Source: Candidatus Asgardarchaeum abyssi
GTDB lineage: Archaea; Asgardarchaeota; Asgardarchaeia; Asgardarchaeales; Asgardarchaeaceae
DNA length: 64,000 bases
NCBI GenBank assembly: GCA_040225955.1
Contig: JBECUL010000003.1
Coordinates: 1-64,000 of the forward strand
Direction of reading: 5' to 3'
The notes under the pieces: generated by a model
The model's input: the letters and a program-made list of their open reading frames with translations, nothing else
Databases searched by the model: none
Told to the model about the DNA's origin: nothing
Position numbers and translations under genes: made by a program
Shown here: in pieces, positions 1 through 64,000 of the stretch
How the letters are laid out: the number at the start of each line of letters is the position of its first letter
Position numbering within the stretch: position 1 is the stretch's first letter

Positions 1-476
1 GTGGCTGTTGGTATCGTATGCGGTGCTGCTTTTGAAGGGGTCTGGGGAGTGGGTTAGAATGCACAAATATCTTCGTACCAGGCTAAAAGTCGTACTGGTA
101 CTTTGAGGACCGAATCGAATTTGGAATGGTGATGCAGAGTTCGTGGTTAGTGTTAAGTCTAACGTATGGTTAAAGATGCTGATGCTGTTTTCTAATTCGG
201 CAATTTCGAGTAAAACAGGGCTGAATTAAAAAATCGGCGATCGGAAGATTCAAAACGGAAAAATAGGCGAAATAATTTTTTCTTTACTATGCTTACGAGA
301 ATGCTGTACATGCACGTCTCTTCACATAATTATCTTGTGAGAGTACTATAGAACGCATTACTACATTACTGACGACGCAAATAAAGGTAACATTACCGGG
401 AATCACAGAAAAGTACCCAAAGAAAGCAGAGCTACGGTACATCCTTAAAATAGTACCTGAAACGGCACTTAGTCGA

Positions 477-1124
477 ATGTTGCAGATAACCGATGCCTGG
501 GCCACACATATCGCAAAACACCTTTTTGATTGGTGCACTGACATGTTCATCGTGGATGGAAGTGATCTAGAAACGCGTATTAAGGACTTTGACGAGATCA
601 AAGGGCGCTTGCAGTATCGCCAAAAGACATACACGGTCACATTAGTCACGAGATACATTACGAATACGGTACCGATGGTTATCCGTATGGCTCCTCAGGT
701 GGTAGTAAAAGACATTATAAAGGTTGTCAAGGCACGATATATAATCGCAGATAAGGGTTATCGCAACATTGTAAACATTTGGGACGCCATAAGAAACAAC
801 GTTGTCTTTCTAACACCGTATGTTATAGATAGACTTGAGGGAGCAGTGAAGGAGCTTGCGGAGTTCTTATACAGGTTAAGGAAACCGGGCGAGCGGCCGT
901 TTGGTAACTTCAGTACGCGGATGACTCGACTCTTTTCAATGGACCCTGACATGTGCTACAAGGAGCTATTAGCGTATCTCACAGCTCACAACATTCGAAG
1001 TTACTTCAGGGTGGCTTTGTTAAACCGGCTCGTCACCCCGATTGGGTCGCGGTTCAAAAGAGAGGCTTTGCAGAAGGCTCACGAGTGTCTCATGCTAGCA
1101 ATTAGAGAGGCATATAAGCTATAG
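477..1124 (+). CDS. Hypothetical protein (orphan) in a compositionally atypical segment
   Basis: 215-aa ORF with no recognisable motif; region 1-1240 is visibly GC-richer and uses CGN Arg codons more than neighbouring genes; start uncertain. Confidence 0.5.
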   Translation: MLQITDAWATHIAKHLFDWCTDMFIVDGSDLETRIKDFDEIKGRLQYRQKTYTVTLVTRYITNTVPMVIRMAPQVVVKDIIKVVKARYIIADKGYRNIVNIWDAIRNNVVFLTPYVIDRLEGAVKELAEFLYRLRKPGERPFGNFSTRMTRLFSMDPDMCYKELLAYLTAHNIRSYFRVALLNRLVTPIGSRFKREALQKAHECLMLAIREAYKL

Positions 1125-1372
1125 TATTTTACAAGATACGGGTTGTGAACTGCGGATGTACTAGTGTGTAGTCTATCAAGTCATTCATTCGAGACTGTGT
1201 AAAAGCGAACTGCGAGACGATTTTCGAGACCGATACCTTTCAAACGAAGATTTTAAATCTTTACTAAACTAATTTTTTACGGGTTCGAAAATAAGAAAAC
1301 ATATTTACAATGTATACTTATGTTTTTGCGACTTAAAATTATGTTCATAGTGGGTCATATGGTGAACTATAA

Positions 1373-2248
1373 ATGCTATTGAGAAATATTTTAAAAAATG
1401 GAATAATATCGGATGGAGATTGGGATGGTGTTTTTGCGACCGGGCTCCTTATTAACTGGGCATATAGTTATGGTATTATTCCCTCATTTTATTTTCCCTC
1501 ACCAGTTGAATTAAAAAACCTAAGTGTCATAGAGAAAGTGTCTGTCGAGATAGTTCCAACTAAAACTGTTGTAAAAAATAGTATAATATTTGATCATCAT
1601 GAAGGCCCACAAACGGATACTTATGAGAATAATAATATCTGGATCTATGGTAAAGTTAAAAGTGTTGCCCGTTTGGTAGCTAACTTTTTAGAAGTTGATG
1701 TAGATGAAAAGTGGATACTAGCAATAGATGAAGTAGATTCTGCTAATATAAAGTCTGAACTCAGTAAAATTTTATTTAAAGCTTACCAAGCAGATGTAAC
1801 CCACTTTCCAAGAGATAAGATAGCAAAATTGGTTGCTGAATTTAAATTTAATGAATTACTAGATGTTTGTAAAGAATTAGCTGAAAGATACGAAGTACAG
1901 GAAAAAATAGCTGATAAGCTTATTAAGAATTCATATGAAATGTTTCCCAATGTTAAATATTTCTTCTATAAAGAGGGAGAAGAGGGCGCAAAGAGAATTG
2001 CAATGATTAAACTTGAGGATAAAAATGATATCGTGATAGCAATTGGGAAGAAAGTAGATACTTATCTGCTTTCAATAGGAACAAAAAAATCCAATATAGA
2101 TCTACGTCCGCTTTTTGAAGAAGCCAGAAAGAAGGGATACAACGCTGGAGGTAGAGAAAATATTGGTGGTATACAATCCGCTAACAATATAGATAAAATC
2201 CTAGATTTCCTTAAGGAGAACATAAAGAAATTATACATTAGAGAATAA
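1373..2248 (+). CDS. DHH-family phosphoesterase with DHHA1 domain
   Basis: DGDWDG, FDHHE and C-terminal GGRENIGG motifs; GGTGA RBS. Confidence 0.85.
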   Translation: MLLRNILKNGIISDGDWDGVFATGLLINWAYSYGIIPSFYFPSPVELKNLSVIEKVSVEIVPTKTVVKNSIIFDHHEGPQTDTYENNNIWIYGKVKSVARLVANFLEVDVDEKWILAIDEVDSANIKSELSKILFKAYQADVTHFPRDKIAKLVAEFKFNELLDVCKELAERYEVQEKIADKLIKNSYEMFPNVKYFFYKEGEEGAKRIAMIKLEDKNDIVIAIGKKVDTYLLSIGTKKSNIDLRPLFEEARKKGYNAGGRENIGGIQSANNIDKILDFLKENIKKLYIRE

Positions 2249-2335
2249 AATTATTAGCATTTGTTAAAGTTGATCTGATTCTAATAGACTTTCTAATCTT
2301 CTAATATTCACTCTTTTAAAGTTTAATGTGGCATT

Positions 2336-3565
2336 CTATTTCTCTCTAACGTCTGTTGACTCTTTTTTCTTCAAACTCTCTTTCAAAAACACTACCATGA
2401 GGGTGGTATCAAAAACACATACCACAGCTGATGTGACAAATGTAGATGTTATCTCACCAGAAATCGTTGCTATTATTCCTGAGAAAATCGGACCAACACC
2501 CCAACCTAAGGATGATGCACTATTAAAGAGACCTATAGCTTCTCCTCTTTCTTCAATTGTAGTTATATCGCTTAAATAGGCTGGACCGGCAGCGTTTATT
2601 GCAGAATATCCTAAGCCATATGTGATTGTTGCTAATGAGAAATTAATAATTGTGGGCTCTAAAATTACTAAAATAGCTGAACCAGCGACAAAGCATAAAC
2701 TCCCAGTTATTAATACCATTTTTCTGCCTATTCTATCTGATAAATAACCAAATATAGTAGAAGTAAAAACACCAACCAGCGAGAGAAATGAGAAGATAAT
2801 TCCTATATATGTATTAGATAGTCCACTTTCCACCATATATATTGGAAGCAGACCTATCATTATTCCTTGCCCTAACATTAAAAGTAAAATTATGAAAAAG
2901 ACGATCATTATTTTTCCTCCCTTTTTTAAAGCTCTAAATCTGCTAAAAATAGCAATTGAGAACAACTGAAATGTTCTTTCTCGTTTAACGGACTGTATGT
3001 CCTCTATACCAGTAGGTATTACTTTTTCATCAACCAATATGAAGAACAATATAATACTAAGGGTGAAAATAATCGCATATACAAATAGAGTTTGAAATGG
3101 ACCATAGATGTCATATAAGATTCCTTGTGTGAACATTCCAGCAGAAAATCCAAACATATTCAATGAGTAAAATCCTCCAGTCCATGATCCAACTTTTTCT
3201 TTTGAAACAATGCTTGTAATTATAACTAATGTTATTACTGGGATGCCGGACACTATGGCTGCCCATAGTATTCTAAGAATTATAATTACCCACACATTTG
3301 GATATGATAAAAACAAATATATTGGAACACTTAAAAAGCCGTTTAAAGTTATGAAAATCTTCCTTTTTCGTATTATATCTGAAAGCATGCCCCAAATGGG
3401 TTGAGCAAACCCCATCATTAATGAAAAAAGAGAACTTATTAATGAGATTTCAAGATAACTTGCTCCGAGAGAATATGCATATATCTGTAACATTATATTA
3501 CTTCCGCCCCATACCAAACCTAGTGTGAAGGCAACTAAATAAGTTGAAAAAATAATTTTTCTCAT
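2336..3565 (-). CDS. MFS transporter
   Basis: ~12 hydrophobic segments; motif A copies WGMLSDIIRKRK and FGYLSDRIGRK. Confidence 0.92.
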   Translation of the reverse strand: MRKIIFSTYLVAFTLGLVWGGSNIMLQIYAYSLGASYLEISLISSLFSLMMGFAQPIWGMLSDIIRKRKIFITLNGFLSVPIYLFLSYPNVWVIIILRILWAAIVSGIPVITLVIITSIVSKEKVGSWTGGFYSLNMFGFSAGMFTQGILYDIYGPFQTLFVYAIIFTLSIILFFILVDEKVIPTGIEDIQSVKRERTFQLFSIAIFSRFRALKKGGKIMIVFFIILLLMLGQGIMIGLLPIYMVESGLSNTYIGIIFSFLSLVGVFTSTIFGYLSDRIGRKMVLITGSLCFVAGSAILVILEPTIINFSLATITYGLGYSAINAAGPAYLSDITTIEERGEAIGLFNSASSLGWGVGPIFSGIIATISGEITSTFVTSAVVCVFDTTLMVVFLKESLKKKESTDVREK

Positions 3566-3741
3566 TTTTAATCCCCAACCTTGGCTTATTGAAAAAGTTC
3601 AAGCAATTCTTTAATTCCTCGTTTAAAAATGTTACTAAGTTTTTTATTGTAGAAGAAGATCGAAATATTAACGTTCTGAAATTCTAAGTTAGCAGAAAAA
3701 CTTGAAAATAAAACAAGAAAGTAAAAGAAAAGATTATTAAA

Positions 3742-4809
3742 TTACTCCCACTTACTCGGATAAACTAACACCTTTAGACCTTTGCGCTTGTCTGCTATTT
3801 CAATTGCTTCATGTAGCTTTGAAAATGGGAGCTTGTGGCTGACAAGAGGCATCACTTTGATGGTTCTCTGAGCTATTATATTTATTGCTCTCTGGAATTG
3901 CTCTGAGGTTTTATCATATGAACCCATTAATTGTACTTCTTTATAATGGATGAGATTCGGATTTATAACCATTTGTGGTTCTCCATGTACATGAACACCC
4001 GCATATAGTAAGACTTTACCAAGGGGGGCTACTATCTTCATAGCACTTTCTTGGACTTTTGTATTACCAACAGTTACAACAACATAATCCGCTCCTTTAC
4101 CATTTGTAAGTTCCTTCACTTTTTCTTCAGGGTCTTCTTTAGTTATATTTATTACCTCGTCTGCTCCCAGTTCTTTAGCTTTCTTGAGTCTATCCTCGAT
4201 AAGATCAGTGATAATAACTTGAACGCCACCAGCATATTTTAACATCTGCATATGAAGTAAACCCATTGGTCCAGAACCTATAACTACCGCGACTTTTCCA
4301 GGTTTGGCATTAAGCATTTCAAATCCATTTAACACACATGCTAGTGGCTCGGTGAATGCTGCCTCCTCAAATGTTAAATCATCTGGAATTTTGTATGTTT
4401 GATAGTCCACGGTCTTTATATATTCAGCCCATGATAAATACCCTAAGTTTCTCTTGTTCTCACATAGGTTAGATTTCCCTATTTTACAATAGTAACATCT
4501 ACCGCACCTTATTATAGTGTCTGCTACTACTCTATCGCCTACTTTAACATTATCCACAGCATCACCAACTTTAACGACAGTCCCAGAAAATTCATGTCCT
4601 GCCATACCTATAATTTTAACACCTGGCGGCCCCCATTGTTTTCCTAAATGCACTGCGTGTATCCCTGTAGGACATAAGGCATCTACTTCCACTTTTATAA
4701 GGACCTCATGAGGCCCTACATCAGGAACGTCTACCTCTTCAATTCTTAAATCATCAGGACCATATAATATTGTTGCCTTCATCTTTTTTGGAATTTCCAT
4801 AAACATCAC
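3742..4809 (-). CDS. Zn-dependent medium-chain (polyol/iditol-type) dehydrogenase
   Basis: GHEFSG, structural Zn CGRCYYC...C, Rossmann GSGPMG. Confidence 0.9.
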   Translation of the reverse strand: MMFMEIPKKMKATILYGPDDLRIEEVDVPDVGPHEVLIKVEVDALCPTGIHAVHLGKQWGPPGVKIIGMAGHEFSGTVVKVGDAVDNVKVGDRVVADTIIRCGRCYYCKIGKSNLCENKRNLGYLSWAEYIKTVDYQTYKIPDDLTFEEAAFTEPLACVLNGFEMLNAKPGKVAVVIGSGPMGLLHMQMLKYAGGVQVIITDLIEDRLKKAKELGADEVINITKEDPEEKVKELTNGKGADYVVVTVGNTKVQESAMKIVAPLGKVLLYAGVHVHGEPQMVINPNLIHYKEVQLMGSYDKTSEQFQRAINIIAQRTIKVMPLVSHKLPFSKLHEAIEIADKRKGLKVLVYPSKWE

Positions 4810-4822
4810 ATCCCTTCATAAC

Positions 4823-5638
4823 TTAATCAGATTCTAAAATTTCTAAAGCCTCATCAACGCTCGCATTCTCATGAACTATTTTTGCTATTGCTTTAACCAT
4901 CTTTGCGGGATCTTTCGCTTGCCAAATATTTCTACCGAATATAACACCATGAGCACCAGCATCCATTGCACCCTTAATGTCTTCAAACACTTCTCTGACG
5001 CTTTCTCTCTTTGGACCACCTAGTATTAGTATAGGGACTGGGCATCCTTCAACGACCTCTTTAAATGTCTTGGGATCACCAGTATAAAACGTCTTAATCA
5101 TATCAGCGCCAAGTTCTGCAGCAACTCTTGCTGCAACTTTTACTGCCTTAACATCATGTGAGCTGGGTACCTTTGGACCACTAGGCCATGTTTCCACAAC
5201 GGCTACTAATCCATATTCTCTTGCTTCCTCTATAACTGTTGACAATACAGACATATTTTCAAGTTCGTATCTCGATCCTATGAAGCCCATTACTATGACA
5301 CCATCGGCACCAAGCTTTACAGCACTCTCGATAGTATTGTACATATAATTTCTCCTGTCTTCTAAAGGATTGAATATTGTTCCACCTATATCGATACGCA
5401 TAATAACCCCTATTTGACCAGCAATTACATCTGCGAATTTTTCTATGATTCCAGCATTAAGAAGCATTGCATCAGCTCCACCCTCAATCACTTTTTTAAT
5501 AGTCTCACCGGGCTTTATAATACCCTCCATCGGCCCTGCAAATCCACCATGGTCCATGGCAACAATGACGGCATTTCCGGTAGATTTTCTTAAAATTCTA
5601 TACATTCTCATAATTTTACCTGGTATCATTATTTTCAC
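4823..5638 (-). CDS. DhnA-type class I aldolase (FBP aldolase/ADH synthase/LsrF family)
   Basis: AMDHG, AAELGADMIKT (Schiff-base Lys), ILGGPK, GRNIWQ. Confidence 0.9.
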   Translation of the reverse strand: MKIMIPGKIMRMYRILRKSTGNAVIVAMDHGGFAGPMEGIIKPGETIKKVIEGGADAMLLNAGIIEKFADVIAGQIGVIMRIDIGGTIFNPLEDRRNYMYNTIESAVKLGADGVIVMGFIGSRYELENMSVLSTVIEEAREYGLVAVVETWPSGPKVPSSHDVKAVKVAARVAAELGADMIKTFYTGDPKTFKEVVEGCPVPILILGGPKRESVREVFEDIKGAMDAGAHGVIFGRNIWQAKDPAKMVKAIAKIVHENASVDEALEILESD

Positions 5639-5645
5639 ATCCTAA

Positions 5646-6272
5646 TTAACTATGTGGTGCTTCAACAGCCTCGAGTTTATCAATCTTATTTTCATCTAAA
5701 GACTCTAAACTGGCTCCACATACACTACAAAAGATAGCACTACTTTCTATCTTAGCACCACACTTTGGGCATGTTCTTTCAGCCTTCTGAATAAGTTGCT
5801 CTATCATTTCTTTTGATAATCCAAGTGCTCCTTTTTTAGTAATTCTTCCAGCAATGAGTCCACCAAAGCCACAAAGTAAGCCGTTTGCTACTAGTGGATA
5901 TAAGAAATATACAATGAAGTAGAACTCGCCCAATGCGGTATGCGGAAGATATGTTTCACCTTTAATTAATAATGTAACTGCATACAATATTATCATCATT
6001 AAGCCAGATAAGTAGAAACCGTAAACAAAACCTTTTCCGCTTTTTCTAATAAGCCCTCCTATGACTAGTCCTATTCCAATCCATATTGCAATATAGATGT
6101 TGCTGTAGTCATTCCAAAAGAGTATATGAAGGGCTCCGAGTATCTCGGCCAAATAAGGAATACTTATTGAACCATAAACTTCTCTAGCAATTGTGGTTAC
6201 GTCATTGTAGAAAAGAATCAATGGTATCACTATACTCATAACCATTCCGACCAAAAGAACCTTTTTTCCCAT
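5646..6272 (-). CDS. Membrane protein with C-terminal zinc ribbon
   Basis: 4 TM segments; CPKCG...FCSVCG; ATG at 6272 follows a GAGG RBS (ORF track extends to 6302). Confidence 0.75.
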   Translation of the reverse strand: MGKKVLLVGMVMSIVIPLILFYNDVTTIAREVYGSISIPYLAEILGALHILFWNDYSNIYIAIWIGIGLVIGGLIRKSGKGFVYGFYLSGLMMIILYAVTLLIKGETYLPHTALGEFYFIVYFLYPLVANGLLCGFGGLIAGRITKKGALGLSKEMIEQLIQKAERTCPKCGAKIESSAIFCSVCGASLESLDENKIDKLEAVEAPHS

Positions 6273-6494
6273 ATTTTTAACCTCACGTGAAAGTTTCACC
6301 AAAGCTCTATAAGAATTTGCTTTATAAGGTATAATAAGTTTATTGAAGTTATATTAAGGATTTGATTTTTGTTTGAGAATTTTTCCTCTTTTTTACTTAA
6401 TTTTATAAATAAAATTATAACCATATTGCAAATAATATCAAAATCGTAAATAATCTTGAATAACAAAAACAGAGATTTTATAATGGTGAGTTGA

Positions 6495-7928
6495 ATGTCA
6501 TCCAATGATTATATTCTAAGTATTGATTTAGGAACTACTGGCTGCAAGACTGTAATTTTTGATCTTGAAGGAAATGAAGTATCAAAGGAATACGTTGAGT
6601 ATCCCTTATATGTGTCTGGAAAGGAGAACTTAAGTGAACAAGATCCATTGGATTGGTGGAATGCTGTTGTTTATACCATTAGAAAAAGTCTTATCAAAAA
6701 GAATATTTCTCCCTCTAAAATTAAAGGGGTTGGTGTCACAGGGCAAAGTACAAGTGTTGTATTTCTAAGTGAGAGAGGATCTCCATTAAGACCTGCAATT
6801 CTTTATTCTGATGCTAGGGCTGAAAAATATATCCCAGAAATGACAGAAAAGGTAGGGCAAATGAATTATGTTGAAAACAAATTTTTCACAAACTTGCGGT
6901 GGATAAGAGAAAATGAGCCAGAGACGTATTCAAGGATCTCTCATGTTATAGATGCTAAAGAATTTATTGGATATAAATTGACTGGCGAGCTTACAATGGA
7001 TTCCTTTGTAATAGATCCTAAACGACTTAAGATGTTAGCACAAGCGTTTGATGTTCCTACAAAATTCTTTGGTCGTTTTCATACATACAGTGAGCCTATA
7101 GGATATATCTCTGGAGAAGCAAGCGAACTGACTAGTCTTTCAGAGGGAACACCAGTTATAATTGGTCCCTGGGATGGAATGTGTAACGTTATAGGATCTG
7201 GGTTAATGGATGAAGGAGATACTATGGATGTTGCTGGAACGACAGAAATAGTTGCTTCTATATCACTTCAAAAAATAGATGAGTTTTCATACAAACATGT
7301 TTTAGAAGGAAGATGGATCGCGTATACATCTACGTCATTAGCTGTTAGTTTCAGATGGTTCAGAGACATTCTTTTAAGTCTCTTCAAAGTTAGTGATGAA
7401 ATTGATATATATGAGGTATTAAATTCAAAAGCTAATAAAGTACCTCCTGGAAGCAATGGTTTACTTTTTATTCCGACAATGCAGGGAGAGTTCTTTAAAC
7501 CTCATTTGAGAGGTGGTTTTATTGGATTATCACTAGATCACAATATAGGTCATATAACACGTGCAATCTTTGAGGGTGTTGCTTTGTATCTAAGAAAGAT
7601 GCTCGAATCATTTGAGGAAAGAGGATTTAAAATAGGCAATATTCGTGTAAGTGGAGGTGGGGCAAGCAGCAGCCTTTGGAATCAGATAAAAGCAGATGTT
7701 CTTAATAAAAAGTTGCTAGTTCTAAAGAGCAAAGAGACAGCAGCACTTGGCGCAGCTATGCTTGCTGCAACAGCATTAGGATATCATTCTCACCTAGAAA
7801 AAGCTATGAGTAACATGTCACATGTAGCATATGCTGTCGAGCCAAATCCCAAGAATGTTCAATTTTATGATAAACTATATAGAAAATTCATAAATGCCTT
7901 CAAATTTTTTGATGAATTCCTTTTATAA
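6495..7928 (+). CDS. FGGY-family carbohydrate kinase (xylulokinase-like)
   Basis: SIDLGTTGCK, TGQ, SGGGASS, AALGAA motifs. Confidence 0.92.
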   Translation: MSSNDYILSIDLGTTGCKTVIFDLEGNEVSKEYVEYPLYVSGKENLSEQDPLDWWNAVVYTIRKSLIKKNISPSKIKGVGVTGQSTSVVFLSERGSPLRPAILYSDARAEKYIPEMTEKVGQMNYVENKFFTNLRWIRENEPETYSRISHVIDAKEFIGYKLTGELTMDSFVIDPKRLKMLAQAFDVPTKFFGRFHTYSEPIGYISGEASELTSLSEGTPVIIGPWDGMCNVIGSGLMDEGDTMDVAGTTEIVASISLQKIDEFSYKHVLEGRWIAYTSTSLAVSFRWFRDILLSLFKVSDEIDIYEVLNSKANKVPPGSNGLLFIPTMQGEFFKPHLRGGFIGLSLDHNIGHITRAIFEGVALYLRKMLESFEERGFKIGNIRVSGGGASSSLWNQIKADVLNKKLLVLKSKETAALGAAMLAATALGYHSHLEKAMSNMSHVAYAVEPNPKNVQFYDKLYRKFINAFKFFDEFLL

Positions 7929-8159
7929 TTTTTTTACTTTTTTGTTTTATGAAAATTTTTTTATTATAAAAATTTGTTTATTAGAATAAATTAAATTATG
8001 AAAAAACTATATATTTATCCTCTTATTATTTAACAACTGATTGAGTATATTACTTTGCAATTTTTGCAATAAGAGCTCATATATAATAACAAATACAAAT
8101 ATTAAATTATGTAAGAAATAAGAAAGTGACAAAAATAAGAAAAAATATGGTGAATAATT

Positions 8160-8975
8160 ATGAGTTTGGCTGAAAAGATAGGTCCCAAACAAGCTCTTAT
8201 GATCTCGGTGGCTAGTGTTGTTATTGGACTTATAGCTATACTAGTTGGTCAGCCATGGACTGAAGTGTTGGGTCCATCCTACTCTCCAGCTAGAATAGGA
8301 TTAGGATATGCAGTTGCAATCTTTATATATCTCATTCCAGCTATAATTTGTGTGCTTCGCTTCATTCAGGTGCCTGAATGGTTAGCACCTCCTGGTAAAT
8401 ATAGCCCTGAGGTAAAGTATGAGCCTTTTTCTGCATATACCCTTATCGCTACTGCTATCGCTGCAGCTATATATGCTGTTGGTGGTCTACCAACGGGTGT
8501 TAACATAGACCTTCCTGCTTTAATTACAGCGTTCGTAGCTGTCTATTTCGGTCCATTAGTTTCACTAATAGCATGGTTTATCGGCTTCTTCATAAGATGG
8601 GCTATTGGTGGAGCTACTTGGCTACCAGCTCCTTTAATAGGGCCATTAGTTGCAATTATTGATAGCGGTGTATGGGCTGTAAACGCCTACATATACTGGT
8701 ATGTGATGCGATCTGGACGGTTTAAGATAACTGGTGCAAATAGATACGCGTACCTAGTTGTATTAATAATTGTGATGATCCTTATACACCTATTTGGTTG
8801 GCTTATTGTCTATGCATTCACACAGAATCCATGGGCAGCTTACGTTGCTTATGCCACCTTTGCTCTTTCTACATGGTATCCAACCACAATAGTTTTCATC
8901 ATAATTGGAGCAATCATTGGCGAAACTGCATATGAATCAAGAGCTGCTCTTGCAAAAATAGAGGCTGTTGAATAA
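8160..8975 (+). CDS. Probable ECF transporter substrate-binding (S) component
   Basis: Highly hydrophobic; AIAAAIYA and FVAVYFGP patterns; directly upstream of ECF ATPase and T genes. Confidence 0.7.
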   Translation: MSLAEKIGPKQALMISVASVVIGLIAILVGQPWTEVLGPSYSPARIGLGYAVAIFIYLIPAIICVLRFIQVPEWLAPPGKYSPEVKYEPFSAYTLIATAIAAAIYAVGGLPTGVNIDLPALITAFVAVYFGPLVSLIAWFIGFFIRWAIGGATWLPAPLIGPLVAIIDSGVWAVNAYIYWYVMRSGRFKITGANRYAYLVVLIIVMILIHLFGWLIVYAFTQNPWAAYVAYATFALSTWYPTTIVFIIIGAIIGETAYESRAALAKIEAVE

Positions 8976-9182
8976 AAACAGTGTCGTTAGCAAAAAATAT
9001 TTGCTAAATTTTCTTTTTTCTTTTTATTTGGTTTTTGTTTGAGATTTTTAGTAAAGATTTTAAGAGTAATTAGCAATATCTCCTTAAATATAGTATAAAA
9101 TTTGATAAAATTAAGTAAGTGTTTAAATATAATGTTTTTGTAAGAAAAACTCAAATAAGTTGATATAAGGAGTGATGCCTTC

Positions 9183-10967
9183 ATGGATTATATTGTAAGG
9201 CTTGAGAATGTTACATTTACATACCTTCATAGGAAAACTCCTGTTCTTAAAGAGATAAATCTTGAGATAAGACCTGGGGAATTCGTTTCTCTTATAGGAC
9301 CCCTTGGTGCTGGTAAATCAACACTGCTATACACAATGAATGGCGTAATACCTCATCATTTTCCAGGAAAACTTGAAGGTAATGTACTTGTAGAAGGACT
9401 AAACACAAAAGAGCATACAATCGTTGATCTCGCAAAGCATGTTGGTCTTGTAGTTGAAGATCCACAGATTCAAATTTTTAATATCACTGTAGAGGATGAT
9501 GTAGCTTTTGGTCCAATTAACTTAAATTTGCCAGAGGATGAAATAACAGAGCGTGTTGAATACGCGCTTGATGTCCTTAGATTGAAAGAATTAAGAGATA
9601 GGCATCCAAGAGAGTTGTCTGGTGGACAGCAACAAAGAGTGGCTCTTGCAGGCGCTTTGGCTATGAGACCTAAGTTGATAGCTTTAGACGAGCCTATCTC
9701 TATGTTAGACCCAATAGGTAAGAATGAAGTTCTCTCTGCAATCAGAGAACTAAATAGAAAATATGGAATTGCATGTATTATCTCAGAATCTGGATCTGAT
9801 ATCGAACAAGTAATTGAACTATCTACACGAGTATTAGTAATGGATAATGGAAAAATAATTCTTGATGGTGATGTCCACGAAGCTCTAAAAGACGAACTCC
9901 TTCAAGAACTTGGTGTTGGTTTACCTCAGGTTTCTTATCTCTTCTTAGCTCTTAAGAAAAGATATAATTTAGATGTTAGAACACCTGCTACTGTAGAAGA
10001 AGCTGTCGAAGCTCTTGTTGATCTGATTGAAAAACGGAAGTTAAAAATAAAGAAAGAGGCTATTGAGGCTTTTACCAAATATACTTCAAGCGGAGGTAAA
10101 GAAATAGGTAAGGAAGGAGAATCTAAGAGTTCTGGTAAGCCTGAAAGAAAGCCAATTTTAATTGCGTCTAATATTTGGTTCACATATCCTGGTGGTGTTA
10201 CTGCAGTCAAAGGTGTCAGTTTAAAACTTTATGAGGGTGAACTTGTTGCATTAATAGGTCAGAATGGTTCGGGTAAATCTACACTAGCTTTAACATTAGC
10301 TGGGGCATATACACCTACTAACCATGACAGCGTGATTCTTGTAAATGGTGAAGATATAAAGAAAATGCCTTTGCACAAAAGAATACGATATGTTAACTAT
10401 GTGTTTCAAAATCCAGATAATCAGCTGTTCAGCGCAAGAGTCTGGGACGAGATAATTTTCGCTTTAAAGATGGTTGGTGAAAAACCAGAGGTTATAAAGA
10501 AAATAGGAAAAGAAGTAATCGAAATCTTTGGTTTATCTGATATTAAAAACAGACAGATAGTGGACCTCACAAAGGACAAAAAAACTCTTGTAGCAATAGC
10601 AAGCGTTTATGTATTGCAACCAAAGGTTATGATAATTGACGAGCCAACTGGAGGCCTAGATAGAAAAAGTGCAACTCAGTTAATGAGACATCTTGTAGAG
10701 ATGAAAAATCGAGGGCATTCAGTAGTTATTATAACGCATGATATGAGGCTCGTTTATGAATTTGCTGATAGAGTAATCGTAATGCACGAAGGAAAAATAC
10801 TTCTGGACGGCAAACCTGGTGATGTGTTTTCACAATTTGATGTACTAAAGAGAGCATTTATAGTGCCGCCACAAATATCCCGTGTTGCAGCAGCATTGAA
10901 GGATTATGGAGTTCCACCAACAATATATAAGGTTGAGGAGATGTTAGAACTGTTAGAAGGGGGTTAA
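9183..10967 (+). CDS. ECF transporter fused double ATPase (EcfAA')
   Basis: Two Walker A motifs (GPLGAGKS, GQNGSGKS), LSGGQ signature in domain 1, FQNPD Q-loop, LDEP/IDEP Walker B. Confidence 0.93.
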   Translation: MDYIVRLENVTFTYLHRKTPVLKEINLEIRPGEFVSLIGPLGAGKSTLLYTMNGVIPHHFPGKLEGNVLVEGLNTKEHTIVDLAKHVGLVVEDPQIQIFNITVEDDVAFGPINLNLPEDEITERVEYALDVLRLKELRDRHPRELSGGQQQRVALAGALAMRPKLIALDEPISMLDPIGKNEVLSAIRELNRKYGIACIISESGSDIEQVIELSTRVLVMDNGKIILDGDVHEALKDELLQELGVGLPQVSYLFLALKKRYNLDVRTPATVEEAVEALVDLIEKRKLKIKKEAIEAFTKYTSSGGKEIGKEGESKSSGKPERKPILIASNIWFTYPGGVTAVKGVSLKLYEGELVALIGQNGSGKSTLALTLAGAYTPTNHDSVILVNGEDIKKMPLHKRIRYVNYVFQNPDNQLFSARVWDEIIFALKMVGEKPEVIKKIGKEVIEIFGLSDIKNRQIVDLTKDKKTLVAIASVYVLQPKVMIIDEPTGGLDRKSATQLMRHLVEMKNRGHSVVIITHDMRLVYEFADRVIVMHEGKILLDGKPGDVFSQFDVLKRAFIVPPQISRVAAALKDYGVPPTIYKVEEMLELLEGG

Positions 10968-10971
10968 TGAG

Positions 10972-11787
10972 ATGCCTGTTTGGTTTGAATATGCTCCGAG
11001 AAATACATGGCTCCATAGGATGAGTCCTCTCTCAAAGTTGGCGCTTTTCCTTAGCTTATTTGTTACAATAAGCTTTGTTATAGATCCTCGTATATTAGCA
11101 ATCTATGCCTTTATAGCAATCATCTTATATGCTACATCAAAAACTCCATGGAAATGGATGATAATAAGTATTCCATTTGGACTATATCGATTTATGGAAG
11201 CCGCTATATATGGCTTTACCTTAGCGAAGCCAGAGTTGTATAAAGTGATTCCATTTGAGTTAGCGAGCAAAAAACTGTTTGTATTAGGTCCAATCACCAT
11301 GATTTATGGTAGTTTCTTGTTCTCTGTAGGATACATTTTCAGGATAATCATCGGAATGGCTTTAACTTTCACCTTTATCTACACAACTTCTCTAAATGAG
11401 TTAATAAAGTCCTTGCCAAAATTAAAGATTCCATCTCCTTTGATATTCGTCACTGTTATAGCTCTAAAGTTTGTTCCTGAATTGTGGCGCGAGTTTAACT
11501 TAACTTCAAAGGCCCAGTCACTTAGAGGTTGGGAATTAAAGACAAAAAACCCAGTTAAGCTCTTTAAGATGTCCGCGCCTATAGTGAATCCATTTACCAG
11601 AAAAATGATAACATATGTAGATAGGCTTACTTTAACAGTACAAATAAGAGGCTTTGGAACGAAAAGTGTAAGATATCCATGGAAAGTAAAATTTGACATA
11701 GTTGACTGGATAATAACAATTCTATCATTCGTGGCAACAGCATTTGTTCTTTACTTGGTCATCTTCTACAACTTTGGGCAAATTTAA
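10972..11787 (+). CDS. ecfT: ECF transporter transmembrane T component
   Basis: WLHRMSPLSK N-terminus; AQSLRG and VQIRG Arg motifs. Confidence 0.9.
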   Translation: MPVWFEYAPRNTWLHRMSPLSKLALFLSLFVTISFVIDPRILAIYAFIAIILYATSKTPWKWMIISIPFGLYRFMEAAIYGFTLAKPELYKVIPFELASKKLFVLGPITMIYGSFLFSVGYIFRIIIGMALTFTFIYTTSLNELIKSLPKLKIPSPLIFVTVIALKFVPELWREFNLTSKAQSLRGWELKTKNPVKLFKMSAPIVNPFTRKMITYVDRLTLTVQIRGFGTKSVRYPWKVKFDIVDWIITILSFVATAFVLYLVIFYNFGQI

Positions 11788-11835
11788 TAGCCAATATATT
11801 AATTTTCTTCACTCTTCTTTATGTTTACAGTACTG

Positions 11836-12864
11836 TTAGTGATTATTTTCTTTATCCTTAATATGGGGAATTATTTCGTTTTTTAATAGTTTAAGAGTCT
11901 TGTTTAACTCTTTACCAATAGGATATCCTAAAACTAAATGTGTAATACCTACCTTGGCTTGTCTCTCTATTTTTTCAATGATCTCTTCTGGAGTACCAGT
12001 TAAAGAAAACCTATCGATCATCTCATCTGTGACCAACTCTTTTGCGGCATTAATATCTCCTGAGCTAATTAATTCCCGAATCTTAATAATAGCTTTAATA
12101 TCCTCGCATGTTCTTTCTAAGAATTCTATAGGGTGATAGTATAATACTTGTGCGACGGTTTTCTTTATCAGCTCTTTTGCCTCATTCAGATCCTTTGAAA
12201 TTGAACTATAGGTCCAATGAACTATACTAAAATTAGATAGGTCTTTATTTACCTTTTTCAATCCATCCATCAAATATTTTTTAGAAATCTCAATTATTTC
12301 CTCAGAGCAGGCACTTAAAATAACCCCATCTCCCAATCTCTCTGCAAGCCTAAGCATGCCAGCTCTCCTAGCACCAATGAATATAGGAATAGAAACAGGT
12401 GGATTCTTAAATTGTAGATTGCATACACTAAATGTTATACTTTTATGGGTAACTTTTTCACCGTTTAGTAATCTCCTTATTACAATAATTGAATCTTCAA
12501 CAACTCTAAGGGGCGATTTCCAACTTTTGTAACAAATTGATGAGAGCGGAAGTAAACCTCCCGCACCAATACCAATAACAACTCTACCATTCGATAAATC
12601 ATAGAGAGTTCTAAAAGCTCTTGCTATCATGGCTGGATGGCGTGTATATGGATTACAAATTGCTGTTCCAAGAGTTATTTGTTTTGTTGAAATAGCCAAG
12701 GCCGCTAGTGTAAGAAATGTATCATTGTAACTGCCAGCCGGATTTAAATCTGGAAGCATTATGCCATCAAAACCTGCTTTCTCAACAATAATTGATAACT
12801 CTATAAGCTCATTAATAGGCATTTTAGTTGATGGTCCAAATATGATCTTAATTGGCCTTTTCAC
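11836..12864 (-). CDS. LLM-class (Mer-like, probably F420-dependent) oxidoreductase, paralogue 1
   Basis: CNPYTRHPAMIA, SNGRVVIGIGAG, PIFIGA, GTPEE motifs. Confidence 0.85.
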   Translation of the reverse strand: MKRPIKIIFGPSTKMPINELIELSIIVEKAGFDGIMLPDLNPAGSYNDTFLTLAALAISTKQITLGTAICNPYTRHPAMIARAFRTLYDLSNGRVVIGIGAGGLLPLSSICYKSWKSPLRVVEDSIIVIRRLLNGEKVTHKSITFSVCNLQFKNPPVSIPIFIGARRAGMLRLAERLGDGVILSACSEEIIEISKKYLMDGLKKVNKDLSNFSIVHWTYSSISKDLNEAKELIKKTVAQVLYYHPIEFLERTCEDIKAIIKIRELISSGDINAAKELVTDEMIDRFSLTGTPEEIIEKIERQAKVGITHLVLGYPIGKELNKTLKLLKNEIIPHIKDKENNH

Positions 12865-12948
12865 ATTATCACACCATTATAATTTTACATTTATTTCCTT
12901 ACGCAAGACTTTTAATTTTTTGTCCACCACCATTTTGGGGAGAAAGTC

Positions 12949-13187
12949 TGCCTTCCGAAACAGTTAAATGTTTTATGAGCATTTGTGAGTATTGAGGTAG
13001 TGTCTGAATGTGGTGGGAGTAAAGCACCGAAAGGACACCGCAATGTGAAAGGACGCCGCGATGTGGGCTTGTGGGGTTACCCTGAACGGGGTCGAGACCG
13101 ATGACTTGCTCCCTATGAACCCAGAGGGAGCTGAGGCTGATGTGGCCCAGGGTGGATGTTCGCTCACCAATGCGGACATTCACTGAA
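12949..13187 (+). mobile_element. Non-autonomous 239-bp tnpB-derived element (IS607 or IS200/IS605 type), copy 1
   Basis: ~91% identical to 45171-45409 (20 substitutions, 2 indels by manual alignment); GC-rich; TnpB Zn-finger-like remnant ECGGSKAPKGHRNVK...RDV; conserved hairpins; exact ends uncertain by a few bp. Confidence 0.75.
12955..12970 (+). promoter_or_regulatory. Archaeal BRE/TATA-like promoter at the element's left end (copy 1)
   Basis: CCGAAACAGTTAAATG (CCGAAACAGTTAAATA in copy 2, 45177-45192), upstream of TGAGG and a GTG. Confidence 0.55.
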
Positions 13188-13190
13188 CCC
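13055..13190 (+). ncRNA. Putative TnpB omegaRNA-like structured RNA, copy 1
   Basis: Hairpins GCTCCCT/AGGGAGC (13108-13131) and GGTGGATGT/ACATTCACT (13151-13184); compensatory and G-U-compatible changes versus copy 2; 5' boundary approximate. Confidence 0.55.
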
Positions 13191-13396
13191 CCAAAACACT
13201 CCTTGCATTAATAAATCAAATTATAAGTTCACTGCTCCATAATTTCCTTATGATCCATAATAATAGTGAATATATGAAAAAAGAGCATTAGGACATAAAT
13301 AATCGCAAAATTACTAAAAAGCAGATTAATAAGAGAGATAAAAAAAAGAAAAATAATTTCATTTTAGGAATTAAAGAATTAAGGAAACACAGATTG

Positions 13397-13873
13397 TTAC
13401 TTATCTACTTTCTTTTCCTCTTCCTTCTCTGGTATGTTTTTTGGCTTAGTGCTACTAGACAATTTATCTAATGCTTTTATTACTCCATCGATGATAGCTT
13501 GTGGTCTAGGTGGGCAACCTGGAATATAAATGTCTACTGGGATTATTTTGTCTAGAGGTCCTGCAAATCCATAATCTTCTCCAAATATACCACCAGAGAC
13601 TGCACAAGAACCAACCGCAATAACGCAAACAGGCTTAGGTGTCATCTCATAAATTCGTTTTAGTCGTTCCTTTATCGCAGTAGTTACTGGCCCAGTTACT
13701 ATTAATATATCAGCATGCCTTGGGCTACCTTTCTGAATAATGCCAAAACGTTCAACATCAAATCTAGGTGTCAATGCAGCTACGACCTCTATGTCGCACG
13801 CATTACAACCTCCAGCAGGTACGTGCATTATCCATGGTGACTTTTTTCTTGCCCATGAAATAATCTTACTCAT
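13397..13873 (-). CDS. Group 4 [NiFe]-hydrogenase small subunit (NuoB-like)
   Basis: GGCNACDIE, SPRHAD, GSCAVSGG, PGCPPRP. Confidence 0.93.
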   Translation of the reverse strand: MSKIISWARKKSPWIMHVPAGGCNACDIEVVAALTPRFDVERFGIIQKGSPRHADILIVTGPVTTAIKERLKRIYEMTPKPVCVIAVGSCAVSGGIFGEDYGFAGPLDKIIPVDIYIPGCPPRPQAIIDGVIKALDKLSSSTKPKNIPEKEEEKKVDK

Positions 13874-13882
13874 ATTATCACC

Positions 13883-15337
13883 TCAAAATGAATTTAATCC
13901 TGAAACCGCTTCAACGACAATAGATAGAAATATTTCTGGAAAAGCACTCGCTACAGCAATAAGTAATAGTAAAATGGCGATAGGAATAGTCATCTCTTTG
14001 GGCAACTTCTTTATGTCATCCCCATTTGCCATCACTTTTGGTTCACCGAAGAATATCATATGTGCTGCTCTTACAAAATATCCAACCGCAATCAAGCTTG
14101 CCACTATTGCCAAAATGGTTACCCAAATATAACCTGCTTTAAATGAAGCGTCGTATATTAAAAACTTACTATAGAATCCATTCAAAGGTGGTACACCGCC
14201 CATTGAAAGACCAGCTACTAGGAATGTAGTTGCTAGCAGTGGCATTTTTTTAACCAAGCCACCCATTTTTTTCATGTCTCTAGTCCCGGTTGCAAAGAAT
14301 AGGGCGCCACTGATGAGAAAGAGTGTGCTTTTAAGAAGACCATGATTGAAGATATCAAAAACGGAACCATATAATCCAATTTGTGTAGCAATACTAATTC
14401 CAAGTATAATATACCCTATCTCATCTATGCATGAATATGAAAGAAGCCTTTTTATATCTGTCTGTACCAGAGCGAATAAGGCTCCGAGAATCATAGTTGC
14501 TGTGCCAATTACAATAACAATTAGATAAAGATCTTGTGTCAAAATAGGGCTGAATGCATCAAATGTTCTTATTAGCGCAATAGCAGCGGTTTCTGTCATG
14601 ATACCACCAAGAATTGCACTAATTGGAGCTGGGGCCTCAGAATATGCGTCAGGGAGCCATGTATAGAAGGGTATAATACCCGCTTTAGCTCCAAATCCGA
14701 AGAATACAGAGAGAAAGATTATTTTTATTGCCATGACATTTGTAATTGTATTCTTATTGGCTTGCAGAAAAGAGTAGATATCATTATATGAGAATGAAGT
14801 TATGTTTAAAGTTACCATATAGGTAAGAGCTATAATTATCATTGCAGTTCCAAAACTGCAAATTATAAGGTACTTTAAACTCGCTTCAAAAGCCTCACTT
14901 GTATTCTCATGAGCTACTAGGAGTACGGAAAATATGGTTGCACCTTCTATGTATAAGTAAGTACTCAGAATATCTGCGGACATTACAGTACCTATCATTG
15001 CAAAAATGAACAAAGAATACCAGAAGTAGTATTTTTGTACCCTTTGGAGTTCTCCTTTTATAACTGGAATCGAGAAGTATGCAGCTGTTGTGGACAAAAT
15101 TAAAATCAATACTGTAATAAAACTACCTAATGTATCAATGTACAAATTAAACCAATATGTGGGATGAACTATCTTACTGTTTAACTGATATAATAGAATC
15201 AAAGAGAACACTAAAGCCCCAAGGTTCAGCAATGTTATGACTTTCCCTATATATTCCGCCTTTTTTATGAATATTGAAGCGGCACACCCCATTAGCAGTA
15301 GTATAAAAATTGCTATAATAAATAACTCTGTCACCAC
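13883..15337 (-). CDS. Antiporter-like membrane subunit (HyfF/NuoM/MrpD type)
   Basis: KAGIIPFYTWLPDAY, DIKRLLSYS, NHGLLKSTLF, GVPPLNGFYSK. Confidence 0.9.
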   Translation of the reverse strand: MVTELFIIAIFILLLMGCAASIFIKKAEYIGKVITLLNLGALVFSLILLYQLNSKIVHPTYWFNLYIDTLGSFITVLILILSTTAAYFSIPVIKGELQRVQKYYFWYSLFIFAMIGTVMSADILSTYLYIEGATIFSVLLVAHENTSEAFEASLKYLIICSFGTAMIIIALTYMVTLNITSFSYNDIYSFLQANKNTITNVMAIKIIFLSVFFGFGAKAGIIPFYTWLPDAYSEAPAPISAILGGIMTETAAIALIRTFDAFSPILTQDLYLIVIVIGTATMILGALFALVQTDIKRLLSYSCIDEIGYIILGISIATQIGLYGSVFDIFNHGLLKSTLFLISGALFFATGTRDMKKMGGLVKKMPLLATTFLVAGLSMGGVPPLNGFYSKFLIYDASFKAGYIWVTILAIVASLIAVGYFVRAAHMIFFGEPKVMANGDDIKKLPKEMTIPIAILLLLIAVASAFPEIFLSIVVEAVSGLNSF

Positions 15338-15954
15338 CTCAACCTCCTTAAGCTCCAGCTATCTATCGTACCAGTTTTTTGATACGTGTTTATCGCTAGG
15401 TAAAGTATAGTAACAACGATTCCAAGAAGTAAGCCATCTATGACCGTTAGTGCTAAAATCATCAAAAGTTCTGGCGCCTCATACTGGAGAGCATATAGAG
15501 AGAAAAACACATGTAGTGCACTATCGTATATTGTATATCCAATGGCCATTTTAATTAAATTGCCTTTAAGTATGAGTGCATAAGTTCCAACACCAGCCAA
15601 TGCCAATGCTATTGAAAGTTTCCAATCAACTACTGGAACTGCGAATAGCAAAACTGTTACTAAACCAACGGCGAATACTAGAGCTATCACTACTGTAGCA
15701 GTACTGAAATACTTTTCTTTCTCTTTAAAATCGATCTTTTGCGCTACCTTAATTATAAGCAAAGGTATTACAATGCCAACAACGATAAGATTTAATATAC
15801 TTCCTATAATCTCACCCTCTAGTATTGTTAACAATGTTGTTAAAATACCGTAAAGAGTAAGCGTAATTGCGACTCTTTTAAAGTGAGTAAGTTCCACAGT
15901 GACAGCTGCCACAACAACAGTTATATAAATTAGAGCAAGAGTTATCTCACTCAT
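15331..15954 (-). CDS. Small membrane subunit of the hydrogenase (HyfE/NuoJK-like)
   Basis: ~7 TM segments; C-terminal TGTIDSWSLRRLRW resembles NuoK/MrpC ends; overlaps both neighbours. Confidence 0.7.
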   Translation of the reverse strand: MSEITLALIYITVVVAAVTVELTHFKRVAITLTLYGILTTLLTILEGEIIGSILNLIVVGIVIPLLIIKVAQKIDFKEKEKYFSTATVVIALVFAVGLVTVLLFAVPVVDWKLSIALALAGVGTYALILKGNLIKMAIGYTIYDSALHVFFSLYALQYEAPELLMILALTVIDGLLLGIVVTILYLAINTYQKTGTIDSWSLRRLRW

Positions 15955-16498
15955 TGAGCATCATCCTCACTAAAATTTTTCGTCCAAGTGAAATATTCTC
16001 AACCTTTCCTCTGCAATCTGGGCACAACTCTAATTGCTTTCGTATTTCGTCTTCACTAATTTTGTGTTCTTTTAGAAGTTGTTGCATCCTTTCAAGTCCG
16101 CGATTGAACTGGGCAACAGTCATGAATGGCCTTCCGCAATTTCTGCATTTTAAAAGATCAAACTTAATTTCTATTACTTCTTCTTGAGTTGTAGAAGATG
16201 CAAGTTCGTACTCCTGAGTTAGGTGTATTCCATCTTCAGGACAAATTTCTTCACATCTTGCACAGAAAGTGCATTTCCCATAGAATAATGAAATTATTCT
16301 AACATCATCCTTATCTTCTAAACTCAATGCTCCAGATGGACATAATTGCACACATGCACCGCATCCGATACACTTTGATGGATCAAACTCTGGTTTCCCT
16401 CTGAATTTCTCTGGTGGTGGTGTTTTCTCAAAAGGATATTTCACCGTTGCAGGAGCTTTAAGAGCCTTAAAAACTTCAGTAATTATTTTCTTCTTCAT
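15947..16498 (-). CDS. NuoI/HycF-like 4Fe-4S subunit
   Basis: ATVKYP..FRG, CIGCGACVQLCP, CTFCARCEEICP, plus CRNC...CPDC. Confidence 0.92.
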   Translation of the reverse strand: MKKKIITEVFKALKAPATVKYPFEKTPPPEKFRGKPEFDPSKCIGCGACVQLCPSGALSLEDKDDVRIISLFYGKCTFCARCEEICPEDGIHLTQEYELASSTTQEEVIEIKFDLLKCRNCGRPFMTVAQFNRGLERMQQLLKEHKISEDEIRKQLELCPDCRGKVENISLGRKILVRMMLNE

Positions 16499-17499
16499 TA
16501 TATCACCCCTAATGCAAAAAGTGTCTCACCAACAAATCCAATAATTGCTAAGGGCAATATGTATTTGAAGTAAAACTTGTATCCCTGGTCTATACGGTAG
16601 CGTGGATTAATTGTTTCAAGAAGTGTAAGTAGAAAAACAACTAGAGCACATTTAATTAGGAATGTTATGATTGTTAGGTCTCCACCAAAGAACAATATAA
16701 CTGTAAGTGCTGGAATGATAAACCACTTAAAAACATTGGCTAGTTCAAAGATACCAAGAAGGCAACCTGAATACTCTGTTAATGGACCTGCAACTATTTC
16801 ACACTCCGCCTCTGGCATATCAAAAGGTTTAATTCGCAATTTGGGAAGGACGCATATTATAAAGACTGCAAATGTAATGAAGTGAAACACTGGAGCAAGA
16901 AAACCAAATGAGGAATTACTAGGAATCTCTAGAATGAAAGGACCATTAGATATTTGATATGTGAAAATGTCACTTAATCTTAAGCTCGAGACATGAAAAG
17001 CAACTGCTATCGAGGCTAAAGCAAAGGGTAATTCATAAGCTATGACAAGGTTAACTTTTCTGCTAGAGCCTATTGCAGCGTATGGTGATGGTGTACTAAA
17101 ACCAGCTAGTATTTCTGCAGCCTCAATCATGGCCAGAAGGTATATTATAAGGATTAAGTCTCCATAAAATGATAATGTGAATATAGAAACCGATGGTAGG
17201 ATAGATACTGGAATTGGTAACAGCCATAGAACAACTAATGCGCTGGATAGAGCCATTATAGGTGCAAATACAAAGATGAATTTATTTGCCATCGCTGGAA
17301 TTATTGTTTCCTTTGCAAATAACTTAATTAGATCAGCAAATGTCTGGTACCAGGGGGGTCCTACACGTGATTGAAATCTAGCTCGTAGTTTTCTGAACTC
17401 CCACCAGAATAATGAGCCCACAATAAAAGCAAAAAGGATTCCTGGGTAGATGAGAATACTTAATAAAAGTTCTAATGTTATTTGTATAACCATCTGCAT
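16498..17499 (-). CDS. NuoH/HycD-like membrane subunit
   Basis: RKLRARFQSRVGPP, PFDMPEAECEIVAGPLTEYSG, PRYRIDQ. Confidence 0.93.
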   Translation of the reverse strand: MQMVIQITLELLLSILIYPGILFAFIVGSLFWWEFRKLRARFQSRVGPPWYQTFADLIKLFAKETIIPAMANKFIFVFAPIMALSSALVVLWLLPIPVSILPSVSIFTLSFYGDLILIIYLLAMIEAAEILAGFSTPSPYAAIGSSRKVNLVIAYELPFALASIAVAFHVSSLRLSDIFTYQISNGPFILEIPSNSSFGFLAPVFHFITFAVFIICVLPKLRIKPFDMPEAECEIVAGPLTEYSGCLLGIFELANVFKWFIIPALTVILFFGGDLTIITFLIKCALVVFLLTLLETINPRYRIDQGYKFYFKYILPLAIIGFVGETLFALGVI

Positions 17500-18686
17500 T
17501 ATCTCCTCTTCCTCCTAAACATTTGTTCGAGTTTTTCAAATGTTACTACATACTCTTTGTTCTTTCTGCTATCAATAACTATAACCCTGTCTGTACATGA
17601 AAAACATGGGTCGACGCTCGCTAAGATTATAGGCACATCTGCTAATGTTTCGTCAATAAGCATCGGTTTTACAGAGGGTATATTCATATAGCTTGGTGTT
17701 CTTACTTTAACTCTTTCTGGTATATTTGTTCCGTTGGACTTTATGAAGTAGAAAAGCTCTCCTCTAGGGGCTTCACAGCGGCTCATAGCAATTCCTTCTG
17801 GAAATTCTTCAATCTCGACAGAAATAGGCCCCTCAGGAAGATCTTTAAGCGCTTGACGTATTATTTTCACAGACTCTACCATTTCATCATACCTAACTAG
17901 TACTCTTGCAAGAACATCACATGAGTCATAAACTGAGATTGACCATTCTATTTTGTCGTAGGCGTCATATGGATCATCTTTTCTTACATCTATCGCAATG
18001 GACGAGGCTCTTGCTGTAGGACCTACCACACAGTATTTTTTCGCAGTATTTTTGTCAAGAATGCCTATTTCCTTCACACGCGCAAAAATCAATGGGTCAC
18101 TCGTAAGTTCTTGTAATAATACTTTCAATGCTTTTTCTAAAGAGTCTAATTTCTCATTAATCCCTCTTGCTAAAGCAGGTGATAAGTCCCTTCGTACACC
18201 ACCAAACTTGTTATATCCATAATTTACCCTATTTCCAGTTAGCATTTCGAGAATATCTTGTACAATTTCTCTATCACGCCATACATGCATGAACAATGTA
18301 TCAAAGCCTATAATATGAAGCCCTACACCAAACCATAGCAAGTGGCTATGGAGTCTCTCAAGCTCAAGCATGATTGTTCTTAGATATTTCGCACGCTCAG
18401 GTATCTCAATTCCAACAAGTTCCTCGACAGTTTGACAAAATGTATTTGTGTGCACACCACTACATATACCGCACACACGTTCAAATAAGAATATATCTCT
18501 CCAATAAGTTCTACTCATTGCTATTTTTTCAATTCCTCTATGAGTATATCCTACTTTTATATCAGCATCTATGATTCTTTCACCTTCTACTTCGAGCTTA
18601 AAGTACTCTGCTTCTTTCAGTGCTGGGTGATAAGGACCAATTGGTACAATAAAAGAATGATTTTTACTCACTTTTACTACCCCCAA
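17499..18686 (-). CDS. Group 4 [NiFe]-hydrogenase large subunit
   Basis: L1 ERVCGICSGVH and L2 DPCFSCTDR with a cleavable C-terminal extension; likely start is GTG at 18671. Confidence 0.95.
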   Translation of the reverse strand: MGVVKVSKNHSFIVPIGPYHPALKEAEYFKLEVEGERIIDADIKVGYTHRGIEKIAMSRTYWRDIFLFERVCGICSGVHTNTFCQTVEELVGIEIPERAKYLRTIMLELERLHSHLLWFGVGLHIIGFDTLFMHVWRDREIVQDILEMLTGNRVNYGYNKFGGVRRDLSPALARGINEKLDSLEKALKVLLQELTSDPLIFARVKEIGILDKNTAKKYCVVGPTARASSIAIDVRKDDPYDAYDKIEWSISVYDSCDVLARVLVRYDEMVESVKIIRQALKDLPEGPISVEIEEFPEGIAMSRCEAPRGELFYFIKSNGTNIPERVKVRTPSYMNIPSVKPMLIDETLADVPIILASVDPCFSCTDRVIVIDSRKNKEYVVTFEKLEQMFRRKRR

Positions 18687-19554
18687 TAATTTCTAAAAGA
18701 GCATCCGCTTTTACTCTATGCATTTTTAACAATTCACCAACATTGGGAAAATCAAAGGCCATTGCAAGAAGTTCCATTAGATGTATTACCGGAATACCAA
18801 ACTCCTCGCCAAACATTTTTTCTATCGTTTTTTGTTCGAAGTCTAATTGGTAATAACATGCAGGGCAGGTTACTACTATACAATCCGCTCCGCTCTCCTT
18901 GATCATTTTGAATTTTTGATAAGTCAAATTCTTTAATGCAAAATTATAATCATATTGTGATAGCGGATAGCCGCAACACATTCTTTCAGAACCATATGTT
19001 ACTATTGTTGCGCCAGTGGCTTTCACCACCTCATCAAAATATCCTGGCAATTTCCATATGTTATCAGGATCCCCAGATGTAAACAAGTGGCATCCATAGT
19101 GCATTGCAACTTTTAGGTTATTCAATGGCTTTTTAACATGCTTTTTTATTTCTTCGATGCCTATATCATTTACAAGTACCTCTAAAAAGTTTAAGACATG
19201 CGTCGTTCCTTGATATTCACGCCCAATGCTTTTTAGTCTTTCATTAATTTTCTGTTTAAGCTCAGGAGAATGCTCTAATTCAAGTTCTGTATCATGTAGG
19301 GTTTCATAACATCCATTACATATAGCCATCAAATTTTGCTTTTTCTCTTCTGCTATAGATAAGTTTCGTGCGGCTAGTGTTAGCCAGAGATCCCAATCTG
19401 CAACTTTAGATATAACTGGCTCTGGACAGCAAGAGAATCCCTCCGCATCATTAATTTTGACTCCTAATTCCTCAAAGACTTTTCGAGATGCAACTTCAAT
19501 GTTTAAAAACCTAGTAGATATCAGACATCCCCAGAAAACTATATACTCCGTCAT
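18664..19554 (-). CDS. hdrB: Heterodisulfide reductase subunit B-like (two CCG domains)
   Basis: FWGC, SCCPEP, CNGC, HYGCH, MCCG, CPAC..QLD: all ten HdrB cysteines present. Confidence 0.88.
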   Translation of the reverse strand: MTEYIVFWGCLISTRFLNIEVASRKVFEELGVKINDAEGFSCCPEPVISKVADWDLWLTLAARNLSIAEEKKQNLMAICNGCYETLHDTELELEHSPELKQKINERLKSIGREYQGTTHVLNFLEVLVNDIGIEEIKKHVKKPLNNLKVAMHYGCHLFTSGDPDNIWKLPGYFDEVVKATGATIVTYGSERMCCGYPLSQYDYNFALKNLTYQKFKMIKESGADCIVVTCPACYYQLDFEQKTIEKMFGEEFGIPVIHLMELLAMAFDFPNVGELLKMHRVKADALLEIIGGSKSE

Positions 19555-20216
19555 TTGTACCTAAGCCCTCCTTTCTTCCAATCAAATCCAACTTTTTTAT
19601 CGTACCCAACTTTTTTGATCAATTCATGAATCTCTTTTACAGATTCCTCCTTTAATGAGGCCACTGGCAGTTCTGGTGGAAGATTCATGCGTTCTCTTCT
19701 TCTTATAGTTGAGCTCGTAAATGGTATTGGCTGTCCTGTCATAATTAGTTCACTTACTACCTTTCGATGGGGCTTTGGAACGATTCCTTCCATAGGCTTT
19801 CTAAGTGGATATTTCCCTTCAGGCCACTCATAAGGTAGAATGATTCTTCTAAAGTCTGGATGTCCATTAAATTTCAACCCGAAAAGATCATGAATCTCAC
19901 GTTCGATCCAGTTTGCACCAGGTAAAATCGATGCTAATGAATCGATTTCATTAACGTCTTTTGGGACACGCGTTCTTAAACTTATAATACTTTTATTAGC
20001 CTCAAAGTGATACAGTAATTCAAAATCTAGCCCATCGTCCACACAAGATATTGTTATTAACCGGATGTCCTTTTCCACTAGCAATTTTGCTGCCTTTATA
20101 ATCGCTGATCTTTCTATGTCAATAATATATTTTTGTTCTTTAATTTTCTGTAAGCCTGAGATATAATCGCCAAGCTCTTGTTTAAGAATCTCTATCACAT
20201 CATCAGCCAACAACAT
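19551..20216 (-). CDS. NuoC-like subunit with C-terminal extension
   Basis: WIEREIHDLFGLKFNGHPD...YPLRK motif followed by ~80 extra aa. Confidence 0.9.
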   Translation of the reverse strand: MLLADDVIEILKQELGDYISGLQKIKEQKYIIDIERSAIIKAAKLLVEKDIRLITISCVDDGLDFELLYHFEANKSIISLRTRVPKDVNEIDSLASILPGANWIEREIHDLFGLKFNGHPDFRRIILPYEWPEGKYPLRKPMEGIVPKPHRKVVSELIMTGQPIPFTSSTIRRRERMNLPPELPVASLKEESVKEIHELIKKVGYDKKVGFDWKKGGLRYK

Positions 20217-20223
20217 TCACCTC

Positions 20224-22173
20224 CTAAATCATCAGTAAGTATATTAATATCATAACAATCGCTGCGATGGCAATGTACACGTTTAGATATCCTATTTGTA
20301 TTCTTCTAAGCTTGTTACTGAACCAAATAAGCGCTCTACCTATACCAAACCATAATCTATCAAGGCCTCCTTTTTCCATGACCTTATATAAGCGACCAAA
20401 GAGAATCTTCGGAGAGAAGAAGAAAGCACTAGGATCAGGGCGTGTTTTTTCCATGGATAAGTAAGGTTCATCTACTTCTCCACCAGTAAAGATACCGAAT
20501 TTTCCTTCTGTCTCAGTGAAATGTCTAATGGTACCAAGTCTATAAGCAATAAATCCTAATAGCAAGGAGAATGTCAAGAGTATAACTATTAACGCTGCAT
20601 AGTATCCACCAACCGCACTAGCGACATATCCCAATGTAGATACAGTAAGAGTACCCCCAGCTAATGTTATTGCAGCTGGAATGATCAAGTAATTCAATGG
20701 GATATATGGTGCAATACCAAAAATGATACAAATGAGTGCTAAGACTACCATTGTTACTTGCATAGGTATGGGCACTTCTTTTACATTTTCCAACTTCGTA
20801 GGTCTTGATCCAAAGAATGCAGAAAATATAAACTTCATGACTCCTGCAAAGGTCATAGCACTGGCAAATATTGCAAAGATGCCATAGAATAAGTAAAGCC
20901 CTCCAATAGCTCCACCCATTGCTAAGCCAACACTTATTGCGGCCTCGTATATCATGAATTTACTAACAAAACCATTTAATGGAGGTATTCCTGATATAGC
21001 TAAGGCTCCTATAATACATGAAGCTGCCGTTACGGGCATATTTCTAGCCAATCCACCCATTTTTCGCAGATCTTTAGTCTTAGTTGCATATATTAGGCAA
21101 CCTGCTCCTAGGAATAATAGGCCTTTTATGAATACGTGATTAAAGAGATGGAAAAGCCCAGCAGCAATACCAAGAGTAGTTCCTATCCCGATAGCAAAAA
21201 ACATATAGCCAATTTGAGTGATCGTTGAGTATGCTAGGAGCCTTTTTACATCATTCTGAGCAATCATTGCAAATGAAGCAACAGCCATTGTTATGATACC
21301 AACAGTTGAAACAATAATGTTCCATTGTATCGTTATTGGGTATAGTAAATATACTCGCGCAATTAAATAAACACCAGCTTTTACCATTGCCGCTGCGTCC
21401 AATAGAGCTGTTAGTGGAGAGGGTGCCACTGTGGCATCTGGCAGCCAAGTGTGTATTGGAAACTGAACAGATTTAGCCATAGCTGCAACTAAATATAAGG
21501 CCAATATTATATTTAATGCAACTTGAGCGTCTTCTGGAAGTTGCGAAATTGCTGTAGGTATCTCTGAGTAAACTGTAGTTCCGGTGAGAAAGAAAGTCCA
21601 TATAGCACCAATAAGTAATCCAACACCTCCAGCATGTGTCAACATAATTGCCTTAAAGGAACCATGTAAGCTTTCAGGCTTTTTATAATAAAATCCAATT
21701 AGGCTGTAGGAGCATATTCCAACGATTTCCCAGAAAATGAACAGTAGTATTAGATCACCTGCAAATGCAAGTCCTATCATAGAACCGATAAATGTCAACA
21801 TTAGGAAATAAAACCTAGGAATTCCCTCTTCATGAGCCATATCTGCTGTTGAATAAAGTAAATCAAAGGCTCCAAAGAATGAAGCTGCGATGCCTATAAT
21901 TAAACTCAAAGCATCTACATAGAATGTGAAGCTGGTTCCTATCAATTTAGGAGCTACTAGAGGGATTATACTTGTTGACAATGTAGCTATAATTACTCTA
22001 TTGTTGAGTATAACCTCTGGTATTAAGAGAAAAACAATTCCTGCACTTATAAATACAAGTATAGTAGAATACCAACCAACTAACTTCTTTGAAAATTTCC
22101 CAATCAATGGCGTGAGAAATGCACCCAACATAGGTATTCCAACAGCCAAGTATACTAGTAATCCATAATCCAC
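20224..22173 (-). CDS. Antiporter-like membrane subunit (HyfB/NuoL/MrpA type)
   Basis: KSVQFPIHTWLPDA, MVKAGVY, KRLLAYST, C-terminal lateral helix and TM. Confidence 0.92.
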   Translation of the reverse strand: MDYGLLVYLAVGIPMLGAFLTPLIGKFSKKLVGWYSTILVFISAGIVFLLIPEVILNNRVIIATLSTSIIPLVAPKLIGTSFTFYVDALSLIIGIAASFFGAFDLLYSTADMAHEEGIPRFYFLMLTFIGSMIGLAFAGDLILLFIFWEIVGICSYSLIGFYYKKPESLHGSFKAIMLTHAGGVGLLIGAIWTFFLTGTTVYSEIPTAISQLPEDAQVALNIILALYLVAAMAKSVQFPIHTWLPDATVAPSPLTALLDAAAMVKAGVYLIARVYLLYPITIQWNIIVSTVGIITMAVASFAMIAQNDVKRLLAYSTITQIGYMFFAIGIGTTLGIAAGLFHLFNHVFIKGLLFLGAGCLIYATKTKDLRKMGGLARNMPVTAASCIIGALAISGIPPLNGFVSKFMIYEAAISVGLAMGGAIGGLYLFYGIFAIFASAMTFAGVMKFIFSAFFGSRPTKLENVKEVPIPMQVTMVVLALICIIFGIAPYIPLNYLIIPAAITLAGGTLTVSTLGYVASAVGGYYAALIVILLTFSLLLGFIAYRLGTIRHFTETEGKFGIFTGGEVDEPYLSMEKTRPDPSAFFFSPKILFGRLYKVMEKGGLDRLWFGIGRALIWFSNKLRRIQIGYLNVYIAIAAIVMILIYLLMI

Positions 22174-22175
22174 AT

Positions 22176-22658
22176 TTATCCCTCCGCCACAACCTTATAT
22201 GCGATTGCTAATTGTTTCTTTGCTTGTTCTCTCGGTACCAACTGTAATGCATAAGTCGGGCAAAACTTTACACATTCTGGGTCGCCATCGCAAAGATTAC
22301 ACTTTTCCGATATTCTAGCATTAACGTCAAACCATGGTACAGAAAGTGGACACATCATGTTGCAGAGGCGACATCCTATACACTTAGCAGGTTGAATTCT
22401 CACGATCCCAGTATTTTCATCCTTCACTATAGCATCTACTGGACATACTGCCATACAAATTGGGTCGTCACAGTGGTGACAATATATGGCTTCAAACCTT
22501 AGAGTTTTTAGATCAAAATATATACGAATATTCGACTTGGATAGATCTACAACTCCAAAGTGCTTATGAGAGCAAGCTATCATGCAGAAACGGCAACTTA
22601 CACATCTATCCGAATCATGAACAAGAACCATTTGCTCTGTTTCATTCGTCATTTGCAA
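22176..22658 (-). CDS. Polyferredoxin (HycB/CooF/DmsB-like), first gene of the hydrogenase operon
   Basis: CVSCRFCMIAC, CHHCDDPICMAVCP, CIGCRLCNMMCP, CNLC...CVKFCP. Confidence 0.92.
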   Translation of the reverse strand: MQMTNETEQMVLVHDSDRCVSCRFCMIACSHKHFGVVDLSKSNIRIYFDLKTLRFEAIYCHHCDDPICMAVCPVDAIVKDENTGIVRIQPAKCIGCRLCNMMCPLSVPWFDVNARISEKCNLCDGDPECVKFCPTYALQLVPREQAKKQLAIAYKVVAEG

Positions 22659-22959
22659 TCTCGCTCGCTATTATTTTTTGACAAGGTTTGATTATTTTTC
22701 GTTGATAGAGATTATATAACTTTTTATTAAAAAGTCTAAAAAGAGTCGATGAATATTTTTCTAATTATTGGCACTTTCCAAAAAAAATAAATTGTTTTAA
22801 CATCTTCTACAATATTTTTTATTTATTTTCTACAGATTTAGTTTAAAACAAGTTTCATTATTATTGCCATTACTAAAAGATAAATATGGATATTATTGTA
22901 AATATCCTCAATAATACTGTCGTTAAACATAAAAAAAGCATAAAAAAATTGTTAATTTA

Positions 22960-24324
22960 TCACTTAAACTGAAGTCCTAGCTCTTCTAGTTCTTTTTTTA
23001 CCTCCAAATAGAGCTTATAGTGTTCTTCCTTCGGTTCTAAGGTATCTAAGTTATAAAGCTCCTCAAACGGTTTTCCAACGGGAGCTACTTCAAAATCTAA
23101 CTTATCTTTGTACTTGTTATAAAGTTCTAAAACTATTTCATTGGCATCTTCTCTTTTGAGTTTAGCTGCAGCATGGGCTATTTCTCCAAACAGTCTTGCC
23201 ATCAGTGGACTGTTATGATTATCATATTTTAGATCGGCAGGTCTTGGTCCCGCAACATGACTTCCGCTTGGAACAACGGCTATTTCCAGAGCAGCAAATT
23301 CATAAGCATACTGTTTTGATCCAGGTCTCCCAGAAGTTGTATGACTCGTAAGGTTAATTAATTTAGTATTTCTAGCTATAGCTTGTTTCACTCGACTGGC
23401 CATCCAGAGCGAGTGAATATTCGTCTGCGATTTATACTTTATATGTTGAGGCCCCATATGGAGTATTTCTGCGCCTAACATGAGCTCAGCAATATGTGTA
23501 GCCACACCAACTATAGCTGTACCTTCAGGGCCTCCTCCATAACCTCCTACTAATGGGGTTGCTGCAATGTAAATTGGATTCCCTCGATATTTATAGAAAG
23601 CTATTCTTCCAAGTCCAATATCATCAATTTGTAATTCCGAGATAATCATTATTACAACTGGATCTGTTTTTCTTAAAAATCCCTCAAGAGCCATTGCAAT
23701 ATCATGCATAGCCATTTCTGCAAATGCAACTATTGGCATTCCAGGTCTTCCAGCTCTAGAAGTTGCTTCTCTTGCCCATTTTATGTATAGTAAAGCCTTG
23801 TATATTGCAAGCGCTGACTCGGGTCTTACATCTATTCCGTAGAGCGAACGAATATATCCCGGCAGTTCTAGTAGATCGATTATTTCCTCTCTTGCATAAG
23901 CCTCGTTCATGAGAACAAATACTTTTTCAGATACATCACAGTTAAATGGGCCTCCAAAAATTATTGGTGGCTTCGTATCTTCAACACCACGAGGATATAG
24001 AACTCTTCTATTTTTTCCTTCACCTACTTCTAGTTTGTCTTTTGCATTTTTCAATGCATGCTTAACTTCACTCTCGTCAAAGATTATTCTTCTTCTCGTG
24101 TTTATACAATATATTCCTGTCTCCAAAAATAATCTGTATCCAAGTTCCCAGAGTTCATCAGCAACGCTATTATCAGTATTGACAGGTTCTTCTGGATTAA
24201 ATTTGATGTCTGTTTCTTTTAATAATTCTCTTACTTTTGCAGCTAAAAGCCTGAGACTAAAATCTTCTGCACTCATCATAGGACCTGTTTCAGCTCTTTT
24301 AGCAATCTCAACAAAATTTACCAT
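22960..24324 (-). CDS. MtmB-family methyltransferase homologue 1, pyrrolysine-free
   Basis: RAETGP, GRPGMP, SELQID, PLVGGYGGGPEG, GKPFEELY...LEELGL; Val199 at the Pyl position. Confidence 0.9.
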   Translation of the reverse strand: MVNFVEIAKRAETGPMMSAEDFSLRLLAAKVRELLKETDIKFNPEEPVNTDNSVADELWELGYRLFLETGIYCINTRRRIIFDESEVKHALKNAKDKLEVGEGKNRRVLYPRGVEDTKPPIIFGGPFNCDVSEKVFVLMNEAYAREEIIDLLELPGYIRSLYGIDVRPESALAIYKALLYIKWAREATSRAGRPGMPIVAFAEMAMHDIAMALEGFLRKTDPVVIMIISELQIDDIGLGRIAFYKYRGNPIYIAATPLVGGYGGGPEGTAIVGVATHIAELMLGAEILHMGPQHIKYKSQTNIHSLWMASRVKQAIARNTKLINLTSHTTSGRPGSKQYAYEFAALEIAVVPSGSHVAGPRPADLKYDNHNSPLMARLFGEIAHAAAKLKREDANEIVLELYNKYKDKLDFEVAPVGKPFEELYNLDTLEPKEEHYKLYLEVKKELEELGLQFK

Positions 24325-24350
24325 CTTATCACCAACCTTACATTAATAAC

Positions 24351-26150
24351 TTATTCTTTATAACTCCAACCTCTAAGCTTGTAATATTCTCTAACAAACT
24401 CCTCAACATCTATAGTTTTCGGAATATCACACACATATCTTGGAACAACTTTAAATCTTAGAGGCAGTAATTCGTCCTCCTTAGAAATTCCAATCTTCTC
24501 ATTAAATTCTCGTTTCAAACTAACAATCTTCTCTCCTATCTTTAACATATCTTCTAAAGATATTTCTATTCCAGTTACGGCCTCATAAAATTCTGGCACT
24601 AACGATGGTGGTGTTTGACCTGCCCATGATTCAAAGGCAAATAAACAGAAAATCATAGACTCAACAACCTCTGTGAAGTCTTCAGTAATGACAACAGCCC
24701 TTGCAACATCATACGGTGTTGGATCTTCGATTTGCTCTATTCCAAGGTCGGGATTTCCATATATTAGAAATCCTGCGTCGGCACGGCTATGATCTGGGCC
24801 GTAGGGGCTAATTGCATATTTTAATCCCATCCCTATATACGTTCTTGGATCATGCATTGGAATAGCATCATTCTTAACAACAATAAAGCTATCTTTTGAT
24901 TCTGGACCTAAAGTTTCAATTATTTTTCTGGGTCCCTCTGCAATTATATTGCCGAAACCAATTCTTTTAGCAATCTTATCAATAACATCCAAAATTGCAT
25001 CTCCGCATCCCCACTTTAAAGATATATCCTCTTTTTCTAAAAGGCCTTTTTCTTGCAGCTCTGTTAAAGCTGCTATTATCGATCCAGTAATAATGGTGTC
25101 CATACCATATCGGTTACATAGCTCATTAGCCTTTATGAGAGGCTCTACCTCGTTAATGAGGTTTAAACTGCCCAATGCAGCTAAACTTTCGTACTCAGGG
25201 CCTTTTTGTTTCTCAGCTTTAAACTTTCCTTCTTTAATTTCTACTATGACCTTGCATGCAACTGGGCAATTAAAACACGCCTTATGCTGAACAAAATAAC
25301 CCTTATTCTTCATTGTAATAACACTAATATTTTGTGCATTTTTCACATCCCAATCATCTAAGAGCCAGTTCTTAAGAGGCAAATCCTTTTTTCTAAGTAG
25401 AAATGATAAATCTCCTCCAGTCCCACCTTCAGAGATGAATTTTATCCCTGGTTTCTCTTTTATAATTTTAAGTAATTGCTTATTGAGCTCTTTGACTTTA
25501 TCTGGGTCATAAACTCTAACTTTATTAGTTCCGCGAACTACAATTGCCTTTAACTTTTTGGCACCCATAACAGCACCAAGACCTCGTCTACCAGCAGCGC
25601 ATCCCATATCGTTTAGTATAGATGCGAATCTTACTAAATTTTCACCAGCTTGGCCGATAGTTAAAACTTTACTCTTCTCTCCATGAATCTTCTTTAGGTA
25701 AATCTCTGTTTCATAAGTATCTAGTCCCCATATTTCGCTCGCATCATTTAATTCAATTTTATCATCAAATATAGATATATAAACTGGTTTTTCACTAGCC
25801 CCCTCAACGATTATTGCGTCGTAACCAGCAAATTTTAACTCTGCCCCCCAAAATCCTCCAGCGTCAGATTGTCCCCAAAATCCCGTCAGCGGGGATTTTG
25901 CAGAAATAATATGTCTTCCAGTCATAAATACCGACGTTCCAGTAAGAGGCCCTACTGCGAATACTAACTTGTTATTTGGAGATAGTGGATCTACCTTTGG
26001 ATCAACTTCTGAGGTGATTATCTTTGTTGCAAAGCCAACTCCACCAAGAAACTCTTTGATTATACCATTTTTCAAATCTTCAACTTTAATATCACCCGAT
26101 GATAGATTTATCCTTAAGATTCTTCCGCAGTACCCATAATATTCAATCAT
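24351..26150 (-). CDS. aor: Tungsten aldehyde:ferredoxin oxidoreductase family protein
   Basis: KSPLTG, GRRGLGAVMG, CFNCPVAC, GPEYE, MHDPR; ATG at 26150 follows a GGTG RBS. Confidence 0.92.
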   Translation of the reverse strand: MIEYYGYCGRILRINLSSGDIKVEDLKNGIIKEFLGGVGFATKIITSEVDPKVDPLSPNNKLVFAVGPLTGTSVFMTGRHIISAKSPLTGFWGQSDAGGFWGAELKFAGYDAIIVEGASEKPVYISIFDDKIELNDASEIWGLDTYETEIYLKKIHGEKSKVLTIGQAGENLVRFASILNDMGCAAGRRGLGAVMGAKKLKAIVVRGTNKVRVYDPDKVKELNKQLLKIIKEKPGIKFISEGGTGGDLSFLLRKKDLPLKNWLLDDWDVKNAQNISVITMKNKGYFVQHKACFNCPVACKVIVEIKEGKFKAEKQKGPEYESLAALGSLNLINEVEPLIKANELCNRYGMDTIITGSIIAALTELQEKGLLEKEDISLKWGCGDAILDVIDKIAKRIGFGNIIAEGPRKIIETLGPESKDSFIVVKNDAIPMHDPRTYIGMGLKYAISPYGPDHSRADAGFLIYGNPDLGIEQIEDPTPYDVARAVVITEDFTEVVESMIFCLFAFESWAGQTPPSLVPEFYEAVTGIEISLEDMLKIGEKIVSLKREFNEKIGISKEDELLPLRFKVVPRYVCDIPKTIDVEEFVREYYKLRGWSYKE

Positions 26151-26192
26151 TATTAACACCACCGAGATTTATGCATAGATTTAAATGAATAT

Positions 26193-27200
26193 TCATTTCT
26201 TAAAAACAGGAATTACTTCATTGCCTATTAATTTCAAAGCCTTCTCTATATCTTTGCCCAGAGGATATCCAAAGACTATATGCGTAACCCCTAAATCTAC
26301 CATTCTCCTTATCTTCTTAATAATCTCCTCTGGTGTTCCAGTCAATGAAAAATCGTTTATTATATCGTCTGTTATAAGGTTAGTTGCTTGCTCGCTTTTT
26401 CCCTCGTCCATGAGTTTGTATATTTTAATAATTACATCTGTCTCATGTCCTGCTTCCTTTAAAATTTCCATGGGCTCTCTGTAAATAACTGCAGGCATGT
26501 GCGGCTTAACAAATTCTTTTGCCTCATCAGAATCTTCAGATATTGAGCTATACATCCAATTTGCAATAGAAAAGTTCGAAGGATCACGTCCCGCTTTTTT
26601 AAGTCCTCTCATCACATACTTTTTTGAGCAATCAATCATTTTCTCAGAACAGGATCCAAAGATCACACCATCGGCAATTTTCCCACTAAGTGTTAACATC
26701 TGAGGCCTTCTTGCACCAATAAATATAGGCACGTTAACTGGCTCATCTTTGAATTGCAGATTGCAAACTCTAAAATTATAACTCTCCATACTTAGTTTTT
26801 CTCCACGTAAAAGTTTTCTAATCGCAATTACTGCATCTCTAACAGTAGCTATTGGCTTATTCCACATCTCATAACACAACGGAGGAAGAGCGGATCCACC
26901 ACCAGCTCCTATACCAAGTATAACGCGACCGTTAGAAATAGAATATAATGTTCTAATAGTTCTTGCTATCATAGCGGGATGTCTTGTATAGGGGTTGCAG
27001 ATTGATGGCCCAACAATAACTTTTTTTGTTGCAAGAGCTATTGCTGCAAGTGTAATGAAGGTATCATTACAATCATAACTAGGATTCAAATCAGGAAGCC
27101 ATACATAGTCAAAACCTAATTTTTCAGCCTCAACAGACCACTTAACTATATCCTCTATAGGGAAATGTGTATATGGACTGAATACAAATTTCACGCTCAT
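26193..27200 (-). CDS. LLM-class (Mer-like, probably F420-dependent) oxidoreductase, paralogue 2
   Basis: Same motifs as, and clearly paralogous to, 11836-12864. Confidence 0.85.
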   Translation of the reverse strand: MSVKFVFSPYTHFPIEDIVKWSVEAEKLGFDYVWLPDLNPSYDCNDTFITLAAIALATKKVIVGPSICNPYTRHPAMIARTIRTLYSISNGRVILGIGAGGGSALPPLCYEMWNKPIATVRDAVIAIRKLLRGEKLSMESYNFRVCNLQFKDEPVNVPIFIGARRPQMLTLSGKIADGVIFGSCSEKMIDCSKKYVMRGLKKAGRDPSNFSIANWMYSSISEDSDEAKEFVKPHMPAVIYREPMEILKEAGHETDVIIKIYKLMDEGKSEQATNLITDDIINDFSLTGTPEEIIKKIRRMVDLGVTHIVFGYPLGKDIEKALKLIGNEVIPVFKK

Positions 27201-27387
27201 GTTAAATTCCTCGAATATATTTTTATATATTTTATATACATTATAACTTATTTATTTTCCAATTTAAAATTGGACTTATCTCAACGTTCTTATCTTCTTA
27301 TGAACGTTATCTTTTTGATCTTTCAAAAATTGATGTAATAAAAGCCACAAAGTTTACTGTAATATAAAAGAAAAAAGAAAATGATAG

Positions 27388-28752
27388 CTAAAGCTCTAGT
27401 CCTAATTCCTCTAATTCTCTTTTCACTTCTTCATATTCTTTCAAATGTTCTGGCTTTGGTTGTAAGGTGTCTAAATCGTAAAGTTCTTCAAATGGTTTCC
27501 CAACTGGAGACACTTGAAAATCTAACTTATCTTTATACTTCTTATAAAGCTCTAAAACAATTTCATTAGCGGTTTCAAGTTTTATTTTTGCTGCTGCGTG
27601 AGCTATTTCACCAAATAACCTTGCCATTAATGGGCTATTGTGGTTATCATATTTTAAGTCAGCAGGTCGTGGTCCGGAAACATGACTTCCAGCAGTGACT
27701 ACAGCTATTTCTAGGGCAGCAAACTCGTAAGCGAATTGCTTTGATCCTGGTCGCCCAGCAGTAGTATGACTAGTAGTATGAATCATTTTTGAATTTTTAC
27801 TAACTGCTTGTTTTGCTCTACTTGCGACCCATAATGAGTGAATGTTCGTTTGCGACTTATATTTTATATGTTGCGGCCCCAAATGTATAATATCCCCATT
27901 AAGCATTACAGCTGCTATATGTTCTGCAACAGATACTATTGCTACGGTAACTGGATCTCCAGCGAATCCACCCACTAATGGTGTAAACGCTATGTATATG
28001 GGTGGTCCAGTAGCGATATAGTATCCCAACCTAACTAGGGAAACATCGTCTATTTTTAACTCAGGTAACATAACTATCGCTCTTGGATCAGTCTTTCTTA
28101 ATCCCCACTCCTCATTGCTTGCCCCAATTTCATGCATTCCCATTAGGGCATGGGCAACTACTGGCATCCCCGGTCTTCCAGCTCTCGAAAGAGCTTCACG
28201 TGTCCACTTAGCATAAAGTATTACTGTCTGTGGGGATAATCCTGAATTGGGCCTTATTTCTAGGCCATACATTTTCTTTAAATAGCCAGGAAGAAAGAGG
28301 ACGTCAATTATTTCTTCTCTTGCATATGCTTCGTTCATAGGAACAAACACTTCTTCTGTGACATCGCAGTTAAATGGTCCTCCAAAAATTATTGGTGGTG
28401 TACTATCTTCTATACCACGAGGGTAGAGAACTCTTCTATCTTTTCCTTCACCAATTTCAAGTCTATCTCTTACATTTTTTAGTGCATGCTTGACTTCACT
28501 TTCTTCAAAAAGGATTAATCTACGAGTGTTAACACAATAGATACCTGTCTCTAAAAAGAATTTGAAACCTGCTTCCCATAAATCATCAGCAAGTGTTAAA
28601 TCCGTATTGACTGGCTCATTTGGATCAAACGTAACATCCAATTCTTTTTTTATTTCTCTTAGTTTCATTGCTATTTTTTTCATATCAAAATCTTCTTCTG
28701 CTATCATGGGGCCTGTTTCAGCGCGTCGAGCCACTTCAATAAAATTGACCAA
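27388..28752 (-). CDS. MtmB-family methyltransferase homologue 2, pyrrolysine-free
   Basis: 454 aa; paralogue of 22960-24324; GRPGMPVVAH with Val199 at the Pyl position. Confidence 0.9.
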   Translation of the reverse strand: MVNFIEVARRAETGPMIAEEDFDMKKIAMKLREIKKELDVTFDPNEPVNTDLTLADDLWEAGFKFFLETGIYCVNTRRLILFEESEVKHALKNVRDRLEIGEGKDRRVLYPRGIEDSTPPIIFGGPFNCDVTEEVFVPMNEAYAREEIIDVLFLPGYLKKMYGLEIRPNSGLSPQTVILYAKWTREALSRAGRPGMPVVAHALMGMHEIGASNEEWGLRKTDPRAIVMLPELKIDDVSLVRLGYYIATGPPIYIAFTPLVGGFAGDPVTVAIVSVAEHIAAVMLNGDIIHLGPQHIKYKSQTNIHSLWVASRAKQAVSKNSKMIHTTSHTTAGRPGSKQFAYEFAALEIAVVTAGSHVSGPRPADLKYDNHNSPLMARLFGEIAHAAAKIKLETANEIVLELYKKYKDKLDFQVSPVGKPFEELYDLDTLQPKPEHLKEYEEVKRELEELGLEL

Positions 28753-28755
28753 GTT

Positions 28756-29427
28756 TCAGCCCCCCTTCTTTTTCTTTTGTTCCATCAATCTTTCACAAAG
28801 TTTCACGGCCTCGATAGCATCTCTAGCATACCCATCTGCGCCTATTTCATCTGCCCACTTCTGAGAACATGGAGCACCTCCAACTATAACAAGATATTTA
28901 TCTCTTTTTCCTTGACTTTTGAGATACTCTATGAGGTCTCTCTGTTTCATCATTGTTGTGGTAAGCAGTGCTGATGTTGCAATTATATCCGCGTTTACTT
29001 CTTCAGCGGCTTGTAAAAATCTTGGTATTGGAACATCTTTTCCAAGGTCATAAACATCGAATCCAGCTGATTGAAGCATAGCAATGACTATAGTTTTACC
29101 GATATCATGAATGTCGCCCTCAACAGTTCCTATTACAACTACGCCTTTCTTTTCTACTTTTTGTCCACGTCTTACTATCTCTTCTTTAAGAACATCGACA
29201 GCTGCTTTCATAGCATCAGCGCCCATTATTAACTCTGGCAGAAAAATTTCCATTCTGTCAAATTTTTCGCCCAATTCTCTAATTGCAACCGCAAATCCTT
29301 TTTCAATAGCCTCAAGAGGGTCTATTCCAGCCTCAATAGCCTCCTTTGCTAGTTTTACTGCTAAATCCTTATCATAGTTATAAATTGCCTCTTGCATCTT
29401 CTTAAATAACTCTTCTTTATCCACCAT
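28756..29427 (-). CDS. Methyltransferase corrinoid protein (MtmC/MttC-like)
   Basis: Four-helix cap plus B12-binding DIHDIGK, SALLTTTM, GGAP. Confidence 0.95.
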   Translation of the reverse strand: MVDKEELFKKMQEAIYNYDKDLAVKLAKEAIEAGIDPLEAIEKGFAVAIRELGEKFDRMEIFLPELIMGADAMKAAVDVLKEEIVRRGQKVEKKGVVVIGTVEGDIHDIGKTIVIAMLQSAGFDVYDLGKDVPIPRFLQAAEEVNADIIATSALLTTTMMKQRDLIEYLKSQGKRDKYLVIVGGAPCSQKWADEIGADGYARDAIEAVKLCERLMEQKKKKGG

Positions 29428-29439
29428 AACTTTTTCCTC

Positions 29440-30450
29440 CTACCTACCAAAAAGTTTGAGAGTAACACCCAGTTTCTTTTCCTTTGCATTCTTATAAATA
29501 ATATAACCAACTGCTACATCTTCACTACCCATTCCAATTGGAGCAAAAAATATACGCTCTTTTGGATTTTCTCTCCCTGGCTTTTTACCTATGACAATAT
29601 CTCCAAGATTCGCGTATATATCCTCATCTTTTATTAGCCCCTCTTTATACATTTTTGCTAATACCGGTGTACCTCTATGAAGCACGTGTTCCCATTCGTC
29701 AACTACTATTTTATCAGAGTGAAGAACCACCTCATACTCCTCTTCCTGATATGAACCAACATGAGAAAAGAAGCTTCCTTCTTTTACCCACTTATCCTTC
29801 ACTATTGGTTCATCAGCGACCGTTACTGTAATTATAATATCGGCTCCTACAACTGCATCTTTAGGTGTATCCACTGGTATTATTTTTAATCCAGTTTTTT
29901 CGCTCATCTCTTCGCTGTACTTAATGGAAGCCTCTTTTCGAATATCGTAAACTCTGACCTCTTTAAGATTTTTGAGAACCTCTAATAAAGCTAATAGTTG
30001 GGTTCTCGCTTGAACACCTGCTCCAATCATAGCAACTATTTCTGAATCGGGTCTTGCTAAATATTTTGCTCCAACCCCCGTTACTGCTCCGGTTCTCATA
30101 GCACTGATTAAAGTACAGTCCATAATCGCTAATGGAAAACCAGTTTCGGAATCGTTAAGTATCAAAAGACCGGTTGCTCTGGGCATCCCATATTTTATTG
30201 GGTTCTTTGGAAAACCTGCAATCCATTTTATTCCACAAACATTGAATTTGCCACCAACGTATGCTGGCATTGCATTTATCCTGCCTCTCCTTTTCTCGTC
30301 TAGATCTAAGACTACTTTAGATGGCACTATTACTTTATTCTCCGCGTGGAGTCTAAAGACTTCTTCAACTGTTTCTACAACAAGTTTCATAGTTAACCCT
30401 GATTCTTCAACTTCTTTTTGGGTCAAATAAATAAATTCGATATCTTTCAT
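29440..30450 (-). CDS. Ornithine cyclodeaminase/mu-crystallin family enzyme (SbnB-like)
   Basis: RINAMPAY, GIKWI..P.NP, ISAMRTGA, GAGVQA, IGMGSED. Confidence 0.88.
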   Translation of the reverse strand: MKDIEFIYLTQKEVEESGLTMKLVVETVEEVFRLHAENKVIVPSKVVLDLDEKRRGRINAMPAYVGGKFNVCGIKWIAGFPKNPIKYGMPRATGLLILNDSETGFPLAIMDCTLISAMRTGAVTGVGAKYLARPDSEIVAMIGAGVQARTQLLALLEVLKNLKEVRVYDIRKEASIKYSEEMSEKTGLKIIPVDTPKDAVVGADIIITVTVADEPIVKDKWVKEGSFFSHVGSYQEEEYEVVLHSDKIVVDEWEHVLHRGTPVLAKMYKEGLIKDEDIYANLGDIVIGKKPGRENPKERIFFAPIGMGSEDVAVGYIIYKNAKEKKLGVTLKLFGR

Positions 30451-31898
30451 GAATATCCCCTTCTTTTGACCTCTTTAATATAATTTTCTAACTCTTTTTC
30501 AACATCTTTTTCTAATGGCACTTCTGGTTCGTGCTCACTTATTATCTTTTTTACAACCTCATGGGCACGTTCTACAATATCTTTAGAGCCCATTTGCTCC
30601 CATCTTTCCCGTCTCAATCTATCTCCAAGCTTAGGTATGAAATGATCCTTTCTAACATGTTCAAGGGTGTGTCTTTGTGCCAGAAAATGACCTCCTGGTC
30701 CAACGTTTCTTATTATATCAAGCGCTAAAGTTTCTTCGTTAACTTCAATTCCTTTCATAGCATGATATATCATACCAATGATTTCGTTGTCTATTACTAA
30801 GCTTTCCAAGCTTATTGTAAGTGCCAATTCCATTGTTCCTGGGTAGAAAATCATATTAATTCCGCCCATGGCAGCCATAAGGCATGTTAAAGCTTTTTCA
30901 TAGCCTGCTTGCATATCTAATATCTTTGAATCCGTCGCACAAGCAGTTCCTCTACTTGGTAAACCGTAAAATCTTGCAAGTTGTGCTGATGCTACATTTA
31001 CGATCCCTATTTCAATAGCTCCTATTGAGATGTAACCAGTTCTCATGTCCATTACTGTTCCCACAGTTCCATAAAATACAGGAGTTCCTGGACTAACTAA
31101 TTGAGCTATAGTTATTGCTGCTAGTACTTCCGCATTTTGGATAACCAGCAATCCGGCTAATGTTGCTGGGGCAGTAGCTCCAGCCTGGGGCTCTGAAGCT
31201 ATATCAACAGGTTGTCTCATTTTTGCAAATTCTATGAGTCCTTCTAATTGATCTGCATGCAATTGTAGTGGAGATATTGTGTTACTTGTTGTAAAAATCA
31301 TAGGCTTCTTTCTAAGTTCCTCCTCCCCACCAGCAATTATAGAAGCCATTTTCAACATATCCTTAGCTCTTAATCGACCTCGGCATGTACCTTTAATTAC
31401 CTTATCAGAATTCTTTACACTTTGGAGATATCCATAAACATGAGCAAGGTAGTCTGGAACTCCCTCTATATGAGGCATAATTGCTCCACTGTGAAGCATA
31501 TGATAATTTTCCATTGCATCAGCAACCTTAATTAGATTTCCAACATCCTCTAAATTTGTTCTTCTAACGGTTTTTTTCTCATAATCATAAATGTTTAATC
31601 GACCGATCATGGGTTCATATACGACCTTTTTATCTTCTATCGTAACATTATGCTTCTTATTCCTCGCGTAGACAGTAAACCTACTAGGAGCTCTTTTTAC
31701 TTGTTCTTTAATTAGGTATTCTGGGAATTTTACAATTTTTGACTTATCATCAACATCCGCACCAGCTTTTTTCAGAATTTCTCTAGCTTCATCTAATTGC
31801 ACAAAGATTCCTATTGTTGATAAAACTTCAAGTGTTGCATAGTGAATTTGATAAATATCGTCCTTGGAGAGAATTTTGAGCTGCCCACCTCTAATCAT
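30447..31898 (-). CDS. MttB-superfamily methyltransferase, pyrrolysine-free
   Basis: SPLQ, GATAPATLAG, QNAEVLA, TDSK..DMQAGYEK, VGPGGHFL; Ala321 at the Pyl position. Confidence 0.92.
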   Translation of the reverse strand: MIRGGQLKILSKDDIYQIHYATLEVLSTIGIFVQLDEAREILKKAGADVDDKSKIVKFPEYLIKEQVKRAPSRFTVYARNKKHNVTIEDKKVVYEPMIGRLNIYDYEKKTVRRTNLEDVGNLIKVADAMENYHMLHSGAIMPHIEGVPDYLAHVYGYLQSVKNSDKVIKGTCRGRLRAKDMLKMASIIAGGEEELRKKPMIFTTSNTISPLQLHADQLEGLIEFAKMRQPVDIASEPQAGATAPATLAGLLVIQNAEVLAAITIAQLVSPGTPVFYGTVGTVMDMRTGYISIGAIEIGIVNVASAQLARFYGLPSRGTACATDSKILDMQAGYEKALTCLMAAMGGINMIFYPGTMELALTISLESLVIDNEIIGMIYHAMKGIEVNEETLALDIIRNVGPGGHFLAQRHTLEHVRKDHFIPKLGDRLRRERWEQMGSKDIVERAHEVVKKIISEHEPEVPLEKDVEKELENYIKEVKRRGYS

Positions 31899-32289
31899 AA
31901 TATTACCACCTTGTTCTTCATATAATTAATTCTCGGTATTGGTTATTAAAATTCTTAAGGAAATTAATTGTTTTTTCTGCTTTTATGACATAGTTGCTTT
32001 AAAAGTGTTTAATAATATTTAGAAAAAATGCTAAAGAATAAAAAAGTATTTAAAAAATAAAAATTTTTCACACATAAGTATTATAAATTCAATACAAAAG
32101 CAATCGCCCGTTGATATGATATCTTAGCAAATATAAAAAATTATAAAAGAAAAAGGATTGCTAAAACTAAGAGCTTCAAAAAATAAATCAAATATAAACA
32201 ATAATTGCCGAGTGTTGTCTATTATACCAAAAGTATTAAAAAAATGAAATAAAAGTATTAAAGCATAAAGTAAAAACAATAATAAGGCT

Positions 32290-33900
32290 GTGGAAATTGA
32301 ATTAATAATGTATGTGCAGGTGTGTTTTTTGCATTCTAAAAAATCAAAGATCTCTCATGCAGCTACATATAATATTTTTGAAATGAAAATGAAAAAGCCA
32401 ATAATAGCATCTAAGAAAGTTACTATAAAAATAGAGAAAAGTATTAAACCCAGTTCCCTCTTCGAAATACTAAGAAGATCGATCGCTCTTTCGACTTCAG
32501 AGCTTAGCTACAAGGCACTTAAAAAGATACATTCGCTTTTTGGAAAGAAGTCGTTTGATGTAATAGCGATAACTAGTTATAACGGAATACTTCTTGATCT
32601 CCTATCAGAAAATGGGCTTCCTGGAAAAAATATATATGTCTCTATTATATGGCTTGATTACTTTTCAATCCATGGTGCACTTATAAATATCCGTACAGGC
32701 GAATTGGTCTCAATTGTCGAGAGAGAGAATTTAATTTCCTCAGAAGCTCCAGATGTTTTTTCTCTTACAGCTCAGATCATAAAGGATAGAAGCAAAGCGG
32801 AAGTCTTCAATTCAACCCTAAAATCTTCAGTTAATAAATTAGTTAAAGAACTATGTAAGGTATCAAACATAAGTAAGGATGCGATTTATGGAATTTTTGT
32901 CATTGGGAATACTATTATGCATCATTTATTCTTGGGTCTCGATGTAACAAAACTCGGCGAACCACCATTCTTACCAATCATCCGAGATAGTCTAACAATT
33001 AAAGCTAAAGATCTAAATATAAACATCAACAAAAGTGGCCTAATTTTTATGCCTCCCCTTCTAATAGGACATATAGGGTCAGATACACTCTCATGCCTAG
33101 CTTTATTAATTAACAAATATAAGAACAAAACAGTACTCCTTTTAGATCTCCGAAGCACAGGTAGTGCAATACTGTATAAGAATGATCAGATCTTCATAAT
33201 GACTTTTCCAATAGGCGAAACCTTGGGCAGCTTTACATGGGAACAAGATGTAAGTGAAAGAGCCGAGGAGTATGGATTTGAGGAAGATATTGAACAAAAA
33301 CCGATTTCCATGAAAATACTGCAACTGATTCCAATCATAAATTACCTACTTAAAGAAAAAATGGTCCTTGCAAATGGGCGAATTAATAGACTGGCTATTT
33401 ATGAAAGTAGCAAAAGTTCCTCTATCCAGCTTATTGAAACAAAGAATAATATCTACCTAAAAATAAAAAAAGATGGGGATGTCCAATATATTTCCCAGCG
33501 CGATATCAGAAACTTTCAAGTCATAAAATCTCTAATCTACATATATACAATGAATTTATTGAAGAGAACAAACACAGCACCCGATGAAATAGACATCCTT
33601 TGTGTACTTGGGTATAATGTTCCAAAAAATGCCGATACTATTTTCTCGGGAGAAGTTCTTAAAAACTTGGGAATTCTTCCAATACGTAACCCAGAAAATA
33701 TAAAGATAATAGTTTCCTCTAAAATGCCTCTATTTGGAGGTGCTTTATGCGTTCTTGACGCTGATCTCTTAAAATTTGTTAATAAAGTAATCAAGAAAAT
33801 AAATTACATTAGTATAGAAGAAGATCAAGAATTCTTTTCTGAATTTATTAATGCTCTTTATTTCCCAAATAGAAAAAGTATTATGAATGATAATCTATAA
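32290..33900 (+). CDS. Degenerate ASKHA-domain corrinoid reductive activator (RamA/RACo-like)
   Basis: GNTIMHHLFLGLD...PPF, GHIGSD, ISQRDIRNFQVIK, F..ALYFP; nucleotide-binding and Fe-S motifs altered; start uncertain. Confidence 0.78.
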   Translation: MEIELIMYVQVCFLHSKKSKISHAATYNIFEMKMKKPIIASKKVTIKIEKSIKPSSLFEILRRSIALSTSELSYKALKKIHSLFGKKSFDVIAITSYNGILLDLLSENGLPGKNIYVSIIWLDYFSIHGALINIRTGELVSIVERENLISSEAPDVFSLTAQIIKDRSKAEVFNSTLKSSVNKLVKELCKVSNISKDAIYGIFVIGNTIMHHLFLGLDVTKLGEPPFLPIIRDSLTIKAKDLNININKSGLIFMPPLLIGHIGSDTLSCLALLINKYKNKTVLLLDLRSTGSAILYKNDQIFIMTFPIGETLGSFTWEQDVSERAEEYGFEEDIEQKPISMKILQLIPIINYLLKEKMVLANGRINRLAIYESSKSSSIQLIETKNNIYLKIKKDGDVQYISQRDIRNFQVIKSLIYIYTMNLLKRTNTAPDEIDILCVLGYNVPKNADTIFSGEVLKNLGILPIRNPENIKIIVSSKMPLFGGALCVLDADLLKFVNKVIKKINYISIEEDQEFFSEFINALYFPNRKSIMNDNL

Positions 33901-33990
33901 TAAATAATTAATAATATCTACATCAGCAAGCAGATTAAACTTAAATATCAAGAATAATAAGATGAAAAATAATGCCTACTGGTGTTTAAA

Positions 33991-35850
33991 ATGTATAAGA
34001 GCTATTATGGTAAAATTTTAAGGATAAATTTAACTGACCAAAAGATTTCCACTGAGAGCTTATCGAATGAACTTATAGAGAACTACGTTGGCGGGATGGG
34101 GTTCGGTATTAAAATCCTATTTGATGAAGTCGACCCTAGAATAGACCCACTAGGTGTCGAAAATAAAGTAATATTCTCCGTGGGTCCTATAACGGCTACA
34201 AAGGCTCCTATGTTTGCACAAACATGTGTTGTAACAAAATCACCTCTTACGAATACTATTTTGAATAGCTATGCTGGTGGTACCCTAGGTTATTATTTCC
34301 GAAAATCTGGATATGATGCTGTAATAATCGAAGGTAAGTCCGAAAAACCAGTTTTTATTAGCATATTCGATGATGAGGTTGATATTCGAGCAGCAGAGGA
34401 TATCTGGGGTAAAGGTTCTCAAGAAAGCCAAAAGATCATAAAAAAGAAGTTAGAAGGTTTAAAGGTTCAAACAGCTGTTATTGGGCAAGCTGGTGAAAAT
34501 CTCGTGAGACTTGCTAGTATAGTTACTGAATCAAGAACATTTGGAAGAGGTGGTGCTGGTGCAGTTCTTGGAAGTAAATTATTAAAAGGAATTGCAATTG
34601 GTGGGACTCAAAGTATTGAACTTTACGATGAGGAAAGCTTCAATAAATATTGTAATGAAGCATTTGAGTTAATCAAAAAAGAAATCTCAAATCCGCAAAC
34701 TCTTTTAGCTGGTTTTTCTAATATAGGAACTATGGCGGGAATCGACTTGCTCAACCAGATGGGGGCTATGGCAAGTAGAAACCACCAAACAGGTGTTTGG
34801 CATGGTATAAATGAGGTAAATTCAACGACGTTTAAAGAAAAATATCATGTTTCACATACGGCATGTTTTGGATGTCCTGTGCATTGTGGAAAAAAGAATC
34901 GGGTTAAGACAGGAAAATACGCTGGTTTGATTCAGGAGGGACCAGAGTACGAATCGATATACGCCTTAGGAACAGAATGTGATATTAGAGATCCAGAAGC
35001 ACTAATAGTAGCTGACTTTTTATGTGATGATTTTGGATTGGACACACTAACCACCGGAGTATTAATAGCCTATACTATGGAAGCCTATGAGAGAGGATTT
35101 ATTACGAAAGATCAACTAGATGGTCTTGATTTGCGCTTTGGCAATCATGAAGCCGAGTTAGAAATGATTAGAAAAATAGCATTTCGCGATGGTATTGGAA
35201 ATATTTTAGCGGATGGAATATTAAACGCAATTAAGCATTTCGGTGAGGAAACAAGGTCTTTTGCTATGCATGTTAAGGGACTAACTTTTGCAGCTTGGAT
35301 GCCTAGAGTCCTAAAAGGTATGGCTCTAGCATTCGCAACGGCTAACAGGGGTGCTTGTCATAAGAGAGCTATAATCGGTATGGAAGTTATGGGGATTGTA
35401 GAACCACAAGCAACAAAAGGAAAAGGAAAACTAATTAAAGAGATTCAGGATAAGGTTAATGCTATATTTACATTAATAGGTTGTCGTTTCAGCGAATTCG
35501 TGTATCCTGTGGATCTCTATGTTAATCTTCTGAACTCTGCAACTGGTCTGAATTATACTAATGAGAAATTTATGAAACTTGGTGAACGAATATGGAACCT
35601 TGAAAGAGTATTTAACGTTATTAATGGATTCACAAGAAAGGATGATACTCTCCCAGAGCGGTGCTTTGAGCCATTGCCAGAAGGACCAAGTAAGGGATAT
35701 AAACTTACAAGAGAAGAATTTAACGAAATGCTGGACGAATATTATGCCGAGCGAGGATGGAGCAAGGAAGGGATTCCTACAAGGGAGAGACTTAAAGAAT
35801 TAGGAATAACTTATGCATATGATAAAATGAAGAAATTCGCATCTGGATAA
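33991..35850 (+). CDS. aor: Tungsten aldehyde:ferredoxin oxidoreductase family protein
   Basis: KSPLT, GRGGAGAVLGSK, CFGCPVHC, GPEYE, RGACH; ATG at 33991 follows GGTG. Confidence 0.92.
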   Translation: MYKSYYGKILRINLTDQKISTESLSNELIENYVGGMGFGIKILFDEVDPRIDPLGVENKVIFSVGPITATKAPMFAQTCVVTKSPLTNTILNSYAGGTLGYYFRKSGYDAVIIEGKSEKPVFISIFDDEVDIRAAEDIWGKGSQESQKIIKKKLEGLKVQTAVIGQAGENLVRLASIVTESRTFGRGGAGAVLGSKLLKGIAIGGTQSIELYDEESFNKYCNEAFELIKKEISNPQTLLAGFSNIGTMAGIDLLNQMGAMASRNHQTGVWHGINEVNSTTFKEKYHVSHTACFGCPVHCGKKNRVKTGKYAGLIQEGPEYESIYALGTECDIRDPEALIVADFLCDDFGLDTLTTGVLIAYTMEAYERGFITKDQLDGLDLRFGNHEAELEMIRKIAFRDGIGNILADGILNAIKHFGEETRSFAMHVKGLTFAAWMPRVLKGMALAFATANRGACHKRAIIGMEVMGIVEPQATKGKGKLIKEIQDKVNAIFTLIGCRFSEFVYPVDLYVNLLNSATGLNYTNEKFMKLGERIWNLERVFNVINGFTRKDDTLPERCFEPLPEGPSKGYKLTREEFNEMLDEYYAERGWSKEGIPTRERLKELGITYAYDKMKKFASG

Positions 35851-35853
35851 ACA

Positions 35854-37011
35854 TTATGAGATCACAATGGCATCATAGACTTCTATTATTTTCTTAATAA
35901 TAACTTTCCAATCATATTTTTTCTTTGCATCTTGCAGACCGTTCTTTCCAAGTTGTTTTCTAAGTTTGTCATCTATTGCTAAGTGATACATAGCAGTTGC
36001 TAATGAATAAGGATTTGATGGATCTACTAAGATACCGTTTCTTCCATGTTCTATAATCTCGGATAGTCCACCAACCCTAGTACCTATAACTGGGGTTGCT
36101 GTTGCAAAGCCTTCCAATGTAACTATTCCAAAAGCCTCGGCATCTATAGAAGGTACAACTAAAACGTCAGATGCGACTAAATATTTCTTTTTCTCATCAT
36201 CATTTAACTTCCCTAAATAATTAACTTTGTTTTTAAGACCATTTTGTGATATTATCTGCAATAACCAATATTTTAGATATCCATCACCGATTATAAATAA
36301 GCGTACATTTGGTAGTTCCTTTAAAAGAATTTTAAAGCCCTCAATCAATATATGCAATCCCTTTCTGAGAACAAGTCTTCCTACGAAGAGAAAATTTATT
36401 TCATCGTGGTTGAGATTTAACTCTTCCCTAAATAACTCCTTTCTTTTAATAAATGGATAATATTCCTTTGTATCTATACCGTTAGGAATAACAGTAATTT
36501 TTTCTTCTTCATCATAAAGAAGTAACATAAAATCCTTGACTGCATTGCTGACTGCAATAATCTTATTTACGTGGGTATAATATTCCTTTATCGGTTTCAT
36601 AAATTTTGATGCGATGCTCCATAATTTTTTGTTTGTGTAACCATAAGATAGCGAATGAGCTGTTAGTACCGAAGGTATTTTCAATTTGCTTGCTATCTCA
36701 ATTGAAAAAAGAGAAGTTGGAGTAAATGCATGATGTGCATGAATTAAATCAAAAGAGTTAATTCTAAGAATGTCATTCAAAAGGGAGTAATATCTCCTTA
36801 GTGCCATTATATTTATAGTTGGAATATGTATACATCCCAATCTAATTACTTTAAAGTTAAATTGATTATCGTTAAAATCTTCCCTTTCTCTAGAGGTAAT
36901 TATTGTGACATCGAAACCAACATTAGAAAGCGTTTTAGCAAATCCCTCTATGTGTTTCTCAATCCCTCCTATGCTGGGATAAAAGAAGTCACTTGTTATA
37001 GCGATTTTAAT
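35854..37011 (-). CDS. GT4 glycosyltransferase, PigA-like; probable ATT start
   Basis: Frame is open upstream of the tracked TTG (36840) and encodes IKIAITSDFFYPSIGGIEKH; FVGRL...KG; EAFGIVTLE. Confidence 0.88.
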   Translation of the reverse strand: MKIAITSDFFYPSIGGIEKHIEGFAKTLSNVGFDVTIITSREREDFNDNQFNFKVIRLGCIHIPTINIMALRRYYSLLNDILRINSFDLIHAHHAFTPTSLFSIEIASKLKIPSVLTAHSLSYGYTNKKLWSIASKFMKPIKEYYTHVNKIIAVSNAVKDFMLLLYDEEEKITVIPNGIDTKEYYPFIKRKELFREELNLNHDEINFLFVGRLVLRKGLHILIEGFKILLKELPNVRLFIIGDGYLKYWLLQIISQNGLKNKVNYLGKLNDDEKKKYLVASDVLVVPSIDAEAFGIVTLEGFATATPVIGTRVGGLSEIIEHGRNGILVDPSNPYSLATAMYHLAIDDKLRKQLGKNGLQDAKKKYDWKVIIKKIIEVYDAIVIS

Positions 37012-37138
37012 CTCACTATCCCTCCTGTAACACTTTAACTACATTGTAAATTGATAAAAATTAATTTTAATGTTACTATTCTCGAGGTATTACTTAATAG
37101 TTATAATTTTATTGTATTAGCGGTTAAATCCCTTTATA

Positions 37139-38752
37139 TCACGGTGTTATATCATTTTCAATTTTAACATCATTTAAATAAATTATCGGCTTTTGAGAAA
37201 AATTACCTATAAATAAAGTGAAGCTTTCGCTTTTAATTGCTAGAAACTCACTAAATTTTATATTTTTAACATCATTATTAAGAATCTCTATGTCTTTCAT
37301 GAATGGATTAAGCCCTAAGATAAATTCCTCATAATCAGAAATTCCATCTTTATCAGTATCATTTGAAAATGGGTCTGTACCTATTTCTAACTCCCAGACA
37401 TCAGTCAGACCATCTTTGTCTTTATCAGTAAAGTTTCCGGTATTCTGTAAATCAAAGCGATAGCCTATTGAATTCCAGATGAAGTTATTGCTTATGACTC
37501 TATGAACAGAGAGACAGTAAACATATCCCTCCCAATCCGCAATTATAATGTTAGTCGTGTTATTGTCTTTATCCAAGTTTGTAACAATTGGTGAAGAAAC
37601 CAATGCTGCAAAATGTTTGCTTCCTATAAGATCTACTAATGTGCGGTTCATCTTAAGGAGATAAATAAATCCATCACATGAAGGGATTATAATATCTATA
37701 AGGCCATCACCATCAATATCGGAAACTGCTGGTGTTGAAACGATCATATGTCTTGTCTTATAGCTCCATAAGATTTCCCCATTCCTATTTAAAACATAAA
37801 ATATTCCATCTAGCGATGCTGTAAGAATCTCTGGTAATCCATCATTTTGTATGTCTATTACAATAGGAGATGCACTTATTTTCTCACCCGTCTCAAATTT
37901 CCATAATAAACTTCCATTCCCAGAAAGTACATATAGAAACTTATCCCACGAGCCGAAAATTATGTCTTTTAACCCATCATTGTCTATATCGTATATAAAT
38001 GGGGATGATATAATACCACCACCAGTTTTATACTTCCAAATAAGACTCCCATTGGCAGCTAAAACATAAAGGTAACCAATTCTCGAGCCGAAAATTATTT
38101 CATAATCACTATCATTATTCAAATCTGCTATTACCACAGGTGCGAAATTGTCTCCTCCAGTTTCAAATTTCCACTCTTGGCTACCATTTGAATTTATGGC
38201 ATAAACATAACCGTCATTAGCCCCAAAAATTATCTCGTACTTTCCATCATGATCTACGTCTCCAATAGAAGGAGTAGATTGTATAGCCTCAGACACTTCA
38301 AAATTTGTTATTAGACTACCATTGTTCGATAAAATGTAAAGAGTACCCTTCTCTGAACCCACTACAATTTCTACCTTTTCATCGCCGTTAATATCATATA
38401 TAACTGGGGATGCCACAATACTTTCATTTGTCTTGTAACTCCATATGATAGTTCCGTTCCAAGAAATACAAGCTATGGTTCCATTGTCAGTCCCCAAAAT
38501 TATTTCCCTAAGTGAATCATTGTTTAAATCGTAAATGGCTGGCGAAGTCCTAATTCGTGCTGATAAAGAAATAGTCCAATCAATTTTTAGTAGATTCCTT
38601 GGTTCGGTAGGGTATATATTTGTCCATATAGGAAGTGGCATCATAAAAGGGAGTATCGTGAATAGAATGCACCAGAGGATTAATGTTTTGTAAAGAACAT
38701 TCTCTATTTTTTCCTTCAAGGTGAGCACCGTCTTAAGAATATTATGTTGCAA
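37139..38752 (-). CDS. Secreted/membrane-anchored FG-GAP/VCBS beta-propeller with Ca-binding TSP3-like repeats
   Basis: N-terminal hydrophobic segment; ~7-8 repeats of SP.I.D.N.DG..EI..G; DKDKDGLTD and DTDKDGISDYEE. Confidence 0.85.
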   Translation of the reverse strand: MQHNILKTVLTLKEKIENVLYKTLILWCILFTILPFMMPLPIWTNIYPTEPRNLLKIDWTISLSARIRTSPAIYDLNNDSLREIILGTDNGTIACISWNGTIIWSYKTNESIVASPVIYDINGDEKVEIVVGSEKGTLYILSNNGSLITNFEVSEAIQSTPSIGDVDHDGKYEIIFGANDGYVYAINSNGSQEWKFETGGDNFAPVVIADLNNDSDYEIIFGSRIGYLYVLAANGSLIWKYKTGGGIISSPFIYDIDNDGLKDIIFGSWDKFLYVLSGNGSLLWKFETGEKISASPIVIDIQNDGLPEILTASLDGIFYVLNRNGEILWSYKTRHMIVSTPAVSDIDGDGLIDIIIPSCDGFIYLLKMNRTLVDLIGSKHFAALVSSPIVTNLDKDNNTTNIIIADWEGYVYCLSVHRVISNNFIWNSIGYRFDLQNTGNFTDKDKDGLTDVWELEIGTDPFSNDTDKDGISDYEEFILGLNPFMKDIEILNNDVKNIKFSEFLAIKSESFTLFIGNFSQKPIIYLNDVKIENDITP

Positions 38753-38972
38753 TTAATTTTTATATTTGTTTCATAACTATAATAATTAACTTTTCATTTC
38801 AAAAAATAATAAATCGTTTATTAATGACATAAAATATATTAATATATATATTATAAAATCAGTAGGTATTATTAGCTATATCTGTAGCTAGTGATACTTC
38901 TTTTAATTAAGATAACTAGGTATTTAAGGAGGCTAACTTGTTATTAGTAGTAATATTAAAATTATTATTGTA

Positions 38973-41900
38973 ATGGTATTTGTATTGCTCCTATCACTTT
39001 CTTTTGCCATTTACAATGTTTCAGAAGAACACCAAATTTCATTAAATGAGGAACATAATAATACTTTCGTAAAATATCCCGAAACTATTGGCTTCACACA
39101 AACATCGTCACAATGGTGGAACACATCCTATCTCTATAGGATCCCCATTACTATTTCAGGAAGCAATGGGATTGAAAGAAAAAACGAGCCTATAAGTGTG
39201 CATATAACATTTCCACTAAGTCATGCAAGAATTAACAGTATTCGTATTATAAACCCCAACCTAAAGCAGGTTCCATATCAGATAACCCAACAAGTTCTAG
39301 ATGGGGACTACTATACAGAAGTAACCTTAGTATTTCCCGTTAATATTACAAGTGACAGCACTACCTATTATATTTATTACACATCACAGCAAGTTGAACC
39401 ACCTTCCTTTTCTGACCAATTACAAGTTTCTTTTGATGGTACATCCCTACTAATTGATAATAGGCTATACTCAGCTGGTATTAGTGTTGGCACTGGGTTT
39501 GATAATTTGATTATCAACAATCATAACTTCGCTGAGGTTAACAATTTTGCTCCAATTGCTCAAAATGGTTATTCATTTATAGCCGAATATGTTTCTATAA
39601 AGAGTAGCGATGAAATACACATTATATCTTGGTATGATAATACGTTTTTCAGAGTTGTTGATCCAACAGATGGTACAATAATCATACAAGGAATATTGAA
39701 TGAAGGAGAGCAATATGTATATTCTTCCCCAGCCGATGCTCTGTTAAAGATAGAGTCAAACAATACAATTACATTCCAAATATATAAATACCCACCAGAT
39801 AGGCTTCCGACCGATCTATCAAATGATGACACTTGGTGCTATACTGGTGCTATGTTATATGCTTGGGTGAGATACCATCTATATATAGCTACCTTTGACA
39901 AATCTGCAAAAATAGAAATATGGGATTTGCAAAACGATGATAGCGTGGACGACACTGATAATTTCTACGGATCCAATGCAATATTATTATCACCTGGTGA
40001 GGTTTGGAGCTATACCTCCTTTGATGGAGACGTAATCCGTATAAAGTCAAATACAACAATTTATGTGCTAGGTGATTCAGTTGAAGCATCAACTGGTAGG
40101 CCAGATGGGCCAGAAACATTTTCAACTGCTTATGGAATTAATCAAACATACTATACTGTTTTTGGAGCCCCTCTTGACGGAGGAGGAGGCTATATTGGTA
40201 TCATGGCCCTTCAGGATAATACCTATGTAGAAGTTGTGGATAAAGCAGCAGCAACAAGCATCTCTAATGTTCTTAATTCTTTGGAAGTTGTGGTTCACAA
40301 TGTAGCCGATGGTTGGTTTGACATAAAATCCGATAAACCAATCGTAGTTTATACCAGTATGCATCAAGAAGCTGGGAAAAATCCTAATATCTACGGCCTT
40401 GAAATACTTGGTAATAGTAAAGACTATTATATCATAAATCCAAATGATCCAAATAGCGGCACCACATATAAGTTAAGAATAACTTATACGGCACTTGATG
40501 ACAATACTGCCGTATATATTTTGCAGCAAGACAACTTAAATCCCTCTCCAGATATATTACTAAAATATCAAAGTAATACCTTTGATGTATCTCCTGGCCA
40601 AGGTGTAGTTATTTATTCAAATAAACCACTTGCTGTTAGACTGTCTTTTGTGGATGCCGATGGTCTCCCCCTTGCTGGCCTTCAAGGTGAATCCCTTTTA
40701 GTTATGGAACGAAGGCCCTCAATTACAAAAATCCAGGAGATTGAAAAAGGGGCCGTTTTTGCAAAGTATAAATTGTATTGGAATTCTACCGATAACATGT
40801 TAAATGCGACAGATATTGTGACCTTTTACTATAAGTATCCCCTTATAAAATTTAATAGAACTATCTGGTGGGGAACATCTAATACAAGATATTCATTTGA
40901 GCCCATGATTTTTCACTATGACACAATTCAACAGTCATCAATGTATTTAAGTGATGTGATAGCTGATAGTAGTTTATATTCCTTAATGGATTTTGCTAGA
41001 GCTACAGCCTATGTAAGCGGATGGAGCTCATCAGACTACACTGGGATAGGCCTTATTATTGAGAGTGTTAATTCAATAGGTGCTGAAGGCCTTCCAGCTT
41101 TTGCATATTATGAATTGCCTTGTGGATTATCTATCACCAGCGGAAGATTTGATATATCACTTAATGTTTATGAACTTAGTACCTTTTCAGGATCAGCGTA
41201 CTCAATTAAGATAAATGGAGCCATAATTGCTGGTAATAATTTTGCCTTAATATCTGAGATTGATTCACTATATCAATCAGTATTGTATCCCTTGCTAGGA
41301 ACTCTTGGCGATGAAGAAATGCTAATGAATTTACTTGTATCTATCTTTGATCTCGATGGAAATCCAGTTGTTAACGCTAATACAACATTGTATTCCTCTG
41401 CTGGTGTAAAGCTTTTCAGTGAGTATACCAATTCAACTGGTGAAGTCTTCTTTGATAAAATACCTGAGTTGGGAAACTATACACTAAACGTGTTTTATTC
41501 TACTAAATATAATTTAGATGTAGAGGCAGTAGAGGTAGTTTCATTTACTGCTAGTGATATTGGTACTGTTAAAAAAGTAAATGTTACTCTAGCATTAGCA
41601 AATTTCACGATAAAAGTTGTTGATCTTTTAGGTGATGCTATTTCTGGTGATGCAAGAGTAAGGTTAAAGAATGCTTCTAATTCGGCGCAGATAATTGCTG
41701 AATCTGTAACGAATTCAAGTGGTTTTGCTTATTTTGACTATCTGCCCGGAACTAATTACATAATAGAATCTCACTATATACCCGGAGCTACTGTATCAAT
41801 AGACGCATACAACTTTACTCATCATACCTCATTTAATTTAAATTTAACAAAAGTTATCACAGTAGTAGAATTGTTAAATACAATTTCTGTGAGAGTCCTG

Positions 41901-44900
41901 AATTATGATGGAAACCCTGTAACAGATGCCTTTGTTATTAGGACGAACCTTGATGTCTCTCAGGATACATATCAAACATCAGCAACTACAAATGCCACTG
42001 GCTGGGTCACTTTTGAAAGAATACGTGTAGGTAATACAAGATTTTTTGTAAGTTACGCAAATGATTATGATCAAGATATAATAAATGCAACAATAACTTA
42101 CCTTTATGACAATACGAGTGCGGCTGTTGATGTTATCCTTCCCATGGCGTCTCTCATTGTAAGGGCTTATGATGTTTCACATTCAAATTATATTCAAGGC
42201 GCACTTATGTACGTTAATAACACAGATGGGTCCTCGGTAACTTATTCGTCAACAAATCAATCTGGTTATGTTGTATTCGAAAATATTGCATGCGGCATTA
42301 AGTATAATGTTAGTGTTGTAAAGAATAATAATTGGAATTGGACATTATTAACCCTAAATGATACAACCTTCATTCAGCTTAATATATCAATATCTTGGAC
42401 TCCCACGGATACTATATTAATGCTGTATAATTCAACAATTATAGATGCCGTCTGGGATGACAATGTAACTATTGTAGTAGGCTTTATTAATCGAACAGAT
42501 TTCCAAACAGGGTTAATAGACATACCCCTACAAGAAAATGAAGTTGATTCGCTAACGTATAAAATTATACTTGGAGATACAGTTATTGCCACAGGTAATT
42601 TTACGTATGATACAACAACTGGAAATTGGACAGCAAAACTCGATATTGGTCAATTAAAATTAAATGCTAGTAATTCCTTCTTAATAGTAATAGAAGGAGA
42701 TGCTCGTGCAAATTCAACTACGCTTGTGCAGTTTAATGACCCTACTCCAACAACCTTGAAACTTATAGTAGATTTTGCAGATACTACTGCCCTGTATACA
42801 TATAACGATATTTATGTTGAATGGGGATTTAACGTATCTCTTAGTTTTACCTTTGTTGATGGGCATGGTATCTACTTGAAATCAGCAATAACTCGAGCAT
42901 CCGTCTTACAAGATACTGAGACGTATCATCTATATGGTTCCCTTATAAATCTTGGCAATGGAACTTATGCATTTCAAGGAAACACTGGTGATGTTAATGG
43001 CTTGAATCTACCAGTAGGTAATTATACATTAGTTATTTTTATGGGTGAATTTAATTACAATAACCAGACCATATATCTTCCATTACATGTAACTTCAAGG
43101 CAGACATCAATTGATTCATCAATATCAAGCATATCTGTTAATTGGAGTAATCCATTTACATTTTATGTGAACTATTCTTCTTATGGCGTATCTTTGAATG
43201 ATGCAAATGTCTGGTTGCAATGGGATACGGGGTTAAAGCTCAATTACTCATCATATTCAAATGGTTTATACACCTTTGTTGCGAATACATCTTCTATTGA
43301 TGTTGGAGTACACACATTAACAGTTTATGCAAGCCTATCGAACTATACTGAAAAATCAATATTGATTACAGTTGAGGTACTTCCTTTACCGACTGAAATA
43401 GACCCTATCTCTCAAATTCAATTCTCCATAAATTGGTCAGTGCCAGTCACAGTAGTCGTAGAGTATAGAGACCTAAATCATTCTGCCAAGATCCCTGATG
43501 CAACAGTTTCAATGACAAACTGGAATAGCTCCGCTTTTTCATATGAATATTCTGATGGAAAATATTATATTACGTTCCTTAGCCAGTATGTACCACCAGG
43601 AAATTATAGTATTACTATAAAGATTTCAAAGCCAAACTATCAACAGGCACAACTACTTGTAAAAATTAATGTCCTTATTCCCCTAAAAATACAACTTTTG
43701 ACAGAACAGATTGAGTTCGTCTATTGGCTTGAAAAATTTTCCATAAACGCTACAGTCATCAACCAATATAACGGAAGCGTTGTAGAAAATATAACACTAG
43801 TCTACTCTCAAGAAAACTTAGGGATTGACAATTTAGAAATACCATACGATCTCGATTTGGGGCATTTCTATATAGTGGTTAACACGACAATGTTTGATTC
43901 TGAAGGAACATATTTATTTAGATTGAATATAATGAATAGCGGTGTAATTGTCGCTCCAGTAGATGTATTTATTGTAATACAAAAGAGACCAATCAATATG
44001 GTCTACCCTACCCCATTAGTAATACCTGCCTACTATGCTGATATTATTAATCTGACAATATCTTTGAGAGACGCATACAACGAATTTCCAGTAACATCTC
44101 CAGATTCTGTTGTTGCTAGTTTAAGCGTAGGAGAGATGTTTATTTGCAATAATATATCAACAATATACGAAGTATCTCCTGGCGATTATAGATTCACTAT
44201 AAATACAGATGGTCTGAACTTAATGGCAGGTCAGACATATATTTTGACTATCTCATTCCAAAAAGTAGGATTTCAAATAGATACCATAATAACATACACT
44301 ATATTTATCCAAGAAACTCCTGCTAGCGTAGATGTTTATGTTGAAAGCATTGTGTATTGGGGCGAAAATGTAACATTTGTTGCATCCTACCAAGATACAG
44401 TACATAATACTTCAATTAATGCTAGTAATGTAACTTTAAATATCGCGGGTAATGTATATTCAATGATGCCTTCAGAAAATGTGTTTGTCCTAACATTAAA
44501 TACCTCACAATTTACAACCGGTACCTACTTAGTCAAGGTATCTGCTGTTGCTAATAATTATGAATTAGCTGACCATTCCTTCCAGCTCCAAATACTCAAT
44601 AGAACAACACAAATCCGAGTTGAATTTTACCCAGAAGAAAGAATAATAATTCAAGGTTCTGTCGAAAAAATGAAAATATTCGTAGAGTATATTGATTCGT
44701 TCAGCAATAGACCCATTCATAACGCAACTGTTACTTTTTCAACTGGCGGTAGCATTATGTACACACTACAAGAATACCCAAATGGAACTTATATTCTAAT
44801 TTTAGATATGACAAATTTCACAACAGTGGGAAATTATACATTCATTATCTCGGCCAAAAAGGCGAACTATGAGTTTAAGAGTCAGCTGTTTCAGATAACT

Positions 44901-45200
44901 ATAGAGGAGCCATATATCGCAATTGGTGGTGTAAAAATACCTGTTCGGTCGGTTGTTAATATTGGTGGTAGTGTATCGGTAGCAGTAGCACTTATGGGTG
45001 TTGCATTGTACGGATACAGAAATTACAAAATCCCTTGGATAATCCGTATTACCGATAAAGCCATAAGAGCTCTCATTAAAGGAAAACCGGTTGACTTCTC
45101 TAAGTTCCCAGACTTCAGTGACTTATTAGAAGATGCAATAGCTCCTATGTTCGCTAGCATAAAGATACAATGCCCTCCGAAACAGTTAAATATTTTATGA
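38973..45200 (+). CDS. Giant cell-surface glycoprotein (DUF2341-like N-terminus, IgGFc-binding-like and Ig-like repeats, C-terminal TM anchor); last 9 codons supplied by an inserted element
   Basis: Signal peptide, WWNTSYLYRIPITI, KSDKPIVV/YSNKPLAV, many N-x-S/T sequons, TM followed by YKIPWIIRITDKAIRALIKGK. Confidence 0.85.
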   Translation: MVFVLLLSLSFAIYNVSEEHQISLNEEHNNTFVKYPETIGFTQTSSQWWNTSYLYRIPITISGSNGIERKNEPISVHITFPLSHARINSIRIINPNLKQVPYQITQQVLDGDYYTEVTLVFPVNITSDSTTYYIYYTSQQVEPPSFSDQLQVSFDGTSLLIDNRLYSAGISVGTGFDNLIINNHNFAEVNNFAPIAQNGYSFIAEYVSIKSSDEIHIISWYDNTFFRVVDPTDGTIIIQGILNEGEQYVYSSPADALLKIESNNTITFQIYKYPPDRLPTDLSNDDTWCYTGAMLYAWVRYHLYIATFDKSAKIEIWDLQNDDSVDDTDNFYGSNAILLSPGEVWSYTSFDGDVIRIKSNTTIYVLGDSVEASTGRPDGPETFSTAYGINQTYYTVFGAPLDGGGGYIGIMALQDNTYVEVVDKAAATSISNVLNSLEVVVHNVADGWFDIKSDKPIVVYTSMHQEAGKNPNIYGLEILGNSKDYYIINPNDPNSGTTYKLRITYTALDDNTAVYILQQDNLNPSPDILLKYQSNTFDVSPGQGVVIYSNKPLAVRLSFVDADGLPLAGLQGESLLVMERRPSITKIQEIEKGAVFAKYKLYWNSTDNMLNATDIVTFYYKYPLIKFNRTIWWGTSNTRYSFEPMIFHYDTIQQSSMYLSDVIADSSLYSLMDFARATAYVSGWSSSDYTGIGLIIESVNSIGAEGLPAFAYYELPCGLSITSGRFDISLNVYELSTFSGSAYSIKINGAIIAGNNFALISEIDSLYQSVLYPLLGTLGDEEMLMNLLVSIFDLDGNPVVNANTTLYSSAGVKLFSEYTNSTGEVFFDKIPELGNYTLNVFYSTKYNLDVEAVEVVSFTASDIGTVKKVNVTLALANFTIKVVDLLGDAISGDARVRLKNASNSAQIIAESVTNSSGFAYFDYLPGTNYIIESHYIPGATVSIDAYNFTHHTSFNLNLTKVITVVELLNTISVRVLNYDGNPVTDAFVIRTNLDVSQDTYQTSATTNATGWVTFERIRVGNTRFFVSYANDYDQDIINATITYLYDNTSAAVDVILPMASLIVRAYDVSHSNYIQGALMYVNNTDGSSVTYSSTNQSGYVVFENIACGIKYNVSVVKNNNWNWTLLTLNDTTFIQLNISISWTPTDTILMLYNSTIIDAVWDDNVTIVVGFINRTDFQTGLIDIPLQENEVDSLTYKIILGDTVIATGNFTYDTTTGNWTAKLDIGQLKLNASNSFLIVIEGDARANSTTLVQFNDPTPTTLKLIVDFADTTALYTYNDIYVEWGFNVSLSFTFVDGHGIYLKSAITRASVLQDTETYHLYGSLINLGNGTYAFQGNTGDVNGLNLPVGNYTLVIFMGEFNYNNQTIYLPLHVTSRQTSIDSSISSISVNWSNPFTFYVNYSSYGVSLNDANVWLQWDTGLKLNYSSYSNGLYTFVANTSSIDVGVHTLTVYASLSNYTEKSILITVEVLPLPTEIDPISQIQFSINWSVPVTVVVEYRDLNHSAKIPDATVSMTNWNSSAFSYEYSDGKYYITFLSQYVPPGNYSITIKISKPNYQQAQLLVKINVLIPLKIQLLTEQIEFVYWLEKFSINATVINQYNGSVVENITLVYSQENLGIDNLEIPYDLDLGHFYIVVNTTMFDSEGTYLFRLNIMNSGVIVAPVDVFIVIQKRPINMVYPTPLVIPAYYADIINLTISLRDAYNEFPVTSPDSVVASLSVGEMFICNNISTIYEVSPGDYRFTINTDGLNLMAGQTYILTISFQKVGFQIDTIITYTIFIQETPASVDVYVESIVYWGENVTFVASYQDTVHNTSINASNVTLNIAGNVYSMMPSENVFVLTLNTSQFTTGTYLVKVSAVANNYELADHSFQLQILNRTTQIRVEFYPEERIIIQGSVEKMKIFVEYIDSFSNRPIHNATVTFSTGGSIMYTLQEYPNGTYILILDMTNFTTVGNYTFIISAKKANYEFKSQLFQITIEEPYIAIGGVKIPVRSVVNIGGSVSVAVALMGVALYGYRNYKIPWIIRITDKAIRALIKGKPVDFSKFPDFSDLLEDAIAPMFASIKIQCPPKQLNIL

Positions 45201-45409
45201 GCATTTATGAGTACTGAGGCAGTGTCCGAATGTGGCGGGAGTAAAGCACCGAAAGGACACCGCAATGTGAAAGGACGCTGTGATGTGGGGCTTGTGGGGT
45301 TACCCTGAACGGGTCAAGACCAATGACTTGCCCCCCATGAACCCAGAGGGGGCTGAGGCTGATGAGGCCCAAGGTGGATGTTTGCTCATCAATGCGGACA
45401 TCCACCGAA
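45171..45409 (+). mobile_element. Non-autonomous 239-bp tnpB-derived element, copy 2, inserted in the 3' end of the surface-protein gene
   Basis: Repeat of 12949-13187; removing it restores the in-frame tail PPVRVAE-stop (45410-45433). Confidence 0.78.
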
Positions 45410-45412
45410 CCC
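45277..45412 (+). ncRNA. Putative TnpB omegaRNA-like structured RNA, copy 2
   Basis: Hairpins GCCCCC/GGGGGC (45330-45353) and perfect GGTGGATGT/ACATCCACC (45373-45406); 5' boundary approximate. Confidence 0.55.
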
Positions 45413-45687
45413 CCTGTAAGGGTTGCAGAGTAATTTCTCTCTTCTTTTTATTCTTCTTCGGTTTAACATAGTATCACATCTATGAGTGTATTTAAGAGAT
45501 TTTAGTGTATATGATGCTCATTATTCTATAAAACAAGATAAAAAATAATCCCAAAAGCTAGAGTTCTAACTAAATTATTAAATAGAGTGGTCTAGGCTTA
45601 AATAAGTTTGAATATTAAGGTAACTCTTCCATTAAGAGAGAAAAATATATAGCAAACTTTAAACCTTTTAGAAAAACTTAAGATTAA

Positions 45688-46506
45688 TTGATGCAACTAG
45701 CTGGGATGAGTATGAAATTCGAAGTTTTTGGAATACATACCCCATTAATTACTGAAAATGATAACCTTGTGGATGTTCTTTTGACTTCCTTACAAGATAT
45801 GGGACTGACAATAGAAGATAATGATATCGTTGTTGTTGCTTCTTCCGTTGTTTCGCTTGTTGAAAAGCGAAAGGTGAAGGTATCTGAAATAAAACCATCC
45901 CAAGAGGCAATTGAACTTGGCGAAAAATACAAAATAGACCCAAAATTTATGCAACTTATAATCGATGAGTCCAGCGAAATAATAGGTAAGCCAAAGGGAT
46001 TAAAGGGATTTCTACTAACAATTAGGAAAGGGATACCATGCGTAAATGCGTGCATTGATATGTCAAATGTACCTCAAGGCTACTATCTATTACCCCCTAA
46101 GGACCCAATGATATCAGCGAAGAGAATTAGAGAGGAAATAAAAAAGCGAACTGGGAAAAAAGTAGCTGTGATAATCGCAGATAGTGGAATTCTCCCAAGC
46201 AAAAAAGGAACTGTTGGTGTGGCCTTAGGTTTTTCTGGGATTAAACCTGTTAGAAATTATGTAGGTAAAAAGGATCTTTACGGACGAGTATTAAAAGTTT
46301 CAAGGCAATCCATGGTGGATTTGTTAGCATCTGTGGCCGAAATTGTAATGGGCGAGGCCGATGAGAGAATACCATTTGCCTTAATTCGTGGAGTACCTGC
46401 AGAATTTACTGATGAGGATATATCCCTTGAAGAGAGTATCATGCCACCAAATGAATGCATGTTCATGAGTATCATGCTATCCAAGGTCAAAGAGGAAGAG
46501 CAGTAG
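45688..46506 (+). CDS. cofE: Coenzyme F420:gamma-glutamyl ligase family protein
   Basis: NACIDMSNV, VIIADS, GVALG, KDLYGRVL, MGEADERIP. Confidence 0.88.
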   Translation: MMQLAGMSMKFEVFGIHTPLITENDNLVDVLLTSLQDMGLTIEDNDIVVVASSVVSLVEKRKVKVSEIKPSQEAIELGEKYKIDPKFMQLIIDESSEIIGKPKGLKGFLLTIRKGIPCVNACIDMSNVPQGYYLLPPKDPMISAKRIREEIKKRTGKKVAVIIADSGILPSKKGTVGVALGFSGIKPVRNYVGKKDLYGRVLKVSRQSMVDLLASVAEIVMGEADERIPFALIRGVPAEFTDEDISLEESIMPPNECMFMSIMLSKVKEEEQ

Positions 46507-46520
46507 CCTCGCTGCAATTG

Positions 46521-47261
46521 TTAAAGTTTTTGTCTTAGCATCTTCTTAAGTATCGGTATTTGCTCTATTTTTTCATGCGGCATCTCATCCCAATAAATTC
46601 CTTTCGGCTTTGGATATATTCTTTTCACTTCTAAAACTTTAGTTGGCGTGACAATAATATCTATGGGCACATCGTGTTGAGTCATTGGTATATTATTATG
46701 AAACTGTACATCATGAACCGTTGTCACAACGGGTGTGTCTTCAGAAATCCAACCAAATTCCCGTAATATGCCAAATTCAATATCTGAATAACCCCCTCCC
46801 TTACCAACACGACTCCCATCATTCCAAACAGCTACACTCCCAACTATTTTTAAATCTATATGATATCTTGAAATGTCTTCAGTTAACCTCCCCAATTTGA
46901 ATGCGCCCTTTATGGTGCTCGCAAATTTAAGTAGCTTTCTTGGTATATTTGCAGGGTTAAGCACCAAAAATCCTTGCCGTAACCTTGGAGTGGCCATTAT
47001 TACAACTTTATCATGCTCTAAAGCAATCCTGCGAATATGCTGCTGAGGAGAATCTGGATTAGCGAAAATAACATTCGCTTTCTTAAATATGCTAAGCTCT
47101 GAAAGCTTTTTTGCGGCAATATCACTTCCAATAAAGTTTGGTATCCTCCCAAAAACAGGACGTGGAAATAACGCAATATTTCTCTCTTCCAAAATTCTCC
47201 AAATCTTCTCACGTATCTCCTGCTTTCTTTTATTTATCTCTTCTTGCTGTGAAGTATTAAT
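46521..47261 (-). CDS. 5-formyltetrahydrofolate cyclo-ligase family (MTHFSD-like); probable ATT start
   Basis: GRIPNF, NPDSPQ, GSRVGKGGGYSDIE, HDVPID; the conserved KQEIREKIWRIL helix lies upstream of the tracked TTG (47192). Confidence 0.88.
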   Translation of the reverse strand: MNTSQQEEINKRKQEIREKIWRILEERNIALFPRPVFGRIPNFIGSDIAAKKLSELSIFKKANVIFANPDSPQQHIRRIALEHDKVVIMATPRLRQGFLVLNPANIPRKLLKFASTIKGAFKLGRLTEDISRYHIDLKIVGSVAVWNDGSRVGKGGGYSDIEFGILREFGWISEDTPVVTTVHDVQFHNNIPMTQHDVPIDIIVTPTKVLEVKRIYPKPKGIYWDEMPHEKIEQIPILKKMLRQKL

Positions 47262-47285
47262 AGTAAGCCCTCCTTGACATACTTA

Positions 47286-48968
47286 TTATTTAGCTCTAAT
47301 ACTATTTTTAAAGTTCATTCTAAAGTATTTTCTAGTCATTTCTTTTGAAATTTTTTCGTTTTCTAAGTCTTCTATAACAAGCTTATATTCTCTTTCGATA
47401 GGATTGCCATACCCTCCTCCTCCGGGTGTTCGGATAATAATTATATCTCCTTGTTGTAGCCAGATTGTTTCTTTACTTCTTAATGTTATCTTTTCGCCAT
47501 TGTTCTTAATGACAAAGTATTCTCCACCAGCTCCAGGGAGACCACCTTTTAACCCCCATGGTCTAAATTTATGTCTCTCCCCGAGAACACTTAATTTTGC
47601 TGCTGTGAGTAATTTATAAACCCTTTCTATTCCGAGTCCCCCTCTCCACTTTCCTAAACCTCCGCTATCCTTCCGTAGTTCATATTTTAAAATTAGAAGT
47701 GGGAAACGCTTTTCGATTTCCTCTATTGGCGTATTCATAGTGTTTGTCATATGAGAGTGTATTCCATCAATTCCATCTAATCCCGGTCTAGCACCATAGC
47801 CTCCTCCAATGGTCTCATAAAATGTAAAGGGCTTATTATTCCGTGGGTTAATTCCACCAATTAATATGTTATTCATTGTTCCTTGACATGCAGCAGGAAT
47901 TCTATCTGGAATTATTTGAGAGAAGGCTTTAAGTAGAACATCAACTATTCTTTGTGATGTTTCAACATTACCACCCGAAACAGCACATGGGGGTTTAGCA
48001 TCTATCACTGTACCTTTCTCTGTTTTCACCGTTAATGGTCTATAAGCTCCATGATTTGCAGGTATTGTTGGGTCTGTTACCGCTCTTAGCACGTAATAGG
48101 ATGCCGATAGAGTAACTGAATAGGGCGCATTTACTGGTCCTCTTACCTGCTTATCAGTTCCAGTGAAATCAAAAATCAATTCATTTTCTCTTATGATAAC
48201 AGAAACTCTTATTCTTATAGGGTTGTCATCAACACCAGAATCGTCCAGATAATCTTCCGCATCAACCTTTACCTTTGGGAACTTTTGTATCTCTTTTATC
48301 ATTCGTCTCTCTGAATAATCAAGGATGGCCTCCACACATTCTTGAAAGGTAGTAAGACCGTATTTTTCAATTAGTTTGAGGACTTGTTTTCTCCCAATAT
48401 TGTTTGCTGCGATTTGAGCCATTAAGTCTCCTTTTCTAATCTCTGGCGTTCTGGTATTTTTTAGGATAATCTCCAGAACATCTTTATTAATAATTCCTTT
48501 ATCCATAAGTTTTACAGGCGGAATTACTAAACCTTCTTCAAATATTTCCTCAGCATCGCCCGGCATTGAGCCAGGAGTCTTTCCTCCTATATCACTATGA
48601 TGTGCTCTATTTACAACAAATCCAACCAGCTTCTCATTATAAAAGATAGGAGCTATTAGAGTGAGATCTGGTAAATGAGTTCCTCCTCTAAATGGGTCAT
48701 TTAACACAAACATGTCACCAGGGTATATTTCCTCGAAATCTTTCATGACTTGTTCTACAGCTATTGGCATTGCACCGAGGTGAACTGGAATATGCTCTGC
48801 TTGGACTAACATGCGAGCTTGTGAATCGAAAATTGCACAACTGTGATCCATTCGCTCTTTAATATTTGCACTATATGCAGAATTTCTTAAGATTATTCCC
48901 ATTTCTTCAGTTGTATATTCTAATGCACCTCTTATTACCTCAACAGTGATAACATTAACCAATATCAT
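47286..48968 (-). CDS. hyuB: Hydantoinase B / 5-oxoprolinase beta subunit
   Basis: HIPVHLG, NDPFRGGTHLPD, HHSDIGG, NTPIEEIE, TPGGGGYG. Confidence 0.92.
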   Translation of the reverse strand: MILVNVITVEVIRGALEYTTEEMGIILRNSAYSANIKERMDHSCAIFDSQARMLVQAEHIPVHLGAMPIAVEQVMKDFEEIYPGDMFVLNDPFRGGTHLPDLTLIAPIFYNEKLVGFVVNRAHHSDIGGKTPGSMPGDAEEIFEEGLVIPPVKLMDKGIINKDVLEIILKNTRTPEIRKGDLMAQIAANNIGRKQVLKLIEKYGLTTFQECVEAILDYSERRMIKEIQKFPKVKVDAEDYLDDSGVDDNPIRIRVSVIIRENELIFDFTGTDKQVRGPVNAPYSVTLSASYYVLRAVTDPTIPANHGAYRPLTVKTEKGTVIDAKPPCAVSGGNVETSQRIVDVLLKAFSQIIPDRIPAACQGTMNNILIGGINPRNNKPFTFYETIGGGYGARPGLDGIDGIHSHMTNTMNTPIEEIEKRFPLLILKYELRKDSGGLGKWRGGLGIERVYKLLTAAKLSVLGERHKFRPWGLKGGLPGAGGEYFVIKNNGEKITLRSKETIWLQQGDIIIIRTPGGGGYGNPIEREYKLVIEDLENEKISKEMTRKYFRMNFKNSIRAK

Positions 48969-51055
48969 CCTCTCCTTAAAATTAGATTTCCATAACTGTC
49001 AATTTTGCAGACCCATCCAGGATTAACGACAGTAGTTGAATCATATTGCTCAATGATTGCAGGACCTTGTATCTCTGCACCAACTGGAATCTTTTTTCTA
49101 TCGTATACTGGTGTTTTAGTGAAGTCATCAATCGTCCCAAAATAGACATTTCTGTACTCTATAAGTGCTGAATCAATAGTTCTGTAATTGGTGCGTATTT
49201 TTTGTAGTACTGGCTTTTCTACTATTCCAATGGCTTCAACACGTAGATTGACAATTTCAATATCCTCTTCGGGCATTGAGTAGCCATACCTTCTCTCATG
49301 AAACTCGTTAAACCTTTCTTTAAGAGTAGAGAAGGCAGAATCTCCCTCTAATTTTCCAATTGGAATTAGTAATTCGAAACCTTGGCCCCAATATCTCATG
49401 TCTGCATATCTATTGAAAACTATTCTCTCCGAAGGAACCCCCTCTCTCCTCAGCAAATCAAATCCTTTTCTCTCTAGTTTTTGATATTCCTCTTCTATTT
49501 CAATTGGGTCCAGTTCATCAATGATTTTTCTTATAGATTTTGTGAAAACGTGTTTAAAATCGGTTGCTAAAAGTCCGAAAGCAGAAAACAGACCAGGAAC
49601 TAATGGAATCACGATCTCATTCATTTCTAAATCTTCCGCTAAGTCACAAGCATGCATAGGTCCAGCTCCGCCAAATGATATCAATGTTAAGTTGCGTGGG
49701 TCTATTCCTCGCTCTATCGAAACAATTCTCAAAATTTTGCTCATTATAGCATTTGTTATTTTTATGCTTCCAATGGCTGCACTTTCTAAATCCAAATCCA
49801 ATTTATTTGTTATCTTCTCATAAAATGCTTGTTTTGCCTTCTCTGGAAATATTCTCATTTCTCCCCCAAGTAAATATTTTTGATTAAGCCTACCTAAAAT
49901 TAGATTTGCATCTGTAATTGTTGGATTATCGCCACCTTTCCCATAACATGCAGGTCCTGGATCTGCTCCTGCACTAATAGGCCCAACTCTTAGTGCTCCA
50001 CCCTCATCAACCCAGATTATACTTCCGCCGCCTGCTGATATCTCTGCTACATCGATAAAGGGAAATCTTACAGGATAACCACTGCCTTTTATTATTCTCC
50101 CCGCGTGTATTTTCCCACATACCTCATACTCTGTCGTTATAATTGGAGTTCCATCAATAACAGTACCTGCTTTTGCTGTGGTTCCGCCCATGTCAAAACT
50201 TAAAACATTTTTCTTTCCCAGTAGTGATCCTAAGTTCATGGATGCTAAAACTCCAGCTGCAGGCCCACTTTCTATTATACTCACAGGCAACCTGCTTATT
50301 TCATCAATTGATGCGACTCCTCCACTACTTTTCATGACCCTTATAGGGGCATCGGTTATAGAAGAAATACCCTCCGACAAATTTTGTAGATATCTTGTTA
50401 CAATAGGCATTAGTATTGCATTTACAACTGTGGTACTAGTTCGCTCGTATTCACGATGTTCGGGATCCACCTCACTGCTTAACGATATGAAAATGTTTGG
50501 GATTATTTTTTTCAAAATTTTCTGTATCTTTACTTCATGTATCGAATTTGCATAAGAATGCAAAAGCGATATTGCAACGGTTTCTATCTTTTCAACAGAC
50601 AATTTTCTAGCTATTTCACGTATCTCATCTTCATTTAAGGGTTTGATTACATTTCCCTCATAATCAAGCCTCTCATCAGCTTCAAACCTATACTTTCTAG
50701 GAATCAAAACCCTTGGTCTTTGAACAAACAAGTTATATAAATCAGGGCGTCTCTGTCTTCCTATTTCAAGGATGTCACGAAAACCTTTTGTTGTTATCAA
50801 AGCTGCTTTTGGTAATTCTAACCCAACTTGCCCCAGTAAAGCATTAGTCGCAATGGTTGTAGCGTGAATTATTGTCTCTACTTCAGTCTTTTTAAAATTC
50901 ATTTTTCTCAGAGTATCTATAACGGCGATCTCTGGTCTCCTTGGTGTAGAACTTACTTTCAAAAAAGATACAATGGTATTATTTCTTCGGTCAAAGACTA
51001 TTATATCTGTAAATGTACCACCTATGTCAACGCCTATTCTGTAATGCCTATCCAA
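48965..51055 (-). CDS. hyuA: Hydantoinase A / 5-oxoprolinase alpha subunit
   Basis: DIGGTFTD, SGPAAG, DMGGTT, SAGADPGPACY. Confidence 0.93.
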   Translation of the reverse strand: MDRHYRIGVDIGGTFTDIIVFDRRNNTIVSFLKVSSTPRRPEIAVIDTLRKMNFKKTEVETIIHATTIATNALLGQVGLELPKAALITTKGFRDILEIGRQRRPDLYNLFVQRPRVLIPRKYRFEADERLDYEGNVIKPLNEDEIREIARKLSVEKIETVAISLLHSYANSIHEVKIQKILKKIIPNIFISLSSEVDPEHREYERTSTTVVNAILMPIVTRYLQNLSEGISSITDAPIRVMKSSGGVASIDEISRLPVSIIESGPAAGVLASMNLGSLLGKKNVLSFDMGGTTAKAGTVIDGTPIITTEYEVCGKIHAGRIIKGSGYPVRFPFIDVAEISAGGGSIIWVDEGGALRVGPISAGADPGPACYGKGGDNPTITDANLILGRLNQKYLLGGEMRIFPEKAKQAFYEKITNKLDLDLESAAIGSIKITNAIMSKILRIVSIERGIDPRNLTLISFGGAGPMHACDLAEDLEMNEIVIPLVPGLFSAFGLLATDFKHVFTKSIRKIIDELDPIEIEEEYQKLERKGFDLLRREGVPSERIVFNRYADMRYWGQGFELLIPIGKLEGDSAFSTLKERFNEFHERRYGYSMPEEDIEIVNLRVEAIGIVEKPVLQKIRTNYRTIDSALIEYRNVYFGTIDDFTKTPVYDRKKIPVGAEIQGPAIIEQYDSTTVVNPGWVCKIDSYGNLILRRG

Positions 51056-51229
51056 TATGAGCCCCTCGATAATTATTCTAATATTTATTAGATTAATTTA
51101 GGTGATCTTACTTAAGCAAAAACGTCTATAAATATATTCAATTTACTTCCTTTTTCCCTCAAAGGATCGCAATAGTTTTTTATAGTTGCATTTCTACAAA
51201 TTCATATATCATTAAAACATGGTGTTATT

Positions 51230-51877
51230 ATGCCAAGCAGAAATGAAAAGGGGGAACTATTTTTTAAAATACTCTATTGGGGTCCGACAAAAAGTGGTAA
51301 GACTCAAACTGTTGAGAAGCTTTATGAAATTCTGGAGGCAACTAAAGATAAGGGAATCCCAGTATCTGTCCTGACAAAGATATCAGTTCCTGGTGGCGAT
51401 ATGACTATATTTTTTGATAGAGGTGTCATACGTGTTGGCAGTGGTGTGTTTTTCCAGATTTACACAGTAGCTGGGCATAGAAGGTTTAAACCATTAAGGA
51501 AGGTAATATACTATGGTGCCGATGGTGTGGTATTCGTAATGAATTCGCTAAGGAGGTATTGGAATCTAACGGTTGAATCCCTCAGAGAACTCAAAGATAT
51601 GGTAAGTAAATATAATCAAATTTTAGTAGAGCAGATACCTCTTATCATTCAGGTTAACAGCTTTGAGTCAGGTGATAGAGTTTCATCGGAAGAAATAGTT
51701 CAATTATTGAAAGATGAAGGTTTGTATCACTACACCGGCAGTCAAAGTAAGTGGAACCCTAGTATTCATGAAGTCTATGATTTTGAAAAGGAAAAGTTAT
51801 TAGAACCGTTTGCCGATATAGCTAGTCGTATCTTATCCTATTGGTATTATGGACGAGGTAGGGTCCCTCCCGCATGA
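51230..51877 (+). CDS. MglA-like small GTPase with atypical G3 and G4 motifs
   Basis: KILYWGPTKSGKT, TIFFD, IYTVAGH, GADGVVFV; G4 reads NSFE. Confidence 0.82.
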   Translation: MPSRNEKGELFFKILYWGPTKSGKTQTVEKLYEILEATKDKGIPVSVLTKISVPGGDMTIFFDRGVIRVGSGVFFQIYTVAGHRRFKPLRKVIYYGADGVVFVMNSLRRYWNLTVESLRELKDMVSKYNQILVEQIPLIIQVNSFESGDRVSSEEIVQLLKDEGLYHYTGSQSKWNPSIHEVYDFEKEKLLEPFADIASRILSYWYYGRGRVPPA

Positions 51878-52246
51878 GGAATGTGCTCCTAAAAACTAAG
51901 ACCGGTAAAAAATATATCAGACGGCTGATAGGGAGCTAAAAAGTTTTTACAACTTTTAATAAAATTGCATTACTTTATTTCTTCCATAATAGAATTTTCT
52001 ATTTATCTTTATAATATTTTTATTTATGTTGCGATTTTAACATGTTTTTTTAAAGATTTTTATTAAAATTTTTATACTTTCATAGTGATATTTTCCTTCG
52101 ATACGCTTTTGACATTTTTATATGATATCGTAATTTAGTATTATATTCTGCCTTTTCTCAGAGTTGCTAGAGGTTGGAAATATGGGTTTATTAGCTGGTT
52201 GCGATAAAAACATTATCCAAGAAAATAATGTTTTTGAGGGAGATAA

Positions 52247-53425
52247 ATGACTCTTGATTTACGTATAAAGATCGGCGATGTAGAACTTGAGCATCCAGTG
52301 ATAGCCCCTGCTGGTGAACTATTTAGAGATGGATACTTAATTAAAAAGTATTCTAAGTTGGGAATGTCTGCTATCACAACAAAAACAATAACTACTCATC
52401 CTTTACCTGTTCCGCATCCATGTTTCGCTGATTTAAAGTATTGTTTTCTTAATAATATTGCAGGATCGACACATACAGCGGACTTCTGGTTTGATAAACA
52501 TCTTAAAATAGCTAAAGAAGGGCAGGTCAAAATAATTGCTAGTATAGCTGGCGTAGATCCAGACGATGCAGTATCTCTTGCTACTAGAGCCGAGAAAGCT
52601 GGTGCAGATATTATTGAAATTCCAACATATACTCCTAGTATTTCTGAAATATTGGAAGCTATCGGTGCAACATTTTCACCTCCTGAATTTACCAATGTCG
52701 AGCCGTTTATTAAAATATTGAAGGCAGTAAAGGAAAGCGTTTCAGTGCCCGTTATTGTTAAATTGAGTGCCGTATTTAATCCTGAAACTAAATTGTGGGC
52801 AAAAAGCGTTGAGGATACTGGTGCCGATGGAATCGTGATTTCAGACAGTTTTGGACCCGTATTAGCAATAGATATCAACACGGGTCAACCACTGTTAGGC
52901 GGACCTAGAGGATACGCAACTATGACAGGCAAGGCTCTGAAACCATTAGCCTTAAGAATGGTGTTTGAAGCAGCACAAGTTATCAAAATACCAATCATTG
53001 GTGTTGGTGGTATTACTAATTGGAAGGATGCTGTAGAGTATATATTAGCTGGTGCTAAAGGAGTTGGCGTCTACACAGAAGCACATCTAAGAGGATTGGG
53101 AATATATAGAAAAATACTGGATGGAATTAAAAAGTATATGGAGGAAAAAGGTTACAAAAGTATAGATGATTTTTCAGGGCTCACCCTTAAGAAAGTACAA
53201 GAAAGAAAAGAGAAAAATCAGCAAATTCTTGATATAATTCCTCCTATTGTTGATGAAGAGAAGTGTACTGGTTGCGGCATATGTGAACGCTCATGCATTT
53301 ATTTCGCAATTAAAGTCGATCCTTCAACAAAGAAAGCTGTTGTTTACTCTGACAAGTGTTCTGGTTGTGGCTTATGCTACACGGTATGCCCCGTTCACGC
53401 TATCTCTCTAAATTACTATAAGTAG
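52247..53425 (+). CDS. Dihydroorotate/dihydropyrimidine dehydrogenase (PreA-like) FMN protein with 2x4Fe-4S
   Basis: TTKT, VIVKLS, LKPLALR, IIGVGGI; CTGCGICERSC and CSGCGLCYTVCP. Confidence 0.85.
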   Translation: MTLDLRIKIGDVELEHPVIAPAGELFRDGYLIKKYSKLGMSAITTKTITTHPLPVPHPCFADLKYCFLNNIAGSTHTADFWFDKHLKIAKEGQVKIIASIAGVDPDDAVSLATRAEKAGADIIEIPTYTPSISEILEAIGATFSPPEFTNVEPFIKILKAVKESVSVPVIVKLSAVFNPETKLWAKSVEDTGADGIVISDSFGPVLAIDINTGQPLLGGPRGYATMTGKALKPLALRMVFEAAQVIKIPIIGVGGITNWKDAVEYILAGAKGVGVYTEAHLRGLGIYRKILDGIKKYMEEKGYKSIDDFSGLTLKKVQERKEKNQQILDIIPPIVDEEKCTGCGICERSCIYFAIKVDPSTKKAVVYSDKCSGCGLCYTVCPVHAISLNYYK

Positions 53426-53494
53426 TTCCCATTAAACCTCATTATATTTTTATATTTTATTCTGTTATCTCACCTAAAAAAAGAAAAGATAAGT

Positions 53495-53938
53495 TTATTC
53501 TTTTGGCCCAAATTTCATCCAGAAAAAGCCTAATAGGTAGCCATATACTATGCTGAAAACTAGGTTAATCGCCACTGTTAATAAAGCGAAGGCTCCAAAA
53601 GATGAAGTAACTGTTGAAAGTATCCAGAATATGATGCCCATGATGATGCCTTTTATTATTGGGCTCTCAGTTGGTAGATAGTCGTATATGAATGCAAAAA
53701 TTAATCCAGCAATAATACCCCATATGATTTCTCCAATCGGTGCGAAAAAGACAACAGATGAATACATCAAGGCTCTAAAGAGCTCAGGATCTACCCCTGC
53801 TGGCACGTTTTTAAGAACATCAGCAAATATTATATCAAACATCGTAGCATAAATAATGGATTCCAGAATTCCAATTATAAGACCAGCAACAATTCCAGAC
53901 TTAATACCTCTCCATAACTCCGCCATCATTATCACCAC
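53495..53938 (-). CDS. Hypothetical 4-TM membrane protein
   Basis: Hydrophobic 147-aa ORF with an RBS. Confidence 0.7.
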   Translation of the reverse strand: MVIMMAELWRGIKSGIVAGLIIGILESIIYATMFDIIFADVLKNVPAGVDPELFRALMYSSVVFFAPIGEIIWGIIAGLIFAFIYDYLPTESPIIKGIIMGIIFWILSTVTSSFGAFALLTVAINLVFSIVYGYLLGFFWMKFGPKE

Positions 53939-54266
53939 TACAATTTCACAACGTTATATGCAATAATATGTGTAATTAGGTATTTATTATCACTTAATAC
54001 TATTCAGTTTTATAATTTTTAATTTCATATTTAACCATTTTTGAAGAGCAATTTCGACTTTGTTGTGAAAAAAAATAGACAAAAAGGAGTTAAGACTTTA
54101 ATTAGTAATGATTCATAATAAAAGAGGGCTGAGTATTATATTATAACACTCAACTCTAGCGATTTACTGGAATTTCGTAAAATCTTTAAAGGTCTCAACA
54201 TGATATCTTTCCTTTTTTTGATCTTAAAACTTTATTGTGCAATATTCTAAAATATCTTAGAGCATG

Positions 54267-54668
54267 TCATCTTATGATCTCAATATCAAATTTCCTCCAA
54301 TCATCATCATATGATAAAATCTTTTGAATCTTATTATCAACCATGAATAAATAAATAATAGCGTCCCCTATATCGACATTTTTATTTTTCATAATTTCGT
54401 AACACATCAGAAGTCTCTCATTATCCAAATTAGTACATTTTATTTCTACGTCCAAATCCTTTAGAAGCTTTGGGAATCTCTCTTTGAGCATCTTATATAG
54501 TTTAGCTTTTTTATCATTGCTCTCTGATATCAACTCATCTAGGACTTTTATGACCTCATATACTACTATATTATTTATCACGAGTGGATGTCCTTTCGAA
54601 ATTATTTCCATAAATTTTTCTTTTCTCTTGAAAAATGCATTGGAATCTATGAAAATTCTCTCAACCAC
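54267..54668 (-). CDS. vapC: PIN-domain toxin (VapC)
   Basis: IFIDSN, VVYE, DIGDA, ILSYDDD. Confidence 0.88.
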   Translation of the reverse strand: MVERIFIDSNAFFKRKEKFMEIISKGHPLVINNIVVYEVIKVLDELISESNDKKAKLYKMLKERFPKLLKDLDVEIKCTNLDNERLLMCYEIMKNKNVDIGDAIIYLFMVDNKIQKILSYDDDWRKFDIEIIR

Positions 54669-54963
54669 TTTTCTCTACCTCTTTTTTTATGGATTTTATA
54701 ATAATCTTGTTCAAATCATCCACAGACATTTTTTCTAATTCTGTCGCTTCTACAATTGCAAACCAGTTTTTAATGGCCTTCTTTTTTTCTTCTATTTTTT
54801 TCTCATTTAAAATACTAACTATTCTATCAATTTCGCCTTTATCTTCACTAATAATGTATGTTCTCCCTAATGAGCATACAAAAACCTCTTTTATTCCCCT
54901 CAATGGAAGAAGAATCCTACCACGATTATCCACTCGTCTTTTCTCAATGAGCATTTTCTTCAC
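54661..54963 (-). CDS. vapB: AbrB/MazE-type antitoxin (VapB)
   Basis: RRVDNRGRILLP; overlaps the PIN gene. Confidence 0.8.
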   Translation of the reverse strand: MKKMLIEKRRVDNRGRILLPLRGIKEVFVCSLGRTYIISEDKGEIDRIVSILNEKKIEEKKKAIKNWFAIVEATELEKMSVDDLNKIIIKSIKKEVEKSG

Positions 54964-54965
54964 CT

Positions 54966-55016
54966 ACCACAATGTTGTGGGTATACTTATTTATATTTTT
55001 CCCACATTAATGTAGG
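54966..55016. promoter_or_regulatory. Two 16-bp palindromic operators flanking the vapBC TATA box
   Basis: ACCACA-atgt-TGTGGG (54966-54981) and CCCACA-ttaa-TGTAGG (55001-55016) on either side of minus-strand AAAAATATAAATAA. Confidence 0.65.
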
Positions 55017-55114
55017 ATTTTTTTACATCGTTGTCTTGAAAAACTGGCCTATCTATTAAAATATTTAAGAGTAGAGTTCTTTACTTTTAAATGATATGAG
55101 TATTTGCGATGTAG

Positions 55115-55423
55115 GTGCATTTTATGCTATTCAAAACAATAAATGTTTCAACTAGGAGGTATAAAATTAAGAGAACATCCTATGAAGTCAACCTGGAATA
55201 CTATAAGAAATGGTTCTTTAAGCCTCGCTATACCATTAATATATTTCGTGGAGCTGATCTTATTGGCAAGAAAAGTTTTAAAGAGCCAATTCTTGAACAT
55301 TTTATGTCTGCAGTCCATGGTGCTACTTCCGTGCGGTTGGATGACTCTGCTGTTGCTGAAGCCATAAGTGCAGCACTTATAGACTTAAGAGATAGAATAG
55401 AAGAAGCGAAAAGGAAAAAGTAA
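55115..55423 (+). CDS. Hypothetical protein
   Basis: 102-aa ORF, co-oriented with the downstream genes; likely ATG at 55124. Confidence 0.65.
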   Translation: MHFMLFKTINVSTRRYKIKRTSYEVNLEYYKKWFFKPRYTINIFRGADLIGKKSFKEPILEHFMSAVHGATSVRLDDSAVAEAISAALIDLRDRIEEAKRKK

Positions 55424-55438
55424 CTTGGGGGATATTTT

Positions 55439-55876
55439 TTGGAGATTAGAGTTGGTGGTATTCTATATCATAATCATAAAATTTTAATGATAGATAGGGA
55501 TGGTACTCTAACCTTTTCTGATTTACCTACCAGTGAGCAAGAAACTTTAGAGGCGTGCATAAGAAAGTTTTTTATGGAGAATCTCGGCATTGAAGTAAGC
55601 GTGGAAAAGCTGATTTATATGATTCAATTTGTCAGAAAAGGAGAGAAAAAGCCCTATAAACTTACTTATTTTTTCCTAGTTAAACCTAATTCTAATATAA
55701 AAGAGGATTTTGTTGTTAATCTGAAAAAAGTGAACTTTAAGTGGGTCGGTGCTGAAGATTTGGAGAGATTTAAGGTAGTGCCAAAAGTTCTTAAGCACTT
55801 TCTATCCGAAGATTTGAAAAGTGATGAGTTTAAGATGAGAATTGGAGTAGAAATTGATAATAATTCTAAATCATGA
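55439..55876 (+). CDS. NUDIX-fold protein with a degenerate Nudix box
   Basis: IRVGGIL..KILM, ETLEACIRKFFMENLGI, YFFLV, KWV. Confidence 0.7.
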   Translation: MEIRVGGILYHNHKILMIDRDGTLTFSDLPTSEQETLEACIRKFFMENLGIEVSVEKLIYMIQFVRKGEKKPYKLTYFFLVKPNSNIKEDFVVNLKKVNFKWVGAEDLERFKVVPKVLKHFLSEDLKSDEFKMRIGVEIDNNSKS

Positions 55877-55940
55877 TAAATCTCTTTATATACCCGTAAA
55901 TTAACTATTGAATCAAGCAAGATATATAGGAGTATTGAAG

Positions 55941-56414
55941 ATGGATATAGCTGAATTACCTCAAAAATATTTTAACTTAATGAATGATGGGGAAAGATAT
56001 GCGAAAATGAGGCAGTTTAGGGAGGCTTTTAAATGTTTCTCCCAAGCAACAACAGAGGCTTATAACATATCCAAATTTTTCTTGCTGAGAGCGTCAAAAA
56101 GATACGATGACAATAAATTAATTGATGATATCGCACTTATAATTGTCTGGCTCTTAAAGATAGTTAAGACCGAATTTTTTAAAGAGCTGTCCGAGTACAA
56201 TATAAAGTTTAATTTGGGGCGGGATGCAAGAAATCATTTATTCATAGCTGAAGGAGTTCAACGAATCGGAAATCATCTAATATCATTACTTAAAGACTAT
56301 ATTGATGGGCATAAATTCAAGGTTCATTTTGCGATTCATGAAATGTATGATGCATTAAAAGAGAACTTAGAGGGACGAGAAAAACTTCTTAAAAAGCTCA
56401 TTGAAGAGTCTTAA
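55941..56414 (+). CDS. Hypothetical helical (TPR-like) protein
   Basis: AGGAG RBS before ATG 55941; GERYAKMRQFREAFKCFSQA. Confidence 0.6.
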   Translation: MDIAELPQKYFNLMNDGERYAKMRQFREAFKCFSQATTEAYNISKFFLLRASKRYDDNKLIDDIALIIVWLLKIVKTEFFKELSEYNIKFNLGRDARNHLFIAEGVQRIGNHLISLLKDYIDGHKFKVHFAIHEMYDALKENLEGREKLLKKLIEES

Positions 56415-56508
56415 ATATCTAATGAATTCCTCCTTAGTTAAATATTTAAGCCTAGAATAGAAAAAATATACATAATTATTTCCATGACTTTTTAGCAGGG
56501 GGATCTTA

Positions 56509-59385
56509 GTGCGAGTAGGTCCTAAAATTATTAAACTTCATCCGCAACTTATATCATTTGTTATGATAACAATGGTTCTCTTTGGTGCACTTGCCGCAGT
56601 TGATGCTGTAGGCGTTAAAAAGTTCCCAGAATTTGTGACCGATGAAAAGATAGATCTTATTATTAAAGTAACATCTTGGGAGTATTCATCTTACTTAATG
56701 TCAAGTAATAAGATACTACTTGATGTAGAAAAAGTACTCAATGGCACCTATTATGTTATGGATTACGTAACATTTATGCAAGTTAGGACAGAGTTGTATT
56801 ATTTTAAAAATGTTTCTGATGAACAGTTACAATATGTTTCTTTCTATGGAAACATAATATGTCTGAACGATAAGCTTATCGACTGGCTTAATATTAACAT
56901 CACTTCTGGTTCTCTGAGAAAAAATTCAATACTTATACGTTATGACTTATTAGTTATGCATGGTCTAGAGATAAATAAATCGAAAGTATCTTACTATATG
57001 GGCTATTCTACTTTTTATAATCTGACGGTCTCTGGAACGTTTACTATTAACGAAACTAATTTTGGTTCAGATGTGATTGGAATAGCATCAGAAGAGACAA
57101 TAATGCGCATAGCATCGTTAGGTGAGTTTTGGGAATTTAGTAAGGTATTTTTAGTAGACATTAATGCAAGTTTTATTGATAAAGTGAATCCGGAACGATC
57201 ACTTAGTGAAATGAATACTCTTTCGCAGAAGATATGGAATGTTGAGCAGAAGTACTTTAGCGCTAACATATATATTCCAGTTGATTTTATCCTTGCTGAG
57301 AAAGTAAGTAGATTCGTGGAGTGGAAAGCGAACTATAGAAGTATGTTGCTCGTATCTTTACTACCACTTCTTATATCATTTTGGGTTTTGCAATATTTCT
57401 TTATTGAGACATTTTTTGCTAAATGGGAAAGAGAGATAAATATTATTATGGCAAGAGGATATCGAAAAGACGTAAAAATCGGTATGCTACTTAGCTTTGT
57501 GTTTTTCCAAACAATACTAGGTTTTCTCATAGGTTTACCAGCTGGAGCTATCTTCAGTAGAGTCTATATTTTTCCAACAATTTCTGCTATAAACTTCTAC
57601 GATCCGCCTATTGTTGTCTCTTTAGTTTCATATACTTATATTACTATATATTACGCTGTGACAATTTTCATAGCTCTTTTGTTATATGGTATTGTTGCAG
57701 TTTTTAACTCTTATGTGAAAAAGGCCATCAAAAGGAAAAAGGGGATTCTAAGGAAAATATTTATTCTCTTCCAGGGGACATATCTCGATGCTGTATTTAT
57801 AATATACTCAATCTTAATATTTTTACTATTTCATATCTCCTCCGAGACTATCTTCACCATCGTAAGATATTCATTTTTCCCTCCAATTTTCGTGTTTCTT
57901 ATAATTTTCTTATTTGCACCATTTGCTTTTGTCATAGGTATAACTAGAATTATCCTTCGTTATTCGAAAACTTTATTGATTATGGTAACGCAAAAGATGA
58001 GAGATTATTCGTCGCTAAGATCATTAATTTTAGGTATAAGAAACGTTTTCAGAGAGGATACAAAAAACAAAATACTAGCCACGATATTCTCAATGGTAAT
58101 ATTGGTAAATGTATCGTCAACTATTATTAACTATTCATATGTTCCATATATAGTATCTCATGAAAAATGGTTTACGGGAAGCGACTTAGGAATATACTTC
58201 AGATCCGAAGCCAATGTAACACGTATTAATGAGATAAGAGTGGCGATTCTAAAGAATATTACAGGTATAGAAAGCTCAACAATAATATTTGCTACGGAGT
58301 GGCATTCATATGCAGGTGGATGGTATTACTCATACTCATATTATATATTTGGTATATCCTCTGAAAGTTTCTTAAAGACCGTTTATGGAGAAGATGGAAA
58401 ACTTTTAATCAACTCATCCATTGCGGAGAAAATATTTCAAATAAAAAATGGCTCTAGGGTTGCCTTGGTATCAAAATCTTTGAGTGAAGAACTTGATATA
58501 TCCCCTGAAACTACTCTTCGCTTTACAAACTTTTATACAAATGAACTAATCAGTATCAAAGTCAAAGATGAGATATCTGAGAAAATATCTCCATTATTTA
58601 TTGCGGGCATGTATATGCCATGCTATGAAATAGTCTCTGCTGAAGAAATCGAAAATCATATTGAATGGATTATTGAATGGATGGAACCCATATCAAATTA
58701 TATGATTACAGACATCGAAACGTGTTCAAAAATAGACAACTCTGTATCTACAAGCATTCTTATTAAAATAAACGATCACGTAAATAAAACAGCTGTCGCT
58801 GAGGCCATCGAAAAAAGAATTAATGAATTAAAGTACAACTATACAGAATTAATTTGCAGCTATACACGTTTCTTCAAAGATAATCTTAACAAAATGCTTG
58901 GTGAAGAAAGGCAAATAAGTGTTATGAACGCACTGTATGTGTCATATGTTTTTTCGGCTTTTCTCGTGATAATCGCAATATTAGAGTTCATGACAATTTT
59001 GTATAAAAAGAGGCCTCGTGAGCTTGCAGTCTTATTAGCAATTGGTGAGGATAGACGGAAAATAGCAGAGGTTGTTTTCATAGAATTGTTCGCATTGTTA
59101 ATCTATGGTATAATAGTGGGGTATATTGTTGCGTACCCTTCATCAATAATCTTTTCCCTTATTGTTGGCTTAAGTCCAGAATTCATGACCCGTTATGTAT
59201 ATACGTTTGACATGTACTTGTATCCTATGTTTTCGATTTTGGTCTTCATAGCCTTTGCAATAGCATCGATTTTAATAATCCTCTGGAGTATTATGAAGAT
59301 GGATGTAACAAAATATCTTAAAATTGAGTGGGTTCCAGAAAAGTTTCTAGCTGAGATAGAGGTTGAAAGGTATGAGAGGACTTAG
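56509..59385 (+). CDS. FtsX/MacB-like ABC permease (duplicated domains)
   Basis: Two TM blocks separated by extracytoplasmic domains; REINIIMARG, RELAVLLAIG. Confidence 0.85.
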   Translation: MRVGPKIIKLHPQLISFVMITMVLFGALAAVDAVGVKKFPEFVTDEKIDLIIKVTSWEYSSYLMSSNKILLDVEKVLNGTYYVMDYVTFMQVRTELYYFKNVSDEQLQYVSFYGNIICLNDKLIDWLNINITSGSLRKNSILIRYDLLVMHGLEINKSKVSYYMGYSTFYNLTVSGTFTINETNFGSDVIGIASEETIMRIASLGEFWEFSKVFLVDINASFIDKVNPERSLSEMNTLSQKIWNVEQKYFSANIYIPVDFILAEKVSRFVEWKANYRSMLLVSLLPLLISFWVLQYFFIETFFAKWEREINIIMARGYRKDVKIGMLLSFVFFQTILGFLIGLPAGAIFSRVYIFPTISAINFYDPPIVVSLVSYTYITIYYAVTIFIALLLYGIVAVFNSYVKKAIKRKKGILRKIFILFQGTYLDAVFIIYSILIFLLFHISSETIFTIVRYSFFPPIFVFLIIFLFAPFAFVIGITRIILRYSKTLLIMVTQKMRDYSSLRSLILGIRNVFREDTKNKILATIFSMVILVNVSSTIINYSYVPYIVSHEKWFTGSDLGIYFRSEANVTRINEIRVAILKNITGIESSTIIFATEWHSYAGGWYYSYSYYIFGISSESFLKTVYGEDGKLLINSSIAEKIFQIKNGSRVALVSKSLSEELDISPETTLRFTNFYTNELISIKVKDEISEKISPLFIAGMYMPCYEIVSAEEIENHIEWIIEWMEPISNYMITDIETCSKIDNSVSTSILIKINDHVNKTAVAEAIEKRINELKYNYTELICSYTRFFKDNLNKMLGEERQISVMNALYVSYVFSAFLVIIAILEFMTILYKKRPRELAVLLAIGEDRRKIAEVVFIELFALLIYGIIVGYIVAYPSSIIFSLIVGLSPEFMTRYVYTFDMYLYPMFSILVFIAFAIASILIILWSIMKMDVTKYLKIEWVPEKFLAEIEVERYERT

Positions 59386-62197
59386 TTATATCTTAAGCAA
59401 TATAATTGAAAGAAAGGCAAACACAGCAACATTCTTAATAATTTCTATACTCACAGTAAGCCTAATTACCTCCTCTTATTTTTATTCCGTTCATTCCAGA
59501 TCTGCAATACTGGAAGAGGGGCTGTCAGACGTTTATGTTGACGGTCAGATTAAAGTATATCACAGATACGCTAAGCAATTTAATGTAAGTATACCTCCCG
59601 GTGACGTAATTTCTTATATTAAGGAGAACTTTACTATGGTTTCTGAGTATTGCACACTTTTTGATATGTTTTCTCTCTTAAACGTAACAATAAAAGAAGA
59701 ACATGAATATTTGGAAGAACCAGTATACTACAAACCATCTGTAGCTATAACATTTATCGGAGAGAACTTTACTCGAACAACAATTAAAAATTCTATTGAC
59801 TCATCTGTGGATCTCGTTGAGCTTAAAGAGAATGAGCTTCTATTGAACGAGCGATCATGGCTATTTGAATACCTAGCAAAATATGTTGGTCAGAGCATAC
59901 AGATAATTGTTACATATTATAAATATAATAATTCCCAAGCGTATCCCTATATCTATACAGCTAATTTTAGTATCGTTGGAACATTCATGCCAAATTCTGG
60001 AGTTGAAGCATTTGATGTTGACTGGGGTACTCTCTTAGGAAACTATGAAGGCCTTAAATATATTCTGTCTAACGGTTCAAGAATTTCACCAGCTTTGAAC
60101 GAATCGGTTGATTATCGGATTGCTATTAAATTTGATAGAAAACAAATTTTTTCTAAGGACTTTCAACAAATATTTAATGAAATTAAACGATTTAGAAATA
60201 AAGTAGAAATCTATTTCTCTCCTTTCGTATCGGTATCTGTTTATATTTGGGAAATTACCGATAGCTATATGTTCTGGCAAATGCAAGAGCTCTTTACCTT
60301 AGTGGCTTTCTCGTTGCCCTCATTGATTCTTGCTTGGATAGTTCTGAGATTCAAGTTCGAAACAACAGCAATTCGGAGAAGGAGGGAAATTTCAGCTCTA
60401 AAGACAAGAGGATTCACAAACAGAATGATTATTCTGTTAATGGTTACCGAGATTCTAATATATTCACTCATATCAACGTTGATCGCGATACCGTTAGGTA
60501 ACCTAATTAGTATTATAATTTTAGAAATATCTAATGTCCATATAGGGTTTTCTCTTCCTTCCTTGCTTTTATCTTCATTTTCAGATATACGAGTGTTCAT
60601 AATAGTATTCGCTATATCGTTCACTCTACTCTTTCTCTCATCGGTTGGCGTTATGCTATATGCGATATCTGTTGAAGCTGCTGAAGCAAGAAGATATTAT
60701 GTTGCTGAACTAGAAGAGATCAAATTATCCCCCTTCGAGATGGTGCTCCTAGTATTTTCTATGTTATTTGCGTTACCAATAATTGGCTTTGCTGGTTCAT
60801 TCTTCTTCAGTATTATTTTAGGCGGATTTGTTTATGGTTTATTATACGCTCCGCCGGAGTTTTATATACTCTTTGCCATACCAATTATGTTCTTCATAAT
60901 AATGGTCCACATATTGCTGAAAGCTGGTGCAAAAATAGTAGTGTACATCAAAAGGAGCATAATTGGCCGGATCAAAGGTTATCAAGGCTCTCCCATTTTA
61001 AGAGTTATCTCCAGATATATACAACATAGAATGAAAACCGAAGGCTTTGCAATATTGGCCTTGATGCTCGTTATAACCCTTGCATTCATATCAGTAAGTT
61101 TAGCGGTAATGGGTGATAATTACATCCATGATATTTCTTACTATTACACCGGATCAGATATATCATTCGGAATAAATAATAAATGGTTTAATGAAACCGA
61201 GTATATTCTAAACGAGACTTTGCATATAGATGGTGTCAGTAATGCCGCTGTCATATATGTTGGCCATGGTGATTACGCTATTCAGAGAGAATATTATGTA
61301 GAAAGCGGCTTCTGTCTCGTTATTGCAATTGATGAAAAATTCCTTGACGTTGCTTATACGGAGGGCTATTTCCTTAAGAGAGAATATATACAAGCTGTTA
61401 TTAATAACCCAAAGTATGTTCTATTTCGAGAAGAATGGCCACGCCCCCTCGAGAAAAAGCCTACAAGTGTATATCTTAACATTTATAATGGAACACATGG
61501 TCGTATATCCGGCTACTACACAATTTTTGATATCATCGAATACTTCCCGAGAGTTGTCCCATCAGGCGCTGTTGCAGTTGTGAACAAAGCTATTATTGGC
61601 CACACTTTGAATTTTACCAAGGATGCATATATTCTGGTAAGGGTAGATGGTGATGCTGATGTGAATAATGTAGCAGAATTAATTAATAGCACGCTTGGAG
61701 GTAAAATCTCACATTTACGTGTCGCAGAGAATTACTACAACACAATTACCTCATATATCGAAAACAGGGCCTATTTCAGCTTCCTCTATTTGAACTTAAC
61801 TGTTATGCTATTCTTCCTAACAGTTGGCCAAGCAACTATTTATATTGACAAATTTGAGAAGATGAAAAAAGAAATGGTAGTATTGAGAACACTTGGCTTA
61901 GAACCAGCTCAGATTTCAAAATACGTATACCTAGATACATTGCTTAATACCTTTGTTGCATCAATTTTTGGTATCCTCTTAGCACTCCTACAAAGTTATA
62001 ATTTATCACGAGCGGTTCTATTTAATATGGGCCCCCTAAGAGATGTTATCTTTCCTGTTGAGTATATAGTGCCGATTGAACTCTGGGGGCTTATTTTGTT
62101 AGTTCTGGTCGCATCTACCTTAATAGGTAATTTACCAGTTGTATATAATCTGAAATCATTAAATATAGCTAGGGAGATGAGGTATGAGTTTGGATAA
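59363..62197 (+). CDS. FtsX/MacB-like ABC permease (duplicated domains)
   Basis: RRREISALKTRG, KEMVVLRTLG, TGSDI. Confidence 0.87.
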   Translation: MKGMRGLSYILSNIIERKANTATFLIISILTVSLITSSYFYSVHSRSAILEEGLSDVYVDGQIKVYHRYAKQFNVSIPPGDVISYIKENFTMVSEYCTLFDMFSLLNVTIKEEHEYLEEPVYYKPSVAITFIGENFTRTTIKNSIDSSVDLVELKENELLLNERSWLFEYLAKYVGQSIQIIVTYYKYNNSQAYPYIYTANFSIVGTFMPNSGVEAFDVDWGTLLGNYEGLKYILSNGSRISPALNESVDYRIAIKFDRKQIFSKDFQQIFNEIKRFRNKVEIYFSPFVSVSVYIWEITDSYMFWQMQELFTLVAFSLPSLILAWIVLRFKFETTAIRRRREISALKTRGFTNRMIILLMVTEILIYSLISTLIAIPLGNLISIIILEISNVHIGFSLPSLLLSSFSDIRVFIIVFAISFTLLFLSSVGVMLYAISVEAAEARRYYVAELEEIKLSPFEMVLLVFSMLFALPIIGFAGSFFFSIILGGFVYGLLYAPPEFYILFAIPIMFFIIMVHILLKAGAKIVVYIKRSIIGRIKGYQGSPILRVISRYIQHRMKTEGFAILALMLVITLAFISVSLAVMGDNYIHDISYYYTGSDISFGINNKWFNETEYILNETLHIDGVSNAAVIYVGHGDYAIQREYYVESGFCLVIAIDEKFLDVAYTEGYFLKREYIQAVINNPKYVLFREEWPRPLEKKPTSVYLNIYNGTHGRISGYYTIFDIIEYFPRVVPSGAVAVVNKAIIGHTLNFTKDAYILVRVDGDADVNNVAELINSTLGGKISHLRVAENYYNTITSYIENRAYFSFLYLNLTVMLFFLTVGQATIYIDKFEKMKKEMVVLRTLGLEPAQISKYVYLDTLLNTFVASIFGILLALLQSYNLSRAVLFNMGPLRDVIFPVEYIVPIELWGLILLVLVASTLIGNLPVVYNLKSLNIAREMRYEFG

Positions 62198-63041
62198 ACT
62201 ACCACCAGAAGTTGAGACACATCAAATTGTGATTAGAGATCTAATTAAGGTATATAGACGGGGACTAGAGGAAGTTATTGCGCTCCGTGGAGTTAACTTT
62301 GAAGTAAAAGAAGGTGAGTTTCTAAGCATTGTAGGTCCGTCTGGATCTGGAAAAACAACACTCGTTAGATTAATCGGAGCATTGGATAAACCAACAGCAG
62401 GACGTATTTTCGTAAATAAAAGAGATATAACCCGACTGACAGAAGCTCAAGCTATCGCATATAGAAGAAGTGTTGTTGGTTTTGTGTGGCAATTCGGAAA
62501 TCTTATCGAAACTTTAACTGCTCTGCAAAATGTATTACTGCCCATGCAAGCCTATGGGAAAATAACAAAAGAGAAAAAAGAATGGGCTATTACACTTCTT
62601 ACAAACCTAGGACTAGAAAAAAGAATGAACCATAAACCAACAGAACTCAGTGGAGGAGAGGCTCAACGCGTTGCTATTGCAGTAGCTCTTGCAAATAAAC
62701 CAAAAATTTTGCTAGGTGATGAAATAACAGGAGAACTTGATTCTGAGACTGGTGCTGAAGTGATGAGTTATCTAAAACAATTGCAAAGAGACTTAAAAAT
62801 AACAGTAATAGCAGTAACCCATAACCTAGAGGTCGCAAAATATGGAGACCGCATATTAAGACTTAGAGATGGTGTTATAGAGGGGTATGCACATAAAATC
62901 CTTGGCGAAATTGCAGAAGTAGACGAATTCGGCAGATTAGTTATTCCCGAGCATATAAGAAAGCTTGTCGGAATAAAAAAAGTGGTGCAACTATTGGTTA
63001 AAGAAGGTACACTTATTGTTAAGCCTATAGAGAGCGAATAA
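62184..63041 (+). CDS. LolD/MacB-type ABC ATPase with C-terminal AbrB-like domain
   Basis: GPSGSGKT, LSGGEAQR, DEITGELD; tail VDEFGRLVIPEHIRKLVGI. Confidence 0.92.
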   Translation: MSLDKLPPEVETHQIVIRDLIKVYRRGLEEVIALRGVNFEVKEGEFLSIVGPSGSGKTTLVRLIGALDKPTAGRIFVNKRDITRLTEAQAIAYRRSVVGFVWQFGNLIETLTALQNVLLPMQAYGKITKEKKEWAITLLTNLGLEKRMNHKPTELSGGEAQRVAIAVALANKPKILLGDEITGELDSETGAEVMSYLKQLQRDLKITVIAVTHNLEVAKYGDRILRLRDGVIEGYAHKILGEIAEVDEFGRLVIPEHIRKLVGIKKVVQLLVKEGTLIVKPIESE

Positions 63042-63056
63042 ACTTTATAGAGTTTG

Positions 63057-63944
63057 CTAAATATTAACTATTTTTTCTATTTTGACATTATTTAGTAGGT
63101 TCTCAACATTATATTCTATTTCCACAAGTTCTCCATTCTTTACCTCAGTGATATCAAAAATAAGTTTTTCAAAATCGTTTTTTATATAATGAAGAACAGA
63201 TGAGGACATAATCCCAATAGCTACTGAATCGTTATATCTCATTTTTACAACATAAAGAGCATAATATCTTAACTTTCTTTCAGATTCTTGAGTGTTAGTA
63301 TATCTGTAAGTGTTAATTAATGACTGAGCATATAATTTTGCATTCTTGTTCTTAACCTCTGCTATAATAAGTTGAACTGCAGAGAACGCCTTTATGTCTC
63401 CACTCTTTACTCTTTCTAATAATCTATTATCAAAATCACGAAGTACATATTTCAAATCCTTTCCATTACGTACCTCTCTACCTATGATTTTTAGCATTAT
63501 CTGGGTATCAGAAAGCTCGTTATAAGTAACATTAAATTCTTCTGTCAGAAAACGTCTCGATGTAACACCATTATGTACTAAATAAAGTGTCATATTTTCA
63601 TCGATAATCTCTTCAAACGGATGGACATATGTTAGTTTTAGTGGTGAATTTGGTGGGGCTTTTCTTACATGCGCAACTGCGAAAAAGTTGTCATTAAAGA
63701 CCGACGATTGAACAATGAAATCTGCAATCTTATCCTCATAAATTGGTGTTCTACTCCTATATATAAGGCTATGAGCATCCTCAGAGAGATTATAAGCTAC
63801 TATTCCCCAGCCATGAGGATGCGTACGCGGGATATTTTTAAGATAAGGATCATCTTCCGCAGCTTTTTTAAGAGATAAAATAGCTGCTTTTAAAATATTT
63901 TGAGAGCTTTTCCCTTGTGAAAACATAGCAAACATTCTGCACAT
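63057..63944 (-). CDS. Class II glutamine amidotransferase (EgtC/YafJ-like Ntn hydrolase)
   Basis: MCRMF start after an AGGTG RBS; HPHGWG, HVRKA, HPF, HNG, SDT. Confidence 0.88.
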   Translation of the reverse strand: MCRMFAMFSQGKSSQNILKAAILSLKKAAEDDPYLKNIPRTHPHGWGIVAYNLSEDAHSLIYRSRTPIYEDKIADFIVQSSVFNDNFFAVAHVRKAPPNSPLKLTYVHPFEEIIDENMTLYLVHNGVTSRRFLTEEFNVTYNELSDTQIMLKIIGREVRNGKDLKYVLRDFDNRLLERVKSGDIKAFSAVQLIIAEVKNKNAKLYAQSLINTYRYTNTQESERKLRYYALYVVKMRYNDSVAIGIMSSSVLHYIKNDFEKLIFDITEVKNGELVEIEYNVENLLNNVKIEKIVNI

Positions 63945-64000
63945 GATGCTCACCTAAAGTCCAACGTATAAATTGCTAAACTATACAAAGCTTAATATAC

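Follow-up and report, generated by a model that had tools for sequence, protein, structure and literature searches.

A putative guide-RNA scaffold kept in a gene-less element family of IS607 descent

Two repeats in the 64,000-nt stretch of DNA analysed here (the window) belong to a family of elements in which both genes of the parents are absent, and in which the ends, a TATA-like box and the scaffold of an omegaRNA are present. The element is almost certainly a non-autonomous IS607 derivative. Comparison with intact relatives shows that it arose by deletion from a ~1.9-kb element with tnpA (a serine recombinase) and tnpB. The deletion product, called the mini below, keeps every helix that covaries in the RNA of the parents. 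The best explanation, which we regard as likely, is that a left end with the tnpA promoter was fused to a trimmed omegaRNA gene. Selection probably acted on the RNA at the time when such minis originated and spread. Whether it still works at present with a TnpB of this genome is more doubtful, although possible.

Copy 1 occupies positions 12951-13191 and copy 2 positions 45173-45413, both on the plus strand, as are all parts of the element given below. These coordinates include the CC cores at both ends, and the length is 239 bp if one core is counted. The ranges first annotated began 2 nt inside the target and ended 4 nt early. The two copies are identical in 220 of 242 alignment columns (90.9%), and their GC content is 53%, as opposed to 35.6% for the window. 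The initial annotation had described two GC-rich copies of ~91% identity. Identity and composition hold, but the family is not limited to two: a BLAST search for further copies, proposed as a check at that time, gave ~22 matches in the 2.6-Mb, 189-contig assembly, ~17 of them near-complete. The median pairwise identity among genome copies is 92%, and by length they divide into a long (241-242 bp) and a short (220-224 bp) form. The alignment of copies contains a variable linker (13039-13059) that is missing from the short subfamily, and a 10-bp segment is inverted between two long subfamilies. This segment lies at 13037-13046 of the window, and its opposite orientations represent a hairpin-loop inversion. 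A 107-bp variant without the 5' half of the RNA, and without the hairpin SL0 described below, was also found. Copy 1 is intergenic, between a luciferase-like gene and a NuoB-like gene. Copy 2 lies inside the last codons of a 2075-aa Ig-repeat ORF (38973-45200) and exchanges its last 5 residues for 7.

The intact 1.9-kb element L147 encodes a 202-aa MerR/resolvase TnpA and a 416-aa TnpB and is sited after GCC. The left end of copy 1 (12953-12999) corresponds to parent sequence up to the former tnpA ATG and is 84% identical to L147 over 45 nt; on the right, the match is 86% across 117 nt. Because an intact element with a serine-type tnpA and a tnpB shares both ends, the mini is read as an IS607 deletion product. 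Similar tnpA+tnpB elements are present in genomes G006 (including contig G006:C96), G047 and G152, and the related tnpA of the genome under study encodes an IS607 transposase (NF033518 match). In the parents, the same stretch of DNA encodes the TnpB tail; the RNA overlaps the 3' end of tnpB and stops at the right end. The initial annotation had proposed a non-autonomous IS607 derivative and had made this reading depend on a tnpB-bearing parent with the same ends and on covariation in a larger alignment; both were found.

The insertion sites share a strict target. All 19 readable left junctions (18 tabulated copies and one on contig C64) read G-C(C/T), with CT once and CC otherwise, whereas only 17.6% of genomic CC is preceded by G. 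The right end of copies reads GAACCCC. The base before GCC is never G (0 of 18 sites in this genome, G000, and 0 of 13 in G152), and C is enriched there, at 8 of 18 sites against a background of 15%. The junction table places the G-CC motif of copy 1 at 12950-12952 and that of copy 2 at 45172-45174. In copy 1, for which the empty allele of another copy was also considered, the CC is the left crossover core, and the motif is the predicted TAM. This empty allele is found on metagenome contig L052, which lacks the copy on contig C61 and reads G-CC followed by the flank, with an identity of 99.6% across 8 kb to one side and of 97% to the other. Moreover, long host frames are recovered at four copies when exactly two C are put back. 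Since empty and filled alleles can be compared and the frames are restored with two C, the core is 2 bp, target duplication is absent, and the insertions are polymorphic. These junctions show that the family has been mobile, evidently inserting at 5'-(A/C/T)G-CC-3' by crossover within CC. A CC crossover core had been suggested before, and the empty allele, with a G-CC target and no duplication, agrees with it. L052 also carries a copy 550 bp away, where the genome under study is empty and reads G-CT. This second junction is possibly misassembled, as its 54-bp left flank is that of copy 1 in the window, reflecting either misassembly or recombination between copies. Two polymorphic insertion sites are therefore seen between L052:1-830 and G000:C61:2654-3446, and the allele without the C61 copy has an intact 184-aa membrane-protein frame.

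The left end combines a putative promoter with repeats. A TATA-like TTAAAT is present at 12964 in copy 1 and at 45186 in copy 2, and in copy 1 it belongs to a BRE/TATA-like box with the TATA at 12964-12971. RTGAGYA direct repeats follow at 10-bp spacing (12975 and 12985 in copy 1). Both features were recognized in the initial annotation and are confirmed here. The right end carries a related TGAG motif in inverted orientation, within hairpin P4, and there are no terminal inverted repeats. The RTGAGYA repeats are probable TnpA sites. Because the TATA box stands 37-41 nt ahead of the tnpA ATG in four parents with the same left end, it is most likely the tnpA promoter of the parents. A scan for sigma-70 promoters and terminators, with a model that does not cover archaeal promoters, gave nothing. 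Matches to the left-end motif in genome contigs were discarded as chance matches.

The core of the omegaRNA is made up of several helices and a pseudoknot. In copy 1, alignment and RNAalifold define hairpin P0 (13060-13082); its loop contains GGGGTT (13073-13078), which supplies the 5' strand of the pseudoknot. P2, a K-turn motif and hairpin P3 (13108-13131) occupy 13089-13148, as indicated by covariation. The K-turn motif, assigned by its match to the known consensus, consists of ACC-RAT-GA at 13097-13104 with GA-GG at 13133-13136. The terminal hairpin P4 (13151-13184; RNAalifold) contains the inverted right-end TGAG repeat. The terminal AACCCC (13186-13191; covariation and junctions) is the 3' strand of the pseudoknot, and its last CC is the right core. 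By alignment, the core of copy 2 (45282-45413) has the same P0, pseudoknot, P2, K-turn, P3 and P4. Across 23 sequences, 94% of cells are paired in P2, a short C-stem and P3, and 10 of the 15 pairs change on both sides. This covariation is reached by 0 of 500 shuffles, a control that is inflated by the relatedness of the sequences, and slid controls are also far lower (29-59%). With 11 sequences, RNAalifold additionally gives P4 and pairs GGGGTT with the terminal AACCCC. In sequences that have C at the end of the 5' strand, the terminus has mostly gone from A to G and the loop is unchanged, and the arms of P0 are swapped to CCCC/GGGG in G047:C123. Both a loop AACCC and the terminal AACCCC had been offered as partners of GGGGTT. 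Only the terminal pairing covaries, so GGGGTT and AACCCC evidently form a terminal pseudoknot beside the guide; pairing with the loop, which does not covary, is rejected. A pseudoknot next to the guide is also present in other TnpB RNAs.

A covarying stem has an invariant ATGA facing a conserved GA, an arrangement that we take to fit the K-turn consensus. The genome has an L7Ae gene, and the K-turn-bearing core may bind L7Ae as a host cofactor. No Rfam family, RAGATH-18 included, matches the element when searched with covariance models. The structured omegaRNA-like region proposed earlier is thus upheld by covariation across relatives. The compensatory change highlighted at that time, from T13110:A13129 to C45332:G45351, is real and lies in P3; however, it is private to copy 2 and C-G also occurs in the parents, and for this reason it is no sign of selection after gene loss. 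Within the gene-less copies, substitutions do not significantly spare helices (P 0.06-0.27), and shared changes number 3 against 2.9 expected, with low power. A like-for-like helix-sparing test on the G152 copies gave P 0.32, one helix being out of register.

The 5' domain of the omegaRNA is proposed to be SL0, a hairpin with a 5x3 internal loop formed by the DNA of the first Zn-knuckle of tnpB. Folding and covariation place it at 13000-13038 in copy 1, and folding and alignment at 45222-45260 in copy 2. In six full-length parents, synonymous recodings of the peptide fold less well than SL0 itself (P 0.006-0.046), and in five other parents the region is no better than such recodings (P 0.57-0.77). 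Seven of its 13 pairs covary, with 76% paired versus 39-49% in slid controls. The hairpin is weakened in the short subfamily. The same DNA had been interpreted as a protein remnant, a collapsed Zn-finger followed by the RDV of RuvC-III. The peptide does read as stated from 13000, but only CGG is in the frame of the parent and KHRK is in the next frame. A protein remnant is rejected, as the first-knuckle DNA is kept as a hairpin and the frame is mostly lost. The letters RDV align to later M-W codons of the parent, the true RuvC-III reads DRQ or NRQ, and RDV is evidently an off-frame coincidence.

Gene-less derivatives of the parents that fold in this region keep SL0, and they come from three genomes. 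They comprise this family and G000:C54, four minis and an independent 13-copy family in G152, the latter with a 5' hairpin, and two derivatives in G006. Most of them put SL0 at the former tnpA ATG, the two in G006 being exceptions, and in most the DNA separating SL0 from the core has been deleted. The distance from SL0 to the crossover core is 45-55 nt in this family and the four G152 minis, and the ATG of the parents is at 49-54. The corresponding values are 66 for SL0 and 69 for the ATG in a second family, and SL0 stands at 20 and 91 in the two G006 derivatives. An internal segment is therefore predicted to be removable (299 nt in the parent versus 191 in the mini). Minis in G058 and G041 show no SL0 segment, and their parents are also without SL0; the G000:C53 derivative is without it as well. 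Some of the derivatives that keep SL0 may share ancestors, and the independent origins number at least two. The mini keeps ~190 nt of the right side. Ends of 40/60 bp are enough for CboTnpA, an IS607 TnpA, and SL0 retention is therefore the best evidence that the RNA, and not the ends alone, was kept.

The element could also be a plain MITE that spreads via TnpA-binding ends, its promoter being incidental to that left end and its RNA now a drifting passenger. This explanation is unlikely but possible. It accords with the overlap of the repeats and the promoter, the right-end repeat within P4, the lack of significant helix selection within copies, the existence of the 107-bp variant and the absence of an exact cognate tnpB from the assembly. 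It leaves unexplained, however, why unrelated deletions keep an internal SL0 and remove what lies between it and the core, and why the keeping of SL0 tracks folding of the parent in that region. A plain MITE would also have kept ~130 nt more than CboTnpA needs.

Other gene-less IS607 derivatives were observed during this analysis. The 13-copy family of G152 (L168-L181) is ~200 bp long and has the same left end together with the RNA of a DRD-type TnpB; all copies lie after GCC and are 84-93% identical to one reference copy. In the genome under study, G000:C53:479-652, C54:8036-8280 and C28 (L008) are further gene-less or nearly gene-less derivatives with RNA of the type found on contig C1. The G000:C53 derivative joins a C44-type left end to C1-type RNA.

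The proteins that would act on the mini are less clear. The only complete IS607 tnpA in the assembly (C44; L011:111-734) has its catalytic Ser changed to Tyr and a different left end. The catalytic Ser is kept in all eight other tnpA copies seen, and other tnpA pieces lie at contig ends of the 189-contig assembly. No tnpB in the assembly comes with exactly the RNA of the mini. The best-matching tnpB, which shares some helices and has a RuvC-III Asp to Gln change, is in unjoined pieces at four contig ends (C44/C12/C97/C135). An open 396-aa DRD-type TnpB (C1) has SL0, P0 and the pseudoknot in common with the mini; P2/P3 are not shared. The helpers may be unassembled, given the fragmented assembly.

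The nearest TnpB clade is found in Bathyarchaeota, Thermoprotei and Staphylothermus marinus, and the archaeal TnpB clade has 309 matches at E <= 1e-40 (alignment A5; L043:689-2035). This cognate clade departs from the canonical D-E-D triad of the TnpB RuvC domain in that the third position is Gln. All 112 scored homologues have [DN]R[QH] at the catalytic Asp of ISDra2. The RuvC-I Asp (D208 in G047 numbering) and the RuvC-II Glu (E293) are invariant, as is an extra Asp seven residues after RuvC-I. An AlphaFold model of the TnpB (pLDDT 76.8, pTM 0.47) gives only a loose match to TnpB/Cas12f. The altered residue raises the idea that the RNA guides a non-cutting or nicking TnpB, making the minis modules for RNA-guided binding or marking instead of homing-cleavage guides. 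The uniform [DN]R[QH] argues for it, but we find it improbable: the other acidic residues are conserved, the strict GCC target resembles that of TAM-matched cutting systems, and the RNA in the G152 family is that of a canonical DRD TnpB. Conserved RuvC rearrangements are also known in archaea and are presumed to be still active (PMC10691335). A host-domesticated non-coding RNA family, that is, a C/D-box-like sRNA with K-turns, would fit the K-turn-like ATGA/CTGA motifs and the L7Ae gene, but it is hardly credible given polymorphic gene-breaking insertions, transposon parents, a box D not conserved in relatives and no Rfam match, the empty allele and the parent element largely refuting it.

In viral contigs, no TnpB relative was found, and the RNA core was present in 0 of 34 motif matches. 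Two IS607 elements in G006 (L044 on G006:C96 and L047/L033 on G006:C55) contain ~0.8-kb inserts encoding LAGLIDADG+HTH proteins. These inserts lie within the region of the tnpB 3' end and omegaRNA, one just after RuvC-III and the other inside SL0. No bulge-helix-bulge was found at the insert junctions.

By the IS607 rule, the predicted guides are host flank at 13192-13211 for copy 1, which has no other 12-nt match in the genome, and positions 45414-45433 for copy 2. Compared with the rest of the genome, the guides have no GCC-adjacent match of >=12 nt and one 10-nt match. Guides aimed at host genes or other copies are rejected on this ground, and since no other GCC-adjacent 12-nt match exists, new guides would aim only at their own empty sites. 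If the mini is a fused, trimmed omegaRNA gene, a TnpA made elsewhere would excise and integrate it. The TATA box would start a transcript a few bases before SL0, and this transcript would extend for ~190 nt across the scaffold and on into the right flank. A TnpB supplied from elsewhere would load this RNA and recognize GCC with the flank, which is the empty allele of the copy itself. By the precedent of IS607/IS605 work, TnpB with the RNA of the element would attack the rejoined site after excision, and repair would restore the copy. Such targeting of the empty allele would favour retention of the copy. At the right end the sequence is C-CC instead of G-CC, so that the filled site would be spared. 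A wider proposal, put forward only tentatively and unlikely to hold in full, is that minis are repeatedly evolved, selected minimal guide-RNA genes that guide an archaeal clade of RuvC-III-Gln TnpB in trans to the empty site of each copy. Their breakpoints would then map a two-part omegaRNA, with SL0 in Zn-finger codons and a K-turn core that may bind L7Ae.

The element type is not new, as stand-alone omegaRNAs, omegaRNA-bearing PATEs and the IS607-linked repeats of S. marinus have already been published. The present analysis adds an exact empty allele, a resolved pseudoknot, the pattern in which SL0 is retained, and doubts about the helpers. The archaeal element SMN1 depends on the ISC1733 transposase, of the IS200/IS605 type. 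Like the mini, SMN1 of Sulfolobus islandicus is gene-less (320 bp) and mobilised in trans, and no RNA role is described for it (PMC3718332). Stand-alone omegaRNAs of OMEGA systems have been reported (Altae-Tran 2021, summarised in PMC10691335). According to that summary, they resemble the mini in being mobilised without effector or transposase, in having effector loci in the same genomes and in their proposed action in trans. Trans function was demonstrated there, whereas the mini has IS607 serine-recombinase ends and a putative archaeal promoter, and trans action is proposed for it. The role of stand-alone omegaRNAs is stated as unknown in the same summary. PATE-like elements of the IS200/IS605 group in Geobacillus stearothermophilus also have no protein genes, keep both ends and often encode omegaRNAs needing TnpB in trans (PMC10055086). 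Their hairpin ends are read by a Y1 HUH transposase on ssDNA, in contrast to the direct repeats, CC core and serine-recombinase parent of the mini. PATE membership is rejected because the parents are serine-recombinase elements and the left end consists of repeats, not subterminal hairpins.

The IS607 TnpA(S)/TnpB systems CboIStron, ISXfa1 and RAGATH-18 share with the mini a dinucleotide core, a TAM and a scaffold that end in the core, and a terminal pseudoknot (10.1101/2023.11.20.567912; 10.1101/2023.08.09.552727; PMC11061315). A possible kink-turn has also been noted in RAGATH-18. The mini differs from these systems in its target, which is G-CC on the RNA strand and not TGGG, GGG or AGGAG, in having no Rfam match and no intron, and in the RuvC-III Asp to Gln change of the cognate TnpB. 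The ~260-nt IS607-linked repeats of S. marinus (14 copies) are like the mini in size class, copy number and gene disruption (PMC2678158). Compared by description, they are inverted-repeat MITEs that resemble the DNA upstream of four one-ORF elements, and no RNA role is given. One IS607 TnpB of S. marinus belongs to the same clade (65%) and carries SL0 and the same RNA core (82% over 73 nt).

The family makes sharp predictions: the TAM should be GCC, the 5' end of the scaffold should lie at SL0, an internal segment should be removable, and the target should be the empty allele. S. marinus is cultured, has a complete genome and contains the same TnpB clade and RNA, so these questions are testable. 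The family further draws attention to a TnpB clade that is associated with thermophiles and altered in its active site, and to L7Ae as a possible cofactor from the host. A literature search found no paper on such a clade or on L7Ae as a cofactor. Elsewhere in the window, the NuoB-like small subunit adjoining copy 1 (13397-13873, minus strand) closes a run of minus-strand ORFs that begins at ~22658. The minus strand also carries a match to the Rfam family PYLIS_3, the pyrrolysine insertion element of mttB, at 30839-30938 (53.7 bits).

Follow-up and report, generated by a model that had tools for sequence, protein, structure and literature searches.

An HdrB-like subunit and an HdrC-derived tail in a membrane-bound group 4 [NiFe]-hydrogenase operon of Candidatus Asgardarchaeum abyssi

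A ten-gene operon on the minus strand between positions 22658 and 13397 of the window, the 64,000-nucleotide stretch of Candidatus Asgardarchaeum abyssi DNA analysed here, probably encodes (we put the probability at about 0.6) a complex-I-like, membrane-bound group 4 [NiFe]-hydrogenase of the 'Ehd-like' kind, with a disulfide-reductase module on its peripheral arm. As far as sequence allows us to judge, the complex would most likely act, without cytochromes or quinones, as an H2 (or ferredoxin):disulfide oxidoreductase equipped with an ion-pumping arm, and HdrB would most likely be joined to the hydrogenase via a docking arm derived from HdrC. In favour of this reading we count the families and motifs of the subunits, the tight gene junctions, the synteny, the tail on NuoC, the HdrB clade and the types of large subunit and ferredoxin, together with McrA, ComA and DsrC not having been found in the genome, the A/V-ATPase neighbourhood of a related operon in the same phylum and published proposals of the same design. 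The central claim of an earlier note on this DNA, that HdrB is built into a membrane-bound group 4 hydrogenase, is upheld by the synteny, the single HdrB clade and the HdrC-derived arm on NuoC.

The operon and its hydrogenase subunits

The operon is intact and tightly packed, with a spacing of -23 to +9 nt at all ten gene junctions. Its Pfam order (Fer4_11, Proton_antipo_M, Complex1_30kDa, CCG x2, Complex1_49kDa/NiFeSe_Hases, NADHdh, Fer4 x2, Oxidored_q2, Proton_antipo_M, Oxidored_q6) is the gene order given in the earlier note, including hdrB between nuoC and the large-subunit gene, and hdrB does overlap both neighbours as described there, nuoC by 4 nt and the large-subunit gene by 23 nt with a TTG start or by 8 nt with the likelier GTG start at 18671. 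Read from the sequence on the same strand, a TATA-like box, TTATATAA (22712..22719), about 60 nt 5' of the ferredoxin ATG, is a candidate operon promoter, and a T-rich run (13339..13356) 3' of the nuoB stop codon is the likely end of the transcription unit.

The large subunit (17499..18686), probably of 390 aa from the GTG start, carries both NiFe motifs intact, as the note had said (RVCGICSGVH at residue 70 and DPCFSCTDR at residue 359, each with its CxxC), and extends 28 aa past the DPCxxCxxR motif; its best solved relatives are HycE (7z0s_E, 2.5e-87) and MbhL (6cfw_L, 4.5e-77). The NuoB-type small subunit (13397..13873; Oxidored_q6) keeps the four cysteines of the proximal [4Fe-4S] cluster, in CNAC, GSCAVSGG and PGCPP. 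The NuoI or HycF-HyfH-like subunit (15947..16498) has two CxxCxxCxxxCP motifs for 2x[4Fe-4S] plus a C-terminal CxxC...CxxC motif, and the NCBIfam formate hydrogenlyase Fe-S subunit model matches its residues 5-169. The first gene (22176..22658; Fer4_11), for which the ATG at 22652 is the probable true start, encodes a HycB/AorA-type ferredoxin with four Cys motifs for four [4Fe-4S] clusters. Among solved structures it comes closest to the AOR Fe-S subunit (8c0z_C, 6e-26), the WOR5 Fe-S subunit, HycB3 of HDCR and FHL HycB (7z0s_B, 2e-17). The ferredoxin also comes first in nearly all related operons with upstream DNA covered, the exception being one NC10 locus with nuoB and nuoI ahead of it.

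The membrane arm consists of a strongly hydrophobic antiporter-like subunit of 649 aa, NuoL/HyfB/MrpA-like (20224..22173; Proton_antipo_M and Proton_antipo_N, NCBIfam NuoL and Mrp A models), a NuoH-like subunit of 333 aa (16498..17499; NADHdh, NCBIfam NuoH), a HyfE/NuoK-like subunit of 207 aa (15331..15954; Oxidored_q2, NCBIfam hydrogenase 4 membrane subunit) and a second antiporter-like subunit of 484 aa, HyfF/NuoM/N-like (13883..15337; Proton_antipo_M, NCBIfam Hyf B/F and NuoM/N).

Conserved synteny and the HdrC-derived tail of NuoC

The nuoC-hdrB-large subunit synteny, which the earlier note had singled out as a check, is conserved: about 40 loci from Bathyarchaeia, Nezhaarchaeales, Methanomethylicia, Hadarchaeum and NC10 bacteria share the order Fd-(membrane)-NuoC-HdrB-large subunit, as does a further genome from the same phylum (G004), where the operon adjoins A/V-ATPase genes. 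Insertion of hdrB as a one-off event is ruled out, since the order recurs in so many loci of several phyla. Only G004 shares the layout of the present operon in which nuoI and nuoB are separated by a HyfE-like gene and a second antiporter-like one. Both HdrB and the large subunit have their closest counterparts in operons of Bathyarchaeia, Nezhaarchaeales and Methanomethylicia that are ordered Fd-HyfB-NuoC-HdrB-large subunit. In the HdrB tree all 43 sampled hydrogenase-linked HdrBs fall on one branch (support 96.8), a clade with SH-aLRT values of 98 and 96.8 in two analyses, and the trees show that the sampled hydrogenase-linked HdrBs all stem from one recruitment; the large-subunit tree does not settle whether the HdrB-linked large subunits also form one clade.

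The NuoC-like subunit (221 aa, 19551..20216; Complex1_30kDa at residues 33-142) matches NuoC, the HycE N-domain and MbhK (AF2 model) over residues 1-145, and other NuoC genes, in the same genome and in 400 genomes of the phylum, end near residue 145. The end of the present protein is formed by an HdrC C-terminal tail of about 80-88 residues (19554..19817), a putative HdrB docking arm, whose profile matches HdrC residues 107-184 of 8rvu_c, 8rvv_C and 5odc_C (E 4e-13 to 8e-13) and which matches positions 78-143 of NCBIfam TIGR03290 (E 4.5e-6). Every HdrB-linked operon has the tail. A tail-bearing ORF without an Fe-S motif lies directly 5' of hdrB in 40/40 linked loci. About 24 canonical hdrC-hdrB loci likewise have a tail-bearing gene in this position, and so do the mini-HdrC operons of phylum family f12 and probably f32. 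These two families make up most of the HdrB-linked operons found in the phylum and, with the order Fd - mini-HdrC - HdrB - short NuoC - large subunit, differ from the present operon, whose fused NuoC::tail order is typical of TACK archaea.

In the solved structure of HdrABC the HdrC tail clasps HdrB. The tail of NuoC would in the same way clasp HdrB onto NuoC, and the ferredoxin domain lost from HdrC would be replaced by the HycB-type four-cluster ferredoxin, a plausible stand-in for its clusters. The earlier statement that hdrA and hdrC are absent holds for the 64-kb window except for the HdrC C-terminal tail on NuoC, and the proposal that the polyferredoxin or NuoI replaces HdrC narrows to its ferredoxin domain, the only part that is gone.

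Proposed function and alternatives

Electrons would pass from the NiFe site via the NuoB cluster, the two NuoI clusters and the four ferredoxin clusters to the two non-cubane clusters of HdrB, giving the net reaction H2 + disulfide -> two thiols; reduced ferredoxin, entering at the ferredoxin subunit, could be an alternative donor. Translocation of H+ or Na+ via NuoH, the HyfE-like and the two antiporter-like subunits would be coupled to this redox reaction. The coupling chemistry of complex-I-type machines takes place at the NuoD/NuoB/NuoH interface. With electrons running from H2 to the disulfide, the energy would instead be released at a remote part of the peripheral arm, which leaves pumping in this direction mechanistically unproven.

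In this hydrogenase family energy coupling is established to occur at the NiFe site, which would fit an MBH-like, ferredoxin-oxidising and H2-evolving ion pump with HdrB as a side branch, either a redox valve or alternative sink on the Fe-S wire when disulfide is present or, where H2 is very low, an entry point driven by thiols. The closeness of the large subunit to the H2-evolving HycE and MbhL, a HycF-like NuoI and a HycB-like ferredoxin are consistent with such a pump, as are three further group 4 operons and several aldehyde:ferredoxin oxidoreductases, which make reduced ferredoxin, in the genome. We nevertheless regard it as unlikely, because a single ancient HdrB clade that is strictly kept and brings a docking arm of its own points to a central rather than an accessory role, and because membrane-less operons of Bathyarchaeia, Hadarchaeum and NC10 (Fd-NuoC-HdrB-large subunit-NuoB::NuoI) keep HdrB and drop the pump, which suggests that HdrB chemistry is the conserved core.

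The HdrB-like subunit itself (296 aa, 18664..19554) has two CCG domains, and its ten CCG cysteines (C10, C42, C43, C79, C82, C155, C193, C194, C230 and C233) could all be read, in agreement with the note; they are invariant or nearly so among 25 relatives. The family profile matches the solved HdrB proteins 8rvu_b and 5odc_B over the full length with E about 1e-111, compared with 6e-8 for the next-best CCG protein. CCG domains are also found in SdhE, LutA, GlcF, GlpC and LdhH, and a role other than disulfide reduction, with another substrate, a quinone-like carrier or pure electron transfer, would fit the score against the NCBIfam CoB-CoM HdrB equivalog (270 bits, below the cut-off of 345 bits), the weaker NCBIfam matches to SdhE-type anchor, LdhH, TfrB, GlcF and GlpC models, and the fact that CoM and Mcr genes were not found in the genome. 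Such a role is improbable, however, given the full-length HdrB homology, the complete set of cluster cysteines and the retention of the HdrC tail, an HdrB-specific partner element.

McrA, ComA and DsrC were not found in the 93% complete genome, and in the preferred reading the disulfide would be that of a thiol cofactor or a protein rather than CoM-S-S-CoB. The note had also proposed to look in the genome for mcr, CoM/CoB synthesis and hdrAC, and of these a canonical HdrA/MvhD-HdrC-HdrB set is present, on contig C14. It is very doubtful that, as had been suggested, the complex serves the adjacent pyrrolysine-free MttB/MtmB/corrinoid island by regenerating a thiol methyl acceptor. The island lies upstream on the same strand, with 300 nt between its end and the operon, and the genome has one gene of the URO-D family, which includes methylcobamide:thiol methyltransferases, but that gene is on another contig, two terminator-like runs of seven T (22931..22948, minus strand, just 3' of the mtmB stop codon) and the TATA-like box separate island and operon, Mcr and CoM synthesis genes were not found in the genome, and the related operons, that of G004 included, all lack MtmB, MttB and corrinoid genes within a distance of 10 kb.

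Comparison with known systems

Judged on gene content and order, the design is real and conserved. Published work has already predicted it, in Asgard lineages as well as in other archaea, under the names Ehd, Ehe, Drh, Ehg, 'Ehd-like' and Asgard groups 4l/4q, and the note was right that hydrogenase-Hdr clusters had been proposed. Ehd of Methanomethylicia (Borrel et al. 2019, as described in PMC9723716) and the 'Ehd-like' clusters of Bathyarchaeia, Methanomethylicia and Culexarchaeia (Kohtz et al. 2022, PMC9723716; also PMC12700198) combine a group 4 [NiFe]-hydrogenase, HdrB(C) and an antiporter subunit and have been proposed to link the oxidation of H2 to disulfide reduction and to the translocation of ions. 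The present operon likewise co-encodes a membrane-bound group 4 hydrogenase with HdrB and an antiporter subunit, but it has the extra HyfE-like and second antiporter-like genes and its host is a non-methanogen, McrA and ComA not having been found in the genome. Asgard groups 4l/4q, MBH-like complexes of deep-branching Asgardarchaeia, Baldr-, Hermod- and Odinarchaeia 'with a peripheral heterodisulfide reductase domain' (Appler et al., bioRxiv 10.1101/2024.07.04.601786), resemble it in bearing an Hdr module on an MBH-like complex, and the nearest named relatives of its HdrB carry an Odinarchaeota label.

With HdrABC-MvhAGD (PDB 5ODC, 8RVU) the operon shares a full-length homologous HdrB with both CCG motifs and the HdrC tail, whereas its HdrB falls under the equivalog cut-off, its electron partner is a group 4 instead of a group 3c hydrogenase, and it lacks the HdrC ferredoxin domain and HdrA, hence flavin and bifurcation. 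FHL/Hyf of E. coli (PDB 7Z0S) and MBH of P. furiosus (PDB 6CFW) are the closest solved relatives of the large subunit, NuoI, the ferredoxin and the HyfB/E/F-like subunits, but the peripheral partner here is HdrB in place of FdhF (FHL) or free ferredoxin (MBH), and NuoC, with its HdrC tail, is a protein of its own rather than part of a large-subunit fusion. Drh, the 'disulfide-reducing hydrogenase' of Methanocellales (Lyu & Lu 2015, as described in PMC6046458 and PMC9723716), is also a group 4-type hydrogenase linked to HdrB; in those descriptions it is without an antiporter subunit, in contrast to the full membrane arm here, and the membrane-less operons of Bathyarchaeia, Hadarchaeum and NC10 are closer to Drh than is the present one.

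Gene content of the operon and its hydrogenase

Pfam searches of the ten ORFs encoded on the minus strand between 22658 and 13397 assigned, in order of transcription, a 4Fe-4S dicluster ferredoxin (22176-22658, minus strand), an antiporter-like subunit (Proton_antipo_M/N), NuoC (Complex1_30kDa), a protein with two CCG domains (HdrB), the [NiFe] large subunit (Complex1_49kDa and NiFeSe_Hases), NuoH, NuoI (15947-16498, minus strand), a NuoK/HyfE-like subunit, a second antiporter-like subunit and NuoB. The gene order, CCG cysteines and NiFe motifs claimed in an earlier note on this DNA were all present by Pfam and motif reading. Neighbouring genes overlap by up to 23 nt or are separated by at most 9 nt; hdrB and nuoC share ATGA, and hdrB overlaps the large-subunit gene by 8 nt, given a start of the latter at GTG 18671, which a 390-aa database protein with 99% identity suggests. 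Four of the subunits are strongly hydrophobic, and a T-run could be read from the sequence 3' of nuoB.

Group 4 hydrogenases carry an N-terminal RxCGxCxxxH and a C-terminal DPCxxCxxR/H motif that provide the NiFe ligands, and the large subunit contains RVCGICSGVH at residue 70 and DPCFSCTDR at residue 359. Against solved structures it matched HycE (2.5e-87) and MbhL (4.5e-77) far better than hydrogenases of groups 1 and 3 (1e-11 to 1e-13), and Pfam and NCBIfam place the group 4 subunit set, a NuoB-type small subunit, NuoI, NuoC, NuoH and antiporter-like subunits, in the one operon. Like HycE, a substrate of the protease HycI, the large subunit has an extension past DPCFSCTDR, here of 28 residues (17499-17585, minus strand), and two HycI-type maturation proteases are encoded in the window's genome, on contigs C50 and C85. 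NuoB has kept its four cluster cysteines, and NuoI has two CxxCxxCxxxCP motifs for [4Fe-4S] clusters followed by a C-terminal CxxC...CxxC (CRNC ... CPDC) that seems typical of the formate-hydrogenlyase-type NuoI, since the NCBIfam HycF/HyfH models match NuoI along its length and cover this motif. Three more group 4 hydrogenase-like operons, all lacking HdrB, are found in the same genome, on contigs C1 (77-89 kb), C2 (89-99 kb) and C21 (11-20 kb), each with a short NuoC and those on C1 and C2 with a HycB-like ferredoxin nearby, giving four complex-I-like hydrogenases in 2.6 Mb.

The ferredoxin has four cluster motifs and is of the 'wire' type; among solved structures it is closest to the Fe-S subunits of AOR (8c0z_C) and WOR5 (6x6u_B also matched) and HycB of HDCR and FHL, and its gene comes first in nearly every related operon for which upstream sequence is available. 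Two AOR genes lie within 13 kb of it (24351-26162, minus strand, and 33982-35850, plus strand). A pairing of the ferredoxin with a nearby AOR seems unlikely, since related HdrB-linked operons keep the ferredoxin but have no AOR gene within 10 kb.

In HdrB all ten CCG cysteines are present (C10, C42, C43, C79 and C82, and C155, C193, C194, C230 and C233), the residues that hold two non-cubane [4Fe-4S] clusters. The family profile aligns with the solved HdrB chains 8rvu_b and 5odc_B over its full length (positions 3-291, E about 1e-111), and the protein itself scores 270.3 bits against the NCBIfam CoB-CoM HdrB equivalog TIGR03288, under the cut-off of 345.15.

An HdrC-derived tail on NuoC

The operon encodes no HdrC two-cluster ferredoxin domain, HdrA or HdrE, and HdrC is present as a tail only, fused to NuoC. 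The NuoC of the window is 221 aa long; the three other NuoC genes of its genome stop near residue 145, as do those in nearly all of 400 genomes sampled from its phylum, and conservation of the additional ~80 residues extends to every operon in which HdrB is linked to the hydrogenase. A profile of this tail matches the cluster-free C-terminal part of solved HdrC, 8rvu_c 109-184 and 5odc_C 107-182, with E values of 4e-13 to 8e-13, and the single sequence matches positions 78-143 of the NCBIfam HdrC model. An AlphaFold2 model of NuoC was confident (pLDDT 87) and its residues 1-145 match complex I NuoC, the N-domain of HycE and MbhK; Foldseek with this model recovered only the NuoC domain, and the homology of the tail rests on the sequence profiles.

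The tail profile was searched against all ORFs of 80 HdrB loci, which were obtained by scanning an HdrB alignment over one genome per prokaryotic species. In all 40 linked loci the tail ends the NuoC ORF that immediately precedes hdrB, and no ferredoxin motif accompanies it. In about 24 unlinked loci it is found at the C-terminus of a protein of mostly 170-200 aa with two CxxCxxCxxxC motifs, ordinary HdrC, whose gene lies just before hdrB (in two of the loci, before a second hdrB copy). The profile searches show the apparently missing HdrC to survive as an arm fused to NuoC. The earlier note had proposed an integral HdrB module with HdrC entirely replaced; the first part agrees with our data, and the second has to be given up. 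Most simply, hdrC and hdrB would have been inserted as a pair between the genes for NuoC and the large subunit, with NuoC replacing the ferredoxin domain of HdrC. In the HdrABC structure the tail wraps HdrB, and for that reason we read the fusion as a device that may hold HdrB on the hydrogenase. The fused family appears to be small, as about 16-22 clusters cover NuoC and tail together among 1.84 billion representative proteins, and a full-text literature search for HdrC together with NuoC returned no description of the fusion, which is weak evidence of absence.

Distribution of HdrB-linked hydrogenases

We compared synteny around the 80 loci by tblastn with the ten proteins of the window; the closest relatives, P0007 and P0008/P0128 (71-81% identical), lay outside this comparison. 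About 40 of the loci have ferredoxin, NuoC, HdrB and large subunit in the order and orientation of the window, and the conserved nuoC-hdrB-large subunit synteny that the earlier note had looked to is thus borne out. The full membrane form, Fd-HyfB-NuoC-HdrB-large subunit-NuoH-NuoI-NuoB, occurs in Bathyarchaeia, one Nezhaarchaeales MAG and one Methanomethylicia MAG. A membrane-less form, in which ferredoxin, NuoC with its tail, HdrB and large subunit are followed by NuoB and NuoI, apparently fused (~300 aa), occurs in many Bathyarchaeia, one Hadarchaeum and two Methylomirabilota/NC10 bacteria (loci L001, L005-L008, L010-L023, L034 and L045). A canonical hdrC-hdrB pair lies 3' of the operon in L007 and L008, and a second hdrB in L028.

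In the HdrB tree the hydrogenase-linked copies form one clade apart from the canonical HdrBs (SH-aLRT 98), and after the tree was enlarged by the second Asgard layout described below, a single branch (96.8) split 43 of 43 linked copies from 41 free ones. This single branch points to one recruitment of HdrB by the hydrogenase, which would have been retained since. Together with the order conserved in about 40 loci, the clade rules out that hdrB is a one-off insertion or passenger. The closest HdrB relatives are labelled Odinarchaeota, which, with a weak Arf-family match in the window, supports the probable Asgard affiliation, and the nearest named large subunits are those of Bathyarchaeia and Nezhaarchaeales (55-61% identity); a quick tree of the large subunit gave a backbone without resolution, and one of its rows, locus L050, was a wrong extraction.

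Within the sample of 400 genomes from the phylum, the fused NuoC was found only in the window's genome and in G004, which is also the only other genome of the sample with the ten-gene layout; the extra HyfE-like and second antiporter-like genes are common to both. A search with the large subunit revealed another, more frequent layout in families f12 and f32, with the order Fd, mini-HdrC, HdrB, short NuoC, large subunit, one antiporter-like subunit, NuoH, NuoI and NuoB. The mini-HdrC consists of the tail without any Fe-S motif and was seen in the two f12 loci examined, L146 (G099:C5) and L147 (G093:C46). In both, the putative stand-alone ORF immediately precedes hdrB and shares sequence with the end of the ferredoxin gene region. 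This order differs from that of the window, whose layout is the one typical of TACK archaea; the comparison shows that the window has the fused layout in common with TACK archaea and not with most Asgard copies. Identity to the TACK proteins is 55-61% for the large subunit and 43-47% for HdrB.

The design of an HdrB-linked group 4 hydrogenase is already in print, Asgard archaea included. Kohtz et al. 2022 (PMC9723716) review 'HdrB-interacting' group 4 hydrogenases, among them Ehd of Methanomethylicia, named by Borrel et al. 2019 as cited there, Ehe of Culexarchaeia, Ehg of Nezhaarchaeia, an 'Ehd-like' cluster of Bathyarchaeia, Methanomethylicia and one Culexarchaeia MAG, and Drh of Methanocellales, which has no antiporter (Lyu & Lu 2015, as cited in PMC9723716 and PMC6046458). 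An Ehd-like complex is also described in relatives of cultured Methanonezhaarchaeia (PMC12700198), and Appler et al. (bioRxiv 10.1101/2024.07.04.601786) describe Asgard groups 4l/4q as MBH-like complexes with a heterodisulfide reductase domain on their periphery. Like the Ehd and Ehd-like clusters (PMC9723716), the window combines [NiFe] group 4 genes, HdrB(C) and an antiporter subunit in one cluster, and its HdrB falls inside the linked clade of our tree; its architecture also matches the published description of the 4l/4q complexes. It differs from Drh, which has no antiporter or membrane arm, in encoding four membrane subunits, and from formate hydrogenlyase (4a), whose partner is an FdhF-type formate dehydrogenase, in having no molybdopterin enzyme and HdrB as the extra subunit. 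The window adds a further intact copy of the published design.

Proposed electron path, substrate and genomic surroundings

Most likely, the ten gene products would form a single complex that joins an HdrB-linked electron path to an ion-translocating arm: the clusters of NuoB, NuoI and the ferredoxin would conduct electrons between the NiFe site and HdrB, with its two non-cubane clusters, and the complex-I-like membrane arm would translocate ions. Electron flow from H2 to a disulfide is strongly exergonic for couples like CoM-S-S-CoB (about -414 mV vs about -140 mV), and it is the direction that has been proposed in print for Ehd (PMC9723716). We note as a weakness of pumping in this direction that the energy drop would fall at the far end of the peripheral arm. 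In the group 4/complex-I family, coupling is generally placed at the NiFe or quinone site beside NuoH, and this speaks for the alternative of a ferredoxin-driven, H2-evolving pump to which HdrB would serve as a second sink, which we hold to be less likely. Electron bifurcation by the complex is unlikely, since the operon encodes neither HdrA nor a flavin subunit.

Searches of the window's genome (2.64 Mb, 189 contigs, 93% complete) covered McrA (PF02249) and, of CoM and CoB synthesis, ComA (PF02679); neither was found, and each was detected in at least one control genome. Of the genes for which the earlier note had suggested a genome check, McrA was not found, nor was ComA, and a canonical HdrA/MvhD-HdrC-HdrB set is present on contig C14; an MvhD-hydrogenase-HdrB set is also found on C85. 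These sets, in a genome in which McrA and ComA were not found, point to Hdr enzymes without the methanogen heterodisulfide, as in other Asgard archaea. DsrC was likewise not found in this 93% complete genome and gave a match in one or more of the control genomes. For Ehe, the substrate suggested is a lipoyl protein (PMC9723716), and two GcvH homologues are encoded on other contigs, with nothing that links a lipoyl protein or GcvH to the operon of the window.

An island of pyrrolysine-free MttB, two MtmB and corrinoid genes ends 300 nt upstream on the same strand, and the earlier note had suggested a possible functional tie to the operon. This adjacency is the only evidence for a link. No MtmB, MttB or corrinoid genes were found within 10 kb of any related operon, and that of G004 is adjoined by A/V-ATPase genes instead of an island; these encode subunits I, C/AC39 and c of an A/V-type ATP synthase and are oriented divergently, at 8793-12766 of locus L113 (G004:C1). 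Reading of the sequence between island and operon revealed two terminator-like T-runs 3' of the upstream mtmB gene and a TATA-like box, a candidate promoter, ~60 nt before the ferredoxin ATG at 22652, and the only URO-D-family gene found in the genome is on contig C18. The link between island and operon is therefore unsupported.

If the complex works as proposed, two hallmark modules of archaeal energy metabolism, a pumping complex-I-like hydrogenase and an Hdr disulfide reductase, would be combined in one enzyme without flavin, quinone or cytochrome, and in an organism that apparently does not make methane. Such an enzyme would be informative about Asgard hydrogen metabolism and about the ways in which ion gradients, H2 and thiol/disulfide couples were connected before respiration with quinones arose. 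Tentatively, and with more doubt than confidence, we propose a wider scenario in which the HdrC tail is a portable docking module by which HdrB was joined once, early in archaeal history, to a group 4 hydrogenase; the pair would later have been rearranged into three layouts (NuoC-tail fusion, free mini-HdrC and membrane-less) and passed between TACK archaea, Asgard archaea and NC10 bacteria. In the organism of the window, for which McrA and ComA were not found, one enzyme might then conserve energy by respiring H2 with the disulfide of a thiol cofactor, independently of quinones and cytochromes, and such a hydrogen metabolism would be of interest for hydrogen-based accounts of the eukaryotes' archaeal host.

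Other genes of the window deserve mention. F420 metabolism seems prominent in this stretch, with genes for luciferase-like oxidoreductases of the F420-dependent type flanking the operon region (11836-12864 and 26193-27200, both minus strand) and an F420-0:gamma-glutamyl ligase gene at 45688-46506 (plus strand). A 2075-aa ORF at 38973-45200 (plus strand) is adjoined by a beta-propeller/FG-GAP protein (37139-38752) and a glycosyltransferase, and a 215-aa ORF at 51230-51877 (plus strand) has a weak match to the Arf family of small GTPases (E 9e-6), consistent with an Asgard origin of the DNA.

What the first reader, a model, noticed from the sequence alone, without database searches (positions are those of the whole stretch)
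22960..35850. Pyrrolysine-free three-methyltransferase island (MttB + 2x MtmB + one corrinoid) with a deaminase, an F420-type reductase and AORs: candidate complete pathway for a quaternary amine or betaine
Seen: one minus-strand run mttB-like, ocd/sbnB-like, corrinoid, mtmB2, LLM, aor, mtmB1, with a divergent ramA-like gene and a second aor. All three methyltransferases are uninterrupted ORFs. The Pyl-equivalent position is Ala321 in MttB (GLPSRGTAC-A-TDSK, codon 30936-30938) and Val199 in both MtmBs (codons 23728-23730 and 28156-28158). Known: non-Pyl MttB enzymes (MtgB, MtpB, MtcB) remove a methyl from glycine betaine, proline betaine or carnitine; classical MtmB needs Pyl202. I know of no characterised substrate for non-Pyl MtmB. 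Inference: MttB removes the first N-methyl and the two MtmBs remove the second and third onto the shared corrinoid. The OCD/SbnB-like and LLM enzymes then deaminate or oxidise the backbone, AORs make reduced ferredoxin, and the neighbouring hydrogenase reoxidises it.
Basis: partly seen in the sequence, partly recalled or inferred. Interest (0 to 1): 0.88.

Follow-up and report, generated by a model that had tools for sequence, protein, structure and literature searches.

The report
Pyrrolysine-free double methyltransferase demethylation island
An Asgard archaeon carries an expanded copy of a widespread but uncharacterised gene module in which two unrelated vitamin-B12-dependent enzymes, both lacking pyrrolysine, share one B12 carrier protein and a dehydrogenase, probably to strip several methyl groups from a nitrogen compound whose identity is still unknown.

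Summary
The gene order holds, all three methyltransferase genes are uninterrupted, and Ala321 (MttB) and Val199 (both MtmBs) sit at the pyrrolysine positions. No PylS or PylD was found in the 93%-complete genome.

The core MttB, OCD-type dehydrogenase, corrinoid protein and MtmB is a conserved module. It has the same order in 13 of 13 bacterial genome loci (mostly Anaerolineae) and in further metagenome contigs, usually followed by a ferredoxin and an AOR. One locus has an NAD-type aldehyde dehydrogenase in the AOR's place, so an aldehyde step belongs to the pathway.

The island's proteins are 52-63% identical to the bacterial ones but at most 42% identical to those of about 300 other Asgard genomes. 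Its flanks are Asgard-like, which points to inter-domain transfer.

Features seen only on the Asgard-type contigs are a second MtmB, a Mer paralogue, an extra AOR and a link to a group-4 [NiFe] hydrogenase operon.

- The MttB pocket keeps the acid-binding arginine but lacks the glycine-betaine residues, so the substrate is probably another acidic N-methyl compound.
- The LLM is a Mer paralogue, so C1 oxidation is more likely than backbone oxidation.
- A non-Pyl MtmB (MtqB) was characterised in 2026.
- This scan has noted the same module before, on other DNA (e1-4522369).

Verdict: a new variant of a known kind, with the substrate unresolved.

The parts
30447..31898 (-). Non-Pyl MttB-family methyltransferase (483 aa). 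Ala321 is at the Pyl position and Arg316 corresponds to MtgB R312.
   Evidence: Pfam MTTB 408 bits. TIGR02369 scores 508.7, below its cut-off of 525. Alignments to 9YCE and 7XCL. Pocket signature I98/R316/A321/Y352/A359 is shared by the 16 cassette MttB sequences compared, this one included, with V at 321 in two and G at 359 in one. It is the only MttB in the assembly.
29440..30450 (-). OCD/mu-crystallin-family NAD(P) enzyme of the SbnB / AlaDH / Pyr2C-reductase subgroup. Its start overlaps the MttB stop by 4 nt.
   Evidence: Pfam 264.7 bits. SbnB family 283.7, below its cut-off of 326.9. PDB hits 4M54, 6T3E and 1OMO all score about 220 bits. It is the single copy found in the genome and lies between MttB and the corrinoid gene in every locus that shows both neighbours.
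28756..29427 (-). Corrinoid protein (cap domain plus B12-binding domain, DIHDIG motif at residue 105).
   Evidence: TIGR02370 scores 245.3, above its cut-off of 215.3. MtgC model scores 242.8, below 310. DxHxxG motif. It is the only B12-binding_2 match in the assembly.
27388..28752 (-). Non-Pyl MtmB paralogue 2 (454 aa), with Val199 at the Pyl position, and with His201 and Met204.
   Evidence: Pfam MtmB 296.7 bits. Alignment to 1L2Q. Clade signature. Tree.
26193..27200 (-). Mer-like, F420-type LLM oxidoreductase, one of four Mer paralogues in the genome.
   Evidence: NF002619 scores 256, below its cut-off of 276. Closest structures are Mer at 206 bits, against Adf at 76. LLM homologues lie next to MtmB1-type genes in L073 and L077.
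24351..26162 (-). AOR1, an aldehyde:ferredoxin oxidoreductase paralogue (extra copy).
   Evidence: AFOR_N and AFOR_C domains. It is 37% identical to AOR2.
22960..24324 (-). Non-Pyl MtmB paralogue 1 (454 aa), with Val199 and with Phe201 in place of the clade's His.
   Evidence: Pfam 286.8 bits. 70% identical to MtmB2. MtmB1-type subclade has support 100. Residues.
22176..22658 (-). 4Fe-4S polyferredoxin, homologue of the ferredoxin that precedes AOR in the bacterial cassettes. Here it lies 2 nt upstream of the hydrogenase genes.
   Evidence: Fer4 families. 32-39% identical to the gene upstream of AOR in 10 bacterial loci.
32290..33900 (+). RACo/RamA-type ATP-dependent corrinoid activase without an Fe-S domain. 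The true start is probably the ATG near 32383.
   Evidence: Raco_middle and RACo_C_ter domains. Only 5 Cys and no cluster motif. Upstream sequence.
33982..35850 (+). AOR2, counterpart of the AOR in the bacterial cassettes.
   Evidence: 42-45% identical to the bacterial cassette AORs and 70% to the AOR in L073. Closest structure is P. furiosus AOR, 1AOR, at 454 bits.
13397..22173 (-). Group-4 membrane-bound [NiFe] hydrogenase operon: antiporter-like subunits, NuoC-like, CCG-domain protein, large subunit, NuoH/I/K-like, and small subunit.
   Evidence: Pfam. The large subunit has both Ni-binding motifs, CGIC at residue 72 and DPCFSC at 361. It is up to 60% identical to other Asgard genomes.
47286..53425 (.). 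Possibly associated genes: HyuB-like (47286-48968, -), HyuA-like (48965-51055, -) and a PreA/DHODH-like Fe-S flavoprotein (52247-53425, +).
   Evidence: These are the sole or best genome homologues of genes that follow the cassette in most bacterial loci. A functional link is not shown.

Best explanation
The island is the Asgard version of a conserved four-gene module: non-Pyl MttB, an OCD/SbnB-type NAD(P) enzyme, one corrinoid protein, and non-Pyl MtmB.

Shown:
- The module, its order and its spread.
- The lack of pyrrolysine and of the Pyl machinery.
- A distinct, conserved MttB pocket that keeps the acid-binding Arg.
- An aldehyde-handling enzyme at the cassette in nearly every locus.

Inferred:
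- The two unrelated methyltransferases successively remove N-methyl groups from one acidic N-methylated amino-acid-type compound, a betaine other than glycine betaine. They load the shared corrinoid protein, which the RACo-type activase keeps in the Co(I) state.
- The OCD-type enzyme works on the C-alpha-N bond of the partly or fully demethylated amine. The carbonyl product is oxidised by AOR through its polyferredoxin.
- In this archaeon the MtmB is duplicated, giving three methyltransferases, which would fit three methyl groups.
- The methyl groups leave the corrinoid through MtrH (on another contig) to H4MPT and are oxidised starting with the island's Mer paralogue. Mch is present and CODH/ACS was not found.
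- Reduced ferredoxin is disposed of as H2 by the adjoining group-4 hydrogenase.
- The core reached, or left, this Asgard lineage by inter-domain transfer. Its nearest relatives are in Anaerolineae.
For: - Family assignments and Pyl positions.
- No PylS or PylD.
- Conserved order in 13 genome loci and 4 metagenome loci.
- More than 120 clusters at 90% identity share at least 52% identity, labelled Anaerolineae, Chloroflexota, Spirochaetes, Caldiserica and Asgardarchaeia.
- The cassette MtmBs form one clade with support 100, and the Asgard sequences form a subclade with support 100.
- The MttB pocket I98/R316/A(V)321/Y352/A(G)359 is shared by the 16 cassette sequences compared. R312 of MtgB binds the carboxylate and is conserved in all characterised acidic-substrate members, while the aromatic pair is specific to MtgB (PMC13080624).
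- A non-Pyl MtmB (MtqB) demethylates quaternary amines (PMC13044021).
- The aldehyde step: ferredoxin plus AOR in 10 of 13 genome loci, and a BADH/ALDH1-like Aldedh at the same position in L076. An Fe-ADH (L008) or Zn-ADH (L001, L013) lies directly upstream of MttB.
- The LLM is closest to Mer, and LLM homologues lie next to MtmB1-type genes in L073 and L077.
- CofE is in the window. One MtrH, one URO-D and Mch are present; no Pterin_bind or CdhC was found.
- Hydrogenase motifs and small subunit.
- Transfer signal: the island proteins are 52-63% identical to bacterial ones against at most 38% (MtmB) and 42% (MttB) in other Asgard genomes. The flanking hydrogenase large subunit is up to 60% identical to Asgard genomes, and an Arf-like GTPase lies on the contig.
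Against: - No substrate is identified and no activity has been tested.
- Corrinoid-dependent demethylation of a tertiary or secondary amine without pyrrolysine has no characterised precedent that I found.
- No betaine transporter (BCCT or OpuA type) lies next to any of the loci. The bacterial loci instead carry a Man-family PTS, EamA or a xanthine/uracil permease, together with heterocycle-type catabolic genes: an SsnA-like deaminase, a PreA-like reductase, HyuAB and an OTC-like transferase. The substrate may therefore not be a classical betaine.
- No MT2 gene lies in the island or in the bacterial cassettes.
- The bacterial versions mostly have only two methyltransferases.
- None of the four Mer paralogues reaches the Mer cut-off, so the LLM could have another substrate.
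- The direction of transfer is unresolved, because the base of the clade is a polytomy.
Confidence: 0.55

Rival explanations
1. OCD-assisted demethylation. MttB removes the first methyl from the quaternary amine. The OCD-type enzyme then uses NAD to oxidise the resulting tertiary N-methyl amino acid to a permanently cationic iminium. The non-Pyl MtmB demethylates this iminium, which is a free-molecule mimic of the pyrrolysine-methylamine adduct. The imine is then reduced back (redox-neutral, as in ornithine cyclodeaminase) or hydrolysed to a 2-oxo acid or aldehyde that AOR, ALDH or ADH takes care of.
For: The OCD gene is embedded between MttB and the corrinoid gene in every locus, with a 4-nt overlap to MttB here and in L001. 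The family is known for NAD-dependent chemistry at the C-alpha-N bond, including redox-neutral cycles (family knowledge; nearest structures SbnB, Pyr2C reductase and AlaDH). Different aldehyde-handling enzymes are found at the cassette. The cassette MtmB clade has its own His201 and Met204 next to the former Pyl position. The MtqB authors propose that substrates mimic Pyl adducts.
Against: This is inference only. No enzyme of this kind is known. No interaction or channelling has been tested. A plain downstream dehydrogenase explains the synteny equally well.
Confidence: 0.15
2. Two entry enzymes rather than a series. MttB and MtmB each take the first methyl from a different quaternary amine, for example an acidic betaine and choline or tetramethylammonium as MtqB does. 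They merely share a corrinoid protein. The OCD-type enzyme, the AORs and the LLM serve general amino-acid and C1 metabolism.
For: The only characterised non-Pyl MtmB acts on quaternary amines. This genome has about 12 AOR and 4 Mer paralogues. A third MtmB sits in an unrelated context on C9.
Against: The strict four-gene order, including the OCD gene, holds across bacteria and archaea. MttB and MtmB of this type were always found together in the loci fetched. The pocket and clade signatures are conserved.
Confidence: 0.15
3. MtmB acts as the second methyltransferase. MttB loads the corrinoid protein, and the MtmB homologue unloads it onto an acceptor such as H4MPT, THF or an amine. This would explain why no MT2 gene lies in the cassette and why a Mer paralogue lies beside the MtmB genes.
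For: No pterin-binding, MtrH or URO-D gene lies within 10 kb in any bacterial locus that I annotated. The LLM (Mer-like) is adjacent to MtmB genes.
Against: All characterised members of the MtmB family are substrate:corrinoid (MT1) enzymes. MtrH and a URO-D protein exist elsewhere in the genome. Two MtmB paralogues are hard to explain as MT2.
Confidence: 0.07
4. Ordinary trimethylamine and monomethylamine methylotrophy, as the automatic names ('monomethylamine:corrinoid methyltransferase') suggest.
For: Names given by source databases. High Pfam scores.
Against: Pyrrolysine is replaced by Ala or Val. No PylS or PylD was found. The MttB carries the acid-binding Arg where the Pyl enzyme has Tyr.
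Confidence: 0.02

Closest known systems
MtgB/MtgC glycine betaine:corrinoid methyltransferase system (Desulfitobacterium hafniense; PDB 2QNE, 9YCE), together with the other non-Pyl MttB enzymes MtpB, MtcB, MtyB and MthB
   Same: TIM-barrel MttB-family MT1 without pyrrolysine (351 bits to MtgB). The carboxylate-binding Arg is conserved (R312, here R316). The partner is an MtgC-like corrinoid protein with a DxHxxG motif, and an ATP-dependent activase is nearby.
   Different: MtgB's Y97, H348 and F356 are Ile, Tyr and Ala here, and this holds in the other cassette sequences. A second MT1 of an unrelated family and an OCD-type enzyme sit in the same operon. There is no MT2 gene in the operon. The known systems remove a single methyl group.
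MtqB/MtqC of Methanococcoides methylutens Q3c, a non-Pyl MtmB homologue acting on tetramethylammonium and choline (PMC13044021)
   Same: An MtmB-family protein without pyrrolysine that works with a corrinoid protein. [quoted passage not shown]
   Different: MtqB works alone with MtqC and feeds MtbA and methanogenesis. Here the MtmB is always paired with an MttB and an OCD-type enzyme, and the host is not a methanogen. I could not obtain the MtqB sequence, so the phylogenetic relation was not tested.
MtmB, pyrrolysine-dependent monomethylamine methyltransferase of Methanosarcina barkeri (PDB 1L2Q, 1NTH)
   Same: Full-length homology (206 bits over residues 9-452) and the same fold family.
   Different: Pyl202 is Val here, and is C, V, A, T or I across the clade. 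Two residues are deleted just after it, and His201 and Met204 are specific to the clade.
Aerobic proline-betaine and hydroxyproline-betaine catabolism (Rieske and flavin demethylases, then proline or hydroxyproline oxidation to a semialdehyde and an aldehyde dehydrogenase); from my own knowledge of the literature
   Same: The logic is the same: two N-demethylations, then oxidation at the ring C-N bond, then oxidation of an aldehyde.
   Different: None of those enzyme families is used here. Everything is replaced by oxygen-independent enzymes (corrinoid methyltransferases, an NAD-dependent OCD-type enzyme, a tungsten-type AOR). That the substrate is a proline-type betaine is only one candidate reading.
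Mer (F420-dependent methylene-H4MPT reductase; PDB 8QPL, 1Z69)
   Same: The LLM aligns over its full length to Mer structures (206 bits). Mch, MtrH and CofE are present in the genome.
   Different: It scores below the equivalog cut-off (256 against 276) and is one of four similar paralogues. It sits in a methyltransferase and AOR operon.

Membership tests
MttB superfamily, non-Pyl quaternary-amine methyltransferases | Full-length MTTB (PF06253) domain | tested here: met
   408 bits, covering residues 6-478.
MttB superfamily, non-Pyl quaternary-amine methyltransferases | Ordinary residue instead of pyrrolysine, and no in-frame TAG | tested here: met
   Ala321 aligns with X of 7XCL. The ORF is uninterrupted.
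MttB superfamily, non-Pyl quaternary-amine methyltransferases | Arg equivalent to MtgB R312, which binds the substrate's acidic group | tested here: met
   R316 is present in all 16 cassette sequences compared (PMC13080624).
MtgB (glycine betaine-specific) | Glycine-betaine pocket Y97, H348 and F356 | tested here: not met
   These are Ile98, Tyr352 and Ala359, and the same holds across the cassette sequences.
Pyl-dependent TMA methyltransferase MttB (TIGR02369) | Score over the equivalog cut-off, and pyrrolysine present | tested here: not met
   508.7 is below 525. There is no Pyl and no Pyl machinery.
MtmB family (PF05369) | Full-length MtmB domain | tested here: met
   296.7 and 286.8 bits, covering profile positions 3-450.
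Monomethylamine methyltransferase (Pyl-MtmB) | Pyrrolysine at position 202 | tested here: not met
   Val199 in both paralogues.
MtqB clade (tetramethylammonium/choline) | Placement in the MtqB clade and its conserved Met/Cys pocket | not tested
   The MtqB sequence was not obtainable with these tools.
Methyltransferase-cognate corrinoid protein (TIGR02370) | Score over cut-off, cap domain, and DxHxxG motif | tested here: met
   245.3 is above 215.3. DIHDIG at residue 105.
MtgC (glycine betaine corrinoid protein) | Score over the model cut-off | tested here: not met
   242.8 is below 310.
OCD/mu-crystallin family | Full-length PF02423 domain | tested here: met
   264.7 bits.
SbnB / archaeal AlaDH / ornithine cyclodeaminase equivalogs | Score over the respective cut-offs | tested here: not met
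   SbnB 283.7 below 326.9; AlaDH 258.4 below 409; OCD 131.5 below 350.
Mer (methylene-H4MPT reductase) | Score over the equivalog cut-off | tested here: not met
   256 below 276, and 247 below 349. The nearest structures are nevertheless Mer.
Tungsten-type aldehyde:ferredoxin oxidoreductase | AFOR_N and AFOR_C domains over the full length, and closest to P. furiosus AOR | tested here: met
   (AOR2 scores 454 bits to 1AOR). The metal and the substrate are not testable.
RamA/RACo reductive activases | ASKHA ATPase plus middle domain | tested here: met
   Raco_middle 96 bits and RACo_C_ter 40 bits.
RamA/RACo reductive activases | Own Fe-S (ferredoxin) domain | tested here: not met
   Five Cys in total and no cluster motif.
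Group-4 membrane-bound [NiFe] hydrogenase | Both Ni-binding Cys pairs in the large subunit, a NuoB-type small subunit and antiporter-like subunits | tested here: met
   CGIC at residue 72 and DPCFSC at 361. Oxidored_q6 and Proton_antipo_M domains.

The most novel reading that the evidence does not exclude
The module would be a pyrrolysine-independent route for exhaustive N-demethylation. A non-Pyl MttB takes the methyl of the quaternary amine. The non-Pyl MtmB paralogues take the remaining methyls from the tertiary and secondary amine, possibly after the embedded OCD-type enzyme has oxidised that amine to a cationic iminium that mimics the pyrrolysine-methylamine adduct. This would answer how anaerobes get past the first methyl of betaines without pyrrolysine. 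The enzyme for the dimethylglycine step in organisms that demethylate glycine betaine stepwise is still unidentified (PMC9768040).
Probability: 0.3. Interest if true: 0.85.

Novelty: new variant of a known kind. Interest (0 to 1): 0.66.

Why it matters
The known pyrrolysine-free corrinoid methyltransferases each remove a single methyl from a quaternary amine. The partly demethylated product is then excreted or passed to other enzyme types. The enzyme that takes the next methyl is an open question; for example, no dimethylglycine-specific methyltransferase has been identified (PMC9768040).

This module pairs two unrelated methyltransferase families on one corrinoid protein, with a C-alpha-N dehydrogenase. 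It is present in more than 120 sequence clusters from uncultured sediment anaerobes. It is therefore a concrete, clonable candidate for that missing chemistry and would assign a function to a large clade of 'MtmB' genes.

In Asgard archaea it is the only corrinoid methyltransferase system found in this genome. It appears to have crossed the domain boundary and is wired to H2 production. Both points bear on the syntrophic, hydrogen-releasing lifestyle proposed for Asgard archaea.

It also matters for annotation. These genes are currently named monomethylamine and trimethylamine methyltransferases and are counted as such in metagenome surveys.

Tried and rejected
- **Glycine betaine as the MttB substrate.** Rejected as the leading candidate, because three of MtgB's four binding residues are replaced and the replacement is shared by the other cassette sequences.
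- **LLM as an Adf-type F420 alcohol dehydrogenase** (choline to betaine aldehyde). It scores 76 bits against 206 bits for Mer.
- **Contamination of the MAG by a Chloroflexota contig.** Rejected for four reasons:
  - The GC content of the island (0.35-0.39) matches the rest of the window and is below that of the bacterial loci (0.43-0.69).
  - The flanking hydrogenase is Asgard-like.
  - An Arf-like GTPase lies on the contig.
  - The same arrangement is assembled in metagenome contig L071.
- **Direction of transfer.** The tree leaves the base of the cassette clade unresolved.
- **Placing MtqB in the tree.** No sequence is given in the paper text.
- **A conserved link to IOR and ACD genes.** Seen only in L076. 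The homologues in this genome lie on other contigs.
- **Literature.** Searches for MttB with cyclodeaminase, and for N-methylproline with corrinoid and demethylation, found nothing.
- **Substrate assignment from context.** Proline-type betaines, hercynine or ergothioneine, a sarcosine or creatinine hub, and methylated heterocycles each explain part of the gene set. None explains all of it.

Full report
**1. Observation**

The window holds, on the minus strand:
- MttB (30447-31898)
- an OCD/mu-crystallin protein (29440-30450)
- a corrinoid protein (28756-29427)
- MtmB2 (27388-28752)
- a luciferase-like oxidoreductase, LLM (26193-27200)
- AOR1 (24351-26162)
- MtmB1 (22960-24324)

On the plus strand, divergent from these, lie a RACo/RamA-like gene (32290-33900) and AOR2 (33982-35850). 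All three methyltransferase ORFs are uninterrupted.

HMMER alignments to solved structures put Val199 of MtmB2 opposite the pyrrolysine (X) of M. barkeri MtmB. They put Ala321 of MttB opposite the pyrrolysine of M. barkeri MttB. MtmB1 also has Val199.

The genome has 2.64 Mb in 189 contigs, is 93.5% complete and shows 7.8% contamination. It has no PylS above cut-off and no PylD.

**2. The core is a conserved module**

A scan of one genome per prokaryotic species with MtmB2 returned 13 loci at 53-57% identity. Twelve are Chloroflexota (mostly Anaerolineae) and one is a Spirochaetaceae. In all 13 the neighbours are the same and in the same order: MttB (54-58% identical), OCD (59-64%), corrinoid protein (52-63%), MtmB. 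L007 is cut off before MttB. In ten loci a small 4Fe-4S protein and an AOR (42-45% identical to AOR2) follow.

The protein search found 253 proteins at E <= 1e-60. The best 120 clusters (at 90% identity) all share at least 52% identity. They are labelled Anaerolineae, Chloroflexota, Spirochaetes, Caldiserica, Nitrososphaerota and 'Candidatus Asgardarchaeia'.

In the representative library the whole clade collapses to one 50% cluster. The next relatives are only 38-44% identical. The MtmB superfamily as a whole has 906 hits, most of them full-length and therefore without pyrrolysine.

I re-derived the module independently here.

**3. The Asgard version**

Metagenome contig L071 is 95-99% identical at the protein level and has the identical gene order, which confirms the assembly. 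L073 comes from a second low-GC lineage (70-83% identical, with an Arf/Roc-type GTPase nearby). Its order is AOR2-like, LLM, MtmB1-like, MttB, OCD, corrinoid, MtmB2-like, and a RACo-like gene on the opposite strand. L077 has MtmB1-like followed by LLM.

The second MtmB, a Mer-like LLM and an AOR therefore recur on two or three related low-GC contigs. L073 I take to be Asgard because of its GTPase; L077 is unassigned. In the tree the seven Asgard-type MtmBs form one clade (support 100) with an MtmB1-type subclade (support 100). The duplication is therefore older than these lineages.

MtmB1 and MtmB2 are 70% identical. They differ next to the former Pyl site. The clade-typical His201 (116 of 121 sequences) is Phe in the MtmB1 type, while Met204 is invariant.

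**4. Origin**

Among 301 Asgard genomes sampled, the best non-self MtmB hit is 38% identical. Among 31 sampled for MttB, the best is 42%. The bacterial cassettes are 52-63% identical.

The contig itself is archaeal:
- The hydrogenase large subunit next door is up to 60% identical to other Asgard genomes and was found in 99 of 121 of them.
- An Arf-family GTPase lies at 51230-51877.
- GC content is uniform, at 0.30-0.39.

This is the pattern of inter-domain transfer followed by amelioration. The much broader bacterial distribution suggests transfer from bacteria to archaea. The base of the clade is unresolved, however, so I leave the direction open.

**5. What the parts say about function**

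*MttB.* It is most similar to the glycine betaine enzyme MtgB (351 bits). It keeps Arg316, which corresponds to MtgB R312. That residue binds the carboxylate and is conserved in all characterised members with acidic substrates (PMC13080624). MtgB's Y97, H348 and F356 are Ile98, Tyr352 and Ala359 here. This signature is shared by the 16 cassette MttB sequences compared, with Val at 321 in two and Gly at 359 in one. According to that paper the aromatic pair is also absent from MtcB, MtpB, MthB and MtyB. The enzyme therefore looks like a methyltransferase for an acidic N-methyl compound other than glycine betaine.

*MtmB.* The only characterised non-Pyl member, MtqB, demethylates tetramethylammonium and choline (PMC13044021). 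This makes methyl transfer from a cationic N-methyl group the default expectation.

*Corrinoid protein.* It passes the family cut-off and has the DxHxxG motif. It is the only such protein found in the assembly, as the MttB is the only MttB. All the methyltransferases of this genome must therefore share it.

*OCD-type enzyme.* It is equally close to SbnB, Pyr2C reductase and archaeal alanine dehydrogenase (about 220 bits each) and reaches none of their equivalog cut-offs. These enzymes all act with NAD(P) on the C-alpha-N bond of alpha-amino acids or N-substituted amino acids (family knowledge). Its gene overlaps the MttB stop codon by 4 nt here, and also in L001.

*Aldehyde step.* AOR2 is closest to P. 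furiosus AOR (454 bits). In L076 a BADH/ALDH1-type NAD aldehyde dehydrogenase occupies the position after MtmB where the ferredoxin and AOR stand elsewhere. That locus also has indolepyruvate-type 2-oxoacid:ferredoxin oxidoreductase genes, an ADP-forming acyl-CoA synthetase and a xanthine/uracil-family permease upstream, and a RACo-like gene downstream. L008 has an Fe-ADH, and L001 and L013 a Zn-ADH, directly upstream of MttB. A replacement of AOR by an unrelated aldehyde dehydrogenase argues that a carbonyl or aldehyde intermediate belongs to the pathway. It also argues that AOR is not there merely to supply low-potential electrons.

*LLM.* It is a Mer paralogue (206 bits to Mer structures, 76 to F420 alcohol dehydrogenase). 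It is one of four in the genome, all just under the Mer cut-off.
- The genome has Mch, one MtrH (C89), one URO-D-type protein and CofE (45688-46506).
- It has no pterin-binding MT2 and no CdhC.
- The simplest route for the methyl groups is corrinoid to MtrH to methyl-H4MPT to the Mer paralogue, followed by oxidation. This is inferred, not shown.

*Activase.* The RACo-like protein has the ASKHA and middle domains but no Fe-S cysteines. It therefore needs an external ferredoxin.

*Hydrogenase.* The polyferredoxin homologous to the bacterial AOR partner (22176-22658) is followed after 2 nt by a group-4 [NiFe] hydrogenase operon. Both Ni-binding motifs, a NuoB-type small subunit and antiporter-like subunits are present.

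*Transcription units.* Gaps of 187 nt (MtmB2 to LLM) and 301 nt (MtmB1 to ferredoxin) are AT-rich, with T-tracts and TATA-like boxes. Three transcription units are likely.

**6. Wider context and the substrate problem**

In most bacterial loci the cassette continues with:
- a MoaD/ThiS-like gene
- an OTC-like carbamoyltransferase (260 bits, below the OTC cut-off of 306)
- a PreA/DHODH-like Fe-S flavoprotein
- an SsnA/ATZ-TRZ-type amidohydrolase
- HyuA and HyuB

A Man-family PTS and GntR regulators lie nearby.

The window holds this genome's sole HyuA and HyuB homologues and its best PreA-like homologue, at 47286-53425. No BCCT or OpuA-type betaine transporter was seen in any locus.

These facts fit a substrate with a nitrogen heterocycle or ureide part as well as they fit a classical betaine. 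My candidate substrates are guesses based on partial fits:

| Candidate | Rough probability |
|---|---|
| Proline-type betaines | 0.2 |
| Histidine betaines (hercynine, ergothioneine) | 0.15 |
| Glycine betaine or sarcosine routes | 0.1 |
| Other or unknown | over 0.5 |

**7. Comparison and novelty**

The system works like the MtgBC, MtpB or MtqBC corrinoid methyltransferase systems. It is not a member of any characterised subfamily; the membership rows give the details. What is new:
- two unrelated MT1 families on one corrinoid protein
- an embedded OCD-type enzyme
- a coupled aldehyde oxidation
- in the archaeon, a duplicated MtmB, a Mer paralogue and a hydrogenase link

I found no paper that describes the module. 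Metagenome surveys simply count these genes as mtmB and mttB. Stepwise demethylation beyond the first methyl is known physiologically, but the enzyme is unidentified (PMC9768040).

I rate this as a new variant of a known kind, with an interest of about 0.66. It would rise if the MtmBs prove to demethylate tertiary or secondary amines.

**8. Limits**

Nothing here has been tested biochemically. 

Noticed in passing
G000 contig C9, 1623-11768 (locus L081): A third non-Pyl MtmB (36% identical to the island copies, and of the type common in other Asgard genomes). It heads a minus-strand row with a 208-aa protein with no Pfam match, the ECF transporter parts CbiQ and two ATPases, an adenine-deaminase-like protein, a KARI-like protein and another AOR. 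No corrinoid protein is nearby. This echoes an earlier scan note on MtmB in nucleobase-catabolism clusters.
   Followed up: partly
G000 contig C89, 1-7148 (locus L083): The genome's only MtrH homologue, cut off by the contig end, is followed by an AOR (40% identical to AOR2), both aconitase-X subunits, a 4Fe-4S protein and ECF transporter genes. This is another pairing of a methyltransferase with an AOR.
   Followed up: partly
window 18664-19554: A CCG-domain (HdrD-like) protein is encoded inside the group-4 [NiFe] hydrogenase operon, between the NuoC-like and large-subunit genes. This is an unusual subunit for an Mbh/Ech-type complex.
   Followed up: no
window 11836-12864, plus C18:7837-8895 and C50:14006-15013: There are four Mer-like LLM paralogues with near-equal scores (231-258 bits), all under the Mer cut-off. 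The C18 copy lies near the genome's only URO-D (MtaA-like) gene and several amidohydrolases. Which copy is the real Mer is unclear.
   Followed up: partly
window 47286-53425: HyuB-like and HyuA-like genes (caprolactamase/oxoprolinase family) and a PreA/DHODH-like Fe-S flavoprotein flank an Arf-family small GTPase gene (51230-51877). Homologues of the first three follow the methyltransferase cassette in most bacterial loci.
   Followed up: partly
window 38973-45200: A 2075-aa ORF with no NCBIfam match lies next to an FG-GAP/beta-propeller protein (37139-38752).
   Followed up: no
window 45688-47192: CofE (F420-0:gamma-glutamyl ligase, over its cut-off) lies beside a 5-formyl-THF cyclo-ligase-family gene. 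This is evidence that the organism makes F420.
   Followed up: no
L011:15029-21293: In this Chloroflexia locus the PreA-like, amidohydrolase, HyuA and HyuB genes are each split into several short ORFs. This looks like frameshift errors in a long-read assembly rather than real decay.
   Followed up: no
L075:364-3784: A bacterial-type metagenome contig (GC 0.54) carries the corrinoid protein followed by two tandem MtmB genes. MtmB duplication has therefore also happened outside the Asgard lineage.
   Followed up: no
window 2336-7928: An MFS transporter, a Zn-ADH, a DeoC/LacD-type aldolase, a zinc-ribbon protein and an FGGY kinase lie here. The ADH and aldolase are the genome's best homologues of the two genes that directly precede MttB in bacterial loci L001 and L013.
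   Followed up: partly
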